A stretch of 64,000 bases of DNA from a virus. The translations under genes and the position numbers were made by a program. Positions 1-64,000 of the stretch are shown here, piece by piece (the first letter of the stretch is position 1; every line of letters begins with the position of its first letter). The stretch lies in the IMG/VR virus record IMGVR_UViG_3300023174_000084, positions 51,581 to 115,580 of that record, one strand, 5' to 3'. The notes below the pieces were generated by a model, which had not been told where the DNA came from, ran no database searches, and saw only the letters and a list, made by a program, of their open reading frames with translations.

Positions 1-898
1 GGCGGGTTTGCTTAGCGATAACGTTAGCATCACGCTCGATTTGGAAAATCAAGCCTTTGAAACGCTCAACAGACCAACGACCGTTGGAGTCTGTGTCGAG
101 GTCAAAGAAACCAGCAGTTGTTGTACCATACTGAGCACCTGGAACGGCAACAGTATAGATGGTACGGATAACTTCACGGTTGATTTCAGCGAGAACTTCT
201 GTAGACAGAATGTTAGACAATTCTGTTTCAGCATCAAGACCATGAATTGCTTTCAAGTCTTGTGCAAGTTCTAAAGAATACTCAGCTTTCAAAGCACGGC
301 TTTGAGCAGTTACAGTTACCTTCTCGATAGAGAAAGCCATCTGAGCAAATGCTGTATTGCCATCGGAACCGAGGAATTCAGCAGTAGCTGTTGGCATTGC
401 AATACCAGTTGTATAGCTGTTAGCAGCCAAAGATGCAGAAACAACAGGGTTTGTACCTGTGTCAGTTGCAGTTGTACCACGGAAACCGTATGGGTTGTTA
501 GCAGAACCAACACCGGAGAACATTGTGTTCGCCTCGTTGAAGAATGCCTCGTCACCACCTTGGTTAACATACTTGGCACGCATTGCAAAAATCAAACCGG
601 TAGGACCAGTCATTGGCTGAACGCCAGCAACGTCATAAGCGATAAGATTTGGCAATGCACGGCGTACCAACGAAATCAAGATTGGGTCAAAGTTTTGAAC
701 ACCACCAGTGATGTTTGTTGGGCCAGCAGACTGCTCGTTAAGAGCTTGCATTTGAGCAGCATCTTGACGCATTGCTTGTTGTTGGTTTTCCAAAACAAGA
801 GCTGTAACAGCTTTCTTGTATGGGTCTTTAATGGCGTCTAATTCTGGATGCTCCAGAACAGGTTGCCATTTCTTTTGTAGTTCTTCTGTCAAATACAT
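1..898 (-). CDS. gp23: Major capsid protein (5' part; runs off the left edge)
   Basis: Not in the ORF track (no stop in window). Manual translation from ATG 898 gives MYLTEELQKKWQPVLEHPELDAIKDPYKKAVTALVLENQQ...FDPILISLVRRALPNLIAYDVAGVQPMTGPTGLIFAMR, typical of gp23; lies directly downstream of gp22. Confidence 0.97.
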   Translation of the reverse strand, partial: MYLTEELQKKWQPVLEHPELDAIKDPYKKAVTALVLENQQQAMRQDAAQMQALNEQSAGPTNITGGVQNFDPILISLVRRALPNLIAYDVAGVQPMTGPTGLIFAMRAKYVNQGGDEAFFNEANTMFSGVGSANNPYGFRGTTATDTGTNPVVSASLAANSYTTGIAMPTATAEFLGSDGNTAFAQMAFSIEKVTVTAQSRALKAEYSLELAQDLKAIHGLDAETELSNILSTEVLAEINREVIRTIYTVAVPGAQYGTTTAGFFDLDTDSNGRWSVERFKGLIFQIERDANVIAKQTR

Positions 899-932
899 TT
901 TATTGTTCCTTTTGTTATGTATTAGTGGTTAA

Positions 933-2123
933 TTACTTAACCAATGTTTGTGAAATGGTTTTTGCGTAGATACTGATAGAAGGATCTTCGGAAACGATTT
1001 TATCTTTCTTCTCTTCCTCAACCAATACTTCGTCTAAAGCAGATGAATCAGCAACTTTAACATCAGCCTTGAAATATGATTCTTTCAATGTTGATAGTTT
1101 GGTAGCAAATTCTTCATCAGTAGTAAACTCCACACCTTCTGCGAGTGATTTCAGTTTTTCTACTTGAGTCTGCGTAAGGCCTTCACAAGCTGCGTAAATA
1201 GCCTCAAACTTTTTGTGCTCATTGAGTTCTTTTTTCATCTCAATAGCAGATTGAATTTGTTGATTGTAAGCTTCTTCGAGTTCTTCTACTTTAGCGGTGA
1301 GTTCTTCAACAACATCCACTTTCTCAGCAGGAATATCGATGTAATGCTCTTCAAACAAATCTTTCAAACCGGTAATAAAATCTTCAACGATTTCGGCACG
1401 GAGACCTTTTTCGATAGCGATTTCATTGTCTTTGACCCATTCTTCAACCATGTAGTTGAGATAGTCATCAACCTTAGCTGCCAAATCTTCTTTGATTTCT
1501 TCAACAGCAGCTTCAAATTGTTCTGTTAATTCAGCTTCAGCTTCAGCAATAACTTCTTCGGCACGAGCAAGAACGGCAGCTTCAAAAATAGTAGAAGCTT
1601 TTTGAACAAATTCCTCAGAGAGATTTTCGCCTGTAAACAGAGCGTCCATATCTTCTTTCATTTTTTCTTTCATCTTCATTTTTTTCATCATTGCTTTGTC
1701 TTGAGCTTCATCTTCATGACCTTCTTCTTTTTCAGCTTCAGCAATAACTTCTTCTTCAGCTTCTGTTTCTTCGTAAGTCTGAACACCAACTGAACCTTTG
1801 TTTAAAGGCATTTGGTTTTTACCAGTCTTACCTTCTGGTTGTTCAACAGAACCTTGCTCAGCAGGTTGACCTTTGAGTTTCTTTGCTGGCTCAGAACCAA
1901 CAGGTGGTTTTGCACCTGGAGGAGTTGCTGTTGGTACGCCTTTAGTAGCGTCTGGACCAGCATCGGTTGTTTTAGTAACTTCTGTGCCAATGTCGCCCAC
2001 TTCTTGTGTACCGTAAGCTACATCGCCAGATAATTTGGCTGGTTTATCTTGGCCACTTTGTTTACCAGAAACATTACCCGAAAGAATGTCTTTAGCGGCT
2101 TCGGACAGATTAAATTTTCCCAT
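933..2123 (-). CDS. gp22: Prohead core scaffolding protein
   Basis: Acidic coiled coil with KVDDYLNYMVEEW...AIEKGLRAEIVEDFITGLKDLFEEHYIDIP; between gp21 and gp23. Confidence 0.95.
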   Translation of the reverse strand: MGKFNLSEAAKDILSGNVSGKQSGQDKPAKLSGDVAYGTQEVGDIGTEVTKTTDAGPDATKGVPTATPPGAKPPVGSEPAKKLKGQPAEQGSVEQPEGKTGKNQMPLNKGSVGVQTYEETEAEEEVIAEAEKEEGHEDEAQDKAMMKKMKMKEKMKEDMDALFTGENLSEEFVQKASTIFEAAVLARAEEVIAEAEAELTEQFEAAVEEIKEDLAAKVDDYLNYMVEEWVKDNEIAIEKGLRAEIVEDFITGLKDLFEEHYIDIPAEKVDVVEELTAKVEELEEAYNQQIQSAIEMKKELNEHKKFEAIYAACEGLTQTQVEKLKSLAEGVEFTTDEEFATKLSTLKESYFKADVKVADSSALDEVLVEEEKKDKIVSEDPSISIYAKTISQTLVK

Positions 2124-2151
2124 TTTAAAAATCTCCTTGATTTATATTGGA

Positions 2152-2159
2152 TATTTATA
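2152..2159 (-). promoter_or_regulatory. T4-type late promoter TATAAATA upstream of gp22
   Basis: Exact T4 gp55 late consensus about 30 nt upstream of the gp22 ATG, followed by an AAGGAG RBS. Confidence 0.8.
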
Positions 2160-2160
2160 T

Positions 2161-2805
2161 TTAAAGTTTTTTTACGAGTGATTCCCAAATGCGTAGACTT
2201 ACTTCTTCAATTTCTCTTTGAGAAGCCTTTTTAATTGCTTGTTTGGCTTCAGAGTATTGCTGTTCAGTCCATACACCATTGACCATCACCCATTCTTTGC
2301 CTTCCATAATACCTTGAACGAAAGCATTTGGAGCAGAAGGGTCTGCTACAATATCCGCCGCTGTGGCTAGATGAAAATCATCTTGAACTACATTGACACC
2401 ATTGACAGATTTGAGAGAACCCATACCACGAGATGATACTCCAATCTGAGCACCACCTTCGATAAGGCTCTTAACAATCTGACCCATAGGTGTGTCAAGA
2501 ATCTTTGCTTTGCCTATCCAATCATTTCCCTCTTGACGAAGGCTCACAACCATGTGGGAAACTCTGTCAAGATTGATTGATGGGGTGTCTGGATGACCCA
2601 GCTCACCAAAGGCACGATTTTTATTGATATATTGTTCTGTGTATCTTTCTACTTCTTTGGCCATGGTCTCTTTGAGATATTTACGGCCATTACGGTTTAC
2701 CACTTCTGCTTGGAGAAATGGACCCTCAATGTAAAGATTACGCTTGCCGTCTTTATCTTCAGCAAGATATTGTAGTGTTTCGGTGACTTCTGTTATTAAC
2801 TTCAT
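2161..2805 (-). CDS. gp21: Prohead core protease
   Basis: NRNGRKY, AFGELGHP, GVSSRGMGS and DIVADPSAPNAFV motifs of the T4 prohead protease family. Confidence 0.97.
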   Translation of the reverse strand: MKLITEVTETLQYLAEDKDGKRNLYIEGPFLQAEVVNRNGRKYLKETMAKEVERYTEQYINKNRAFGELGHPDTPSINLDRVSHMVVSLRQEGNDWIGKAKILDTPMGQIVKSLIEGGAQIGVSSRGMGSLKSVNGVNVVQDDFHLATAADIVADPSAPNAFVQGIMEGKEWVMVNGVWTEQQYSEAKQAIKKASQREIEEVSLRIWESLVKKL

Positions 2806-3224
2806 TATAGTCCCATTGCCTTTCTTTTTCTTAATGTCATCTGGCGTTTTCTTAACGCTTGACGCAATTTAGACCGTCTTTTAAATTTAGACCGTCTTGC
2901 AGCTAACTTTCGTTTTCTGCGTTCTACGGGTGACATTCTTGTTAACTTGCCACCACGAATTGTGAAACCTGGTACTGCTGACTTCTTAACTCTCCGTTGT
3001 AGTTTACCACCACGGAAACGCACACGAATAAGTTTTGTTCGACCCATTCGTTGCACATTGGCTTCGTTTACTTCTTCAAACTCAACATTATCATACATCT
3101 CTGTTGCCAACCGAATTTTAACTTGGTTAACTTTTTCATTAACCAAGTCTTGTATTCGTTGAACTAAAACTTCTTTTGCTTCAACTATTTTATTTTGTAA
3201 TAGTTTGGAAACAAATTCTTGCAT
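2805..3224 (-). CDS. Basic prohead core-like protein (gp68 position)
   Basis: Very Arg/Lys-rich C-terminus ending RKRKAMGL; occupies the gp68 position upstream of gp21. Confidence 0.6.
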   Translation of the reverse strand: MQEFVSKLLQNKIVEAKEVLVQRIQDLVNEKVNQVKIRLATEMYDNVEFEEVNEANVQRMGRTKLIRVRFRGGKLQRRVKKSAVPGFTIRGGKLTRMSPVERRKRKLAARRSKFKRRSKLRQALRKRQMTLRKRKAMGL

Positions 3225-3760
3225 TATGTCCTCGATGTTGGAGTTACACCATAAGGAGGATAGTTAAATGCAGCTGGATCAGTAAACTGACCAGAACTAT
3301 AAAAACGATTGTCTTTGTGTAATTCAATAATTAATGTGTAAGCGGCATTACCTGTTGTACCAACGGTTGTAATTGTTACATTGCCTGTAGGACCAACAGC
3401 ATTATTTGTAATTGCAGGCATTTGATATTGTGGGTTTGTATCACCAGCACCAACACCTAATGCATAAATTGTGGCATCAGCAGTTGTGCCTTGCCATTTT
3501 AATTGTAAATGACCAACTTCAGCATCAACATTATAAATGACACGAGAAATTGTAAATGCAGAATTAGCAAAACCAGGAGCGGTTGTATTACCTGTCTGAT
3601 ATGGTAAGTTATTAGCATTTAAAGCACCAGACAAAGCTCGTGGATCAATAACAACTGTCAACGCTTCATTTCCGCCAGCGGCATCAAAAATACCTACTCG
3701 TTTAATTACGGTACGCTTTGTTGTATCAACTAAAATTTGTGTGCTATTTGATGTTGCCAT
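3224..3760 (-). CDS. Hypothetical virion-associated protein (paralog of 3774-4313)
   Basis: RBS; shares YTxIxELxK...GQFxDPAAFNYPPYG C-terminus with its neighbour. Confidence 0.75.
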   Translation of the reverse strand: MATSNSTQILVDTTKRTVIKRVGIFDAAGGNEALTVVIDPRALSGALNANNLPYQTGNTTAPGFANSAFTISRVIYNVDAEVGHLQLKWQGTTADATIYALGVGAGDTNPQYQMPAITNNAVGPTGNVTITTVGTTGNAAYTLIIELHKDNRFYSSGQFTDPAAFNYPPYGVTPTSRT

Positions 3761-3773
3761 TTTTTTATCCTAA

Positions 3774-4313
3774 TTATTTTGTACCAGTTAATCCGTATGG
3801 TGGATAGTTAAATGCAGCTGGATCATTAAACTGTCCACGCTGATAATATTCATTTAACTTTCTCAATTCCATAATAATTGTATAACTTGATGTGTTGCAA
3901 TTTGGTGCTAAACGACTTCTAATACCAATATCGCCATTTGTATTAGCGATAGCAGTATTAGGATTCGGTATTGTTACCCAATTTCCGTTACCATCGTATT
4001 CTCCATTACCATTCATCAATAGAATAGTTTGTGGATCATCAGAATACCAATACAGCTCAACATCACCTTCATATGGCCATGTGTCGTACCAAACTCGGTT
4101 GACAGTTAAACCATAATATGGCTTGGCTGTATTACTTAAACTTAAATGTGTCTTTAAAGGCACATTGTTTGCATCTAACGCACCGTATAGTGTATTTGCT
4201 TGTATACGATGTGCATTATCTTCATTTGTAGAACCGTCAAACGAACCTGTTATTTTAATAACGGCGTGTTCTGTGGTATCTTTAACAACCTGATATGTAA
4301 ACTTATTCGGCAT
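3774..4313 (-). CDS. Hypothetical virion-associated protein (paralog of 3224-3760)
   Basis: Shared DTT...VIK, GALxANN and GQFNDPAAFNYPPYG motifs. Confidence 0.75.
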   Translation of the reverse strand: MPNKFTYQVVKDTTEHAVIKITGSFDGSTNEDNAHRIQANTLYGALDANNVPLKTHLSLSNTAKPYYGLTVNRVWYDTWPYEGDVELYWYSDDPQTILLMNGNGEYDGNGNWVTIPNPNTAIANTNGDIGIRSRLAPNCNTSSYTIIMELRKLNEYYQRGQFNDPAAFNYPPYGLTGTK

Positions 4314-4533
4314 TTACTTCTTCATCCATGGAACCTGTTGAGGACCATTGCATGGCAGTATATGGAACGGTTACATATTTATTAATCTTATCAACATAAT
4401 AAAGAGCTACTCTCTGATTGTTTGGAAACTGACGAATCGATTTTCGTTTCATAATCAATACCGCAGGTGGATCCATGGGAGCACTATGGTCTTCCTTTTC
4501 ATTCAAAGATCGTAGTTCTTTAAGTGTTTTCAC
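4303..4533 (-). CDS. Small hypothetical protein of the head cluster (probable GTG start at 4533)
   Basis: DPPAVLIMKRKSIRQFPNNQRVALYY...VTVPY. The track start at 4623 overlaps the upstream gene heavily; GTG 4533 has an AGAGGA RBS. Confidence 0.7.
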   Translation of the reverse strand: MKTLKELRSLNEKEDHSAPMDPPAVLIMKRKSIRQFPNNQRVALYYVDKINKYVTVPYTAMQWSSTGSMDEEVNAE

Positions 4534-4726
4534 TTGTATTTTCCTCTGGTTGAATTTCTGTTTCAACTTCTTCTGTTTCTTCTGGCGCAAACATATTCTG
4601 TGCAACAGCTTGTTTGGCAGCATCTAAATGTGCAGTAACACGGTCATGAATGTTAGCATATAATGCATCACGCATTTCTTTAGCATTATCATTAACTGCA
4701 TAATCTATAATTTGTCTTGTGTCCAT
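4520..4726 (-). CDS. Small acidic prohead core protein (gp67-like)
   Basis: 68 aa with an acidic tail, immediately downstream of the portal gene as gp67 is in T4. Confidence 0.65.
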   Translation of the reverse strand: MDTRQIIDYAVNDNAKEMRDALYANIHDRVTAHLDAAKQAVAQNMFAPEETEEVETEIQPEENTSENT

Positions 4727-4743
4727 TTTATCTCCAATCTCAA

Positions 4744-4751
4744 TATTTATA
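4744..4751 (-). promoter_or_regulatory. Late promoter TATAAATA upstream of the gp67-like gene
   Basis: Exact consensus overlapping the gp20 stop codon. Confidence 0.75.
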
Positions 4752-6414
4752 ATAACTGTTTCAATTTAACAAATGTTCCTGCTGACTCTTGGCGCATACC
4801 AGCATCTTGTGCTTGTTGCAATTCATTTTGATGAGTTGCTAAAGCTGCTTGTTGGTCGGCTTGTATATCACCAACCATTTGTTGTTGAGCTACCGTATTG
4901 GTAACATCAACAGGTAAACCTAAACCGGCTTCTTTTTCTTCATCAATCTCACTTTGCATTTCTTTAATCTGGTCGTCTGTCATGCGTAATACATTACGTT
5001 GAATCCATGCTTGTGAGAAGTACCGACCGGTGTATGGATCTACCGAAGCCAAAAGAGATAATCTTTCTCTCATTAATTCAGCTTCTTTAAGTTCACTAAA
5101 GTTATTATCTTTAACAAAGTCGTAAATAATACTTTCTTTAAATTGATCCCATTCATCAGCGGTACAAATACCTTTTAATACACACTGCACACGGAGTGCC
5201 TGATTAAAGATATCAGAGAACTTACTACGCAAACGGTCTACAAACTTTGCAAACTTTAATTCGTCACGAGTAACTTCTGCAACACGACCAATTGAGAAAC
5301 CTTGATTAGGTTCCAAACGAGAGATTGGCACCGAAAGTGATTGATACAATTTCTTTTGGAAATACTTAACATCTTCTAACTCACCTAAGTTTTGACCACC
5401 AGGTAAGGTAGAAATTTCGGTGCCTTTGCCACCTTCACGGCGAGGTAACCAGAAATCTTCCATCATTGATAAGAATTTACGGTCATCACGAACTTCACCG
5501 GTGTTTGCATCATATACCAGTTTGTTCTTATACTTGACCATAATATCACGCAGATATTGTTCTGCTTTTAGTTTAGGTAAATTACCTACATCAATATAAA
5601 AAATACGGCGTTCTGGTGCTCGTGAGATACGATAGATAACTGTCGCATCTTCAATCATGCGTAACTGGTTTAACGGCTTTATAGCTTTGTGTAAATATGA
5701 TAAAACAACAGCACGGCGGCTGTCCATGAGACCAGAAACAACAGATATGATTGAGTCAGTAGTGATCCGAACGCCAACAGGACCATAGTTGCTTGAACTA
5801 CCAGTAACGACTTTATCGTTAAAGATGTAATATTCGTTAAATACATCAACAACTTCTGCACCTGTTCTTTCATCTTTCTTCTTCTTTATTTCTCTAACTT
5901 TACGAAGTTTGCGTGGATCAATGTATCTTAATTCTTTAATACCAGCAATTGGATTTTCTTTATCAATAATAATGTTATAATACATTCTGCCGTCAATATA
6001 AAAACGGCGAAAGATATCTTGTGCCATGTGTTTGTAATTTAACAAACGAAGAATGGTATTAAATTCTTCTTTAATGGCCTTTTTAATTTTTTCTGGTTGT
6101 TCTAATTTATCTAAAACAATCTGTGTAACGATACCATCTTCATCTTGGCAAATAGCTTCATTCATAATATCGTCTATCGCTGATTCAATTTCTGGCTGCA
6201 TAGCCATTTCACGATAACGAGAGATGAGTTCTACTTCATTTTTTGCCGTGCCGTCTAAATCAACATATGTACCGTAATATGCGGCCGAAGAAATGGTAAG
6301 AGCACCATCTTCATTTGAAGGTGGTGTAAAGGATGGTTGTAGAGCCTGTTCTTCCTCGGTTTTTCTCCGAGAAATCTCAAAACCAAAGAGAGAGAATTTA
6401 TTTTGAGCTGCCAT
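4747..6414 (-). CDS. gp20: Portal vertex protein
   Basis: SYLHKAIKPLNQLRMIEDATVIYRISRAPERRIFYIDVGNLPK and MMEDFWLPRREGGKGTEISTLPGG signatures. Confidence 0.98.
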   Translation of the reverse strand: MAAQNKFSLFGFEISRRKTEEEQALQPSFTPPSNEDGALTISSAAYYGTYVDLDGTAKNEVELISRYREMAMQPEIESAIDDIMNEAICQDEDGIVTQIVLDKLEQPEKIKKAIKEEFNTILRLLNYKHMAQDIFRRFYIDGRMYYNIIIDKENPIAGIKELRYIDPRKLRKVREIKKKKDERTGAEVVDVFNEYYIFNDKVVTGSSSNYGPVGVRITTDSIISVVSGLMDSRRAVVLSYLHKAIKPLNQLRMIEDATVIYRISRAPERRIFYIDVGNLPKLKAEQYLRDIMVKYKNKLVYDANTGEVRDDRKFLSMMEDFWLPRREGGKGTEISTLPGGQNLGELEDVKYFQKKLYQSLSVPISRLEPNQGFSIGRVAEVTRDELKFAKFVDRLRSKFSDIFNQALRVQCVLKGICTADEWDQFKESIIYDFVKDNNFSELKEAELMRERLSLLASVDPYTGRYFSQAWIQRNVLRMTDDQIKEMQSEIDEEKEAGLGLPVDVTNTVAQQQMVGDIQADQQAALATHQNELQQAQDAGMRQESAGTFVKLKQLL

Positions 6415-6440
6415 ATTTTATAGATTCCAATTCAATTAAA

Positions 6441-6466
6441 CATAAAGAGAGGACCGAAGTCCTCTC
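6441..6466 (-). terminator. Rho-independent terminator after gp19 with C(UUCG)G tetraloop
   Basis: Minus strand reads GAGAGGAC-TTCG-GTCCTCTC-TTTATG: perfect 8 bp stem, T4-typical UUCG loop, U-rich tail. Confidence 0.85.
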
Positions 6467-6480
6467 GAAACAAAAACATA

Positions 6481-7023
6481 TTAAGTAGTAGTGTTGGATT
6501 CCCAATATTGGAAAGCGAATGTGGCCGAGTATTCTTCAATCACATCATTTGAACCCCAATCTAAATCAATTGGTGCGATATCCAATGGGAAAACACCTAC
6601 AAACTTATAAGATTTCAATTCGTTACCAGCTTTTCCGTATTGTGTAACAACTGCATCTACGGTATAACCTGTTGGGTTAACTGCTCCAGTATTACGAACA
6701 TTAGTTGTATGACTGTTGATTGCGTTCATCCACGATTCGAGAGCGTTACGAACTACAAAGTCCTCGTCATTGATAATCTGTAATGTCCAGTCTGTAAATG
6801 TTCTGTTACCAGCAAATTTTAATTCACGACCAAAATAAAACACAGGCACAGTACCTACGGTAGAACCTGGTAACTGTGCTGATTTTGCCATGAATGTTGT
6901 TTTAGCACCTGCGGCTGTGCCGTTGGTTGCAACTGTTGGAAATGTTAGAGTAACTTGGAATAGATTAGGACGGGCACCGTCACCAATCATATTCGCTCTA
7001 AATTCTGCTACATTGAATGCCAT
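6481..7023 (-). CDS. gp19: Tail tube protein
   Basis: GARPNLFQV, GRELKFAGNRTFTDWT, IDLDW...IEEYSATFAFQYW. Confidence 0.96.
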   Translation of the reverse strand: MAFNVAEFRANMIGDGARPNLFQVTLTFPTVATNGTAAGAKTTFMAKSAQLPGSTVGTVPVFYFGRELKFAGNRTFTDWTLQIINDEDFVVRNALESWMNAINSHTTNVRNTGAVNPTGYTVDAVVTQYGKAGNELKSYKFVGVFPLDIAPIDLDWGSNDVIEEYSATFAFQYWESNTTT

Positions 7024-7045
7024 TTGTATTCTCCTATATCGTGGT

Positions 7046-7053
7046 TATTTATT
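7046..7053 (-). promoter_or_regulatory. Late promoter variant AATAAATA upstream of gp19
   Basis: NNTAAATA motif recurring upstream of many structural genes. Confidence 0.6.
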
Positions 7054-8737
7054 AAGCTGCACCAACGATTGTTGTGAAGTCAACACCAGTTCCAACTGCA
7101 ACAAAGTTCAACTGAATGAAGTTGATAGAACGAGCAGGTTTGATGTAAATATCACCAACAAATTGATTACTGTCAATGACTTGTGGTGTATTGTTGGTTG
7201 TATCACAAACCACACGGAAGTCATAGATACCACGGCGACCTTGAACATCACGCAGATACGGAGTTACTAGTGCTACAAACTGAGCACGAGTAAATTCATC
7301 ATTGAATTCAAATAACGAGAACTGAGCAGCTTGAGAAATTGCTTTTTCAAGAACAATGAATAATCTACGGACATTGATGCGGTCAAATGCAGATGGTTTG
7401 TTTTGTAAAGTCTTATCACCAAACAGAACAATGCCTTGGCCAGGAAACGACACAACTGGATTTACGCCTGCTGCATATAATACATCTCGTTGTGTTTTAT
7501 TTGGATTCCATGCCAGTTTAATAGCATTTTTAATTTGACCACGGTTGAAACCAGCTGGCGAGAACCATGGATCACGAACCGTATCAGTATTAACACAAAG
7601 ACCGGCTACATCACCATTTAATGGAATATAACGATATACATTGTTATACTTGTCGTACATATATTTGTAACCAGAATCAGCTACAACATAAGAACTGGAA
7701 CGAGCCAAACTTGTTAACCAAGCTTGAATACCAGCTGTTGGTGTTGTGTTGATGCTATCAATTGCTGTTCGTGGAGGCGAAATAAATGCTACGCAGTCTT
7801 TACGAGAATTGACAATATTATCAATTACATATTGTTGAACTACTGTATTTGCATTACCAGTTAACACCAATGAAATATCAATTGTTTCTTTGTTAGCAAA
7901 CAAATCATAAGCAGTTTGAATATTAGCATTAGTTGGAATAGTTTCTGAACCGCCAGCCAAAGTGATTGTTGGATTTGTTGTCAATGTGGCAAAATTTGTA
8001 TTTGCTGCTGGACGACCCCAAGTAGAATTAGTTGTGCTATAACTTACTGGATCAGTTGCATAAACATATTGTGAATTATCAAATATGACTTGTTCATAAA
8101 AATTTGATACACCATTAATGCTTGCATCAGAAGCTTTAGATAAGAATGGATAAACTTCTAATACTGTACCTTGTTGGCCAGTAAATTGACCGCCAGCGTC
8201 AATAACGACTACGTGCATTTCGTCATTAGAACCTCCAACAGCCGCTGCATAATTTGAAGTACCAGGAGCAGAAGTAAAGTAAGAACTATAAGACCAGCTG
8301 CTGAACAAACTGGTATTAGCACAAACAGCTACTGATAAAGAATTACCAATTATGCCTGGATATTTGGCCATAAATGCACCAAAAAAGTTATTATTATCTC
8401 TATTTAAATATAGGTACTCAAATTCTTCTGAATTAGGAATTTGAAATGCTGTGTTTGCAGCTGCATTGTTTGAGTTAGCATTAACGGCACGAACAACACT
8501 TAGATTGTTACCGTAGGCTAAGAAAGAAGCAGATGTAAAAAATGAAATTGCAGAGTTTGAATCTGGTTTACCAAAATATTTGGTTAATGTAATTTCGTTG
8601 TCAACCAGAATTACTTGTCGTGCTGGACCCCACGAAAAGTTTCCAGCATAAGCACCGGCCGTAGTTAGAACCGAAGGAACGACTGTTGTTAAGTCTACTT
8701 CGGAAACATTTACGCCTGGAGAGATTTGAAACGCCAT
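7052..8737 (-). CDS. gp18: Tail sheath protein
   Basis: MAFQISPGVNVSEVDLT start; PWFSPAGFNRG; FDRINVRRLF; FVGDIYIKPARSINFIQLNFVA. Confidence 0.98.
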   Translation of the reverse strand: MAFQISPGVNVSEVDLTTVVPSVLTTAGAYAGNFSWGPARQVILVDNEITLTKYFGKPDSNSAISFFTSASFLAYGNNLSVVRAVNANSNNAAANTAFQIPNSEEFEYLYLNRDNNNFFGAFMAKYPGIIGNSLSVAVCANTSLFSSWSYSSYFTSAPGTSNYAAAVGGSNDEMHVVVIDAGGQFTGQQGTVLEVYPFLSKASDASINGVSNFYEQVIFDNSQYVYATDPVSYSTTNSTWGRPAANTNFATLTTNPTITLAGGSETIPTNANIQTAYDLFANKETIDISLVLTGNANTVVQQYVIDNIVNSRKDCVAFISPPRTAIDSINTTPTAGIQAWLTSLARSSSYVVADSGYKYMYDKYNNVYRYIPLNGDVAGLCVNTDTVRDPWFSPAGFNRGQIKNAIKLAWNPNKTQRDVLYAAGVNPVVSFPGQGIVLFGDKTLQNKPSAFDRINVRRLFIVLEKAISQAAQFSLFEFNDEFTRAQFVALVTPYLRDVQGRRGIYDFRVVCDTTNNTPQVIDSNQFVGDIYIKPARSINFIQLNFVAVGTGVDFTTIVGAA

Positions 8738-8789
8738 TTTATTCTCCTTGAATTATTATGTGTTCTTGGCAGTTAAAATACCATACTGA

Positions 8790-8797
8790 TATTTATG
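8790..8797 (-). promoter_or_regulatory. Late promoter variant CATAAATA upstream of gp18
   Basis: Motif in the gp17-gp18 intergenic gap. Confidence 0.6.
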
Positions 8798-8808
8798 ATT
8801 CATAGGAT

Positions 8809-10488
8809 TTACAAGTCCCTAAAGAAACTACGATGATATGAAGCATAGGTGTCACCTCCACCTGCCACTTCCCATACATCACCACCTTCCACCATAAAGT
8901 CAGTCTTTAAACCATCTTCAATGATAGGTGCAGGTAGAACTTCTTCATCAAATTGATTCATATTTTCTAATTGAATTTGTTTTCTTAAATCATGATTTAC
9001 TATTTCTCTGAAGTATTTCTGCGTGGTTGCCCATGCAAAAATTACTAAAGTCATTGCCATATCATCATTTGCACCTTCTGCGGCCGCAAATGAAGTCTTA
9101 TATTGTTCAAATGTTGTTAACTCCGAATAGGTGTCAAAATCATTTATCAGTAGTTTATCACCTTCTATTAATGTTTTAAGGTTAGAACAACCTACAGATT
9201 TTACTTGAGGCGACATTTTTAGACCCATCTGGACACCACGAGCAAATCCAGCGGACAATTGTTGAGGTTTTTTATTACCAGTAAAGACTTTTAATAGATT
9301 TTCATACTCTAAATCTGTGTGAATAAAGTCTGCCACCTGAGGATTATTGTTTATTTCTACCAAAATGTAAGCGTCATTATAAACTCTGGCTGCATTGACT
9401 ATCACCGTTGGAAATAAAATAGGTGAAATAGATGAACTTGCATAGGATGCTACTTGTTTATATGGTGTAGATGATATATCAAATACTGAGAATGCCGAGG
9501 AGTCTAAGTTTTTACCTTCTGATACATCCACAGTAATACAGTAAATGTGGTCAGTCAGAGAACCATTGACACCTTCTTTGACAGGATGTTCATAGATTTT
9601 CATCTTGTCGTGTTCTGCGATTGGGTTCATGTACCTCAATTGTTGCAGTTTATAACCAGAGATAAGGGTATTGGAAGAACCCAAGAACTCGGTTTCAAAC
9701 TCTTGTGCAAATTGCCGTTCAGAAGTATTACGGATGGTTTCTTCTTTCCACGCATCATCACGACCTGGTACCATCGACCAATGAATCTCAAAGTTTTTGT
9801 AATTGTTTCGACCTTCTAGTGAATCCATCCACAACTTGTAGAATAGATTCATACCATTTGGTGTGGAAACAATGATAATCTTTGATGACTTACCGGATGA
9901 TATTACCGGATAGACTGAGTTAAAGAACTCATTGGCAATATTGTTTGGCACGAAAGCAAATTCGTCTAAGAACACAATGTTAAACGAACCGCCTCGGATT
10001 GCAGAGGACGAGGTGGAGGCCGCAATGACCTTAGAACCGTTCTCTAATTCTACATTACCCTTGTTCCATGTCACCACGCCTTGTTGGAGCCATTGTGGTA
10101 AATTCTCGTATGCCAATTGATACTTGGCCAAAATATCACGAGCCAAAGAACCTTTGTTTGCCAGTACCGCCACATTCTGCGAATCGGTAAAAATGGTTGC
10201 CCAAAGAAGATAACCAACGGTTGTGGTAGTTTTACCAACCTGACGAGGACATTTGGTAATAACGAAACGATTATCTTTAAATAGATTAATCATTTCTTTT
10301 TGAAAGTCCCACATCTTAAAGTTGATGAGGCCTTCATCCACGTTTACAATCTTAATGTAGTTCATACAGAAGTAAACTGGATCCTTAGAACACTTTACAT
10401 ATTCTTGTACCTGTTCTTCGGTATACTCGTGTGCAACTCCTACTTTTTTGAGTAGAGGATTATCACGGTAAGAATCTTTAGTGTTCAT
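8809..10488 (-). CDS. gp17: Terminase large subunit
   Basis: Walker A PRQVGKTT, Walker B FLDEFAF, STPNG coupling motif, nuclease DVSEG and DDMAM. Confidence 0.98.
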   Translation of the reverse strand: MNTKDSYRDNPLLKKVGVAHEYTEEQVQEYVKCSKDPVYFCMNYIKIVNVDEGLINFKMWDFQKEMINLFKDNRFVITKCPRQVGKTTTTVGYLLWATIFTDSQNVAVLANKGSLARDILAKYQLAYENLPQWLQQGVVTWNKGNVELENGSKVIAASTSSSAIRGGSFNIVFLDEFAFVPNNIANEFFNSVYPVISSGKSSKIIIVSTPNGMNLFYKLWMDSLEGRNNYKNFEIHWSMVPGRDDAWKEETIRNTSERQFAQEFETEFLGSSNTLISGYKLQQLRYMNPIAEHDKMKIYEHPVKEGVNGSLTDHIYCITVDVSEGKNLDSSAFSVFDISSTPYKQVASYASSSISPILFPTVIVNAARVYNDAYILVEINNNPQVADFIHTDLEYENLLKVFTGNKKPQQLSAGFARGVQMGLKMSPQVKSVGCSNLKTLIEGDKLLINDFDTYSELTTFEQYKTSFAAAEGANDDMAMTLVIFAWATTQKYFREIVNHDLRKQIQLENMNQFDEEVLPAPIIEDGLKTDFMVEGGDVWEVAGGGDTYASYHRSFFRDL

Positions 10489-11207
10489 TAAAATAGATGT
10501 TCAATCTTTATTTTGGCATGAGGTGAACCGGCATCACCGTGGTAGTCGGTACCAAAGTGTGTCACCCATGTGTCGGAGAAATTATTTAGTGGTAACATAC
10601 ATCTGTGACCAAATCCTACAGGTATGTTTATAAACATATTGCCTAGATTGGCTGATTCACGAATACCCCATGAACCTTTTTGACCAAAAATAAAGTAATC
10701 AGATTGAATATGTTCTTCTACTAATTCTCTATCCATGATAAACATACCTTGATATGGATCAGATAGTGAAATAAACCTTTGACCTTCTACTGTAATTGTT
10801 GGTCGATGGCCTTGATGATGTGTGCAATCTAATGAAAACACTTCACCATTTACTTTTTGAACTCGATGAGTGGCAGGTATAAAATTTAGATTATTGCGTT
10901 GAAAGAGTTCTCTGGTGTTTACCCAATAATCAAATGTTTTCTTTTCTACTTCGATATTACCTTCAAGGTATGCAAAGTGCGTGTAATCTGATTTGAGAAA
11001 CTCTGGCATATACTTCTTATGTTCCCATGTATGCCAATATGGATGTTCTAAATCTACAACATGAATAGGTAAACTAGAATCAAAATTAACATTGCTGTTA
11101 ATAATGAGTTTGATGTTTGGTATAGCAGATAATGTTTTTATTACTTTCTTGAACCGCTCTAATCTTTCTTCAACATAATAAAAACAAACATTCACCCAAA
11201 GTTTCAT
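10488..11207 (-). CDS. Hypothetical protein, possibly glycosyltransferase (GT-A)-like, between gp16 and gp17
   Basis: 239 aa ORF overlapping both neighbours at start/stop. YTHFAYLEGNI resembles a degenerate GT-A DxD strand; the functional call is weak. Confidence 0.5.
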   Translation of the reverse strand: MKLWVNVCFYYVEERLERFKKVIKTLSAIPNIKLIINSNVNFDSSLPIHVVDLEHPYWHTWEHKKYMPEFLKSDYTHFAYLEGNIEVEKKTFDYWVNTRELFQRNNLNFIPATHRVQKVNGEVFSLDCTHHQGHRPTITVEGQRFISLSDPYQGMFIMDRELVEEHIQSDYFIFGQKGSWGIRESANLGNMFINIPVGFGHRCMLPLNNFSDTWVTHFGTDYHGDAGSPHAKIKIEHLF

Positions 11208-11620
11208 TCTTTTCCTTTGATTAGTTTATTCAATTCTGCGGTACTACCAACAAAGATAGCTTTATCAATATTGGTGCCAGTATTTTTTTTCTTTTCTTCA
11301 TCCATCTCACGCATTTGTTTTTGAATGTTGAGAAGTTCTTTATTGGCATCTACCATATTTTTCAATAGAGTGCCATAGACTTCAAATGCTCGTGGATGTT
11401 GGCCTGCTTTGGCAATATTAAGTATTTCTTCCATGGCTTCTTGGCCTTGGTCAATAATACCTTGTAGATTTTCTTTTGACTGTTGATATGCATCAGTCAA
11501 ATCTTGTTTCAAATCTGGTTGATTGTATTTTACCGACACCGTAGGAAGTTTTTCTTTTTTAGGTTCTTCAATTGGCATCACATCAAATACATCTGCTAAA
11601 GTTTTATTTAAATCACTCAT
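11204..11620 (-). CDS. gp16: Terminase small subunit
   Basis: HPRAFEVYGTLLK...IFVGSTAELNKLI motifs; position after gp15. Confidence 0.93.
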   Translation of the reverse strand: MSDLNKTLADVFDVMPIEEPKKEKLPTVSVKYNQPDLKQDLTDAYQQSKENLQGIIDQGQEAMEEILNIAKAGQHPRAFEVYGTLLKNMVDANKELLNIQKQMREMDEEKKKNTGTNIDKAIFVGSTAELNKLIKGKE

Positions 11621-11623
11621 AGA

Positions 11624-12616
11624 TTAAGGATATTCAGTAATAATAGTGTTGGCTGTCCAAGTGTTTGCTAGTGCCACATTTGCATTTGCTGGATCAGGTC
11701 TCACATCAATTTGTACCAATTTTTGTGGTACTGGATTATATGTAGTAAACTTATAATTTGCGTTTGAACTGGAGGATTGAATTGGCAAATTAGAAACAAA
11801 ATTACCATTAATATTTTTTAATTGTAATATATTATTATTGAACGATACGACCTTACCTGTTGCAATGGCCAATGGTGCCGAATATCCTTGATATACAATT
11901 TCACCAATTTGATATGTTCCAACACCTGATGATGGATTGACATAAAATTCAATTATATCATTTTCGCTTATTTGATTATAAATTGATGTAATTGAATGTG
12001 TAATAAGTCCTGTGCCAGAATCATTAATTTTACCAAAAATATATCCTTTGACCGTAAATGAAAGAGTCCAAATAATAACACGAGTATCTCTTTCATAATT
12101 ACCTTCATAGTCAATATCTTGAGCCGTTGAATTTAATACAACAGGAATATTCTTAACAATACCCATTTCAGGTATCATGTTAAGTTTCATTGTATAATCT
12201 GGTGTGAAGTAGGAAAGAATATGTTCAATAATTTGTGTACCATCTTCGATATTTCTTACATACAAATAAAGATTAAAATCAAAATTATATGGTACTGGAT
12301 TATATTGTGAAACTAATCCTTTTGATGTCTGTGCAAATTGTTTTGTATTTGTATTTTGTTTACGGCTTGCATCATAATTAAAACCAAGCAATTCAAATGA
12401 CATTCTTGGTAATGTAATTTGTGTTTTTTTATCTAAATTTGGATCAGTTTCTAAACGAGTAACATAATCTTCTTTTGGTGCGTAGACGATTGGCACAATC
12501 ATACGTTGTGCTTCAGAATAATCTGGATTATATCGAACTAAAGTAATCTCATTAAATAGATTACCAAAACCTATTACATACTTACGAAGCGCTCGGTTAT
12601 AAAATACGTTTGCCAT
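11624..12616 (-). CDS. gp15: Tail sheath stabilizer/terminator with C-terminal extension
   Basis: FGNLFNEI, VPIVYAPKE, LPRMSFE, PVPYNFDF, QIIEHILSYFTP. Confidence 0.93.
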   Translation of the reverse strand: MANVFYNRALRKYVIGFGNLFNEITLVRYNPDYSEAQRMIVPIVYAPKEDYVTRLETDPNLDKKTQITLPRMSFELLGFNYDASRKQNTNTKQFAQTSKGLVSQYNPVPYNFDFNLYLYVRNIEDGTQIIEHILSYFTPDYTMKLNMIPEMGIVKNIPVVLNSTAQDIDYEGNYERDTRVIIWTLSFTVKGYIFGKINDSGTGLITHSITSIYNQISENDIIEFYVNPSSGVGTYQIGEIVYQGYSAPLAIATGKVVSFNNNILQLKNINGNFVSNLPIQSSSSNANYKFTTYNPVPQKLVQIDVRPDPANANVALANTWTANTIITEYP

Positions 12617-13518
12617 TAGATGTTACCAAAAGGATTTGTTTCAGAGAAATTCACAATAGAATTCGCTGAGTTTTCAATAATATAATTATCATAACTATCA
12701 TCTTCAACTACATCACGCAATGAATCATATGTAGACAATATGTATTGTGCATTACTGGTAGCACCTACAATCTTAATTGGCCCCTCAATAAACTCACCAG
12801 CAATATTAGAAACAATTAATGTATTAGATGTTTGTGTGTTGGCTGATTTAATCCAAGTTTGAACAATTGCCACAGCAGCTGCATTGGCTTGTGTATTTGC
12901 AGAAGATTGATATACAATTTCACCGTATTGATAGTTACCGGTACCTGCACCAAGGTTAAGTTCAATTGAATATGTGGCTTGTTTGGCTGCATCATCAATT
13001 TCTGCCACACCTGTTGCCAACAATTCACTAGAAAACTTGAACTTCTCTAAGTGTAACTCATAGAAGTATGGTGCTGGCCGACCAAGCATATAGAAGTCTT
13101 TGTCTTGGTCAGTAAATGTAATTTCATACAATTCACCTTCACCATTCAAAAATGGAATCCAAATCAAATCACCTTCTCGTGGTCGTGTAAATGTGTTTTG
13201 TGGAACTCGTTGTGAAAAAGACCTTTTTGTGATAAGAACTTTAGTATGATTTTTAATTTCTAAACCAAACTTAGAGAAGAATTCTTTTTCGCCGGTATAA
13301 TTAAGTGCTTCTGAAAGATAGAATTCAACAGGAAAAGCAGAAGTAAATTTTTTAACTGGATCTTCACCAAATAATAAATCACGAGCTTGGTCGTTATCAT
13401 TAGGCAAATAATAACCATCAAAACCCATAATTTTTATGGATTCTACAATTAAATCCTCTACTAATCGTTGTTCTTGAAAGCGAGAATTGTAGTTATTAAA
13501 ATATTGAGAAGTTGCCAT
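12616..13518 (-). CDS. gp14: Neck protein
   Basis: EQRLVEDLIVESIKIMG, FSKFGLEI, RPREGDLIWIP, FSETNPFG. Confidence 0.93.
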   Translation of the reverse strand: MATSQYFNNYNSRFQEQRLVEDLIVESIKIMGFDGYYLPNDNDQARDLLFGEDPVKKFTSAFPVEFYLSEALNYTGEKEFFSKFGLEIKNHTKVLITKRSFSQRVPQNTFTRPREGDLIWIPFLNGEGELYEITFTDQDKDFYMLGRPAPYFYELHLEKFKFSSELLATGVAEIDDAAKQATYSIELNLGAGTGNYQYGEIVYQSSANTQANAAAVAIVQTWIKSANTQTSNTLIVSNIAGEFIEGPIKIVGATSNAQYILSTYDSLRDVVEDDSYDNYIIENSANSIVNFSETNPFGNI

Positions 13519-13530
13519 TGTGTTGTATAC

Positions 13531-14304
13531 TTAGTTCATCATAAACTCTAAAACGCCACCATAACTATTTTCCATATCATCTTCGAGCTCTTTAATTTCT
13601 TGCATTGCTTCTTCAAAGATTTTATCACCGTTTAATACAACACCACCTGGTAATTGAATGTTACCAAATTTTTTAAGGTTTTCACCCCATTGTCGTTTAA
13701 TTAAAGCAGTTGCATATAGTTTTAGCCAGCGGTCATTCCATACTCGACTGTATACATTTGGATTAACAATAGTGTAACATTCAACTACAACAATTTGGCC
13801 TACAGTAATATCTGTATCATCCCAACCCCAATCAATGAATAATTTTTCCATATGTCGTTGGTAACGAATTGGAACTTCACCTGTAAATAACTGTTCAAGC
13901 ATTCTTAGATGCTGCATAGTCATAGTATAGTTGATGTATGATGCAGAAGTAAAATCGTAGAGTTCGTTTAATCGTAATTGATACCGCAAGTCAAACATAC
14001 TGACGGTTGCTTGTGAATCAGAAAGTGGAAATATACGAGTAACACCTTCAACTCGTGTAACGTTATTAGAATTATCGGTAACATTACTTAAATCTAGGTA
14101 ACGATTATCAATATCTTGTTGTGTTACTGCGTGAATATAATAAGTTTTCTGTAGTCCATCAAAATGATAGTCTTGAAAATATTGTAAGGCATCATCAACA
14201 CGATCTTGAACTTGGTCTGGATCGACATTGATTTCGATAACCGGAAAGCCAAGTTTTCTAAGGCAGTAGTCGGTAAATTGGTCTCTATTGGTAACGGTTG
14301 CCAT
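13531..14304 (-). CDS. gp13: Neck protein
   Basis: [16 protein letters not shown]...[27 protein letters not shown]. Confidence 0.95.
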
Positions 14305-15535
14305 TTTTTTCTTTCAATTTTTGTCTAATGGTATTTATTTGAACTTGACGTTCTTTAATCGCTTGTATTAATAAAGGCACCAAACGTTCATATCTAACCG
14401 TCAAATAATTTTCACCCGATTTACTATTACCATCTTTATCCATATCAAATGGAGCAATAGCAACCGCTTCGGGCATAATTGCTTGTATCTCTTGAGCTAT
14501 CACACCAACTTGTTTTTTATAATCATTATAACCAAATTGTTCAGCAAATTTATTTTGATTGAAAAATACTCCAGAAATTTGATTTAAAAGTGTTAAAGCA
14601 TCTCTTATTTCAACTATATCTTCTTTTAGTCTTTTATCTGAAAAATAAGCGGTAATATTATTTGTAGCTATAATTTCACCAGCAGTACCTGAAGCAGCAG
14701 TATTAACACCAAGTGAATTGATATTAGGATTATCACCTGTTGTTGTTCCTCCAGTTGGGCCAGTAGGTCCTGTTGGGCCTGTAGGACCTGCAGGTCCTGC
14801 TGATCCAGCCGGACTAGGACCTGTAACACCAGCTGATCCAGCTGGCCCTGTTGGTCCTGTTACGCCTGTTGTACCTGCTGGACTAGGACCTGTAAGACCA
14901 GCTGATCCATTTGGTCCTGTTGGTCCTGCTGATCCAGCCGGACTAGGACCTGTTGGTCCTGTAACACCAGCTGATCCATCTGGTCCTGTTGGTCCTGTTA
15001 CACCTGTTGTACCTGCTGGACTAGGACCTGTAAGACCAGTTTGTCCTGTGGTTCCATTTGATCCTGTTGGTCCTGTTACGCCTGTTGGACTAGGACCTGT
15101 TGGTCCTGCTGAGCCTGGACCGCCGGCCGAACCTTGTGATCCAGTTACACCTGTAGGACTAGGACCTGTTGGTCCTGTAACACCAGCTGATCCATTTGAT
15201 CCTGTTGGGCCTGCTGATCCAGCCGGACTAGGACCTGTTGGTCCTGTAACACCAGCTGATCCATCTGGTCCTGTTGGTCCTGTATTACCTTGAGGTCCAT
15301 TTGGTCCTGTTGGTCCTGTGTTGCCTTGGGATCCATTTGGTCCTGTTGGGCCTGCTGATCCAGCTGGACTAGAACCTGTAGAACCAGTTTGTCCTGTGTT
15401 GCCTTGGGATCCATTTGGTCCTGTAGGTCCTGGGTTGTTTGAAGCTTGTCCTGTCCAATTTCCAGCAGAATCTACAATATCTGTTGCACCAACAGATATG
15501 CCATTTTTAATTCTAAAATTTGAGTTAGTGGCCAT
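14285..15535 (-). CDS. Collagen-like fibre with interrupted Gly-X-Y repeat and C-terminal intramolecular chaperone (peptidase S74-like)
   Basis: Gly-X-Y run with GPSPAG interruptions; autocleavage motif [11 protein letters not shown]; VGVIAQE and [14 protein letters not shown]. Confidence 0.88.
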
Positions 15536-15538
15536 TTA

Positions 15539-16842
<1,304 letters not shown>

Positions 16843-16848
16843 AAAAAT

Positions 16849-17979
16849 TTAAATAGGTAATTGTTTTTTCAACCAATTTAATTCTGATCGATTTTCGTTT
16901 GATTGATACCAACCTTTACCTTCATAAACATTCAATACAGATTGAAAATATTCTTCATACATTTTACCAACTTTTTCTAATGTAAAGTTCTCAGCAAATT
17001 GCCTACAATTTTTAGGATCAATTTTGTCAATATTTTTGGCTGCCCAAGTAAAATGTTCAAAAGTTCTGCATCGATATCCAGTAACACCATGAATATTGTT
17101 TTCAGTAAATGATCCCCAATCTGTGGTAATCGTTGGAGTACCAGAAAATAATAATTCCATTTGCACACCACCAAAAGGTTCTGTATATAAAGATGCTACA
17201 AAAGCACCTTTTGCATTAGACATTAATTTTCTTCGTGTTTCAACATCTGCATAACCTAGTTCGGTAACATGAGAAGGAGTTTCTTTATAACCCATTTGTT
17301 TTAAAGAATTTTGGCCAGCAATAATTAATTTAGCACCAATTGCTTCGGTTGCCTGAACTGCAATATTAACACCTTTACCTTCATATACTCTACCTAAAAA
17401 TAAAAAATAATCTTCTTTTTTATCATTAAAAGTAAAATCATCAGGATCAAAATAGTTTGGAATAACTATATCATACCAATCTTGTTTACAAGTACCAACA
17501 GATGATATGCCATAGTAAGCATGATAGATGGCATACGATTCAAATATTTTCCATCGAGCCCAATGACCACCAGCATAACCAATTCCCGGTTCCACACAAA
17601 TTAAATCTGGATGTGCATCACAAATTGGCCTAACTCCTGAACCCCAAAATGGAAGAATAAAATCGTTTTTTCTTTTTCTTTTATCAACTTCTACAATTCC
17701 ATTTTTATAAAAGGTTTGATAAGCATGGTCTGCTGTATTAAACTTATAAAAGTTTTTTCGCCAATCGTAATTACCATAAGCAATTTCTAAATCTTTATTT
17801 GTTGTAATAGTAACATGTTCTGTGCATTGCAAATCGGAATCTTCATGGCCATAATGTATGACTTCGTGGCCAAGATTTGTCATCATCTTACCAAACTTAA
17901 CAACCTTTTGTGTATATGCACAAGCATTATATTCTTTAGAAGATACTGTATGTGGTAATCCTAAAATATGAAATCTCAC
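16849..17979 (-). CDS. Glycosyltransferase, GT4 (GT-B fold)
   Basis: FLFLGRVYEGKG and EPFGGVQME (EX7E) ... SGTPTITTDWG. Confidence 0.9.
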   Translation of the reverse strand: MRFHILGLPHTVSSKEYNACAYTQKVVKFGKMMTNLGHEVIHYGHEDSDLQCTEHVTITTNKDLEIAYGNYDWRKNFYKFNTADHAYQTFYKNGIVEVDKRKRKNDFILPFWGSGVRPICDAHPDLICVEPGIGYAGGHWARWKIFESYAIYHAYYGISSVGTCKQDWYDIVIPNYFDPDDFTFNDKKEDYFLFLGRVYEGKGVNIAVQATEAIGAKLIIAGQNSLKQMGYKETPSHVTELGYADVETRRKLMSNAKGAFVASLYTEPFGGVQMELLFSGTPTITTDWGSFTENNIHGVTGYRCRTFEHFTWAAKNIDKIDPKNCRQFAENFTLEKVGKMYEEYFQSVLNVYEGKGWYQSNENRSELNWLKKQLPI

Positions 17980-18542
17980 TGTGTAAATACTCCGTAATAT
18001 GCTCTACCATAACAACCAGATTCAGATAGTGTTGTTATCATACCTCTAGCTCCAATCCATTCATTTAAATTCTTTTCTGTAAGTTCGTGTGGATGGCCAT
18101 CATGTGCTGGTATATCAATCCATTCAAACAATCTTAATGTTGGTGCCGCTGCTTTGGCATTGGCAATAATTTTACCTGGATCTATTGCATGTTGCATACA
18201 ATTATAAATCCAAACTTCATCCCAACCTCTTTCTACAACCTCTTCACCAGGTTTAATATCAACATCTATATTATGAAAAGCATATCTCATTAATGTCCAT
18301 TCAGGATATTCTATAGGATCAACAACTTTACCTTTTTTTAAGTTGATTGTTTTTAATAACATTGAAGTTGGACCACCACCAATATCTAAAATTGATTTAT
18401 TAAAAACATTAAATGAATAATGTTCTCTGTGTAATCCCATTAATTTACCATAGATGTAATGCTTTTGATCTTCATCAAATGTATTACAACAATTTCCCCA
18501 ATAATCTTTTTCAAATTCATAATCTTCCATAATTATACCCAT
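17976..18542 (-). CDS. Class I SAM-dependent methyltransferase-like protein
   Basis: Motif I ILDIGGGP; WDEVWIYNCMQH resembles motif IV. Confidence 0.75.
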   Translation of the reverse strand: MGIIMEDYEFEKDYWGNCCNTFDEDQKHYIYGKLMGLHREHYSFNVFNKSILDIGGGPTSMLLKTINLKKGKVVDPIEYPEWTLMRYAFHNIDVDIKPGEEVVERGWDEVWIYNCMQHAIDPGKIIANAKAAAPTLRLFEWIDIPAHDGHPHELTEKNLNEWIGARGMITTLSESGCYGRAYYGVFTQ

Positions 18543-19108
18543 TTAGGACCTTCAAACCAAACTGCAATAGAATATCTTGTACCTTTTGTTACTGGATGTG
18601 CTTGATGTGGAATAAAAGATGGAATGAAAATTGCTGTACCTTGTTGACGAATTTCTTCTTTATTTGGATATTGGCCACAAGTTAAATCAAAAATTTCAAA
18701 ATCACCACCTTCATATTCATCTGGATCGGATAATTGAATAAGACAAGTTAATTTTCTGTGATATGAATCATTATTAATCCAGAATACATCATGATGTTTT
18801 TTATATTCTCCTTGATAAGAAGAATCATATTCAGCTAGTTGAATAAAAGATAGATTGGTAATATGAAAATTGAACCATTCACGGTTCGCTTGAATACCCA
18901 TTTTCCAAATTTCTTCAAAAAGAAATTGAAAGTCTGGATCATTTGATTGAACAAAACGAACTTTACTTCTTCGCCAATTATTATCTAAAGTGTTACCATC
19001 AACACCTAATACAGCATCTTTAGAAGATTTTTTTAAACCTAAATCAAGAATTTTTTGGCAAGTTTCTTTTGAGAAATGCTTGCCAAAATAACACCATTCA
19101 CCTTTCAT
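18533..19108 (-). CDS. 2OG-Fe(II) oxygenase (prolyl-hydroxylase/PKHD-like)
   Basis: HxD (KHHD), RKLT..IQL, YEGGDF, distal His (PHQ) and RxS (RYS) 2OG-binding motif. Confidence 0.92.
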   Translation of the reverse strand: MKGEWCYFGKHFSKETCQKILDLGLKKSSKDAVLGVDGNTLDNNWRRSKVRFVQSNDPDFQFLFEEIWKMGIQANREWFNFHITNLSFIQLAEYDSSYQGEYKKHHDVFWINNDSYHRKLTCLIQLSDPDEYEGGDFEIFDLTCGQYPNKEEIRQQGTAIFIPSFIPHQAHPVTKGTRYSIAVWFEGPKWV

Positions 19109-19137
19109 AACAACCTCACTTATTTACATGATAAAAC

Positions 19138-19145
19138 TATTTATT
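19138..19145 (-). promoter_or_regulatory. Late promoter AATAAATA heading the oxygenase-MTase-GT cassette
   Basis: Motif about 30 nt upstream of ATG 19108, with a GAGG RBS between. Confidence 0.6.
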
Positions 19146-22100
19146 ATAAGTCCACTACAGTTCTGAGTAACTTAACTGTTGAAACAGCATTTGTTCCAGT
19201 AAACAACAACCGAACTGTTCCACCAGAAATATCAGCATCAAAAGTTCCTAAAGAAGAATTGGTTATTACTTCACCATACTGTGCTAAGAATACTGTTGTA
19301 CCATTATGCACTAAATTCAGTTCAATAATATGATATTCTATTCCAGAAGAAATCTGCACAAAATATTTTGCTGAACGATAAGTGGTTGTTGGCCATGCAT
19401 CAACAGAAATTTGTGAAGTGGACGATGTGGTAAATGTATTACTTGTTGTGTCTACTTCAGCCAAACTAATTGTAGTTGCACCAAGCGTTGTTACACCAGT
19501 CAACGAACCACTCATAGTGTCGCCAGACTTTAATACAGTAGAGAACGCTCTTGTGTTAGCTGTATTAGCTTGTATATAAGCAGAAGATGCAAAGTCATTA
19601 ACTGCTATAATATTGGTATTCTGTGTTAAATCCACACCTTGTATAATGCTGATGGCTGAATTTTGTGCCAAATCCACACCTTCAATAATGGATATTCTAG
19701 TATTTTGTCCAGCATCAACACCTTGAATAATCGTAATTGCACCTGCATTGGTGTTCGCTTGTACAAAAGCACCAGCAGCATAGTTATTAACTGCTGTAAT
19801 ATTAGTATTTTGTGTTAAATCCACACCTTGAATAATAGCTATCGCATCAGCATTAGTATTTGCTTTATTAAATGCACCAGCAGCATAGTTATTAACTGCT
19901 GTAATATTAGTATTTTGAGTAAGGTCTACACCTTGAATAATACTAATAGCTGAGTTCTGTGCTAAATCAACACCTTCAATAATAGACATTCTAGTATTTT
20001 GACTGGTATTAACACCTTGTGCATATGTTAATATATTTGTTTGACCGGAATATACTGCATCCGCATAAACATTACCAGCAACACCAACACCACCAATAAC
20101 TTGTAATGATCCTGTTGAGTTTGATGAACTTGGATTATTAGATTTAATTACTAAATTGTTAGCAGAAGTAAATCTAGCAACTTCATTCTCAGTATTAATT
20201 CCATTTACTGCAAATATAATATCATTTTGAAGTTGTGTTCCAAGTATTAAATCGCCACCACCTGTATTAGCTTTTCCAGAAACAAACAAATAACCATCGT
20301 TTGGTCCTAAAAGGCTAAAACCTGGATAATTATAGTTACTACCTGCAAGACCTAAATCTAGATAACCATCTATAATTGATCCGTTGTCTGCGGTTATAAA
20401 ATAATCACCAGAAGAATTTGCACCAGAATTAATATTTTGTATTTGGAGTGCAGCATAACCATCATAATCAGCAGCTAAATTCATTACTGTTTGTGGTTCA
20501 ATGAGATAACCTGTTGGAATACCAGCATACAAAGCATTGAAACCATTAGCCGCATAACCAAAGAATTGGCCAGTATTACCTGTAACTTGCACAGAAGTAA
20601 CATTACCTACAAATGAAACGTTACCATTGACAGTTAAATCGTTTGTAACAGTAACGGAACCAGTAATTGTGCCACCAGAAGAACTAAACTTACTGTTGGC
20701 GGCACTATAAGCACCAGCAGCCAGACCATTAGCACCGTTAGCAGTATTAAATGCTGACTGAGCAAAATTATTAACGGCAGTAATATTATTATTCTGTGTT
20801 AAATCCACACCTTGTATAATGCTGATGGCACCAGCATTGGTGTTTGCTTGTGCATATGCAGAAGCCGCATAGTTGTTTACCGCTGTAATATTAGTTGCAT
20901 TTGTGTTTGCTTGGTTATAAGCACCAGCAGCCAGACCATTAGCACCATTGGCTGTGTTATAAGCTGATTGAGCAAAATTATTAACGGCAGTAATATTGGT
21001 ATTTTGAGTAAGGTCTACACCTTGAATAATACTGATAGCTGAATTTTGTGCTAAATCCACACCTTGAATACCAGCAATTTGAGTATTCTGTGTTAAATCT
21101 ACACCTTGAATAATACTGATAGCTGAATTTTGTGCTAAATCCACACCTTGAATACCAGCAATTTGAGTATTCTGTGTTAAATCTACACCTTGAATTATTG
21201 AAATGTTACTGGCATTTGTATTTGCTTGTGCATAAGCACCAGCAGCCAGACCATTAGCACCGTTAGCAGTATTAAATGCTGACTGAGTAAATTGATTTAC
21301 AGCATTAGAAGAATCAAAAGCTGCATTTGCTTTATTATAAGCATTTCCAGCAATTATTTCTACTTGAGTTGTGTATGAATATGCTGTATTAGCTTGATTA
21401 TAAGCAGAAGCAGCAAATTGGTTTACTTCTGTAATTCTGGTGTTCTGACCTAAATCTACACTTTGAATAATGCTAATAGTAGTATTTTGGTCACTATTAA
21501 TGGTCTCAATAGAATTTAGACGTGTATTTTGTGTGGCATCCACACCTTGTATAATTGTTATAACACCTGCATTGGTGTTTGCTTGGTTATAAGCACCAGC
21601 AGCCAATCCATTGGCACCATTGGCAGTATTGAAAGCACCAGCAGCTAAACCATTGGCACCATTAGCAGTATTATAAGCTGACTGAGCAAAATTGTTAACC
21701 TCTGTAATTGTGGTATTTTGGCCTAAATTTACAGCTTGAATAATAGCAATAGAACCAGCATTTGTATTTGCTAAAGCAAAAGCAGAATTTACCCTACCTG
21801 TATCAGCAATTCTAAAGAAATTTGTGCCATCATTAGTGAATTCCCACGCATGGTCTGTTTCACTCCATTTCAATACTGTGTTCGTTTCACTTCCACGATT
21901 AACTTCAATACCAGCATCAAGTGTTGGAACACCAGTTACATTTGAATTCAATGTAATGATGTTATCTTTAACATGTAATTGTTCTGTATTTGCGTAGAAT
22001 GTTGTTCCAGTAACACTTAAATTACCAGTAACATTTACATCACCAGAGATTGTTCCACCAGAAGAATTAAATTTACTATTGGCTGTGTTGTAAGCACTAG

Positions 22101-24216
22101 CAGCAAATTGATTTACTTCTGTAATTCTGGTGTTCTGACCTAAATCTACACCTTGTATGACAGCGATAGCACCAGCATTGGTGTTTGCTTGGTTATAAGC
22201 ACCGGCAGCCAGACCGTTAGCACCATTGGCAGTATTATAAGCACTAGCGGCAAATTGATTTACTAAATTACTAGAATTATAGGCAGATTGTGCTAAAGCT
22301 CTTGCCACATTATCTGTTGCAGATCCGACTGATAGTGTGTTTGCAAAAGCAAAAGCAGCTTGAGCTATGCCAGTTCCAGTATTTGCTTGGTTATAAGCAC
22401 CGGCAGCCAGACCATTAGCACCGTTAGCAGTATTAAATGCCGATTGTGCAAATTGATTTACGGCATTAGATGAAGCAAAAGCGGCATTAGCTCTATCATA
22501 GGCATTATTTGCTTTATTTGAAATATCGCCTGTTGATGGTACACTTGAACCAGAAATAACAAAATCTGAAGCACCAGTTATAACTAATTGACCATTATTG
22601 TTACTTAAAACTATGTTATCAATATCAACAGAACCTGGACCAACATATAAACTATGCCAACGTTTAGTTGAACTTCCTAAGTATTGTGTATTGGTTATTG
22701 AAGGTAAAGCATTACCATAAAATATTGTGGATAAATCGTCATTAAATTGTATAACAACATTTGATTCTTCTTGTCCGCCAGCAACAATTTTGGTGTGTTG
22801 ACCTGTAGTATCAGACAAGGTACCAATAATTAAATTGCCACCAACTTGACCTGTGTTACCTTGTACCAATAAAAAACCATCTAATGGATATAAAACACCA
22901 TCTGATGCTTGAGAGTTTTGTATACCTAAATCAATATAAAATGTGGTGTCTGTACCAACATCTGCCGTTACAACAAAGTCTGCTGATCCATTTGGATCAA
23001 TATTTTCAGCATTTATTTGAACATAAGTTGCAGCATTACCAGTGAACTGTGCAATTAAATCCGGCAGAGGTGTGGAGAGTTGTGGAGAAATACCAGCATA
23101 TAATTTATTACTTATATATGCATTGGATGTATTAGACCATTCTGTTGTATTGATCGAACCATTAATGATTAGATTGCCATTTAATGTTTGATTTCCTGAA
23201 TTTTGTAATGAAGTATTTGCTTTATTAAATGCACCAGAAGCCAGACCATTAGCACCATTGGCTGTATTGAAAGCACCAGCAGCCAGTCCGTTTGCGCCAT
23301 TTGCGGTGTTAAATGCTGATTGGGCAAATTGATTTACGGGAGTAATGTTTGTTGCAACGTAAGATTGAGAGGCTATAGTTTCATCATTTTGTAAATCATC
23401 TGTGTATTCCCAAGTTTTGTTAGCTTCATTCCAATAAATTAAAACATTATTTGCTGTACCACGGTCGACTTCGATACCAGCATCAAATACTGGAGCTCCA
23501 ACAGTATTTGCGTTTAGAGTTATAAAACTATCATCAACATTAATATTGGTAACATTTGCATAAAATGTTTGACCGGTTACTGTTAAGTTGCCAGTAACGG
23601 ATACATCTCCTGAAATTGTTCCTCCAGAAGAATTAAATTTACTATTGGCAGTATTAAATGCTGACTGAGTAAATTGATTTACAGCTGTAATTGTGTTGTT
23701 CTGGCCTAAATTTACACCTTGAATAATTGCAATGGCAGTATTCTGGTCTACATTAACGGTCTCAATAGAATTTAATCTAGTGTTCTGAGTATTATCAACA
23801 CTCTCAATGATAGACATCCGAGTGTTCTGGTCTTGATTGACTGTTTCGATAGAACCTAAACGGACGTTCTGTGTTAAGTTTACACCTTGAATAATGGAAA
23901 TTGAGCCAGCATTAGTATTTGCTTGGTTATAAGCACCAGCAGCTAGACCATTAGCACCATTGGCTGTATTATAAGATGACTGAGTAAATTGATTTACAGC
24001 TGTAATTGTGTTGTTTTGACTAGTGTTTATACCTTGAATAATGGATAAATTGGCATCAAACTGTGTTTTGTTGATGATATAATTACCACCGACCGTAACA
24101 TTATCATGAACGGTAAGAGTTTTCTGATCGGTATCAACGGTAACTTCTCCAACTGCTCCCGTAAATACAGCAGTTTGTGCTGTATTACCTCTTCTAAGTT
24201 GTAATTGTGTGGCCAT
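19144..24216 (-). CDS. Large tail fibre with Mtd_N-like N-terminus and coiled-coil repeats
   Basis: MATQLQLRRGNTAQ...GEVTVDTD..TLTVHD (major tropism determinant N-terminal type); many IIQGVDLTQNT and ANGANGLAAGA repeats; C-terminal YRSAKYFVQI domain. Confidence 0.85.
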   Translation of the reverse strand: MATQLQLRRGNTAQTAVFTGAVGEVTVDTDQKTLTVHDNVTVGGNYIINKTQFDANLSIIQGINTSQNNTITAVNQFTQSSYNTANGANGLAAGAYNQANTNAGSISIIQGVNLTQNVRLGSIETVNQDQNTRMSIIESVDNTQNTRLNSIETVNVDQNTAIAIIQGVNLGQNNTITAVNQFTQSAFNTANSKFNSSGGTISGDVSVTGNLTVTGQTFYANVTNINVDDSFITLNANTVGAPVFDAGIEVDRGTANNVLIYWNEANKTWEYTDDLQNDETIASQSYVATNITPVNQFAQSAFNTANGANGLAAGAFNTANGANGLASGAFNKANTSLQNSGNQTLNGNLIINGSINTTEWSNTSNAYISNKLYAGISPQLSTPLPDLIAQFTGNAATYVQINAENIDPNGSADFVVTADVGTDTTFYIDLGIQNSQASDGVLYPLDGFLLVQGNTGQVGGNLIIGTLSDTTGQHTKIVAGGQEESNVVIQFNDDLSTIFYGNALPSITNTQYLGSSTKRWHSLYVGPGSVDIDNIVLSNNNGQLVITGASDFVISGSSVPSTGDISNKANNAYDRANAAFASSNAVNQFAQSAFNTANGANGLAAGAYNQANTGTGIAQAAFAFANTLSVGSATDNVARALAQSAYNSSNLVNQFAASAYNTANGANGLAAGAYNQANTNAGAIAVIQGVDLGQNTRITEVNQFAASAYNTANSKFNSSGGTISGDVNVTGNLSVTGTTFYANTEQLHVKDNIITLNSNVTGVPTLDAGIEVNRGSETNTVLKWSETDHAWEFTNDGTNFFRIADTGRVNSAFALANTNAGSIAIIQAVNLGQNTTITEVNNFAQSAYNTANGANGLAAGAFNTANGANGLAAGAYNQANTNAGVITIIQGVDATQNTRLNSIETINSDQNTTISIIQSVDLGQNTRITEVNQFAASAYNQANTAYSYTTQVEIIAGNAYNKANAAFDSSNAVNQFTQSAFNTANGANGLAAGAYAQANTNASNISIIQGVDLTQNTQIAGIQGVDLAQNSAISIIQGVDLTQNTQIAGIQGVDLAQNSAISIIQGVDLTQNTNITAVNNFAQSAYNTANGANGLAAGAYNQANTNATNITAVNNYAASAYAQANTNAGAISIIQGVDLTQNNNITAVNNFAQSAFNTANGANGLAAGAYSAANSKFSSSGGTITGSVTVTNDLTVNGNVSFVGNVTSVQVTGNTGQFFGYAANGFNALYAGIPTGYLIEPQTVMNLAADYDGYAALQIQNINSGANSSGDYFITADNGSIIDGYLDLGLAGSNYNYPGFSLLGPNDGYLFVSGKANTGGGDLILGTQLQNDIIFAVNGINTENEVARFTSANNLVIKSNNPSSSNSTGSLQVIGGVGVAGNVYADAVYSGQTNILTYAQGVNTSQNTRMSIIEGVDLAQNSAISIIQGVDLTQNTNITAVNNYAAGAFNKANTNADAIAIIQGVDLTQNTNITAVNNYAAGAFVQANTNAGAITIIQGVDAGQNTRISIIEGVDLAQNSAISIIQGVDLTQNTNIIAVNDFASSAYIQANTANTRAFSTVLKSGDTMSGSLTGVTTLGATTISLAEVDTTSNTFTTSSTSQISVDAWPTTTYRSAKYFVQISSGIEYHIIELNLVHNGTTVFLAQYGEVITNSSLGTFDADISGGTVRLLFTGTNAVSTVKLLRTVVDL
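21015..21195. repeat. 84 bp tandem repeat (about 2 copies) encoding IIQGVDLAQNSAIS/IIQGVDLTQNTQIAG units
   Basis: Visible exact duplication in the DNA and a 28 aa period in the protein. Confidence 0.8.
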
Positions 24217-24251
24217 GTTTTATCCTAAAATTCTAATTTATATACTATTTA

Positions 24252-25322
24252 TTACGCCAAGGATCCATAATCGAAAGAATCTGTAACTGGTTGATCATCA
24301 AAACCAGCATCAAAAATAATTGTAACTGGTTGGCCAATATAACCCAAATCAGCAGAAGGAACATCAGGAATGTTTGATGACTGAGCGATTGCATTTCTAA
24401 TAAATGTTACAGTTGTACCATCTACGGAAGGCGTAAACAACAACCTTACATTATTTCCAACAATGTCTGATGAAAAACTTCCTAAAGAATTTAAAGAATA
24501 TACTTCACCAAAAACTGAAGTAAAAGTGTTACTTCCACTTTGCAATATATTTAAATTTAATATGTGATACGATAAGCCAGATTCAATTTGTAATTGGTAG
24601 AAAGCACTTCTGTAAACTAATTTGGAAAAAGAATCAATTGTAACCTGACTTGTTCCTGTAGCATTATAACTTTTTGATGATATATTTGAATTTGCCGTTA
24701 CATCTAAAGATTTAACATTTAATACACCTGTACTCGGATTAAATGTTAAATTATTATTTGAGGTGAATAAAGTATTTGTGTTACCAGAAGTATTATTGGC
24801 AAAGTTAATATAGTAAACATTATTTGAACTATTATCATTTACAATCTCTAAAGATCCACCAGATCCACTAGGTCCAGTTGGTCCAGTTGGTCCTGTGGCA
24901 CCTTCAGATCCACTAGGTCCAGTTGGTCCTGTGGCACCTTGAGATCCACTAGGTCCAGTAGGTCCAGTAGGTCCAGTTGGTCCAGTTGGTCCAGTTGGTC
25001 CTGTGGCACCTGTTGTACTCGATGCAGTTGCATTAATTGTGATTGTTTTTGTTACGGTGCAGGCTGAAATGGTAATATTATTACCGGCTGCAATAGATAG
25101 AGTATCTGTTGGTGATGTTGCAAGAATTAACGAACTATTTGCGTTGATAGTTGCAAATGAGTCGGTTGTTGAACCACTTTGAATAAAAGTGATTGTATTA
25201 TTAGAATTGCGATAATACAGTTTTCCATCAGCGTAGTTTAACGCCAACTCACCATATTCTAGTGAAGAAGGTACATTACCTGTTACGCCTGATTTTTTTA
25301 CCTGTAATATTGTATTTGCCAT
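24252..25322 (-). CDS. Fibre/adaptor protein with short collagen segment
   Basis: N-terminal P..L..GELALN head, about 17 GXY triplets, [10 protein letters not shown] domain shared with 19144-24216. Confidence 0.8.
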
Positions 25323-25328
25323 CTACTT

Positions 25329-25904
25329 TTAAAAACTTCCGCCATCTTTCGTTATATCGTCTATTAAAGGTAAAACTGACGACTGATTTGTTATTTCTAA
25401 ATCTTTATCTTTTTCTTCGTCTAATTTTTTACGCTTGGCAGGAGTTAATTGCAAATACTCAATTTGATCATTCAGTTTTTTAATTTTTAATTCATATTCA
25501 TCATGAGTTTTTTTATGATTCTCACGTTCTTTATTTAATTCATTTCTAAAAGTGTCAAGATGATTTACTTGATGTTTAACATTTTCATATTCATTTTTTA
25601 AATTATTTAAGTCATTTAACTGTTTTTCTAATTCACCAATTCTTTCTAAATGACCTCTAATAACATTTTCTAAGTTTAAAATTTTAGAATCAGACTCTTG
25701 ATTTTTATTACTTTTAATCAATTCCAATTCATTTTTTAAATTTTCAATAATTTTTTCAAATTCATTATTTTTTTTAACCTGTTCATTAATAACATCTTCA
25801 GTAACTCGTGCATTAGCTTGTAGAGATATATTCCTAATGACTGCATCTGTCATTGTACCGGTCAATACCTCTACATAATAATTCAAATATTTTTCATTTC
25901 CCAT
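25329..25904 (-). CDS. Coiled-coil hypothetical protein ending DGGSF
   Basis: Lys/Glu/Asn-rich heptads; AGGAG RBS. Confidence 0.75.
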   Translation of the reverse strand: MGNEKYLNYYVEVLTGTMTDAVIRNISLQANARVTEDVINEQVKKNNEFEKIIENLKNELELIKSNKNQESDSKILNLENVIRGHLERIGELEKQLNDLNNLKNEYENVKHQVNHLDTFRNELNKERENHKKTHDEYELKIKKLNDQIEYLQLTPAKRKKLDEEKDKDLEITNQSSVLPLIDDITKDGGSF

Positions 25905-25942
25905 TTCAAACTCCTATTATAAAAAAATTATATAGTCATGAA

Positions 25943-28063
25943 TTAAAACTGACCTCCATCTAATGCTGTTGTCCAAACTGGAACACCAGCATTAGTAACG
26001 GTTAATATCTGATTAGACCAAGTTTGATCCGCAATACCGGCCGCAGCTGTTACTCCTAAATTACCTGTTCCATTACCGTATGTAATACCGTTTTGTGTAA
26101 TCGTGGATAGACCTGTACCACCTTGTCCAACAGTTAATCCTGAAATTGCACCAACTGTAGCAGCAGTGAATCTTCCAAATCCATCAACAGTAATCGATGT
26201 AATTGTATTATTGGAAGTTAAAGTGCCTGTTTGAGTGTATGTGGTATTTGCTAATGAAGCAATTTTTGTGCCATCAAAATATGTAATTTGATTATTAGTA
26301 AATGATGTACCGTTAGTACCACCACGATTTATTGGTAACGTACCTGAAGTAATTGCAGAAGCATCAATTGCAATAGATGTATTTGATACAGCAACAACAC
26401 GGCCATATACATCAGTTGAAAATGCAGCAACAGAAGAGGCTGAACCAAAGGTTTGACCAACAGCAACACTAGAGTTAGCGATTTGTGTTAAACCATTTAC
26501 ACCAGAACCAATAACAATTTGGCCAGAAGTGAATGATGTTTTACCTGTACCACCATTTGGTACTGTGAGAGCATTGGTGAGTGTTAATGTGTTTGCAGTA
26601 ATTGTATCAACTTGTAGGTCGTCAATTACAATATCACCAGTGACAACCAAATTACCAGTAACAGTTAAATTATCATCAATTGTTACTATGCCTGTTGAAG
26701 ATGTAATCGTACCAGGTAGGTTTAATACACCATCGTCTCCAAATGTCCAAAAATGAGCATTGTTTGCACGAATGTATACTTCTTTTGTAGCATCACTTAC
26801 TTGAACATTAGTTTGTTCACCACCCAAATATAATTCAGCACTAGAGGCATCAATTGTACCACCAGCACGAACATGAATATGATTTGGTGCTGTTGGATCA
26901 AGAATGATGTATTGGTCATTGACACCTGGACCATAATTGACACTTGGTGCTAATAAGAGTGTGTTGTTGGTTGTGTCACCAAAAATACGGTTTGCAACAT
27001 ATATTGTATTGGCTTGAACCGTGTTACCAATTGTGTTGCCTTTAAAATATGCTGCATGAACATTGGCTTCACGATATGATGGGTCACTTAGGTTGATGTT
27101 ATTGTTTGCATCAAGTTCACCAGTATAACCTTGGAAGAAATGATATTCTTTTGTGCCGGCATCACGAATCAAACCTGTGTGAGCATTTGAACCATCATTG
27201 TAGTGTGAGGCAAAACCAATATCAAATGTGTCGGAGAAATAGTTTCCTGTACCTAAAAGAAGTAATGGATCTTCAATTTCAAATTGGTCAATGGCAAATG
27301 TTGTAGTATTACCAAATACAAATAAGTTACCTGTTACAGTTAAATCATTGTTTGCACCAATCGTCAATCCTGTATTAATTGTCTGTGTACCACCAGTAAA
27401 TGCGTTAGCACGAACAACAGTATTATCAACATCAAAAGTTACTGTGTCGGTTGCACTTGCAACAGAAGTAATACCGGCACCACCAACGAGTGTTAGTGTG
27501 TCACCACCAGAAACGGTTTGTGATGCACCAGAATCGGCTGCAACAGTAAATGATGTAGAAATTGCTGCAGTTGTAACATTCATTACACGGCCGTTAGCGG
27601 CCACTTGAATGACTGGAATTGCCGTTGTGGATCCATAGGTACCAGCACCAAGACTAGGAACCGCATCGAGAGAAGCGTTAAGTATCACATCACCGGTACC
27701 ATTAAAGGAAACAGCCGATGCGGTGATATCACCACCATCAATTGAGAAATTTCTAGAGTTCTCTAATTGAAGAGCAGCATTTGCGGTACCTTGAATAGTA
27801 CCAATAATGTTTGCAGTAATAAAGTTAAAGGATGCATTACCAGTTGCATCTCGTTTAACAATTGTTGAAGGAGTTGCTTGGCTCGTAGCATTATCAATTT
27901 GAGATGTATAATATTGACCACCAACATTGACAACACCATTGCCAGTAGGAGAACCAATAAAAATAGTATTTGAAGCGTAAGAATATGCTAATTCACCAGC
28001 AAGTAATGATCCTGGTCTTCCAACTGAATTGGAACGTTTGATTAAAATGTTGGTATTTGCCAT
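25943..28063 (-). CDS. Tail fibre-like structural protein ending LDGGQF
   Basis: GELAYS head; repeated GGTG and VDxYGRV fibre motifs. Confidence 0.82.
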   Translation of the reverse strand: MANTNILIKRSNSVGRPGSLLAGELAYSYASNTIFIGSPTGNGVVNVGGQYYTSQIDNATSQATPSTIVKRDATGNASFNFITANIIGTIQGTANAALQLENSRNFSIDGGDITASAVSFNGTGDVILNASLDAVPSLGAGTYGSTTAIPVIQVAANGRVMNVTTAAISTSFTVAADSGASQTVSGGDTLTLVGGAGITSVASATDTVTFDVDNTVVRANAFTGGTQTINTGLTIGANNDLTVTGNLFVFGNTTTFAIDQFEIEDPLLLLGTGNYFSDTFDIGFASHYNDGSNAHTGLIRDAGTKEYHFFQGYTGELDANNNINLSDPSYREANVHAAYFKGNTIGNTVQANTIYVANRIFGDTTNNTLLLAPSVNYGPGVNDQYIILDPTAPNHIHVRAGGTIDASSAELYLGGEQTNVQVSDATKEVYIRANNAHFWTFGDDGVLNLPGTITSSTGIVTIDDNLTVTGNLVVTGDIVIDDLQVDTITANTLTLTNALTVPNGGTGKTSFTSGQIVIGSGVNGLTQIANSSVAVGQTFGSASSVAAFSTDVYGRVVAVSNTSIAIDASAITSGTLPINRGGTNGTSFTNNQITYFDGTKIASLANTTYTQTGTLTSNNTITSITVDGFGRFTAATVGAISGLTVGQGGTGLSTITQNGITYGNGTGNLGVTAAAGIADQTWSNQILTVTNAGVPVWTTALDGGQF

Positions 28064-28114
28064 TTATTTTCTCTCTTTTATTATGTTTAATGTTTTACTA
28101 CTTTGATCTATTTA

Positions 28115-28312
28115 TTAAAATCTACCGCCGTCAATCAGATTAGGACTAACATTGGCAATAAAATTTGGTCCACCTATTTGTACAATCTGATTATTTGCTG
28201 TACCAATAAAAAGTGTATTGGAAACAAACGAGTACGCTAATTCACCATCATCTAACGATGTTGGTCTTGTGTTTGCATAAGAACGAAGTATTTGAATGAC
28301 TGTATTTGCCAT
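28115..28312 (-). CDS. 65 aa adaptor: GELAYS head plus IDGGRF tail
   Basis: Clear similarity to the N-terminus of 25943-28063 (MANT.I.I.RS....RP.SL..GELAYS..SNT.FIG). Confidence 0.8.
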   Translation of the reverse strand: MANTVIQILRSYANTRPTSLDDGELAYSFVSNTLFIGTANNQIVQIGGPNFIANVSPNLIDGGRF

Positions 28313-28536
28313 TAAAAGAATCCTGCATCTAGGTCTGGATTCAATTCTCCAATCGATTGAACCTTAAAACTATTAGTATTTGCTTGATAAGTTATAACAT
28401 CACCATCTTGCACACCAGTTAAGGATAAGTCAGTAGAACCTTTGAGTGACCTTATACCATAATTTAACTGGCGAACAGTTTTATCTTGCTGTTTATTTAC
28501 TTGAACATTGACTGTTCCAATTACTTGTCCTGGCAT
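28312..28536 (-). CDS. 74 aa hypothetical protein ending LDAGFF
   Basis: RBS AAGGA; DGDVITY fibre-like motif; TAATG coupling to the next gene. Confidence 0.75.
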   Translation of the reverse strand: MPGQVIGTVNVQVNKQQDKTVRQLNYGIRSLKGSTDLSLTGVQDGDVITYQANTNSFKVQSIGELNPDLDAGFF

Positions 28537-28545
28537 ACTGGTTCC

Positions 28546-28887
28546 TTAAAACTTGGTGACTTGAGGAATAACATTTACAATTCCTTCTAATACTCTAGTC
28601 ACGGTGTTTGCAGTATCTTTAATTGCCACATCATATACATAACGACCAGCTGCAATATTAGCTGTTGTGTTGGGATTCAACAATAATAAAATGGTACCAT
28701 CTGTTGGATTATTGATTGTTACCACAAATTCAGCGGTTGTATTGGCTGAGTAATATGATTTACGAATTTGACTTTTAGCGATAACACCAGTTAGGTCAAA
28801 AGGCACTCCATTAATATCATCAAGGGTGATATTAGTGGTAAATGTTGTTCCTTGTTCTAAAAATAACTCTTGATATGCTGCGGCCAT
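28546..28887 (-). CDS. Putative baseplate/fibre attachment adaptor
   Basis: LEQGTTF...DLTG....QIRK...GRYVYDV...RVLEGIV.V.P pattern typical of small beta-sandwich virion adaptors in T4-like environmental phages. Confidence 0.65.
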   Translation of the reverse strand: MAAAYQELFLEQGTTFTTNITLDDINGVPFDLTGVIAKSQIRKSYYSANTTAEFVVTINNPTDGTILLLLNPNTTANIAAGRYVYDVAIKDTANTVTRVLEGIVNVIPQVTKF

Positions 28888-28934
28888 CTTATATCCTGTG
28901 TATAATTTCTCTTAGGTATTTAGTTACCAAAGGT

Positions 28935-30929
28935 TTATTTGGACTTTTTTAGTTCATCAATCTCTAGTTTAAGTTCTTTGATGGCTTCAACTAAAAGAGG
29001 AATAACCCTTTCGTATTTAATTGTTAAATATTGTTCATCAATTGGAGCTGGTACCACAACTTGTGGTAAAACTTTTTGTACCTCTTGAGCGGATAAACCA
29101 ACCTCATCTTTTACTGCATAACCTAAAGCTTGAGCTGTTTCATTTGGTTTGTAATGAAAACCATTTAAAGTCATTAACTTATTCAAAGCGTTTTCTATAT
29201 TACCTAACTTTGTTTTTAACCTATCATCTGAGAAATAACCAGAAATATCTCCTGTAGCACGAATTTCACCCGTGGTTCCTGAAGCAGCCGTACCAACACC
29301 TAAAGAACCAAACTGAACAGAAGCACCTGTGTTTATATTTTGTGGTAAAGATAAAGTTGGAGTGGTTGTTCCTGTTACAGTAATTTGATTCGTTGTACCA
29401 GTAATTGATGTCACTGGTGCGGTACCAGAGCTTAGTGCGGTTACACGACCATAAGCATCAATTGTCAAAGAAGCGTTCGTTGCTGAAGTTGCACCTGGAC
29501 CAGCAGTTGCAAGATCAATTGTTGGAGTTAATCCACCAGAAGATGTGATACGACCTGATGTACCTGATACAGAACTTACACGGTTATTAGCGGTATTGTA
29601 TGAACCTTGAGCTAAACCATTAGCACCATTAGCCGTTGCATAAGCACCTCCAGCAAATTGATTGATATGGGTAATGCTGGTGTTCTGATTAGTATTAACG
29701 GTCTCAATAGAATTTAGACGTGTATTTTGTGTGGCATCTACACCTTGTATAATAGAAATGGCTGTATTTTGTGCAATATCTACTGTTTCAATAGAACCTA
29801 ATCTGGTGTTTTGAGTTATATCCACACCTTGTATAATACTGATTGCAGTATTTTGTGCAATATCTACTGTTTCGATACTATTCAACCTAGTATTCTGTGT
29901 ATTATCCACACCTTGAATAATACCAATACTGGTATTCTGATTGCTATTAATGGTCTCAATACTTTGAATACGAGTATTCTGTGTATTATCTACATTCTGT
30001 AAATAACTAACAGCTGCAGATGTAGCTACATTTGTTGCATTTGGATTTGTTGTTGAACTACTGAGATACTCATCAGTTAATATGCGATAGTAAATACCAC
30101 TAACCACATCATTCATATCAAAGTATGTGTTAGCTTCATTCCAACGAATTGCAGCATTGGCACCAGATAATCCACGATTTACTGTAAATGAACTGTTTAA
30201 ACCTGATGCACTATTCGCATTAATTGTAAAATTGTTTGTGTTATAAATGGTTGTACCAACAATAACAAAATTACCACCAACGGATAATTGTCCACCAACT
30301 GAAGCATTATTTGTTACACTTAAAGATGCCGTAGAAGTTGAGTTGAAAGCAGTTAAATCGGAAGCAGAAACATCTTCAATTGCTGTTAAATTTTTACTGA
30401 CAAATACATTAGAAGAAAGCGTTGTATCACCAGAAACAGAAAGAGTATTACTAACTACTGTTACTCCAGATACAGATAAACTACTACTCAATGTTGTTGC
30501 ACCAGTAACATTTAATGTTCCACCTACAGTTTCATTACCACCAACAGCTAAAGTGCCACCAATAGTTGTATTGTTTGCAACAGCCAAACCAGTACCAGAG
30601 CCCGAAGCGGTGATTCTTCCGTTAGAAATTAATTGACCAGAGTTGGTCAAACCTAATACGGTGTTTTGAAAGTATACTTGTGTGTCAACACGCAGATTGT
30701 TTTGAATATAAGCTGATGAACCAATACCTTGTACCTGTAATTGACCAGCAATAATAGCATTGTTTGCAATCTGTAGACCTAAATTTGGATCATTAAGATA
30801 TAATGTTCCAGTTGGTTTGATATAGTTATTGGCCGCCAAGTCATTGTTTTCTTTTGCAAGATTATTTGTCGTAACGACCCAATCGCCAAATGTATTGGCA
30901 TAGGTAAGATAATTAACTGTGTTGGCCAT
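28935..30929 (-). CDS. Tail fibre with S74-like chaperone
   Basis: N-terminal NTFGDWVVTTN anchor; IIQGVD repeats; YFSDDRLKT autocleavage motif. Confidence 0.85.
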   Translation of the reverse strand: MANTVNYLTYANTFGDWVVTTNNLAKENNDLAANNYIKPTGTLYLNDPNLGLQIANNAIIAGQLQVQGIGSSAYIQNNLRVDTQVYFQNTVLGLTNSGQLISNGRITASGSGTGLAVANNTTIGGTLAVGGNETVGGTLNVTGATTLSSSLSVSGVTVVSNTLSVSGDTTLSSNVFVSKNLTAIEDVSASDLTAFNSTSTASLSVTNNASVGGQLSVGGNFVIVGTTIYNTNNFTINANSASGLNSSFTVNRGLSGANAAIRWNEANTYFDMNDVVSGIYYRILTDEYLSSSTTNPNATNVATSAAVSYLQNVDNTQNTRIQSIETINSNQNTSIGIIQGVDNTQNTRLNSIETVDIAQNTAISIIQGVDITQNTRLGSIETVDIAQNTAISIIQGVDATQNTRLNSIETVNTNQNTSITHINQFAGGAYATANGANGLAQGSYNTANNRVSSVSGTSGRITSSGGLTPTIDLATAGPGATSATNASLTIDAYGRVTALSSGTAPVTSITGTTNQITVTGTTTPTLSLPQNINTGASVQFGSLGVGTAASGTTGEIRATGDISGYFSDDRLKTKLGNIENALNKLMTLNGFHYKPNETAQALGYAVKDEVGLSAQEVQKVLPQVVVPAPIDEQYLTIKYERVIPLLVEAIKELKLEIDELKKSK

Positions 30930-31152
30930 TTGAACCTTTATCTATTAGTTGCATCATCAGTTTTTTAATGTCCTGCATATCACCTCTAATGCTTTCAATT
31001 TCTGATTTTATATTATTTATTTCTTGTTTTTGAGCCAATAAAACATTACGTTGTTTCATGTAGGCATCGAGTCCACTCTTATCTTGATTGATGAGAGCCA
31101 TAGATGTCGTATCACGAACAAAAGTAGTTTCTGGTATTTGAACTAAACTCAT
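30913..31152 (-). CDS. Small coiled-coil hypothetical protein
   Basis: FVRDTTSMALIN...EINNIKSEI; typical companion of the large upstream structural gene. Confidence 0.7.
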   Translation of the reverse strand: MSLVQIPETTFVRDTTSMALINQDKSGLDAYMKQRNVLLAQKQEINNIKSEIESIRGDMQDIKKLMMQLIDKGSNGQHS

Positions 31153-31156
31153 TTTA

Positions 31157-34100
31157 TTATAGTGTTACGTTAACATTTGGTGGCAAAGCAATCGCTCTCA
31201 TGTCAATCAAAACAGGTACTGCTGTATTATCCGTTGTCGTAAGAACAATCTTTATTGCAAATTGGCTAAATGTAGTATATGTCTGACCATTTTTAGAAGT
31301 ATACTGAACATAACCTTGGCCAACATTACCTGAACCAGGTGCAAAGCTATACTCATAATATTCATCTCGTGTTTGTGAATATAATGATTCAGAGTTATTA
31401 ATCATTGTCATCAATTGCCAAGAAGAATCATCCAATATTTGTGTATCATTACGATTCAGTATCTTATAGTATACTTGAATTTCAGTATTGACTGGACGAT
31501 ATGCAGTTGTGTAAACAATTAAATCACCAGAATCAAAACCAGCATCTAATACAACTTTTTTAGTCAGATACTTAGCACGACCTGGACCACCAGCTGGTGA
31601 TGTTTCACCTGCAATTGTTACAGAAGCACCGGTACCAGGTGATGTATTTGCATCAGTAATAGTTACTGTCGGCGTAGTGATATAACCAGAACCTGGATTA
31701 ATTAAGTATACAGAATTAATTATACCACCAGAAACGTTGGCAGCTGCCGTAGCTTGAACACCGCCTGGACCTGTTGGTGCGGATACAGTTACAGATGTCA
31801 GTGCTGCATTATATCCCGAACCACCATTGACCACAGTAATTAATGAATTCGATAACTCACAGTTATTTACATTCCATGTAATTGCATAAGCAGTTAAACC
31901 GGCATCAGAAATCATTGGTGATACAGCATCATCATTAGATGACAATTGAGCCAATACTGAGAACGATGCTGTCGAGTTGGCAACCAATACTCGTTGACCA
32001 TTACCATCATTGAGATAGATATTATCGGAAGAAGATGTAGCAAACTTACCAGGATTAATTGGTGTTGTTGTTGTGATTGTGCCGTTTACCAATGAAGCAT
32101 TATATGAGTAATTAATATTTGTTGTTGTAGGCACCAAATCAGTTGTTGTTACGTTAAATGCATCAACAAGCACATTAGTATTTGCAACAGTGTTTGTAAT
32201 ATCAGGTATTGCATTAGCGTTTAAGAAGTATTCAACTGATTCATCTACCAATGTTCTTTGTGGTAATTTTTTAGGTACAACAAACTGAATTGTTGGTGAT
32301 GCAGATGTATTGAATACACAACGATCAATTACAAACATCAAACTTTGATTTTGATCCGCAGTCCATGTCTGTGAATTCTGAGAAATAAACAAAGCACCAA
32401 CAGAAGGTGCACCACCAACTTTAGTAACAGAAGAAGGTGTTGGATCAGTTGGTAAATTCTTAACAGAAGATGCTACGGCAGTATCACCATTAAATGCTGT
32501 CCATAAAATATATTGATTACTATTTGATTTAACAATGAAAGCATATAATAGACCAGGTTGAATGTATACTGGTGCATTAAATGTAAACTCGGTGTAGGCT
32601 GTTGGATCCAAATATTGTGGATTCTCTGATACTACCACTTGGTCTGGCGTTAATGTAACAACAGAATTATCAAGAACATCACCATTTGGATAACCATTCA
32701 ATGTGCCAACCATATACAAACTAATTGGTGAACTATCATTTGTAGGTTTATTTCTAAAGAATACTTTAACAGAATTCAAGAACATACCGTTTGGATAGTT
32801 ATCTTTAGAAATGATGAATGTCTGTGCAACAGGGTCCCATTGATTAAATATAGTTGATACAGTTGTTGTCGAAGCGGTACGAGTTGATGTGAATGTTCCT
32901 TTTGCACCAGACGGTGAAGCACCAAAGTCCACACGCTGAGATGTGGTTTGTAAACCTTGGGCATAGTAAGTGCCTTCTGCAAATGTGGTGGCAGTGTCAA
33001 TATTACCATTGATGCCGTTATTAATATTCAGAACTCTTTCACCAGTATGAAAAGTATTTTCTGGAATAATGAATACACCATATAAAGCTCCTGCTTCATC
33101 GGTTCTTAATGTACCTATAGAATAGATGTCGCCATTAGCTGCTGTTACTGTGCTAGCCAACAATGCGGTTTGATTGGCACCATAGTATGCCGAGATAGAT
33201 GCTGACTGGCCTGCACCCGTACCAGCATTAATATAAATTGTATTACCTGTGTAATAATTATTTGTTGTGCTAGCTAAAGTGGATAATCTAATTCTATTGG
33301 ACGAAACAGCGTTAACGATTCGACCACCAAAGTGTGAAGAAGATGCAATTGTGCCACTTGCTGTAGAGTTCTGATACACACCTGCGGTGTTATAGAAACC
33401 ATTTTGCAATACTGTTGAATTACTGTATTGTGTTGAAGTGGCATCACCAGCAACATATAAACGAACATTGTTTGTGCCTGGATAACGATAGGTACCCAAT
33501 ACTCGGCCTGTAGGTGTAAACAAACCACCACTAAAGTAACCAATGATATCATTCTCATTGAATGTACCAGAAACACCAGTCAATTCGATATGGTTACCTT
33601 TACGAATATAATTTGTAACATCAATATTATCAAATTGGCCTGTGACCAATGTATTGATTAATAAACCTTTAGTGCGAACAACAATTTCTTGTGAACGAAT
33701 GTATGGTAGAATGCTAACATCGGTAATATATCCGTTGTCTAATGCATATGTATTACCAATGCGGTCATATGGACCTACAATATCACTTGCAGCAAAATTT
33801 GTTGTGCGAACTGTTGTTGTAAGATTCCAATTTCTACCCCATTGTGTAGAACTAAATGATGTACCTGAAACGGCTTGCCAATCGCCTGCAGAAAGAACAT
33901 TAATCTGTCCTTGATTTGCACGGAATACTTGTAAATTTGGATCTGTAATCAATAGAGCAGGTGCATAATTTGTATCAACCCAGTTGTCTACGTTTGGTGA
34001 TAGACTTACAACACCTTCTTTTGTATTGAAAGCAAATGGATTTACATTGACTGTGCGTGATGCAATACGTTGTGTAATTGCATTGGCTGTTGTGTATGGT

Positions 34101-37100
34101 AATGTAAAATAGTTAATGTAACTATCGGTACTAATATTATAACCTAATGCTGTTGATGTGTCAGCAGAAGGCATATTCATATTATATGCCAAAGCCAATG
34201 ATTTTAATGGAAAGTTGCGAACATTTTGCGTTGCCGTCATCTTGCGTTCACGGCGATTGATAGCAGCGAAGTAGTCTAAATTTTGTGTATCAGCTGTTGC
34301 ATAACTAGAGAAGTCATCAACTACAATACCATTTTTGAATCGGTTTAAACCAAATGAATCAGTGATTTGTAACGAACTTGCTTTTTGTTCTAACAAATTT
34401 AATGATGCATAATATTCAATCTGATTAATACGATTCTCTAATCCAGCAATGTCTTGCATTGTATATCGTTTGTGCTTAACCTTTTGAATTGATAGGTCAG
34501 CGATTGTACCTGCAGGTGCTTCTGTTGGAATATAACCCGTATAAGGTGTATGAATCAATTGTGCAATGACTAATGCACCATCTGGTTCTGTTGGATAAAT
34601 TGGATTAAGAGATGGAGCACCTTCAACGATTTGAAAGCTTCTATCTTTGCTCAAAACTAATTTATCTTTACGGCCAAGATAATAAGAATAATCACCTAAG
34701 AATGTGGTTAAATCAACAGGCAAAAAGATACCACGATTAGTATCGGAGTTTGAATAACGGAATTGAAAGGCGGTTGTAGCATTGACACGAGCTGGACGAA
34801 AATCGACACAATCTCTTAAACTATAAAGTGTTCCGTAAGTGCTAGTGTATTGTGGTATTTCTTGATACTGTTCATTTGAGTATGAAAGAATACTAAAATA
34901 TCCGTCACCACCTGAGTGTTGATAGTAATCAACTAATACAAGAATGTTACCAATAGGTTGAGAGGCACCAGGTTTTAATGTGATGCTGGCATGGTCGTAG
35001 TATGAATCTCGTTGGCCATTATCAAAATTATAATTGTTTGTGATGTCATATGCTGGGTTAGTTATCATAGCTACCGTAGCACGAACACTTGGGCTCTTTG
35101 TGTCAATAATCTTGACAATTTGTTTCACATCAGAAAGATATAAACTTTGTGGATTACCAGGTGTAACAAGACCTGGTTGTTCAATATAGATTTGACCTGT
35201 CGATGTTAAACTGGTATCATCAACAAATGTGTATGTACCAATTTGCGTGTTACTGGTACTGATAGCTGTTGTGTTAGCAGTAATGAGATACTTATTCTTT
35301 AATATACGACCTGTATCTTGACCATTTTCAACAAACACTTTTGCATATACAGTAGCAGTAAATGTTCCACCCACATCAGAACCGGATAGTGTGGCGGTGG
35401 AGCCTGTTGAGTTAAGCGTGACGGTTCTGCCTACTGTGGTCCAAGGAACATTATCACCAACATTTAGTGTCGAACTACCTTTATTTGTAACAATTATTGT
35501 ATAATTTTGTCTAACAAGTTCAGTAGATAATGTGGAGCTTGGAGTACCAAAATGACGAATCACATTGTTGTAATCGCCTGTGTATGGTAGTGTTGCAACA
35601 AAGGCACCACCAGAGGGTGTAAATGACACATTACGCCACACTTGTTGAGTTGTAAATGATGTATCTGTAATTGTTTCAACATAAGGATTACCAACCGTGA
35701 ATACCAGTTCAGGCACATTTGGATTTTGTAAAACTGTGTCACCACTTTCAAGACCGCCTACCTTACCTTGCTCAGCATCAATCTCAGCCTTTGCATAGAG
35801 TGTGGCTGGATATGAGTCTTTGTTTGCGTAGATGATTGATTCTATATCTTTTGTGTCGAAGTTTAATGTAAATACAGATGAGGTTGTTGGTGTAGCTGTC
35901 CAGTTTTGATTGACTGTTGCAACTTTTGTTGTACCATTGTATGCTGTGATAGTTCTAAAATCTCCAGCACCAGGTCCAGAATTAATAGTAATATTCACAC
36001 CAACATAAGAATCACCAAAACGAGAAAAATAATTTGGGAATGTAATAGTGGATGTGGTACCGCCTGTGGCAGTTGCAACTTGTGTTCTATTTAAAAGATT
36101 AGCAACGTAGGCTTTATAAACATAAGTGTTTGCGCCTGTACCTGTTGCACTATCATATATCAAAGCACGAACATTCGCTGTTGCAACTACGGTAGCATTG
36201 TATGTGTTAGAGTTTGCATATGATACATTGGCCGAATCAACGCAATGTAAATCAATCTGTGAATATGATGTTGTATCAAAGAAAGAGGTGTTTGATCCAT
36301 TTACATTATCAACATAAAAATAACTACCAAAATTAATAAAGACTGGATTATTATTCTGTGATTCTGTTGTTCTTGCACGATTGGATGTCAAGTCAACACT
36401 TGTTAGATTTTCTAAACGATAACCATGAACATATGCTAAACCTTTACCTACGTTCATAATGTAGGTGTCTGGATCTAAAGTGTTTGCTCGTGGAGTTAAT
36501 TTGAAATCAGATACAACATAGTCACCATTTGTTTCATAGTCACGTTTGGCAAAGTAATCATCAATCACACCATATACAGAACCATCAACCAACTTAACGG
36601 TATTACCATCCTCTACACGAACCAATTCAATAAAACCATCATCATCACCAAATGTAATTGGTCGACTTTCTAATGTTAGAGTAACTTTATAACGGTCTGC
36701 ACCAGGCGCTTGATAGTTGGATGCACCAACGGCAGGATCTAACAATGATGTATCGTTTACATAATCAGTAATCGATTCGGTAATGTTTAAACCAATCCGT
36801 TTTGTTGGAGTGTTGTCATACTTATCAACAACAACAGTCTGTGGGTTTACTTGAACAAATAGACCATCAGAAATAGTAATACCATCTGAACGAGTATAGT
36901 TGCTAGACACATAGAATACACCTTGTGCAATTGAAGCAACCGATGAAAGACCCGTGGCATCCAATGCCTGTGCTTGTGCAGCTAAATTAGAACTTACATC
37001 ATAAACAATGTCATCATCTTGAAACTGATCACCGGATTTATAAGATACAATTAATGTTGGTGGATCACCAACACCTGCAGTACCTGTAGCAGCCACAACG

Positions 37101-37426
37101 GCAATAACTTGTGCAAGAACGGTACCTGAAGCATTACGAATTAGTTTGTTTGTAAATGCATTGATGTCAATAGCAGAATTATTATAAGTTGGTTGTAATT
37201 TAATATAAGAACAATTAAAGTTTGTTGTTACTTGTCCACCTGTAACCGGTGAATTTTGCTTGAAAATATTATCAGCAAACTTAGTGATTTGATCTTGAAG
37301 AATACTTTGAGATTGAGTTAATTCTCTTGCTTGAACCGCAAATCCTGGCTTAAAAAGAATTCGATGAAAATTCTTAGCAGGATCAAAGTCATCATAGTAT
37401 GGATCAACGTTAAAATTAAGCGGCAT
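31157..37426 (-). CDS. Large virion structural protein, VrlC/DUF4815-like
   Basis: NFNVDPYYDDFD..KNFHRILFKPGFAVQARELTQ start; APGADR; KRYTMQDI; RFKNGIVVDDF; DPVAQTF. Confidence 0.88.
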   Translation of the reverse strand: MPLNFNVDPYYDDFDPAKNFHRILFKPGFAVQARELTQSQSILQDQITKFADNIFKQNSPVTGGQVTTNFNCSYIKLQPTYNNSAIDINAFTNKLIRNASGTVLAQVIAVVAATGTAGVGDPPTLIVSYKSGDQFQDDDIVYDVSSNLAAQAQALDATGLSSVASIAQGVFYVSSNYTRSDGITISDGLFVQVNPQTVVVDKYDNTPTKRIGLNITESITDYVNDTSLLDPAVGASNYQAPGADRYKVTLTLESRPITFGDDDGFIELVRVEDGNTVKLVDGSVYGVIDDYFAKRDYETNGDYVVSDFKLTPRANTLDPDTYIMNVGKGLAYVHGYRLENLTSVDLTSNRARTTESQNNNPVFINFGSYFYVDNVNGSNTSFFDTTSYSQIDLHCVDSANVSYANSNTYNATVVATANVRALIYDSATGTGANTYVYKAYVANLLNRTQVATATGGTTSTITFPNYFSRFGDSYVGVNITINSGPGAGDFRTITAYNGTTKVATVNQNWTATPTTSSVFTLNFDTKDIESIIYANKDSYPATLYAKAEIDAEQGKVGGLESGDTVLQNPNVPELVFTVGNPYVETITDTSFTTQQVWRNVSFTPSGGAFVATLPYTGDYNNVIRHFGTPSSTLSTELVRQNYTIIVTNKGSSTLNVGDNVPWTTVGRTVTLNSTGSTATLSGSDVGGTFTATVYAKVFVENGQDTGRILKNKYLITANTTAISTSNTQIGTYTFVDDTSLTSTGQIYIEQPGLVTPGNPQSLYLSDVKQIVKIIDTKSPSVRATVAMITNPAYDITNNYNFDNGQRDSYYDHASITLKPGASQPIGNILVLVDYYQHSGGDGYFSILSYSNEQYQEIPQYTSTYGTLYSLRDCVDFRPARVNATTAFQFRYSNSDTNRGIFLPVDLTTFLGDYSYYLGRKDKLVLSKDRSFQIVEGAPSLNPIYPTEPDGALVIAQLIHTPYTGYIPTEAPAGTIADLSIQKVKHKRYTMQDIAGLENRINQIEYYASLNLLEQKASSLQITDSFGLNRFKNGIVVDDFSSYATADTQNLDYFAAINRRERKMTATQNVRNFPLKSLALAYNMNMPSADTSTALGYNISTDSYINYFTLPYTTANAITQRIASRTVNVNPFAFNTKEGVVSLSPNVDNWVDTNYAPALLITDPNLQVFRANQGQINVLSAGDWQAVSGTSFSSTQWGRNWNLTTTVRTTNFAASDIVGPYDRIGNTYALDNGYITDVSILPYIRSQEIVVRTKGLLINTLVTGQFDNIDVTNYIRKGNHIELTGVSGTFNENDIIGYFSGGLFTPTGRVLGTYRYPGTNNVRLYVAGDATSTQYSNSTVLQNGFYNTAGVYQNSTASGTIASSSHFGGRIVNAVSSNRIRLSTLASTTNNYYTGNTIYINAGTGAGQSASISAYYGANQTALLASTVTAANGDIYSIGTLRTDEAGALYGVFIIPENTFHTGERVLNINNGINGNIDTATTFAEGTYYAQGLQTTSQRVDFGASPSGAKGTFTSTRTASTTTVSTIFNQWDPVAQTFIISKDNYPNGMFLNSVKVFFRNKPTNDSSPISLYMVGTLNGYPNGDVLDNSVVTLTPDQVVVSENPQYLDPTAYTEFTFNAPVYIQPGLLYAFIVKSNSNQYILWTAFNGDTAVASSVKNLPTDPTPSSVTKVGGAPSVGALFISQNSQTWTADQNQSLMFVIDRCVFNTSASPTIQFVVPKKLPQRTLVDESVEYFLNANAIPDITNTVANTNVLVDAFNVTTTDLVPTTTNINYSYNASLVNGTITTTTPINPGKFATSSSDNIYLNDGNGQRVLVANSTASFSVLAQLSSNDDAVSPMISDAGLTAYAITWNVNNCELSNSLITVVNGGSGYNAALTSVTVSAPTGPGGVQATAAANVSGGIINSVYLINPGSGYITTPTVTITDANTSPGTGASVTIAGETSPAGGPGRAKYLTKKVVLDAGFDSGDLIVYTTAYRPVNTEIQVYYKILNRNDTQILDDSSWQLMTMINNSESLYSQTRDEYYEYSFAPGSGNVGQGYVQYTSKNGQTYTTFSQFAIKIVLTTTDNTAVPVLIDMRAIALPPNVNVTL

Positions 37427-37429
37427 TTT

Positions 37430-38794
37430 TTAGTATCCTAATACAAATTTAAATTGTTCAACACCGTCAGCACTTCTTTGGACACTTTCTCTATTCTCAA
37501 CATATGTCAAATAACCTGAGAATAATACAAAGTCTGGTGTGCTAACAGTTAATACGGTTCTTGCAGTTAAAGATGAACTACCAAAAATAGGAGCATTTAC
37601 TGTATAATCTCCTACTGTATTTATGAGCCTAATTAGGTTGGATGCTGCATCAAAACTTAATACCGTTGCAGTAAATGTAGCAGTTTCTAAAGAAGAACCT
37701 TGAAAAACTGTTTCATCTTCGGCAAAGAGGCCAAAACCTGGAGCAACTACGATGTCAGTAGTTGTTCTGTAAATGGTACTATTAGCCGGTGCTGGATAGG
37801 TACTAAGTGCGGTAGGATTAACCAACAATCCAACTTGCCTAAAATCAATGTCAGTTGGTAAATTACCAGATTCACTTGAATTGAATTCTACAGTTACCAT
37901 TGTATGGCTGGCGCCAAGTTCATCAATTGGATCATATCCGTGGCCACCAATAGGAGAAATTGGAGCAATGAAGGTTGCATTTGAACCTAGTGTAGAAGTC
38001 ACCGCTACGTTTGCAAAGGTATAATCTGATCCTGTGTTCGTTACAATGATATCGGTAATTTCACCTGAGGTCACACTTGCCGTTCCTGTTGCACCGGTGC
38101 CATCACCAGTTATCACAACAGTAATTTCGGCATTAGCTGGATCGTAACCACTTCCACCATTAACAACATTGATAACTTCAACATCACCATAACCTGCTGT
38201 TGTAGCAATAGGATTTAATGTTTCAACGCCAACCGGAACAGGAATCCAAGATGGGTCCATGAACTTTGTTTTGGAACCAACATCAATAGTATACATATAT
38301 TTCCATTTGTAACCATCGGCGCCTTTGTAAATGTTATTGGTGCCATAACTTCCTGGTTGAAAGAATGGTTCATCGGTGGATTCGGCATTGTTATTGTTCC
38401 AGAGGCACTTGAATACTTGGTCATATTTGTTACGCACATAAAACTGTCTAACTAATCGACCAATAACATTGAGCTCAAACATATCAACATCATCACGATA
38501 ATAATCATAAACAGTACCTGTTGTCCAGTCAATACGCTGAATTACTGGACTAATGTTTGATGAGTTGACCAATTTAGCCACAAACATATTCTTAAATATA
38601 GATTTGATGGCTTTTTGGTCTTGTGTAGGAGTTGTTGGATCTCCTTCATTTGGCCATGGCAAAACACGGGCTAAGAAACAATACATCGTGCTGATTGGTC
38701 TATTTGTACCAGATATTGAAGCCACAGGTGCAAAATAGTCCTGTTCAACCTGAGTTACTTTTGCATTGTATGTTAATAGATTTTTATTAGCCAT
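37430..38794 (-). CDS. gp8: Baseplate wedge subunit
   Basis: RIDWTTGTVYD.Y, VFKCLWN, DGYKWKYMYTI, GGHGYDPIDELG, DFRQVGLLVNP. Confidence 0.9.
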   Translation of the reverse strand: MANKNLLTYNAKVTQVEQDYFAPVASISGTNRPISTMYCFLARVLPWPNEGDPTTPTQDQKAIKSIFKNMFVAKLVNSSNISPVIQRIDWTTGTVYDYYRDDVDMFELNVIGRLVRQFYVRNKYDQVFKCLWNNNNAESTDEPFFQPGSYGTNNIYKGADGYKWKYMYTIDVGSKTKFMDPSWIPVPVGVETLNPIATTAGYGDVEVINVVNGGSGYDPANAEITVVITGDGTGATGTASVTSGEITDIIVTNTGSDYTFANVAVTSTLGSNATFIAPISPIGGHGYDPIDELGASHTMVTVEFNSSESGNLPTDIDFRQVGLLVNPTALSTYPAPANSTIYRTTTDIVVAPGFGLFAEDETVFQGSSLETATFTATVLSFDAASNLIRLINTVGDYTVNAPIFGSSSLTARTVLTVSTPDFVLFSGYLTYVENRESVQRSADGVEQFKFVLGY

Positions 38795-38804
38795 GATTTA
38801 TTTA

Positions 38805-41414
38805 TTAAGCGTATTGAATTGCTACAAAAGTATTTGCATTGTCACCATCAATACTGAAGTATCTCAAGTAAGCTGAACTGGTACCAGACATAGTAAATGT
38901 GGTTGAATTGTCAGTTGAATTGGTTGCTGTGCATCCGTGTGTAACTGTTCTTGCCGGTCCACCAGTATTCGTCAACCAAACTTCAACAACTTTACCTGGC
39001 ACATAATTTGAAAGTGATATGGTACAATCTGCGGCAAGTGTAGCTTTAATTAATGATGTTGTTGAAAAATCAATTGTAAAGGCTGTCTGAGCACCAGCCA
39101 AAATAGTAGGTGCATAAATGAATCCTTTTTGTGGTGCCACAATACCAGTAAAATATACAGAATCGGCATTGAATGAAGCAATTTCATTAACAACATTTGA
39201 ACCCGTTGGTGTATTCCAGAATCTTATTCTAGAACCACGATTTGTGTCCGAATGATTTTCAGTAGCAATAAAATCGATTCTTGCATCACCAAATGGTGCA
39301 TATCCTGTAGTACCATATGAGTTACCAGCAATACGCAACAGAATATCATTGTTCTGTGTCGCTGTTGGTGCATCTACTGTACCTCTGGCGGCTCTACCAG
39401 CAATAATAGGATATGCTGTATTTGATGCCCCAAAAGAATCAATCAACACTCTAGCTGGTGTGTTTGCTTTGCTAGTCAGTTGCATCAACGTGCCAGCTTG
39501 TGTTGGAGTCTGTGAACTTCCTGATGCTGTGATTCTAAAGGCTGCTTCTGTTGCTGAGAAGTTTGAATTGGCTAAAACAACAATACCATTGACGGTTAGG
39601 TTTTTATTGACATTTAAATCTCTAACGACTGTGTTTGCATTATTAACAACTAAACCATTTGGTATAGTCAAACTTCCGTCTGAACCAAATTCAAATTGTC
39701 GTGCTGTGTTTATGCCATCTGTGATTATTCTCACATTAGAAACGGCTGTCACTATAGCAGTGTTGTTATTAGAAATTAATGCTGAATCATCTGTTAATGA
39801 GAGATAAACAGGTTCAGAACCTTTATTGAAATATACGCCACCGTTGGTACCAATGTATATACCTCTAGCGATACCATTAACTGAATCAAAAGATTGTAAT
39901 GTGATTGTGTCATCGTTGCTTCTTATAACACCTTCACCTGGTACTGTGAATGTACCTTCTTGATTAAAACTCCAGCTATATGGACTGGCATGTCTGTTTG
40001 TAACAATTTGAAAAATACCAGTAGTGTTTGCAGTCATTACAGATGGACTTGCAGTTTCTTGATAAATTCCACCGGCAGTATTGAGTGTAATAAAACCATT
40101 AACATTTAAATTACTTTCAATGGTATTTTCACTTATTGATTCAATAACATATGTGTTGGCTAAATCGGAATTTACTGTAAAATATTTTAAATGTTTGGTA
40201 CTATATGGAGAAATTTTTATTGTTGATGCTTTGGTTGTAGAGTTGTTTGCAGGAACACCATGAGTAATTGTTCGAACTGCAGCCGAATCATTATAAACAA
40301 ACAAATCAATATACTTACCAAGAACAATACCTGTATGTGAAACAACCAAATCACTAGTAACATTGGTCTTAACAATATTGGCTTGTTGATAGTTAAGTGT
40401 GATGGCAGTTTGTGGTGAAGAATATGTGGTTGGTATCGACATTGCATTGGCCACATAGGTTGCACCATTTGCATATACCAAACCATCAATTACTAGTGTA
40501 CCAGGAATATAAATGCTATTGTTTACTGTAATTGCAAATGTATTTGCAAGAGCATTGTTTGCTTTATTAAATGCACCAGCAGCTAAACCATTGGCACCAT
40601 TAGCAGCATTATATGCACCAGCAGCCAAACCATTGGCACCATTGGCTGTGTTGTATGCACTCGTGGCGTATCCATTAACGTCATTGGCTTTTGCAAAACC
40701 TGATTGTGCATATTGATTTACTGCGGTAATTTGAGTGTTTTGCCAAGCATTAACGCCTTGAATGATAATTGTGTTGGCTGATGCTGAATTGGCCGTGTTT
40801 GCAGCCAATTGTGATAGAGATGCAGGTGCAGCCGCAACAGTTTGTATTGAACCATCAGTAAACTCTAAACGACTTGAGTTGTTAAGTGTGATACCAAACT
40901 TGGTAATTTTTGCAATCACATTTGCCGTTGTTGTACCACCAGCAACAAAAGATACATTTGCGCCAGCTGAAGCAGTACCAATCACCAAGTTTCCGTCAGA
41001 AGAATTATCTAAAGAACCTGAAACATAAAGATAACCATCAAGGCGTTTTGTGGCTGAGTATTCTGGATCATTATAAGTTGAATTGTTGATACCCAAATCA
41101 ATATAATTGTTTGCATTGGTACCAATATCAGCTGTTGCAACATAGTCAGCAGAACCATTACCAGTTAAATTTTGTAAATTGGTTTGTAAAAATGTTTGGC
41201 TATTGCCGCTAAATTGTGCAACTGTATTGGTCAATAAAATTTCATTAGGTCCAACTTTTAAAGAATCGTTGTGAAACAAACCATCAGCCAAAGTTCGAAC
41301 GGTGATTCTAGCTGTTTCATCGGTTGATATATCTACAACAGGAATAATAGTTGCAGCTGTATTTCCATTTATGGTTGATATTATTGGGAGGTCTGATATT
41401 TTTACTGTTGCCAT
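38805..41414 (-). CDS. Fibre-like structural protein between gp7 and gp8
   Basis: MATVKISDLP N-terminus; ANGANGLAAGA repeats; internally duplicated beta domain. Confidence 0.75.
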   Translation of the reverse strand: MATVKISDLPIISTINGNTAATIIPVVDISTDETARITVRTLADGLFHNDSLKVGPNEILLTNTVAQFSGNSQTFLQTNLQNLTGNGSADYVATADIGTNANNYIDLGINNSTYNDPEYSATKRLDGYLYVSGSLDNSSDGNLVIGTASAGANVSFVAGGTTTANVIAKITKFGITLNNSSRLEFTDGSIQTVAAAPASLSQLAANTANSASANTIIIQGVNAWQNTQITAVNQYAQSGFAKANDVNGYATSAYNTANGANGLAAGAYNAANGANGLAAGAFNKANNALANTFAITVNNSIYIPGTLVIDGLVYANGATYVANAMSIPTTYSSPQTAITLNYQQANIVKTNVTSDLVVSHTGIVLGKYIDLFVYNDSAAVRTITHGVPANNSTTKASTIKISPYSTKHLKYFTVNSDLANTYVIESISENTIESNLNVNGFITLNTAGGIYQETASPSVMTANTTGIFQIVTNRHASPYSWSFNQEGTFTVPGEGVIRSNDDTITLQSFDSVNGIARGIYIGTNGGVYFNKGSEPVYLSLTDDSALISNNNTAIVTAVSNVRIITDGINTARQFEFGSDGSLTIPNGLVVNNANTVVRDLNVNKNLTVNGIVVLANSNFSATEAAFRITASGSSQTPTQAGTLMQLTSKANTPARVLIDSFGASNTAYPIIAGRAARGTVDAPTATQNNDILLRIAGNSYGTTGYAPFGDARIDFIATENHSDTNRGSRIRFWNTPTGSNVVNEIASFNADSVYFTGIVAPQKGFIYAPTILAGAQTAFTIDFSTTSLIKATLAADCTISLSNYVPGKVVEVWLTNTGGPARTVTHGCTATNSTDNSTTFTMSGTSSAYLRYFSIDGDNANTFVAIQYA

Positions 41415-41417
41415 TTG

Positions 41418-44222
41418 TTAACCTATTAAGAGTATTTCATTGTCTTGAGTTATAATAGTTTGGTTGTTTTGTGTTACTAGTTCTGGATTTGAAGCCAATC
41501 CAATTGGACCATAGATGATTACATCTGTGGTTGATACTGTTCTTTGTACCGACATTAATGAATTGACTGTATTGGCCAAATTACTTGTTAATGTGATTGT
41601 ACCACCTTCCCAATCAACACTTTGCACCGTTTTCTCGGTATTATTGGCAACCAGAACTTTATCACCAGCAAAAACAATATCTTTTAATGGATACTGAGTA
41701 TTGCTATACTCACCATTATTGACAATATTATAAGAACCAGTTAATGATATTATATTTATGACATTACTTCCAGAATTTGCTGTGACCGAAGCAACATTTG
41801 CATAGGTCAACCAAACATTGTCTTTTAGAATTACGGTATTGGCAGATGGTCCAACAATGATTTCATCTACATCGGAAGCAATTTGAAATCCATTACTTAA
41901 AGTAATAAGAAGATTACTATTAGAAGCAATAAAGTTTTGTAGATTGGCACCAACCAAAGAGTAGAAATTAACAATATTATTACTTGCATTGGTCCATGTA
42001 GAACTCATGGTCACATAGGAACCTGTATCACCAGTATAATATCCTAGTGGTTGACCAGTTTCTAAAGCACTCTCTGATGTAAAGTCTACACTTGAATTAG
42101 ATTTCATAGCATAACGGCCAATTACTTTCATACCAGCTGGGTGAACCAGGTTTAGGAGTGTATCACGATACTTAGCAATCTCCGCTTCTAATGTAATCTG
42201 ATAAGTGAAGTTGTTGTAAATTTCAGATTGCAATACATCAAACGAACTTGGTTGGCCTGTAGTATCTAAGTATTGACCTTGACTGATAACCAGTCCGTTT
42301 AAAAATGTGGCAGTTGCATTGGCCGTGCCGTCACCATAATTAATTATACCAGTAGAACCAAATCGTGTAGCTGCATTAAATGTATTATATTGGGTTGATA
42401 GTTGAATAATTGTATTTACATCACCATCAATTTTAATTGGTGTACCAGAAACAGGATTAGCATTGTAATTAAATACACGCAGACGGTAAAGTGTTTGTAG
42501 TGGATCACCATTAGGTACCAAAACGGATGTTGAATCAACGGTAGCACGATAACTGGAATTAGCTACATCAGGTCCTTGATATACAATTTGGCCTGTTGTC
42601 GGTAAATCACCAATCGCTACGTTAGAAATTACAATATCTTGAACTTTAAGTGATACTTGTGGTGCAGCAATATAATCTTCACCTGGATTATTAATATTAA
42701 TAGATGTAATAGAACCTACACGATCCACAGTTGTTGAGAATACTGCACCATCACCAAGAATACCTGGAACATAGATAGATGCATTAGCGCCACCAGAAGA
42801 TGTGATTGTAAGATTAGGTAAAGCATCGGCTTTGTATCCGAATCCACCCAAAGGATAAGATAAACTTCCAGGTGGATAAACATAACTTATCATTGTAATT
42901 GAACCGTTACCATTTACTGCTGTCACATTGGCAGCTGCACCGAAACCTGAACCACCAGTAAAGACAATCTTATTATTTACCGCATATCCAGAACCCGCAT
43001 TGGTGATTTGAATAGGTGCAAGAATACCAAGGTTTTGTAAATTGCCTGTGCCAGTATCGGTAGTAAACAATGATTGTGCTGTAACTGTCGGTACATCGGT
43101 AATACCTCCTCCGGAATTTTGAACAATCAATGATGAGATAGGATAAGTTGTAAATCCAGTAAATGTAAACGCTCGAGCCAATGTATTACTAACATTTGAT
43201 ATGGCCGTGTTAGCAAAATTATAATCAGCTGCACCAATTAATACAGAAGCTTTTAATCCAATTGTGTCAATAGGAACAAATGCAACATTAGCAATGCCAT
43301 TTGCAGAAGGATCAACAGATGATACTTGAACAACTGCACCTGGAGAATTCGTAATATTAATTACTGTGTTTGGATTTTCACGATAACCATAACCACCTGC
43401 AACAACACCAATACGCTGAATTGAACCTGATGTGGTTTGACCTACAGTAGCCGTAGCACCGAGACCTGTATTTGAACTTAAACCACCATACACGATAACG
43501 GGATCACCTGGACGATACAATAATCCACGATTAGTTGGGCTAATTAAAATCTGGCTAATCTGACCTACAATTTTACCGGTATGTGGCATGCCATCTTTCA
43601 TCAAAACATCTTGGTCATTGGCATCAACTACACGAACTGTTTCACCTGACTGAAATAGTCGTTGAATATCCGAAACGAATAATTGAATTTTGTTACCGGA
43701 AAGAACAACAGCTTCAATCGTTGCAATTGATTTGCTGGTTTCACCAAAAATTCTGTAGTTAACACAATCAAAAAAGTTTTGATTATCCGAATCTAATCTA
43801 AGACTTTTTGCAACATACCATTTACCAGCAGAAGCACGCAACACGGCATCTTTAGTATAAAAGAATTCTACATCAGAATTAAATAGTGTTTTAAATAAAA
43901 ACTTAAATGATGCCTGAGTACCTTTTGATTGGTAGAGTTGTCGAGCAACTTTAGCAACTTTTACTTTATCAGCTAGAATATCTTGTGGAAAATATGGTAG
44001 AAACTCGTCATAAAAGTAATCAAGGAATTCAGCCGATGTTTTATCGATGTCAACATAGTTTAATATGTTTTTGCTTCTGTCTGTTACTTGACCTGTCTGT
44101 TCCATCCACTCATAGTATGCTTGTAAAAACAATACAAAATTAGCATACGCAGGATCATCCCGAACAAATTCAGGAAGTTGCGATGGTATGAGTAGTGAGG
44201 TTTTTTGACCTGATTCTATCAT
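41418..44222 (-). CDS. gp7: Baseplate wedge initiator (gp7-like)
   Basis: SQLPEFVR...FLQAYYEWME, LYQSKGT..SFKFLF, YNNFTYQI, LVHPAGMK; position after gp6. Confidence 0.82.
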   Translation of the reverse strand: MIESGQKTSLLIPSQLPEFVRDDPAYANFVLFLQAYYEWMEQTGQVTDRSKNILNYVDIDKTSAEFLDYFYDEFLPYFPQDILADKVKVAKVARQLYQSKGTQASFKFLFKTLFNSDVEFFYTKDAVLRASAGKWYVAKSLRLDSDNQNFFDCVNYRIFGETSKSIATIEAVVLSGNKIQLFVSDIQRLFQSGETVRVVDANDQDVLMKDGMPHTGKIVGQISQILISPTNRGLLYRPGDPVIVYGGLSSNTGLGATATVGQTTSGSIQRIGVVAGGYGYRENPNTVINITNSPGAVVQVSSVDPSANGIANVAFVPIDTIGLKASVLIGAADYNFANTAISNVSNTLARAFTFTGFTTYPISSLIVQNSGGGITDVPTVTAQSLFTTDTGTGNLQNLGILAPIQITNAGSGYAVNNKIVFTGGSGFGAAANVTAVNGNGSITMISYVYPPGSLSYPLGGFGYKADALPNLTITSSGGANASIYVPGILGDGAVFSTTVDRVGSITSININNPGEDYIAAPQVSLKVQDIVISNVAIGDLPTTGQIVYQGPDVANSSYRATVDSTSVLVPNGDPLQTLYRLRVFNYNANPVSGTPIKIDGDVNTIIQLSTQYNTFNAATRFGSTGIINYGDGTANATATFLNGLVISQGQYLDTTGQPSSFDVLQSEIYNNFTYQITLEAEIAKYRDTLLNLVHPAGMKVIGRYAMKSNSSVDFTSESALETGQPLGYYTGDTGSYVTMSSTWTNASNNIVNFYSLVGANLQNFIASNSNLLITLSNGFQIASDVDEIIVGPSANTVILKDNVWLTYANVASVTANSGSNVINIISLTGSYNIVNNGEYSNTQYPLKDIVFAGDKVLVANNTEKTVQSVDWEGGTITLTSNLANTVNSLMSVQRTVSTTDVIIYGPIGLASNPELVTQNNQTIITQDNEILLIG

Positions 44223-46294
44223 GTTTTGGCCGTAACATTAACGGTGATTGCTGTTACATCATACGGATCGATTGTAATGATTCGATTGTAAGTGGATGAA
44301 ACAATGGAAGTAGTTGGTGTTGTGGTGACTGCAAGACGACCAAAAGTATCATCTACTCCAATTGGACTAAACGAATTCAAAGTGATAACACCTTCTTGAT
44401 AATCGATTGTACCAATATTCGAATTGAAAATATTCTTGACGTTGTTCGTATCGTAGTAGTAACTTCTCAATGTACCATAACGACCTTCAAGATTTACAAT
44501 AGCTGCACCAAGTTGGCCTGTCGTATCACCATCAGCAGGCGTAATTGTTGCTATTGCACTGGTGTAACCATTTCCTGGTGTATCTACTGTGATACTTTGA
44601 ATTGTGCCACCAGAAATGACAGCTGTTGCTGTTGCACCTGTGCCATCACCCAATATGGTAACTGTAGGTGGTGATTGATAACCAAAACCAGGATTTAAAA
44701 CAGCCAAACTTTCAACACCGTTGGTAGTTGATGGCACTTCTTCAATGTAAACGCCGTCAACAATATTAGCTAAATTTTGCGGATCTCTAAACTGTAACGC
44801 TGGTGAACTACTTGTACCGGACAAATATCTTCCTGCCTGTAATGAAGAATTATAATACAGTTTATATGTTGTTGGTATTGTTAAGTTAGGTAAAAACTTC
44901 TTTTGTAATTTTAAATCAAACTCACTAGTAATCACAGCAGAACTATAAGTTTGTACCGTATTCAACAAGTCATAAGTATTGAATGTTGAATTAAATGTAT
45001 TGAGTGTATTGTTACCAAAGGTTTGAATGGCTGATTTTATGCCGGCAGCCAATTGTGTGGCTGTCTGAGTTGTTTTGGTTGGATCATAAACCACATTAAC
45101 ATTAAGTTGTATATATGTGTAATCGGGATCAACAATCGTAGGTGTAACAGTCAAAACAGAGATTGGTTTTAAAATTTCTTCAGTAATTCGTTGTTTTTGC
45201 ACCTGCGTTAACGTAAATGCTCCTGTTGGTTTTAAAGAAACAAACACTTGACCATAAACCGGCGGAACATTTTCTTCTCCACCCCATACATTAACTGCAT
45301 CAAACTGTAAACCTAAATTGTTTTGTTGAATGGCGGTAATGTAATCGTTCTTATTAACTGCACGATTTTGTGCTGAATAAGATTTTGGTGCTTGAAACTT
45401 GATAGATTCAATGGTTTCTTTTTCATTGCCTGATGTTGCAGAAGTAACAGGAAATACTGATGTGTTTGAATAACCAACAATTGTGTCCATTAATACAAAA
45501 TTGTTTGCACCGGCGGCCAATGTTCCAGAAGTAACTACATATGAAACGATGACAATATTACCATCAACAAGTTGTTTACCAATTACACCATCACCAAAAT
45601 AAATCTCATAAGTGTTATTCAAACTCTCTTGTAAAAAATATACTTTTGAATCACTAGTCACAGAAAGAAAATCGGTGGCCAAAGTATATACATCACTGGC
45701 TGCATTTGAAGAAGATTGTTGAACAATGACCGTAATGGTTGATGTATCAACATTCTCATCAGGTATTTCAAATGTATATGAAGGATTATTAATAGAATCA
45801 ACAGTAAAATTAAGTGTTGTGGCCAAACCTTGTTTTAAAGTAATATTATTAAAGTTAACTACACCACTTACTGTGTTTTCGGTATAAGCATCTGCCGTTA
45901 CAAAATTATAGTTTATGCCATCGATGGCTTCTGACATGAAAGAAGTAAATTTTGGTAACGTTAATGATGATTGAATCACACCATTAACTCGTAAATTGAT
46001 GGTGGCTGTAGGCGCAACGGCAGAACGAGGTGTATAATTTAACATTTTTGCTTGAGATACGACAGAACCTCGCTGAATAGCTGTATCTAAGAACATCTCA
46101 TTACCTACCATATTGAGGTAATAAGCATTGTATTGTGTATTGTAAGCAAGAATGTCTAATAGAGTAGAAAGTGCAGAACCTTCATAATTATAATCTTTTA
46201 ACACATCTTGAGATTGTAGATATGTTTTAAGGTTATTTTTTATTGTATTAAAATCCAAATCGGTCATTTGGATATTCGAATTTGCGCCTGCCAT
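44219..46294 (-). CDS. gp6: Baseplate wedge subunit
   Basis: LDFNTIKNNL, DYNYEGSALSTLLDILAYNT, IYFGDGVIG, QNRAV..NDY, VWGGEEN.PP.YG. Confidence 0.95.
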   Translation of the reverse strand: MAGANSNIQMTDLDFNTIKNNLKTYLQSQDVLKDYNYEGSALSTLLDILAYNTQYNAYYLNMVGNEMFLDTAIQRGSVVSQAKMLNYTPRSAVAPTATINLRVNGVIQSSLTLPKFTSFMSEAIDGINYNFVTADAYTENTVSGVVNFNNITLKQGLATTLNFTVDSINNPSYTFEIPDENVDTSTITVIVQQSSSNAASDVYTLATDFLSVTSDSKVYFLQESLNNTYEIYFGDGVIGKQLVDGNIVIVSYVVTSGTLAAGANNFVLMDTIVGYSNTSVFPVTSATSGNEKETIESIKFQAPKSYSAQNRAVNKNDYITAIQQNNLGLQFDAVNVWGGEENVPPVYGQVFVSLKPTGAFTLTQVQKQRITEEILKPISVLTVTPTIVDPDYTYIQLNVNVVYDPTKTTQTATQLAAGIKSAIQTFGNNTLNTFNSTFNTYDLLNTVQTYSSAVITSEFDLKLQKKFLPNLTIPTTYKLYYNSSLQAGRYLSGTSSSPALQFRDPQNLANIVDGVYIEEVPSTTNGVESLAVLNPGFGYQSPPTVTILGDGTGATATAVISGGTIQSITVDTPGNGYTSAIATITPADGDTTGQLGAAIVNLEGRYGTLRSYYYDTNNVKNIFNSNIGTIDYQEGVITLNSFSPIGVDDTFGRLAVTTTPTTSIVSSTYNRIITIDPYDVTAITVNVTAKT

Positions 46295-46295
46295 T

Positions 46296-46691
46296 TTATC
46301 TATTTCTCTCTAAAAGTAAGGTTACAGTTGTCGGTAATGTGGCATTCTCAATATAAAAACTGAGATAAACATTATATGCATTATTATCCGGTAAAGGAGT
46401 AACGATCACTTGATCTACACGAGCTCTCGGCTCATAGTTATCAATCATTGTAATAATTTCTCTCTCCAATGAAGTTGCTGTTAATGGAGATACCAATTCA
46501 AACAATAATGCGTTGAGATTTGAACCTAAATCTGGATTAAAAGGTCTTTCGAAATGATTAGTCAACAACAGATTTCTAATAGAACGAATAACCGCTTGGT
46601 CATCATAACTTAATGCGACATCCGCCGTTACCGGTTTCTTAGTAAAGGTAAAGTCGATGTCGGAATATATTTTTGTTATTGTAGTTGCCAT
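46296..46691 (-). CDS. gp25: Baseplate wedge subunit
   Basis: YSDIDF, SIRNLLLT...ERPFNP.LGS, YEPRA. Confidence 0.93.
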   Translation of the reverse strand: MATTITKIYSDIDFTFTKKPVTADVALSYDDQAVIRSIRNLLLTNHFERPFNPDLGSNLNALLFELVSPLTATSLEREIITMIDNYEPRARVDQVIVTPLPDNNAYNVYLSFYIENATLPTTVTLLLERNR

Positions 46692-46786
46692 CTTCTTATT
46701 TATTCTGCTCTAGGAGTAAAATCGCTTTTTTAGTATTTGAAATTGACGCAAAAAATTTTTGGGCCGGAACGCAAAATTTCGAATTT

Positions 46787-48016
46787 TTAAGTTTTTATGT
46801 TCTTTTCCAAATTCTCTACTTTTTCAGTTAATTCTTTAATCGCCTCAACCAATAATGGTATGAGTTTTTCATAATATATCGTTAAATACTGTTCATCTAT
46901 TGGTGCCGGTACGACAATTTCGGGAAGAATTTTTTGTACCTCTTGAGCTGACAATCCAACTTCTTTTTTTGGTTTATAACCTAAAGATTGTGCAGTTTCA
47001 TTGGCCTCATAGTAAAATCCAGTCAAAGTATTGACTTTTTGTAAAGCATTATCTATAATACCTAACCTTTTTTTCAATCTGTCATCAGAGTAATAAGCTG
47101 TAATATTATCCGTAGCACGAATTTCACCAGACACACCGGATGCTGGCGTTCCTACACCAAAAGAACCAAATTGAACAGAAGCACCAGTATTAATATCTTG
47201 AGGTAAAGATAATTGTGGAATCGTAGTTGTACCACCTACAGTAATTTGGTTTGTGGTACCCGTAATCGATGAAACTTTGTTATTTGCTACGTTAAATGCA
47301 CCTTGAGCCAAACCATTTGCACCGTTGGCTGTTTCTCTCGCAACTGAGTCAATTGCAGAGATACCACCAGAAGAAATTGAAGCGAGAGCAGTATTTGCAG
47401 CTCCATAAGCTGAGGATGCATAACTATTTACCGCAGTAATTTGAGTATTCTGCCAAGTATCAACTCCTTGGATAACAGTAATACTAGTATTTTGATTACT
47501 ATTGATTGTTTCGATACTATTCAACCTAGTATTCTGTGTATTATCCACACCTTGTATAATACTAATAGAAGTATTTTGATTAGTATTAATGGTTTCAATA
47601 CTATCGAGTCTTGTATTTTGAGTTACATCAACACCTTGAATAATAGAAATACTAGTATTTTGTGTAATATTTACACCTTGTAATATAATAGTATTGGCCT
47701 GAGCTGATATAGCTATCTGCCTTGCTACGTTGTCGACCGCAGCACCACCTTGAATAGTATTTGCATAATCATAAACGGTTTGTGCTAAATTAGTTGCTGT
47801 ATTGGCTTGATTGTATCCTGCTGTGGCAATACCTGTGGCCACGTTAGCTTGATTGTATGCAGGATCTTCTACTGGAGGTAAATCAGGATACAACGAAGTA
47901 ATCGTAATTGTTCCGTTAGCAACAGAAACTCCACCACTCACACTGGCAATTGACGGTATTCCGTAATTTAATACTTTTTGTATAGAAGATGACGGAACGG
48001 CTATTGTATAATTCAT
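46787..48016 (-). CDS. Fibre protein with S74-like chaperone
   Basis: IIQGVD repeats; C-terminus closely similar to 28935-30929; YYSDDRLKK. Confidence 0.83.
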   Translation of the reverse strand: MNYTIAVPSSSIQKVLNYGIPSIASVSGGVSVANGTITITSLYPDLPPVEDPAYNQANVATGIATAGYNQANTATNLAQTVYDYANTIQGGAAVDNVARQIAISAQANTIILQGVNITQNTSISIIQGVDVTQNTRLDSIETINTNQNTSISIIQGVDNTQNTRLNSIETINSNQNTSITVIQGVDTWQNTQITAVNSYASSAYGAANTALASISSGGISAIDSVARETANGANGLAQGAFNVANNKVSSITGTTNQITVGGTTTIPQLSLPQDINTGASVQFGSFGVGTPASGVSGEIRATDNITAYYSDDRLKKRLGIIDNALQKVNTLTGFYYEANETAQSLGYKPKKEVGLSAQEVQKILPEIVVPAPIDEQYLTIYYEKLIPLLVEAIKELTEKVENLEKNIKT

Positions 48017-48813
48017 GATGTAAATCCTAAATCATCTTTTAATTTATCTGTGCCAACAATTTCAATTAAACTGTTTTGTGTTGCACCAGTATTTGAGAAT
48101 TGTAATATATACGAATATTCATTTAATATTTCATATGAATTTGTATAAAATGTAATGTCGCCACTAGTTCGTGCATTAATTTCATTTGTAAATACTTGAA
48201 CATCAGAAATAATTGTATTCATTGCAGAATTTGTTATATTACTGTTGGCACCAATAAATGAGTTGGCTAATGTAATATAGTCGTTGCGTATTTTTGTGGT
48301 AGAATCAGAAATTGTATTTGCAATATACAAACTAGTAAAATTACCAAGAATTGGCACATTGTTTTGCACACCATCAGATTTATTAACAATTTGTAATATT
48401 TGACGACCAACATTAAGTCCAGAATTTAAATCTGGAAAAGCTGCCGTATTGGATGACTGTGTTACACCGGATAGATTATTTGTATGGTTTGTAAAGTTTG
48501 TAAGCGCTGTTTGTGCAGAACTAGCCGCAGCTAACATTGTATTTGCTAAATCCGGATTATCATAACCATATGCTTCTGTATTGGCATAAGCAACAATCCC
48601 TGTAATAAACACAGCCAATTCACCAATATTATCATTATATGGATTTTCATAATAACCACCCACAGCAGTATTGGCAATATCATCAATTTGCCATGTGGAC
48701 AAATCAATTGAAGAATTTTTAAGAAAGTTTTCTACACCAGGTGTGAGAGCATCATCACCTTTAAAATTGGTGGTATCAAAATTAAATCCTAAGCGTCCGT
48801 ATATACTTCCCAT
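48013..48813 (-). CDS. Hypothetical (probable virion) protein
   Basis: 266 aa Asn/Thr-rich ORF coupled to both neighbours. Confidence 0.7.
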   Translation of the reverse strand: MGSIYGRLGFNFDTTNFKGDDALTPGVENFLKNSSIDLSTWQIDDIANTAVGGYYENPYNDNIGELAVFITGIVAYANTEAYGYDNPDLANTMLAAASSAQTALTNFTNHTNNLSGVTQSSNTAAFPDLNSGLNVGRQILQIVNKSDGVQNNVPILGNFTSLYIANTISDSTTKIRNDYITLANSFIGANSNITNSAMNTIISDVQVFTNEINARTSGDITFYTNSYEILNEYSYILQFSNTGATQNSLIEIVGTDKLKDDLGFTS

Positions 48814-49553
48814 TATGTCTCCATTGGCTTAGTTGGTGGTGATGTCGGCCGACCTTTGTTACCAATATGAACGTGTTGATTGACTTTCATGCGGAACATT
48901 TGTACCGAGCCAAACATATCAGACACCATTGGAGCAAACATTGAAACACCTGCATTAATTGTTGTACCAGCAATCATATAACCAATCGTTTCAACCGATT
49001 TAGTTGCTGATAATGAAATCTTAGCGGTAATATTACCATCTGCTTGTATCGATTGTGAACAACCAATATCACCACGAACCATTAAGTCTGCATTAATATT
49101 AACTGTTGAGGCACCCAAATTAATGTCACCTGAAGCATCAATATCTAAATCACCATTGACAATTTGCCTAGAATCACCTTGCACAATTTGTTTAACACTA
49201 CCTTTAATATTTTCATAGGCGTCACCATCAATCTGTGTATATGCATCACCTTTTACATTTAATACCGAATCACCTTCAATCGTAATGTTACAGACACCTT
49301 TAATTAATACATTTTTATCAGAAGCAATAATCTCATAACCTTTGCCAATAATTTTGTGTACCTCATCACCATTTGGATGCATTTCAATAAATGAACCAGA
49401 ACGGTGTTGTATACGAACACGCTCACGAGTTGGTGTATCATCCATTTCAAATGAATGGCCAGATTCAGTTTGCTGAATTGTGTTATACGGATATATCGGC
49501 TGATAATCGGTATTGGCTGCTGATTCGGGTTCAGTCCATGCGTATATTGTCAT
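48813..49553 (-). CDS. Baseplate central spike, gp5 C-terminal part (beta-helix, HxH tip)
   Basis: YPYN....TESGH.FEMDDTP..ER....HRSG...E..P.G motif of gp5; V.G repeats; terminal HVH. Confidence 0.85.
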   Translation of the reverse strand: MTIYAWTEPESAANTDYQPIYPYNTIQQTESGHSFEMDDTPTRERVRIQHRSGSFIEMHPNGDEVHKIIGKGYEIIASDKNVLIKGVCNITIEGDSVLNVKGDAYTQIDGDAYENIKGSVKQIVQGDSRQIVNGDLDIDASGDINLGASTVNINADLMVRGDIGCSQSIQADGNITAKISLSATKSVETIGYMIAGTTINAGVSMFAPMVSDMFGSVQMFRMKVNQHVHIGNKGRPTSPPTKPMET

Positions 49554-50482
49554 TATGGTTTTTGTGTATTACCTGTAGGTGATAAAGGTTTCTCATTTTC
49601 AATAATTAATTGTGCATCTTGAACAACTGCTAACTGGTCTTGTCGTATGCCTTCCACTTCTTTTGCAATATCTTTACCAACAGTAATTGCCTCCGAAATA
49701 CCTTGCGTAGCTGCACTTAAACACTCACTTAAAAATTTTGCAATTCGTGCTGGTAATGTAGCAATATATTGTATTAATTCTTGTAATGATTGTATAAATT
49801 TCTGTATATCTTGCAATGGTTCTAATTGATCACGAATAAATTTTTGTATTTGTTTTACTTTTGCTTTAATGGTTTTAATGGCATTACGGATCTCATCTGC
49901 AAATGGTGAAGAAGCTGTAGAAGCCCATAGACCTTCAATTGTTGTTCGTAATGTATTAATCAAACCACTTACTTGTATAGTTAGTTTTGCTATCTCAAAT
50001 TTAATGCCAGCAGGTATATCACACACATGAGCCAAATTAGAATTGGCCTGTGAAATGGCTGTATTTGCAACCACGCCTCGTGCTAGTGGTGCCAATGTTG
50101 GTTGACCCACTTGATACTGTATTTGACCTGCAGGTGGTTGTGCTGGTACTAGTTTACTTTGTGGTGAAAAACCTTTTGATTTATCATAAGATGTTTCAAA
50201 ACCAGGAAATACACCCAGCAATACTGGTGCCTGTGCCGATTCTCCATCAGAGAAAAATCCCATCACATAATCACCTAATCTTGGTGGACTAAATGTTTTT
50301 GAATTACTAGGTGATAACGATGGTTGAGCCCATGGTAAATCTTTAGTTGGTAGTTCTTGTAAATTATCAGTATGATAACCAAATATGCGAACACGCACTC
50401 GGCCAGTCTTTAAAGGATCAGCAATATCCTCTACAACACCGTACCACCAATTAAATCCGTCTTTACCTAGAAAATTATTCAT
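49553..50482 (-). CDS. gp5: Baseplate hub gp5 N-terminal OB-fold part (no lysozyme domain)
   Basis: WWYGVVED..DPLKTGRVRVRIFGYH...LPWA...VMGFF.DG..AQ.P. Confidence 0.88.
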   Translation of the reverse strand: MNNFLGKDGFNWWYGVVEDIADPLKTGRVRVRIFGYHTDNLQELPTKDLPWAQPSLSPSNSKTFSPPRLGDYVMGFFSDGESAQAPVLLGVFPGFETSYDKSKGFSPQSKLVPAQPPAGQIQYQVGQPTLAPLARGVVANTAISQANSNLAHVCDIPAGIKFEIAKLTIQVSGLINTLRTTIEGLWASTASSPFADEIRNAIKTIKAKVKQIQKFIRDQLEPLQDIQKFIQSLQELIQYIATLPARIAKFLSECLSAATQGISEAITVGKDIAKEVEGIRQDQLAVVQDAQLIIENEKPLSPTGNTQKP

Positions 50483-51863
50483 TTACAGCTTCTCTAAATT
50501 CTGAACTATTATTGTTAATTTGTGAATAGGCTGTTGGCGAACTATCTTTAGTAATCTCTAAAACAGTTTGATATGCTCCAGCTGATGTAATAATATGTCT
50601 TACAGCACTCACCAAATAAGTTCCTGAATAATATCTATCCAACTCTTTTTTGTTGGTTGACGGTTTCAATGTCAATAAATTAAAATTAATGGTGCGTCCA
50701 GCAGTGATACCAGGATCACCAGGTATGGTAATTTTAACCACAGTATAATTGACCAAACCAAGTTGTGCTGTTCTTAATGGTATATAATTCTCAATCGCAA
50801 TGTCTTTTGCAACAGAACCAGGAATGTCTTTAACATATTGTAATTGATTCTGAGAAGCATTTGATGTTAATACTTTAATACGAGAATCATAAGATTCGTT
50901 TTGTGTTTTGCCTAACCTATTTCTGAGTGGCACTAACACATCATTTTTATTCAGAGAAGATGTTTTCTTTTTTTCAAAGTAATCTTTATAATTAAACTCG
51001 GTTGTTTTATATGTTCTTGCTAATGGATCAATCGATATTAACTTATTGGCAAATGTACCAGAATTAATATCTTTTAATGCGTCATAAGTTTTAACAAACT
51101 CATAGTCCAATACTGTGATAGTTTTTTCTTGAAAATCTTGCACCGAATCTTCAATATTCTTGGCCTGATAACGATAAGTGGCATAAATTGGTTCTTTAAA
51201 CATTGATTGCAACGACCGGTAGTTGAAACCATTTTTAGTTTCAAAGAATAACATATCAGCGCCTACTGTTCCCGTTATCTTTGGTCTTGCATAAGTGGAC
51301 AACCAACTAATTGCTTCAAAAGGCTTCAAACGAGGTATAACAAAATTATACATGCCAATTGTTTGTTCTATTACTTGTATGTTTTTTTTCTTTACTTTTA
51401 ACTTCTCAACCAAAATATCTTCAATAATTTTGGATATTTCTACACCAGAATATGATTTACTGATTTTTATTTGTTCAGATAACAATAATTCTTCAGAACA
51501 AAAGTATAGTGTATATACTTCGCTGTTCATATTACCGCTAGGTTTTCTATCACTTGTCTTATAGATACGAAACAACTGATCGGTTGAATTGGTGCCTGTT
51601 CTTATTTTACCAAAATTAATTTCAATATATTCGTTGCCGGTTAACTGAAAGAGTTCTAGGAATCCTTGTGCATCAACCAATGTAACATAACCAGAAGTAA
51701 CAAAGCTGTAGATGTCCTCATAATATGATAATTCAACCAATAGTTTCTTCAACTCAAATTTTTGACCACTTGCGGTCAACAGATTGAGTGTCTGTATCGA
51801 AAAGTCTTGGGGATAATATGCACCAGGAGATTCAACCACTGGAACTTGTTGATTGTTTTCCAT
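50475..51863 (-). CDS. Baseplate hub protein (gp27/VgrG-N-like)
   Basis: YEDI....SG...LVD..G....L.GNEYIEI; C-terminal IPGDPGITAG...YSGTYLVSAVRH; between gp53 and gp5. Confidence 0.72.
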   Translation of the reverse strand: MENNQQVPVVESPGAYYPQDFSIQTLNLLTASGQKFELKKLLVELSYYEDIYSFVTSGYVTLVDAQGFLELFQLTGNEYIEINFGKIRTGTNSTDQLFRIYKTSDRKPSGNMNSEVYTLYFCSEELLLSEQIKISKSYSGVEISKIIEDILVEKLKVKKKNIQVIEQTIGMYNFVIPRLKPFEAISWLSTYARPKITGTVGADMLFFETKNGFNYRSLQSMFKEPIYATYRYQAKNIEDSVQDFQEKTITVLDYEFVKTYDALKDINSGTFANKLISIDPLARTYKTTEFNYKDYFEKKKTSSLNKNDVLVPLRNRLGKTQNESYDSRIKVLTSNASQNQLQYVKDIPGSVAKDIAIENYIPLRTAQLGLVNYTVVKITIPGDPGITAGRTINFNLLTLKPSTNKKELDRYYSGTYLVSAVRHIITSAGAYQTVLEITKDSSPTAYSQINNNSSEFREAVNE

Positions 51864-51864
51864 A

Positions 51865-52464
51865 TTATTGTGACATCAATGATTTAAATTGTGATTCTAA
51901 TTGGTCAACGTAAATAGAATTAAGTATGTTTATTTTTCTTTTTGATTCATTTAGTTCATATTCATAATCATAAACAGAAACAATTCTTTTTGTTGTTTGA
52001 ACAGTAACAGTAGAATTGCCTATTGTATATGTTCTTGTGTTAGTCAATAAAGTATTATACTCAGCTTCATCAATATCAATGGTGTTAATAGTTACTGTAT
52101 TAGTAGAATTGTCAGTCTGTGTTAATTTCTTTTCATAACTATAAACAGTTGTGGTTGTATTACCAGATGGATACTTTTCTGCCATATAATTATCAAACAC
52201 ATTTGAATCCATTGGCCACGACCATTGTGGATCCAACAGTTCATTTGCAAACAAAACAATCCAATACCGATACGAATCACCATAATATTTGTATGCAATA
52301 GTTTCTGGCGTATCACCTTCTTGTATATCATATGAATAATATACAAGAGGATTTTTTAACACATCAGGTATGATACTGGCTCGTGCCAAAATGTTGGTGA
52401 ATACTCGTGAAACACCAACATTGTCAGTTTGAATTATTTTTGGTAAAGTATCAAAGTATTGCAT
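51865..52464 (-). CDS. gp53: Baseplate wedge subunit (LysM-like)
   Basis: MQYFDTLP; YDIQEGDTPETIAYKYYGD..RYWIVL.AN; YEYELNESKR.I. Confidence 0.92.
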   Translation of the reverse strand: MQYFDTLPKIIQTDNVGVSRVFTNILARASIIPDVLKNPLVYYSYDIQEGDTPETIAYKYYGDSYRYWIVLFANELLDPQWSWPMDSNVFDNYMAEKYPSGNTTTTVYSYEKKLTQTDNSTNTVTINTIDIDEAEYNTLLTNTRTYTIGNSTVTVQTTKRIVSVYDYEYELNESKRKINILNSIYVDQLESQFKSLMSQ

Positions 52465-53405
52465 TAATAGCCTGCCTTAATCTTATCTTTATCAATGAGT
52501 TCGATTTCTTTAAAGTTCATTGTTAATGTTGTCTGAACTGGTGCACCATTATCATATGCAGCCCAACCATTAGGTGCATAGTTAACATCAATACTCTCAA
52601 TTACACTTTCAGCAACTCGTGTTACATTTTTGTTTTGTTGGCCATTGAAAAGAAAATCTAAATCAAATGTAGATGGCGGTACAAAAAACATACCAGCAGC
52701 TGCTGTTGTAATTTGTGGTGCGGCATGATATCTAAACAGTTTGATAATTTCTTTCACAGCTTCAGCTTCTTGTCGAGAATATGGTGTGAAAGTAAATGCC
52801 ATTTGATAGGTTCTGAAATCTATACCATCAAACAGTAATTGTTGTTGAGGATTAATTGCAAGACCTTGTGTTGATAATGCAAGCTTGGCCGCATTAGATT
52901 GTGCAACAGTTAAACCCAATGATGCAGTTTTTGCTAAAGTACCTAAAATAGGTTTATTTCCTACTACAGAATTGACCGCAACAGCCGCTTCATTTGCTAC
53001 TTCTACTAAACTTAAATTTCCATAACCTGCGTTGTACTGAAAATTTAATGTATCAGGAATATATAGAGAGATGGTTGCAACTTTTCGTTTCTTCTTTGGT
53101 TTGAAATTTAGTGTTTTTTGTGCATCACCAGCAAAGAAGTTTTTGACAGAATTAAATTGTTCTTTTAAACCTTCAAGTGATGTGGATTTATTAATAAATG
53201 TTTTAGCTTCTTCATAAGTAATGGGTTGAATCTCATTAATTGAAAATTGAACAATGTGACCTTTTGTCGCTGAACCCAAATCTCTAGGATATTGATAACT
53301 GTTTATGCCAAATTTATTACCAAATAATGCTCCAAGAGGACCATTAATGATATTACCCGGAATCGATACGCCGCCGATTGATGTTGGTATAGAAATGATA
53401 GCCAT
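52464..53405 (-). CDS. gp48: Baseplate tail tube cap (probable start MAIISIP at 53405)
   Basis: YQYP.DL, ISLYIP, AINP.Q.LLF.G..FR...FTF.P.S..E, VNYAPNG, L.F.E. The track's longer start overlaps gp4 on the other strand. Confidence 0.85.
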   Translation of the reverse strand: MAIISIPTSIGGVSIPGNIINGPLGALFGNKFGINSYQYPRDLGSATKGHIVQFSINEIQPITYEEAKTFINKSTSLEGLKEQFNSVKNFFAGDAQKTLNFKPKKKRKVATISLYIPDTLNFQYNAGYGNLSLVEVANEAAVAVNSVVGNKPILGTLAKTASLGLTVAQSNAAKLALSTQGLAINPQQQLLFDGIDFRTYQMAFTFTPYSRQEAEAVKEIIKLFRYHAAPQITTAAAGMFFVPPSTFDLDFLFNGQQNKNVTRVAESVIESIDVNYAPNGWAAYDNGAPVQTTLTMNFKEIELIDKDKIKAGY

Positions 53406-53422
53406 GGTTGTCCTAAAAAGAA

Positions 53423-53438
53423 TATAAGTATATTTATG
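53423..53438. promoter_or_regulatory. Adjacent oppositely oriented late promoters: TATAAGTA (+, 53423-53430, gp4) and CATAAATA (-, 53431-53438, gp48)
   Basis: Both motifs lie at the 30 bp strand-switch gap. Confidence 0.55.
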
Positions 53439-53870
53439 GCATATTCTGGACGATTTACACCTTCTAACCCTCAAAAATACATTGGGGATTATAACAATAT
53501 TATCTACCGGTCGAGCTGGGAAGTAAAAGTAATGAACTGGCTCGATAAGAATCCACAAATTATATCATGGGCTTCAGAAGAACTTATCATTCCTTATAAG
53601 TCACCAGTTGATGGACAATGGCACCGTTACTTTCCCGACTTTTTAGTGAAGATGCGAACCCGTGACGGTAAACTTAAAACCATGTTATTAGAGGTCAAAC
53701 CCAAAAAACAAGCACAACCACCAGAACCACGCAAACGAATCACTAAACAATACATTCAAGAGGTAATCACATGGGGTGTCAACCAATCGAAATGGAAAGC
53801 CGCCACCGAGTTTTGTTTAGATCGTGGTTGGGAATTCAAAGTTCTCACGGAAGATCATCTCGGACTGTAA
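53436..53870 (+). CDS. gp4: Head completion nuclease
   Basis: YSG.F.P.NP.KY.GD...IIYRSSWE, WASEE, YFPDF, EVKP, NQSKWKAA. Confidence 0.95.
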   Translation: MAYSGRFTPSNPQKYIGDYNNIIYRSSWEVKVMNWLDKNPQIISWASEELIIPYKSPVDGQWHRYFPDFLVKMRTRDGKLKTMLLEVKPKKQAQPPEPRKRITKQYIQEVITWGVNQSKWKAATEFCLDRGWEFKVLTEDHLGL

Positions 53871-53881
53871 CTAAATAGTAG

Positions 53882-54466
53882 ATGGCATCTAAACTTACAC
53901 AATTAGCAAGACAAAAAACTGCTTCTGAACTTCAAACGATGAGCCGTGAATCTTATCGTTGGATGACTAAGAAAATTGGTGAACTCAGCAATCCAACAGG
54001 GATCGCTTCTACGATTGCACGAGAAGATAGAGGAAATCATTTTCACAATGGAGGACTATATTTTTTCTATTATGACCCAAAGACCAAAGCAGACTTACCA
54101 TATTATGATAGATTCCCTTTGGTATTGGTATTAAACATTGACAATGATGGTTTTACTGGTTTGAACCTGCATTACTTGCCAATCCAGTATCGAGTCGCCT
54201 TTTTGGATAAATTGATGGATTTCGCTGTGGTTGACGGCAATAAAGACATTCAGCGTATGAGTGTCACCTATGATATATTAAACGCCTCCAGGCGGTTTAA
54301 AGAGTTCAAACCATGTTTTAAAAAGTATTTGAAGAACCACGTTCAATCAAAAATACTTGCCGTGCAGCCAAACGAATGGGATATTGCAGCATTCTTGCCA
54401 ATACAACAGTTTAGGAAAGCTTCCACATCTCAAGTGTGGCAAGAATCACTAGAACAGATACGATAA
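53882..54466 (+). CDS. gp2: DNA end protector protein
   Basis: YDPKTK..LPYYDRFPLV, GLNLHYLP, KPCFKKYL. Confidence 0.93.
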   Translation: MASKLTQLARQKTASELQTMSRESYRWMTKKIGELSNPTGIASTIAREDRGNHFHNGGLYFFYYDPKTKADLPYYDRFPLVLVLNIDNDGFTGLNLHYLPIQYRVAFLDKLMDFAVVDGNKDIQRMSVTYDILNASRRFKEFKPCFKKYLKNHVQSKILAVQPNEWDIAAFLPIQQFRKASTSQVWQESLEQIR

Positions 54467-54475
54467 GGAAATAAA

Positions 54476-55141
54476 ATGGCGGGTTCAATTACCGAATTTA
54501 AATCTAGCTTTCAAAAAGATTTATCTCGTCCACATAAATTTGATGTGAACATTCCTATTCCTTTAACATTAATACCATACATTAAATCGGCAAAATCTCT
54601 TACATATCGTTGCGAGAATGCTAATTTACCTGGCAGAACCTTTGCTACAGCTGAACAAAAAACATATGGACCTGTAGAAAAATATCCATATCTTAACACA
54701 TACACCGATATTGATATGACATTTATTGTTGATGATGACATGACACAAAAGATTTTCTTTGATGCGTGGTTAAACTACATCAATCCATTATACAATAACA
54801 ATATACGATATAAAGGTGATTACTCAACCGTTATTACAGTAAATCAATATGATGTTACTAATCAAATATCATATTCTTGTAATCTCTATGATGCTTATCC
54901 TATTTCCATGAATCAAATGGATTTAGATTGGTCATCTGATGGATATCATAAATTGAATGTAACTTTTGCATATACTTACTGGCAAAACAACTCTCTGCAG
55001 GCTCTTGGTATGGAGTTTGTCGATGCTGGTATCAATGCAGTAAACAATATTGTTGGTGGCCTTGGTGGTAATGCCGTTGGTGCTGCCGGCACAGGAGTAA
55101 ATAATTTTATTAATGATATATCGTCTACATTTCGTAGATAA
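54476..55141 (+). CDS. gp54: Baseplate tail tube initiator (gp54-like, gp19 paralog)
   Basis: SRP.KF.V, CE...LPGR, DAYP.....L.W...KLNVTFAYTYW; position before gp26. Confidence 0.75.
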   Translation: MAGSITEFKSSFQKDLSRPHKFDVNIPIPLTLIPYIKSAKSLTYRCENANLPGRTFATAEQKTYGPVEKYPYLNTYTDIDMTFIVDDDMTQKIFFDAWLNYINPLYNNNIRYKGDYSTVITVNQYDVTNQISYSCNLYDAYPISMNQMDLDWSSDGYHKLNVTFAYTYWQNNSLQALGMEFVDAGINAVNNIVGGLGGNAVGAAGTGVNNFINDISSTFRR

Positions 55142-55164
55142 TTTTAAAATGGAGTGAAAATACC

Positions 55165-55890
55165 ATGGCTTTACCTAAACTTGATATACCAACTTATGAA
55201 ATTGAATTGCCAATTTCTAAAAAGAAAATTAAGTTTCGACCATTTCTTGTAAAAGAACAACGAAACCTATTAATGGCACTAGAATCGAATGAAACTAGTA
55301 CCGTGCAACAAAACATCCGTGATATACTCAATAATTGCACATTGACCGAGAATGTTGATATTGATAGATTACCTATTATTGATATTGAATATTACTTTGT
55401 TAATCTACGAGCCAAATCAGTTGGTGAAGTAGTAGAGGCTCGTTATCGGTGTAATAATATTGTTAATGATACTGAATGTAACAATGTTATGGAAACAAAT
55501 ATTAATTTACAAGACATTAAGGTTACACAAGAAAAGACCATTAGTCCTGAAATACAAATTACACCAAAGATTACCATTAAACTAAAGTATCCAGAATTTG
55601 GCATGGTCAAAGATTCTTTACAGTATGATGATATCAATACAATCACATTTAATATGATTGCAAGTAGTATTGAATACATTTATGATGGTGAACAATTTTA
55701 TTATGGTCATGAAACATCACCACAAGAAATGTTACAGTTTGTTGAAACACTAAATGCTGAGCAGTTTAAAAAGATTGAAGAATTTTTTGAGAATCTACCA
55801 AAATTAAAAGAAAATGTTAATATTACCTGTAGTAAGTGTGGTTTTCACCACACGATAGAGGTGGAAGGGTTAGAGAATTTTTTCGGTTAA
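55165..55890 (+). CDS. gp26: Baseplate hub assembly protein
   Basis: MALPKLD.P.Y...LP......FRPFLVKE, LRAKSVGE, C..C zinc site, GLENFF. Confidence 0.92.
   Translation: MALPKLDIPTYEIELPISKKKIKFRPFLVKEQRNLLMALESNETSTVQQNIRDILNNCTLTENVDIDRLPIIDIEYYFVNLRAKSVGEVVEARYRCNNIVNDTECNNVMETNINLQDIKVTQEKTISPEIQITPKITIKLKYPEFGMVKDSLQYDDINTITFNMIASSIEYIYDGEQFYYGHETSPQEMLQFVETLNAEQFKKIEEFFENLPKLKENVNITCSKCGFHHTIEVEGLENFFG
55878..55884 (+). promoter_or_regulatory. Candidate -1 programmed frameshift slippery heptamer T TTT TTC
   Basis: X XXY YYZ in the gp26 reading frame, two codons before the stop; the -1 frame is open into the gp51-like ORF. Confidence 0.6.
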
Positions 55891-56075
55891 TATTTCGTCA
55901 TGACAATCTGAGTAATTATTACAAAACGAATTTTTCGTTAATGCAACACCATAAGTATAGCTTGACCGAACTTGAAAATATGATGCCTTGGGAAAGAGAT
56001 ATTTACATCTCCCTTTTGATACAATATATTGAAGAAGAAAATCAAAAGATAAAAGAACGGCAGAAGAAGCGTTAA
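55884..56075 (+). CDS. gp51: gp51-like baseplate hub assembly catalyst (either a -1 frameshift extension of gp26 or started at ATG 55941)
   Basis: NYYKTNFSLMQHHKYSLTELENMMPWERDIYI motif typical of gp51-annotated ORFs. Confidence 0.78.
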   Translation, partial: RLIFRHDNLSNYYKTNFSLMQHHKYSLTELENMMPWERDIYISLLIQYIEEENQKIKERQKKR

Positions 56076-56078
56076 TAA

Positions 56079-57629
56079 ATGGATTATCAAAAGGCCAAAG
56101 ACATTAGAGGCAAATCTCTAAGTTCACTTATCACCGATAATATTGTCGCTGGTGGTAGTGTTAGTTCGTCTATTCGTCAGGCATTATCTGATAGAAGTAA
56201 AGCACGCTCGACAGGCATCAAAGAGAAATTTGATCCATTAAACATCGTTAAAGCACTTACAGGCGGTTCTCGCCTAGCACCTGCAATACTTGGTCGTTTA
56301 ACAGGTAGAAGTCCAGAAACCATCAAATATTTTACCAAAGACCCAAAGAAAAGAGAAAATTTTGGTGGTATCAGTTCTCAAGATTTAACTGCTGCCACAC
56401 AGAAATTAGGTTCTATCTATACCATGATGGTTAAGATGGAAGAAGAAAGAAAATTATTAGAAGAAGAAAATACTCGTAATCAGGTTACAGAACAAGAGGA
56501 AGAAGATGCTCGCAACAAGCAACTTATCAAAGCTCTAACGGCTCGTGTTAGACCTAAAAAGAAAGTTAAAAAAGAACCTGAGGAAAGAAAACAAGAGCAA
56601 CAACAAAAAACAACAGAAAAAAAACAAGAACAAGAACAAAAAAAGACCGAAAAAAAAGAAGAAGGTAAAGTAAAGAAAAAAGAAAAAGAAGTTAAAAAGG
56701 AACAAGAAGCCAAAAAAGAAACAATAAAAAAGGCAGAAGAAAAAAAACCTGAAGTTGTTCCACCAAAAGAGGTAAAACCTAAACCTACTGCAAAACCTGA
56801 AGCGCCACCTGTTGCCAAACCACCAACAGCAGCAAAAATTCCACCCGTTGTTGTGAGTGGCACGAAAGGTTTAGTTTTAGGTGCTTTGGTCGCAGCAGGT
56901 TATTCCAAACAAGCCCAAGCCAATGTAATGGCCAGTGTGGAAAAAGAATCTAATTTTAAACCAAGAAGTGAAGAACTAGGTAAATATTCAGCAAAAACAT
57001 TATATAAACTATATGGCCCACCTGGTGCTGTAGACGGTCAGCCTGTTGGCGGTAAAAACAAAGTTCGTTTTAATACAATAGAAGAAGCACAAGCCGTTGT
57101 CAGTAAAGGACCTGAAGCTGTAGGTGATGTAATCTATGGTGGTCGTATGGGCAACACGGCACCAGGAGATGGTTTTAAATATCGTGGTCGTGGATTCATA
57201 CAGATAACAGGCAAAGAAAATTATGATAAGATTGGTAAAGCCATTGGTGTTGATTTAGTTAATAATCCAGACTTAGCAAATGATCCTGAAATTGCTGCCA
57301 AAATTATACCAGCATTCTTTAAACTAAGAATTAAAAAACCAGAAGATTTAGAAAACATCGATAAAGTCAATGCAGCAGTTGGTTCTGCCAGTGTAGAATC
57401 GAGAGAGAAAAGAAAAACATTGGCAGCTGCCTATGCCGCAGAGTTAAATACTGGTGGTCAAATCAATGCAGCTTCTACTGAAAACAAAGAATTGAAAAAG
57501 GATATGGCCGATACTACACCGGCTCAAGTTATTGTAAATAATAATACCACAAGTCAAATAAAAAAAGAAAAACCTATGCCAGCTGCTGGTGGTGATGATC
57601 GTTCGGCCTATACAAAGAAAATAAACTAG
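56079..57629 (+). CDS. Tape-measure/hub-like protein with GH19 (lysozyme/chitinase) domain
   Basis: Lys/Glu coiled coil, Pro/Lys linker, then ESNF...YGGRMGN...DGFKYRGRGFIQITGKENY. Confidence 0.75.
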   Translation: MDYQKAKDIRGKSLSSLITDNIVAGGSVSSSIRQALSDRSKARSTGIKEKFDPLNIVKALTGGSRLAPAILGRLTGRSPETIKYFTKDPKKRENFGGISSQDLTAATQKLGSIYTMMVKMEEERKLLEEENTRNQVTEQEEEDARNKQLIKALTARVRPKKKVKKEPEERKQEQQQKTTEKKQEQEQKKTEKKEEGKVKKKEKEVKKEQEAKKETIKKAEEKKPEVVPPKEVKPKPTAKPEAPPVAKPPTAAKIPPVVVSGTKGLVLGALVAAGYSKQAQANVMASVEKESNFKPRSEELGKYSAKTLYKLYGPPGAVDGQPVGGKNKVRFNTIEEAQAVVSKGPEAVGDVIYGGRMGNTAPGDGFKYRGRGFIQITGKENYDKIGKAIGVDLVNNPDLANDPEIAAKIIPAFFKLRIKKPEDLENIDKVNAAVGSASVESREKRKTLAAAYAAELNTGGQINAASTENKELKKDMADTTPAQVIVNNNTTSQIKKEKPMPAAGGDDRSAYTKKIN

Positions 57630-58907
57630 ATGGATTACTATAAAGCTCAAAGTATCAGGAAAACAGCACTATCCGATTTGATTGCAGATCAAATTGCATC
57701 AGGTGGTGGCATTGGTTCTTCCATTGGTAAAAGTATTTCACAAAAGACATCGGCTGCAATGACTGGTATCAAACAACGATTTGATCCTTTAAACATTGCT
57801 AAGTTTGTGACTGGTGGTTCTAATTTGGGTCCTGCTGTATTGGGCCGTTTGACTGGTAGAAAACAAAGAGATATTAAATTCTTTACAGGCAAGAAAGTTT
57901 ATGATACTGCATCTAAAATAAAACCTGTCGAGGAAGGTGACGGACTTAATGATATTCTAAGTAAAATGTTAGGTTTCATGCAAAATATCAGTGAAGCTGA
58001 AAAAACAAGACGAAATGAAGCTAAACAATTTGCAGAAGAAAATGCATTAGAAAAAGCAAGGCGACATAAAGAACTCATTGAAGCCATTACAGGCAAACCT
58101 TTTACAGGCAATGAAAAGACAGTAACAGCAACAAAAGTACCTGAAGGTCCTCAAAGAAGTTTCTTAGATGATATATTGGATGCTTTTGGTCTTGGCCGTG
58201 ATGCATTATCGATATTAAAAACTGTTGGTAAAGTAGGATTGTTCTTCACTGGTCCTGTTGGTTTGGCCATTCTTGGTGCCACATCTATTATTGGTTTTGG
58301 CATTCTTTTGCGTAAAGCATTACAAGCTGAACCAAGTTATGAAGATGAACAAGCAGCCAAAGGATTAGACCAAGCCAAATCTGTTGGTGGCCTAGCTGGT
58401 GTTTCTGATGAAAGAGCTGCACGACAAAAAATGCCAGAGTATGATAGAACAATGGCAGAACTTAAAGATTTTGAAACATATCAAAATGAAGGTGAGAAAC
58501 TCACCAATAAACAATTAGAAGGCTTTGGTAAACGAGGACCAGGTGCTTTAGAAGCGGTTGAAGATTACAAAGTGGCTCGTGATAAGTATAAGAAAATTGT
58601 TGGTGAACCTGTTGAAACTGCCACACCTGCAGCTGCGCCAATAGAAACACCATCAGCAACACCAACATCATCACCGGCTTCTGAAGTTCCAACTGAAGCA
58701 CCGGCTGCTAGTGCAAAACTCAGCCAAGTTCAAAATGAAAATTTAAATCTAAACATTCCTGAAAGTAAAGAAGATCCATCATCTGTCATTAACAATAATT
58801 CGGTCAAGAGTTATGCAGAAGGTGGTGGAAAGATTCCAATGCCTCCTGTGAGGAATTTGGAACCTACATTTCAAAATATGATATTATATAGCACACGAGT
58901 TGTATAA
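57630..58907 (+). CDS. Tape-measure/hub-like protein, N-terminal paralog of 56079-57629
   Basis: MDY.KA..IR...LS.LI.D.I..GG...FDPLNI.K..TGGS.L.PA.LGRLTGR shared; hydrophobic GLAILGATSIIGFG segment. Confidence 0.7.
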   Translation: MDYYKAQSIRKTALSDLIADQIASGGGIGSSIGKSISQKTSAAMTGIKQRFDPLNIAKFVTGGSNLGPAVLGRLTGRKQRDIKFFTGKKVYDTASKIKPVEEGDGLNDILSKMLGFMQNISEAEKTRRNEAKQFAEENALEKARRHKELIEAITGKPFTGNEKTVTATKVPEGPQRSFLDDILDAFGLGRDALSILKTVGKVGLFFTGPVGLAILGATSIIGFGILLRKALQAEPSYEDEQAAKGLDQAKSVGGLAGVSDERAARQKMPEYDRTMAELKDFETYQNEGEKLTNKQLEGFGKRGPGALEAVEDYKVARDKYKKIVGEPVETATPAAAPIETPSATPTSSPASEVPTEAPAASAKLSQVQNENLNLNIPESKEDPSSVINNNSVKSYAEGGGKIPMPPVRNLEPTFQNMILYSTRVV

Positions 58908-58908
58908 T

Positions 58909-58939
58909 AAAAAACCCACCATAAAGGTGGGTTTCTTTT
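58909..58939. terminator. Bidirectional rho-independent terminator between convergent units
   Basis: AAAAAACCCACC-ATAAA-GGTGGGTTTCTTTT hairpin flanked by A and T tracts. Confidence 0.85.
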
Positions 58940-58952
58940 AAGTGAGAAAAGA

Positions 58953-59084
58953 TTATTTCTTCTTTTCGTCTTTCTTAACTTCTGCTTTAGGTGCTTCTTT
59001 CTTTGGTTCTTCTTTCTTAGCAGGTGCCTGAGCAAATGCTGCAACAGCGAACATAGAAGCTACGAGTGCGGTAAGATACTTCAT
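58953..59084 (-). CDS. 43 aa secreted Lys/Glu/Ala/Pro-rich peptide with Sec signal (not in ORF track)
   Basis: MKYLTALVASMFAVAAFAQAPAKKEEPKKEAPKAEVKKDEKKK*; strong GAAAGGAAG RBS; AFA-Q signal peptidase I site. Confidence 0.85.
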   Translation of the reverse strand: MKYLTALVASMFAVAAFAQAPAKKEEPKKEAPKAEVKKDEKKK

Positions 59085-59130
59085 TTTACTTCCTTTCAAT
59101 CAAAGTTAAAAATTCACAAACAACTCATTA

Positions 59131-60015
59131 TTAATCTTCTTCAGCGAGTTTGCTGAAGTATGCCATATCATCATCTTCAGAATCGTCCTTAAATGGAGAA
59201 TCTTCTGCTACTGCCTTAGGTGCAGGTTTAGCTTTGGCTTGTTCTACGGTTGTCTTTGGTGCTTCACCATTGAGACCTAGAACCTTATCTAAGCGTTGTT
59301 TCAATGCATCATATGATTTGAATTCTTTATCAGAAATCATTTCAGCCAAAGAGAACTCTGACTTCCAAATCTTTTCTAATTCATCATCATCACCCAACAA
59401 TGGTGATGGTGATTCAAATTCAGACTTGTCATAGTTCTGATAGCCTTCAACTTTACGAATCTTTAATTTGAAGTTAGCACCTTTCCATAAATCAAATGGA
59501 TTGATTGCTTGTTCATCCGCAAATTGTGGATTCATGGCTTCAGAAATCTTATCAAAGATTTTCTTACCGAACTTAAACAATTTAACCTGACCTTCATTCT
59601 CAGGATGTTTTGGGTCGGATATAATATAAACGTTGGCAATATAATTTAGTTTACGTTTTTGCTTACGAACAATGTCTTTATTCGCTTCTATACCAGAATT
59701 CCATAATGTAGAATTGTGTTCACATACAGGACATTGCTCATTCTTGGTAGTTAAACAGTTATCAATTAACCAACCACCAGGACCTTGGAATCCATGTGAG
59801 AATACTTTGACCCATGGTAATGCATCATCACCATCAGCTGCAGGTGCAGGCAGAAAACGAATCGTAGCCATGCCATTGCCAGCTTTGTCTACTTCTGGTC
59901 GCCAGAAATTGTCGGTTTTTTCGTTACCCTCGGATGAGGTATTGAGTGCCTCGATTGCCTTTGATAGTTTGTCGAGGTTGCCAGATTGGCGTTTGAGGTT
60001 CGCAAATGAACTCAT
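59131..60015 (-). CDS. gp32: Single-stranded DNA-binding protein
   Basis: IRFLPAP, HGFQGPGGW.I.NCLTT....CPVCE, FGKKIFDKI, GANFKLKI, acidic tail. Confidence 0.97.
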   Translation of the reverse strand: MSSFANLKRQSGNLDKLSKAIEALNTSSEGNEKTDNFWRPEVDKAGNGMATIRFLPAPAADGDDALPWVKVFSHGFQGPGGWLIDNCLTTKNEQCPVCEHNSTLWNSGIEANKDIVRKQKRKLNYIANVYIISDPKHPENEGQVKLFKFGKKIFDKISEAMNPQFADEQAINPFDLWKGANFKLKIRKVEGYQNYDKSEFESPSPLLGDDDELEKIWKSEFSLAEMISDKEFKSYDALKQRLDKVLGLNGEAPKTTVEQAKAKPAPKAVAEDSPFKDDSEDDDMAYFSKLAEED

Positions 60016-60080
60016 AATTACTTCCTTTCGTATAAACGGATTATTAACGGTGTATAAAACGACTTGTCCACATACTTCTC

Positions 60081-60109
60081 ATTATATAATAGTATTTAGG
60101 CGTTGTCAA
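60081..60109 (-). promoter_or_regulatory. Perfect sigma70 promoter (TTGACA-17 bp-TATAAT) upstream of gp32, with nested late-type CCTAAATA
   Basis: -35 at 60104-60109, -10 at 60081-60086, 17 nt spacer; CCTAAATA at 60093-60100. Confidence 0.85.
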
Positions 60110-60272
60110 GGCCTGAATTCTCATTTAATAATTGTTTACCAGTAGAATTGTTCCACTCATGTAAACGAATTTTAAATTCTTCATTAGTTAGATTATGCCA
60201 ACCAATACATTCACCTGTAGGACTACGGCCACATCCACAAGGTGTAATTACTTCTTTCAACATTTCTTTCAT
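60096..60272 (-). CDS. 58 aa CDGSH-like (3Cys-1His) metal/Fe-S-binding protein (not in ORF track)
   Basis: MKEMLKEVITPCGCGRSPTGECIGWHNLTNEEF...; AGGA RBS; CxCxxS....CxGxH pattern. Confidence 0.72.
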   Translation of the reverse strand: MKEMLKEVITPCGCGRSPTGECIGWHNLTNEEFKIRLHEWNNSTGKQLLNENSGLDNA

Positions 60273-60279
60273 TTTTTTC

Positions 60280-61947
60280 CTATTTTTTCATAATTAATTT
60301 GCCTAATTCTGGTAAATAAAGATATTTTAAGTCTGAATTCCGAATGGTTCGTAATGCATCATCCATGGTTTCAACTAAAGTATCTCCTGCTAAATTAAAA
60401 CTGGTATTAAGAAGAATAGGCACTCCAGTTTTTTTGTAAAAACATTCAATGAGTTTATAATAATGTTTGTTTTGTTCTTTGGTTAAAGTTTGTATTCTAC
60501 AAGTATTGTCCACATGTGTGATTGCTGGTATAATTTTTTCTTTACCCTCTCTGACTTTAACGGCATACATCATAAAAGGTGATTCTTCCAAAGAACACAT
60601 TTCAAAATATTCATCAGCATATTCTTTTAATATTGTACCAGCAAATGGCCTAAACCATTCTCTTTGTTTCACAACATTAACAATATCTTTTCCATTTTTA
60701 TTTCTTGGATCAAATAACAAAGAACGATTGCCTAAAGCTCTTGGACCAGCTTCTGACCTTCCTTGATATAACGCCACAATGTTTTGTTCTTCTAGTAATT
60801 TAACAACATAATCATGGTCAACTTCAATTTCTTCTTCATCATCATTTAGTGTGTAATTATATTCGGGTAAAGGGCCGAGATAATAGGCTTTTTGTTTTCT
60901 TATTGTTTTATCAGAAAACAACTTATGGTGTAACCACTTTGCTGCACCTAAAGATAGTCCACCATCATGAGCGATCGGATCAATAAAGACTTTTACATCC
61001 GATGGTATATTTTTTATAAATTCATAGTTTGCAACAACGTTTAAAAATAATCCACCAGATAAAACCAAATTTTTACAACTTGACATTTGTAATGATTTAT
61101 TGACCATTTCTACAACATATTCTTCTGTTGCTTTTTGAATGGTAAAACATAGATTTTCTTTATCATATTTTTCAAAACCTACAATATTTGGATTATTAAA
61201 ATCCTCAACGAGTTGTCCTGTTTCGTCTTTATATAAATGCATGTTGTATAAATTTTTATTTAATAATTTTTCTCCGGCTATATTAACAAATATTTCTGGT
61301 ATAGAATTATCTTTTTGACCATAAGCACTAAGTCCCATAGTTTTACCACAATCCAGATTACAAAAACCTAACTGCCTGGTTAGTCCTGAATAAAGGCAGG
61401 CTATGTTTGGTTGAGATACAAAATTATGTATCGATTTATAGTTATAGATTGGATCAACTCCATATGTATTCATATACTTTTTATACATCGGAGTTAATCC
61501 ATCATTATAATTTGCTAGATAAACACTTTCACACTCGTTACCATTATGATATCTCTCAAATTGTTTAAATTGTCCACCACCATCAATCACCAAGCATATA
61601 GCTTCACTAAATCCTGAAGAATAAAAAGCACTGGATGCATGAAATATGTGGTGTTCATCAACAAAATGAGTAATTTGAAAATTAGTTGAAATTAATTTAA
61701 ATTTAACTAAAATACCTTTTACACATAAAAAATTGTAGCTATTACTTCCATTTTCTGCACCGACTATTACATAATCTAATTTTTTTGTATAACTGGTAAT
61801 TTTTGATAGTGTGTGATAAAGGTATTCATCATGTTTAACACGGCTCAATCTATCTTCTTCTAAGAAGAAAATCACCTCTCCGTTTTTTAATAGAGTAACA
61901 GAAGAATTATGATTTAAGTTTAATCCTAAAATCCAAATATCAGACAT
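60280..61947 (-). CDS. Carbamoyltransferase, CmcH/NodU/TobZ family
   Basis: HNSS, EEDRLSRVKH, EHHIFHA, VIDGGG, GKTMGLSAYG, SGGLFLNVVAN, GRSEAGPRALGNRS, KQREWFRPFA, LLNTSFN. Confidence 0.95.
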   Translation of the reverse strand: MSDIWILGLNLNHNSSVTLLKNGEVIFFLEEDRLSRVKHDEYLYHTLSKITSYTKKLDYVIVGAENGSNSYNFLCVKGILVKFKLISTNFQITHFVDEHHIFHASSAFYSSGFSEAICLVIDGGGQFKQFERYHNGNECESVYLANYNDGLTPMYKKYMNTYGVDPIYNYKSIHNFVSQPNIACLYSGLTRQLGFCNLDCGKTMGLSAYGQKDNSIPEIFVNIAGEKLLNKNLYNMHLYKDETGQLVEDFNNPNIVGFEKYDKENLCFTIQKATEEYVVEMVNKSLQMSSCKNLVLSGGLFLNVVANYEFIKNIPSDVKVFIDPIAHDGGLSLGAAKWLHHKLFSDKTIRKQKAYYLGPLPEYNYTLNDDEEEIEVDHDYVVKLLEEQNIVALYQGRSEAGPRALGNRSLLFDPRNKNGKDIVNVVKQREWFRPFAGTILKEYADEYFEMCSLEESPFMMYAVKVREGKEKIIPAITHVDNTCRIQTLTKEQNKHYYKLIECFYKKTGVPILLNTSFNLAGDTLVETMDDALRTIRNSDLKYLYLPELGKLIMKK

Positions 61948-61958
61948 TTTTTATTATT

Positions 61959-62444
61959 TTAAATATACATTTTCATAATACCGATTGTAGTCAGAGCATC
62001 AGTATGTAGTATACCGATACCACCATCTTCCCTCCATTGGTCAATGTTCTGTGTCGTATCATCAATCAATATATGGTCAGGCTTTGCATACTGTCTTTTC
62101 AGTCTTTTACCTGGTACCAGATTGATTGGATAATGTATACCATGCTCACGCAACCATTCTGTTTTTTGAGGAGCAATAGCATCATGTCTTTTTTCAGATG
62201 CAGTTGAAGATAAAATCTCTACAGGAATACCTGTGCTGTCTAAAAACTGTAACAATATTTTTGCATCTTGGGTCATGTCTAGTTTGGCAAATTGTCCAGT
62301 TTCAATAAAATTATCAAACAATTTATAGAATTCTTTTTTATCGTCTGCCTCTTTTGGTGACATTCTATACAATTCTTTGTATTGCTTATCGAAATCGGCA
62401 ATCACACCATCCATGTCCAAGTAAACTTTGGTAATCTTACGCAT
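61959..62444 (-). CDS. HAD-superfamily 5'(3')-deoxyribonucleotidase-like protein
   Basis: Motif I YLDMDGVIADF; K..WL; ILIDD. Confidence 0.85.
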   Translation of the reverse strand: MRKITKVYLDMDGVIADFDKQYKELYRMSPKEADDKKEFYKLFDNFIETGQFAKLDMTQDAKILLQFLDSTGIPVEILSSTASEKRHDAIAPQKTEWLREHGIHYPINLVPGKRLKRQYAKPDHILIDDTTQNIDQWREDGGIGILHTDALTTIGIMKMYI

Positions 62445-63045
62445 GTTCTTTAATTCTTTCTTTCAAAATTTGTTTGAACTTATTTTTATCATAAGACAGA
62501 AACGGCTTGTATTTCACACATTTCATTTTAAAATTTGGCCAAACAATATCATCGTATATAATTTTTTGCCACATTGGGAAAAAATTCATCAAATCATCCA
62601 ATATAATTAATGTTTCTAATGTAATATCACCTTGTGATGCATACTGCATGAGTAATGGAAATTCATTTTTATTTACCATTAATAATTGATTTGGATTATC
62701 AACTCTATCTAACAACTTAATTATATCATTTTCAAAGGTATAAGTCAAGCTTTGTTGAGTTTTTAACCACTTTTTGTAATTCTCATCGGCTTCCGGTGTC
62801 ATTACATCACCAATCCATTGAATATTATCTACCACAAAGTTGGCAATAAAAAAGTCCCGTAATTCTGTCAATCCATATTTACGAGATAAACGGTAGAATG
62901 AGTATTTGTCTTTTCTGGTAGAGAATGTTGTTTTGGTAACGTTTGTCTTACCATTGTATTTGATATAGTCGTAACTATCTGATGTGAAATGCAACTTTAA
63001 CGCATGAAACATTGCGAAAGCGGCAAAACCTGAATTTTCAATCAT
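62437..63045 (-). CDS. gp59: Helicase loader
   Basis: ALKLHFT..SYDYIKYNGK, RKDKYSF.RLSRKY, ITLETL.IL, KYKPFL. Confidence 0.92.
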   Translation of the reverse strand: MIENSGFAAFAMFHALKLHFTSDSYDYIKYNGKTNVTKTTFSTRKDKYSFYRLSRKYGLTELRDFFIANFVVDNIQWIGDVMTPEADENYKKWLKTQQSLTYTFENDIIKLLDRVDNPNQLLMVNKNEFPLLMQYASQGDITLETLIILDDLMNFFPMWQKIIYDDIVWPNFKMKCVKYKPFLSYDKNKFKQILKERIKEHA

Positions 63046-63266
63046 TATAATGGGAGTTTGGAACTCTTTTTAATCAAATTTAATTCTTGTGCTTCTTCTT
63101 TAATTTTTGCTTTAAGTGCGGCTGAAATTAAAGTAGAGGCAACTTCAACTTCTAATCCTGTTTCTTTACAATGGTGAAGAATGGCATCCATACGATTGCA
63201 TTTAAGTTTGTCTGCCAATTCTTCTATCATTAAACTGAATTCTTTAATCTCACCTTTTGTTGGCAT
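63045..63266 (-). CDS. gp33: Late transcription coactivator (probable start MPTKGE at 63266)
   Basis: FS..IE.......MDAI...C....E.E....LIS..LK.KI..EA.ELN.I......LPL; upstream of gp59 as in T4. Confidence 0.88.
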   Translation of the reverse strand: MPTKGEIKEFSLMIEELADKLKCNRMDAILHHCKETGLEVEVASTLISAALKAKIKEEAQELNLIKKSSKLPL

Positions 63267-63267
63267 A

Positions 63268-63810
63268 TTATATTCTATTTCGCTCTTTATAAAAAATGTG
63301 GTTACCAATCTGTGTAATTCTTGGCAAATTCCAACCAGGTTTAACATAGTTGGCATGATAATACATAGCTTTCTCTCTGTATAGTGTATCATGTGCAACA
63401 GCAGATGTCAAGGCTTTTTTTGCAACAAGTACCGATTCTTCCCATTGATATGGATTACGAACCATTGAATATACTTGGCCACAGAACCAAGAGAACTGGC
63501 ATACCATTCTGCCATTGATTTCATCTTTTTGTTTTACAACACCACAAACGGTCTTTGGAAATTTACCAGAGTTTACACGATTGAGTGTCACTTGTGCTAC
63601 TGCCAATTTACCCTCAAATGATTCACTTGCAGCTTCATAATAAATGTTTTCAGCTAAACATTGAATTTCGCTGCTGAAGTGCTGACCAGCTTTCTGTGCT
63701 GTGTGTTTATCTACTTGGGCTCGTGCAGTAGGGATTAATAGGTTAATTGCAATCAATACTGATGAGATTGTAATTAAAATTTTGTTTGTAAGTCTTTTGT
63801 TGAAATACAT
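63268..63810 (-). CDS. Cell wall hydrolase, SleB/Hydrolase_2 family, with N-terminal signal/TM (probable start MYFNK at 63810)
   Basis: CLAENIYYEA..ES..GKLAVAQVTLNRV...FP..VCGVV.Q, CQFSW, YYHA.YV.P.W, IGNHIFY. Confidence 0.92.
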   Translation of the reverse strand: MYFNKRLTNKILITISSVLIAINLLIPTARAQVDKHTAQKAGQHFSSEIQCLAENIYYEAASESFEGKLAVAQVTLNRVNSGKFPKTVCGVVKQKDEINGRMVCQFSWFCGQVYSMVRNPYQWEESVLVAKKALTSAVAHDTLYREKAMYYHANYVKPGWNLPRITQIGNHIFYKERNRI

Positions 63811-63830
63811 TGTTCTTCCTTTTTGATTAC

Positions 63831-63852
63831 GGCGGTCCAACATCAGACCGCC
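63831..63852 (-). other. GC-rich intergenic hairpin without U-tract
   Basis: GGCGGTC-N8-GACCGCC inverted repeat about 20 nt upstream of the hydrolase start. Confidence 0.55.
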
Positions 63853-63863
63853 TTGGTCTCCAA

Positions 63864-64000
63864 TTACGAATTAGTTTTCGATTTTATTTTAACTTCAGGT
63901 TGTGGAGTGGTTTGAGAAACGAATTGATTGAGAGCTTCCGCTTTCTTTACAATTTCATCTTCATTGGGAAATGGCGGTAACGCCGGGAATTCAGGTGATT
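63864..64000 (-). CDS. 3' end of a hypothetical protein (runs off the right edge)
   Basis: Open frame SPEFPALPPFPNEDEIVKKAEALNQFVSQ...NS* with TAA at 63864-63866. Confidence 0.7.
   Translation of the reverse strand, partial: SPEFPALPPFPNEDEIVKKAEALNQFVSQTTPQPEVKIKSKTNS

Follow-up and report, generated by a model that had tools for sequence, protein, structure and literature searches.

We suggest that the fibre of this virus is built from separately encoded segments, in which the C-terminal tail peptide of one protein would dock into the Mtd_N-like N-terminal head of the next, and we regard this reading as fairly probable from the sequence patterns. Docking of a tail into the following head was also the original prediction, and it agrees with the gene order, the presence/absence covariation, the class-specific pairing of tails with heads and the precedent of phage BPP-1. 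The motifs, their conservation, their selection at the protein level, the gene order and the class-specific covariation are direct properties of the genes compared.

The window is the whole stretch of DNA analysed, 64,000 nt of the record IMGVR_UViG_3300023174_000084 (record positions 51,581-115,580; full genome 115.6 kb). The virus is a T4-like myovirus akin to pelagimyophages and cyanomyophages, and the fibre cassette in this window forms its side-fibre or long-fibre module. All genes of the cassette lie on the minus strand, and the predicted coordinates and tail and head motifs were all confirmed.

Organization of the fibre cassette

Four consecutive proteins (74, 65, 706 and 191 aa) terminate in D-[G/A]-G-x-F-COOH, and four proteins (65, 706, 356 and 1690 aa) open with Mtd_N-like heads. 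We distinguish the tail class T1, [ILV]-[DNQ]-[GA]-G-x-F-COOH, from the class T2, which has 2-3 D-x-G-aromatic motifs and the terminus DYGxL. Five related tails had been predicted; four of them carry the strict terminal motif, and the tail of the 356 aa protein belongs to a distinct D-Y-G-x-L class with upstream repeats. The distinct tail classes, the excess of tails over heads and a tail on a membrane protein of the replication module were points absent from that prediction.

The first cassette gene (28546..28887) encodes a p132-like collar or anchor protein of 113 aa, which matched the PHROG profile phrog_3304 ('L-shaped tail fiber protein assembly', T5 p132 family; E 7.9e-22, residues 1-112 on profile positions 1-114 of 177) and phrog_1084 (E 1.1e-25), with a weak PDB match to the 197-residue chain 26dk_M, 'Structural protein' (E 0.017). 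In every related locus inspected, and likewise in P-HM2, Mosig and DC31, the p132-like gene directly adjoins the tail-only anchor gene on its upstream side; this position and the profile match support the predicted role of an adaptor. This anchor, a headless protein of 74 aa (28312..28536), ends in the T1 tail LDAGFF (28315-28332). The 65 aa gene starts within an overlap with the stop codon of the 74 aa gene. Among 39 homologues with identity down to 20%, only M1, G72 and F74 are invariant, so that apart from M1 the invariance is confined to the tail. The AF2 monomer has one hairpin at 46-61, low-confidence coil over residues 1-40 (block pLDDT ~50) and a tail (70-74) below pLDDT 50; the core is a single copy of a ~35-residue repeat, present in up to 28 copies in giant proteins.

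The 65 aa adaptor (28115..28312) is divided into head (residues 1-48), linker (11 residues) and tail (6 residues); its MANT-type Mtd_N-like head (MANTVIQILRSYANTRPTSLDDGELAYS) lies at 28169-28312 and its T1 tail IDGGRF at 28118-28135. In the AF2 monomer the head is all-beta (pLDDT 79-92 over 1-50), the linker has pLDDT ~55, and tail residues 61-64 form a beta strand with pLDDT ~63. Foldseek of this monomer against the PDB gave weak matches, none significant (E >= 0.27), the top ones including the phage fibre/spike proteins HylP 6x3m, CBA120 TSP3 and Mtd 1yu1. The protein is absent from P-HM2 and Mosig and optional among relatives, and its head type is fused to fibres of 1607 and 1409 aa in the related loci L091 and L095, so the predicted role of an extender appears plausible from gene content and fusion pattern. 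The 65, 74 and 113 aa proteins had no matches in Pfam or NCBIfam.

The 706 aa fibre segment (25943..28063) opens with a MANT head (MANTNILIKRSNSVGRPGSLLAGELAYS) at 27914-28063, varies in its middle part and closes with a conserved C-terminal module that ends in the T1 tail LDGGQF (25946-25963). Compared with 24 homologues, its identity is 0.8 at the N-terminus, 0.2-0.3 over residues 351-475 and 0.9 over the last 30 residues, and the P-HM2 orthologue, PHM2_092, ends ..VPVWTDTIDGGTF. No Pfam match was found for the 706 aa protein, and the PDB sequence search returned none for it or for the 74 aa protein. The headless coiled-coil protein of 191 aa (25329..25904), for which the database matches were solely generic coiled-coil, carries the T1 tail KDGGSF at 25332-25349. 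This tail is retained in close relatives, and the protein at the same position lacks it in P-HM2, Mosig and more distant loci.

The collagen-like fibre of 356 aa (24252..25322) is ordered as a B-type MANT head (25173-25322), a collagen triple helix (Pfam Collagen, PF01391, residues 105-156, 32.5 bits against a 27.2-bit cut-off, E 7e-8), a tip domain and a ~38-residue T2 extension (24255-24368) with three D-x-G-aromatic motifs, ending DYGSLA. The repeated D-x-G-aromatic motif is conserved across T2 proteins. The tip domain aligns with the C-termini of two other proteins, the 1690 aa fibre and a terminal protein of 199 aa in the related locus L002, both of which stop where the T2 extension of the 356 aa protein begins; by this alignment the extension is a ~40-residue add-on behind a complete tip domain. 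The terminal fibre of 1690 aa (19144..24216) has a classical Mtd_N head (MATQLQLRRGNTAQTAVFTGAVGEVTVDTD) at 24082-24216, then a long repetitive shaft and the tip domain, at the end of which it finishes with ..VKLLRTVVDL and without a tail motif. Directly downstream of the cassette, at 16849-19108, lie oxygenase, methyltransferase and glycosyltransferase genes. In the DNA-level search against cultured phages the collagen repeats were the sole matches.

Searching the genome with an HMM of the MANT heads recovered the four heads of the cassette and no others, with E 1e-10 for that of the 1690 aa protein. The 1690 aa protein is the sole Pfam Mtd_N (PF18454) match in the genome (residues 6-38, 40.2 bits against a 26.3-bit cut-off, E 3e-10), and the 65, 706 and 356 aa heads had no match to Pfam Mtd_N at E <= 0.1. 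A profile of 53 heads, 13 of which match Pfam Mtd_N, aligned with residues 1-44 of BPP-1 Mtd (E 0.0014). By these profile comparisons the three MANT heads of the cassette are divergent Mtd_N relatives lying below Pfam's own threshold.

Tail motifs and tail-head pairing across relatives

The tail motif is non-random and strictly terminal. In the 154 non-nested ORFs of the 115.6 kb genome (39,851 residues), D[GA]Gx[FYW] occurs five times at the extreme C-terminus and once internally, against 0.004 C-terminal copies expected by chance (P ~ 7e-15), and the related loci contain ~200 terminal copies against 2 internal ones in long frames. T1 tails are found on unrelated scaffolds: a tiny, mostly unfolded anchor, a fibre, a coiled coil and a membrane protein.

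The genome has five T1 tails and one T2 tail against four heads. The fifth T1 tail lies outside the window, on a multi-pass membrane protein encoded between DNA polymerase (gp43) and UvsX and ending KELDGGKF, with no head gene close by; its close relatives (73% identity) lack the final 6 residues. The membrane protein is part of the replication module. A clamp-binding function of the tail was considered and rejected, the DNA polymerase ending ..SSIEDFFS, unlike the tail.

Across ~70 distinct related chains the gene order is p132-like collar, tail-only anchor, proteins with head and tail, and last a terminal fibre that has a head only. Among cultured phages, P-HM2, Mosig and DC31 have the same order, with tails and heads 1:1 in their chains. 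By HMM scoring, a head-bearing gene comes next after 189 of the 195 tail-bearing proteins; in five of the remaining six (L090, L091, L095, L039, L042) a head missed by the HMM was read by eye in the next gene, and in the sixth (L034) an Mtd_N head comes next. After tail-less proteins no head follows in 37 of 53 cases. No natural fusion of a tail to a head was found among the fetched loci. T1 tails precede MANT heads in all 167 scored pairs, with 2 further pairs unclassified, and T2 tails precede classical Mtd_N heads in 20/20 distinct pairs listed, the cases missed by the HMM having been verified. On these counts the tail class predicts the head class of the next gene.

Presence and absence vary together as well. 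Among 42 distinct loci, T2 and the Mtd_N head are both present in 18 and both absent in 22, with two loci having the head without T2 and none having T2 without the head. These states require 9 parsimony changes and give 5-9 independent pairs, in which the two traits never shift in opposite directions; after this phylogenetic control (5-9 independent events) the sign test stands at its floor, p 0.06, and conserved synteny by descent accounts for part of the gene order. When loci were picked by Mtd_N heads alone, the upstream ORF ended in T2 in 30 of 82, against <= 2.6% of all frames, and more than half of the Mtd_N heads in this sample were without an upstream T2. A residue-level covariation between D/N/Q at tail position -5 and K/R at head position 10 (Fisher 4e-16 before tree control) comes down to only 1-2 independent tree events and was set aside as strong evidence.

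A proposed chain and competing readings

From these sequence patterns we infer the physical contact, the stoichiometry and which end faces the virion. Fibre segments, separately encoded, would be joined non-covalently, a C-terminal peptide entering the trimeric N-terminal head of the next segment. As the virion-side collar or anchor, the p132-like protein of 113 aa would grip the largely unfolded 74 aa protein, which would display its T1 tail. T1 tails would bind MANT heads, leading from the 74 aa to the 65 aa and on to the 706 aa protein, and the T1 tail of the 706 aa protein, of the 191 aa coiled coil or of both would bind the 356 aa head. The T2 tail of the 356 aa protein would bind the classical Mtd_N head of the 1690 aa distal fibre, which, having a head and no tail, would end the chain. 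The 356 aa protein had been predicted to be a branch point for several large fibres, and this part was not upheld: only one Mtd_N-headed fibre comes next here, and among relatives the number of motif copies (2-3) shows no relation to the number of following heads. The tail would probably add a beta strand to the head sheet with its terminal aromatic and carboxylate buried, to judge from one weak monomer model in which the tail has pLDDT ~63. The AF2 monomers give a soft contrast in this respect, the tail forming a strand in the chain that includes a head and being disordered in the headless one.

The tails might instead dock to a common hub (the p132-like collar, a baseplate protein or an assembly chaperone) or to a modifying enzyme, with the heads attached elsewhere, which we consider unlikely. 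Such a hub would suit the excess of T1 tails over heads here, one of them on the replication-module membrane protein and one on the 191 aa coiled coil, a possible chaperone, and the p132-like gene is a constant companion of the cassette; a modifying enzyme would suit the enzyme genes directly downstream. However, the tail class follows the class and presence of the next gene's head, and a shared hub is disfavoured because no such tracking would be expected from it. The adjacency of T2 and Mtd_N also appears in BPP-1, where the cassette genes are unannotated around mtd, and in the loci seeded by Mtd_N heads alone, and none of the enzyme genes were found in the DC31 stretch inspected or between the P-HM2 cassette genes. 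A still less probable reading is that the tail acts within its own protein, as a last strand or cap completing or trimerising the C-terminal domain, and that its link to heads is inherited gene order. Conserved terminal trimerisation elements are common in fibre proteins, the 706 aa family keeps a larger C-terminal module of ~25-30 residues around the tail, and the covariation signal is mostly lineage-bound. One hexapeptide, however, ends a coiled coil, the tail region of a membrane protein, the mini-protein of 65 aa and the 74 aa protein, which is largely unfolded, so there is no common domain to cap; the tip domain before T2 is complete without the extension in terminal paralogues, and the close relatives of the membrane protein simply do without the last six residues.

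It is highly improbable that the motif arises at the nucleotide level, with GGAGG-like Gly-Gly codons providing the next gene with its ribosome-binding site. The 706 aa gene ends with GAT GGA GGT, which contains GGAGG, and the 74 and 65 aa genes overlap with ATGA-type coupling, but for two genes the next start codons lie 38 and 51 nt downstream with purine-rich sites of their own. The tail codons vary synonymously, for Gly at -4 (GGT 43, GGC 30, GGA 28), Gly at -3 (GGA 63, GGT 34, GGC 26), Asp (GAT 62, GAC 33) and Phe (TTT 61, TTC 59); this variation refutes a Shine-Dalgarno origin and indicates that the motif is selected at the protein level.

Docking of the tail into the next head might be one case of a general class-specific peptide-socket code that concatenates fibres in many phage lineages, with non-structural proteins co-opting the peptide to capture heads; we put this forward tentatively, leaning somewhat against it. 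The code would pair [DNQ]-[GA]-G-x-F-COOH with MANT heads and D-Y/L/F-G-x-[LIV] with classical Mtd_N heads, with ..AIA(V/L)ALG perhaps as a third class. It would extend over T4-like cyanophages, pelagiphages, Pakpunavirus-like phages, BPP-1 and phage-like regions in bacterial assemblies, and the membrane protein and the coiled coil would be the co-opting proteins, capturing fibre heads in assembly.

Comparison with known fibres and implications

BPP-1 Bbp9, encoded just upstream of mtd, ends ..ADLGGIA, a terminus of the same tail class as that of the 356 aa protein, and the Mtd_N head is shared with the 1690 aa fibre as a true Pfam match. Mtd is located at the fibre ends, two trimers per fibre (PMC2408619), and its beta-prism head is presumed to fix it to the fibre (PMC10743442). 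BPP-1, which is temperate and short-tailed, has a single joint, whereas up to five serial joints and two tail classes are proposed here. In the literature searched we found no account of the Bbp9 C-terminal peptide as a docking element and no described docking motif of a tail peptide with Mtd_N.

The T4 long tail fibre gp34-gp35-gp36-gp37 is encoded by consecutive genes, its segments are assembled end to end, and its joints are formed by dedicated non-homologous junction domains and the monomeric gp35. Assembly follows gene order, from proximal to distal (PMC5537660). The cassette resembles T4 in having fibre segments encoded by consecutive genes in a T4-like myovirus, end-to-end joining being proposed here, and differs in that T4 has neither a repeated head domain nor a shared C-terminal hexapeptide. 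No sequence similarity was detected between the T4 long tail fibre proteins and the cassette.

T5 p132 forms an Ig-like dodecameric collar that anchors the N-terminus of the LTF, with ~50 N-terminal residues of pb1 threading between p132 monomers (PMC10038345). The likeness here is a p132-family gene for the 113 aa protein immediately before the fibre chain. By analogy, and on its AF2 model, the 74 aa protein with coil over its first 40 residues could be a threaded segment like the pb1 N-terminus. In T5 the threaded segment belongs to pb1 itself, whereas the 74 aa protein that would take this part here is encoded separately and would hand over to the fibre by its T1 tail.

In CBA120, G7C and Alcyoneusvirus (RaK2, phiK64-1), branched tailspikes are stacked through conserved N-terminal docking domains. 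In such branched systems several receptor-binding proteins are assembled on one another (PMC10253068). These systems differ in their gp10-like or XD-type N-terminal branching domains, with no terminal C-terminal peptide ligand described, and no homology was detected between their tailspike complexes and the cassette.

T4-like cyanophages and pelagiphages rank among the most abundant aquatic viruses. Little is understood of the apparatus by which they recognise their hosts, and no match can be made between their long-fibre genes and those of T4. With its orphan tail, the membrane protein hints that fibre assembly may be linked to the cell membrane. If docking of tails into heads holds, the attachment of Mtd to the BPP-1 fibre would have a concrete explanation, and small portable connectors would be on offer for exchanging receptor-binding modules in laboratory phages; under a general code, fibres could be re-plugged by the exchange of six residues. 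With such a short tail-to-head code, the fibre order, its length and the distal receptor-binding protein would become predictable from genome sequence alone.

Tail peptides and heads in the viral genome

The source record is a 115.6 kb IMG/VR virus with an estimated completeness of 68%, and the window forms its second half. T4-type baseplate wedge families were matched by genes at 31157-48016, upstream of the fibre cassette, and gp43-, UvsX- and gp41-like genes make up the replication module. On one side of the fibre region are the baseplate genes and on the other a block of oxygenase, methyltransferase and glycosyltransferase genes; the whole lies on the minus strand. Two fibre proteins (28935-30929 and 46787-48016) have a Peptidase_S74 intramolecular chaperone domain at the C-terminus; the N-terminus of the 664 aa Peptidase_S74 protein, MANTVNYLTYANTFGDWVV, is unlike the heads described below and is conserved in the related locus L091.

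All coordinates and motifs listed in the original prediction are present in the sequence. Of the five related tails it lists, four share the strict motif D-[G/A]-G-x-[F/Y/W] (T1) and stand on consecutive proteins, of 74 aa (28312-28536), 65 aa (28115-28312), 706 aa (25943-28063) and 191 aa (coiled coil, 25329-25904); that of the 356 aa collagen protein (24252-25322) is of another class (T2), with three spaced D-x-G-aromatic motifs, the last being DYGSLA. A fifth strict tail lies outside the window, on a multi-pass membrane protein of 307 aa that includes a coiled coil and ends KELDGGKF (genome 24396-25319, minus strand; 10397-11320 of locus L101, minus strand). Its gene is flanked by those for DNA polymerase and UvsX, and searches assigned the protein to no family. 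Of 76 homologues, 20 keep LDGGxF, the most distant at 47% identity, and relatives at 73% identity stop just before it, a clean absence of the tail. Among the 154 ORFs of the genome the motif occurs five times terminally, where 0.004 copies are expected, and once internally.

An HMM of the MANT head, the N-terminal type of the 65, 706 and 356 aa proteins, detected exactly four heads in the genome, including that of the 1690 aa protein (19144-24216), which is Mtd_N by Pfam. MANT heads appear to be divergent relatives of Mtd_N, because a 53-head profile matches residues 1-44 of BPP-1 Mtd (E 0.0014) and 13 of the 53 heads match Pfam Mtd_N.

In the AF2 monomer of the 65 aa protein, the head is modelled confidently as all-beta (pLDDT 79-92), the linker is weak, and the tail forms a beta strand (pLDDT ~63). 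In the model of the headless 74 aa protein the only folded element is a single hairpin; the first 40 residues are coil of low confidence, and the tail scores below pLDDT 50. These models are weakly consistent with a tail peptide that would become ordered only on a head. Foldseek gave no significant match; phage fibre and spike proteins are among its top-ranked weak ones.

Conservation, gene order and class-specific pairing

About 100 related viral loci were fetched using the 65 and 74 aa proteins as queries. The cassette recurs across them with the tail at the very C-terminus of each member (~200 terminal copies versus 2 internal in long frames), and [ILV]-[DNQ]-[GA]-G-x-F is the consensus once more divergent members are included. 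Down to 20% identity, the 74 aa family keeps only Met1 and the tail Gly and Phe invariant. The Asp, Gly and Phe codons vary freely among synonyms, and therefore selection acts on the peptide; a role of the motif as a ribosome-binding site is ruled out. Members of the 706 aa family share their two ends but vary in between, a profile that points to a connecting segment and not a receptor-binding tip. The 74 aa core (residues ~30-65) is itself a repeat unit, L.D[VL]......DGDV[IL].Y....N.F, with up to 28 copies per protein, in proteins as long as 4,700 aa, and 4,390 matches at E <= 0.001 among 1.8 billion representatives.

The order in ~70 distinct chains is a p132-like protein (kin of the 113 aa protein, 28546-28887), a small tail-only protein, one or two head-plus-tail proteins, a coiled-coil protein, a protein with the B-type head variety of the 356 aa protein, and a head-only protein. 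By HMM scoring, tail-bearing proteins are followed by a head-bearing gene in 189 of 195 cases; five of the other six, read by eye, are heads missed by the HMM, and the sixth, in L034, likewise precedes an Mtd_N head. Tail-less proteins lack a head in the next gene in 37 of 53 cases. The cultured P-HM2, Pelagibacter phage Mosig and Limnohabitans phage DC31 have the same pattern, with tails and heads 1:1. In P-HM2, PHM2_090 is p132-like, PHM2_091 ends ..INGGSF, PHM2_092 combines a head with the tail ..IDGGTF, and PHM2_094 (2423 aa) is head only.

A T1 tail always precedes a MANT head, and T2 (DYGxL preceded by 2-3 D-x-G-aromatic repeats) is in every case followed by a classical Mtd_N head of TQLQLRRGNTAQ..EVTVDTD type. 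A comparison of 42 distinct loci found T2 together with a following Mtd_N-headed fibre in 18 and neither of the two in 22; the remaining 2 are discordant, one of them a frameshift-split gene. On the phylogeny of the p132-like protein, T2 and the Mtd_N-headed fibre change 9 times each, giving 5 independent pairs on supported branches (9 counting all branches). The head tracks the tail state in 4.7 of the 5 and never in the opposite direction, the sign-test floor with five pairs being 0.06. The raw covariation of tail position -5 (Asp) with head position 10 (Lys/Arg) shrinks to one or two tree events.

The 356 aa protein has a C-terminal tip domain (~90 residues, 24369-24650) in common with the 1690 aa fibre (19147-19430), in the pattern ..YRSA.Y.[VL]Q..SG..YH...LN......G....FGEV.....LG[ST]F..DI.G..[VL]RLLFT... 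The domain can also be aligned to the 199 aa protein that stands last in the related locus L002. The 1690 aa fibre and the L002 protein both end where the ~40-residue T2 extension begins, and this alignment marks the T2 region as an add-on after the tip domain. L017 holds a second, separate T2-to-Mtd_N pair, in which a 598 aa protein without a head (14038-15834), ending ..VDLGFVWENPSVLLDMGTLT, comes immediately before a 592 aa protein with an Mtd_N head; the B-type protein of that genome is without T2.

A separate sample was seeded by Mtd_N heads alone, from 80 viral loci and 39 of bacterial, archaeal or MAG origin. Among 82 distinct cases, 30 have an upstream ORF with a T2 end, with 5 further near-matches, against a background of at most 2.6% of all frames. 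In BPP-1, bbp9 is the fibre gene that immediately precedes mtd, and the C-terminus of its product, ..ANIGLADLGGIA, is a tail of T2 type. In the head-seeded sample a further 11 upstream ORFs close with ..ATAIAVALG directly before a classical Mtd_N head. This recurrent C-terminus, ..(F)ATAIA(V/I)ALG or ..SIALG, closes long fibre proteins (upstream of Mtd_N heads in L190, L194, L237-L239, L261, L266, L293, L298 and L301; also the 1607 aa protein of L091 and the 464 aa protein of L012) and may be a third docking tail class.

The p132-like protein, a putative anchor

The 113 aa protein matches the T5 p132 family (E 8e-22), and its closest cultured relatives are in Pelagibacter phage Mosig (43% identity), Methylophilales phage Melnitz and many T4-like cyanophages. 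T5 p132 is an Ig-like dodecameric collar, with ~50 N-terminal residues of the fibre protein pb1 threaded between subunits (PMC10038345). In contrast to that pb1 segment, the 74 aa protein is made separately, and it could be a threaded segment of T5 type encoded as a protein of its own. In Streptomyces phage Circinus (L305 5929-6315) and in DC31 (L182 7344-7700) the p132-like gene is found among head and neck genes, in Circinus with the major capsid protein gene on one side and the head-to-tail adaptor gene on the other, in DC31 after the portal gene; therefore, judging from gene position, the collar may sit at the neck in some phages.

Proposed docking of tails to heads

The main rival to docking into the next head is that the tails dock to some other reader, which we consider unlikely. 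Tails are in excess here, five T1 and one T2 versus four heads. The surplus was traced to the coiled-coil and membrane proteins, which may, speculatively, be accessory proteins grasping heads; at the coiled-coil position P-HM2 and Mosig have a protein without a tail. The motifs, the gene order and the class pairing all fit the next head as the docking partner, and from them we infer physical contact.

The 356 aa protein had been predicted to be a branch point for several fibres. This found no support, since a single Mtd_N fibre follows here and motif copies elsewhere do not track head number. By analogy, the two Mtd trimers per fibre of BPP-1, where Mtd is located at fibre ends (PMC2408619), keep the branching idea alive.

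No published description of these tail peptides was found in the literature searched. The observation of related heads and tails is confirmed and extended, and putative docking of each tail into the head encoded by the next gene is the best explanation, and a reasonably probable one, for how these fibres are chained.
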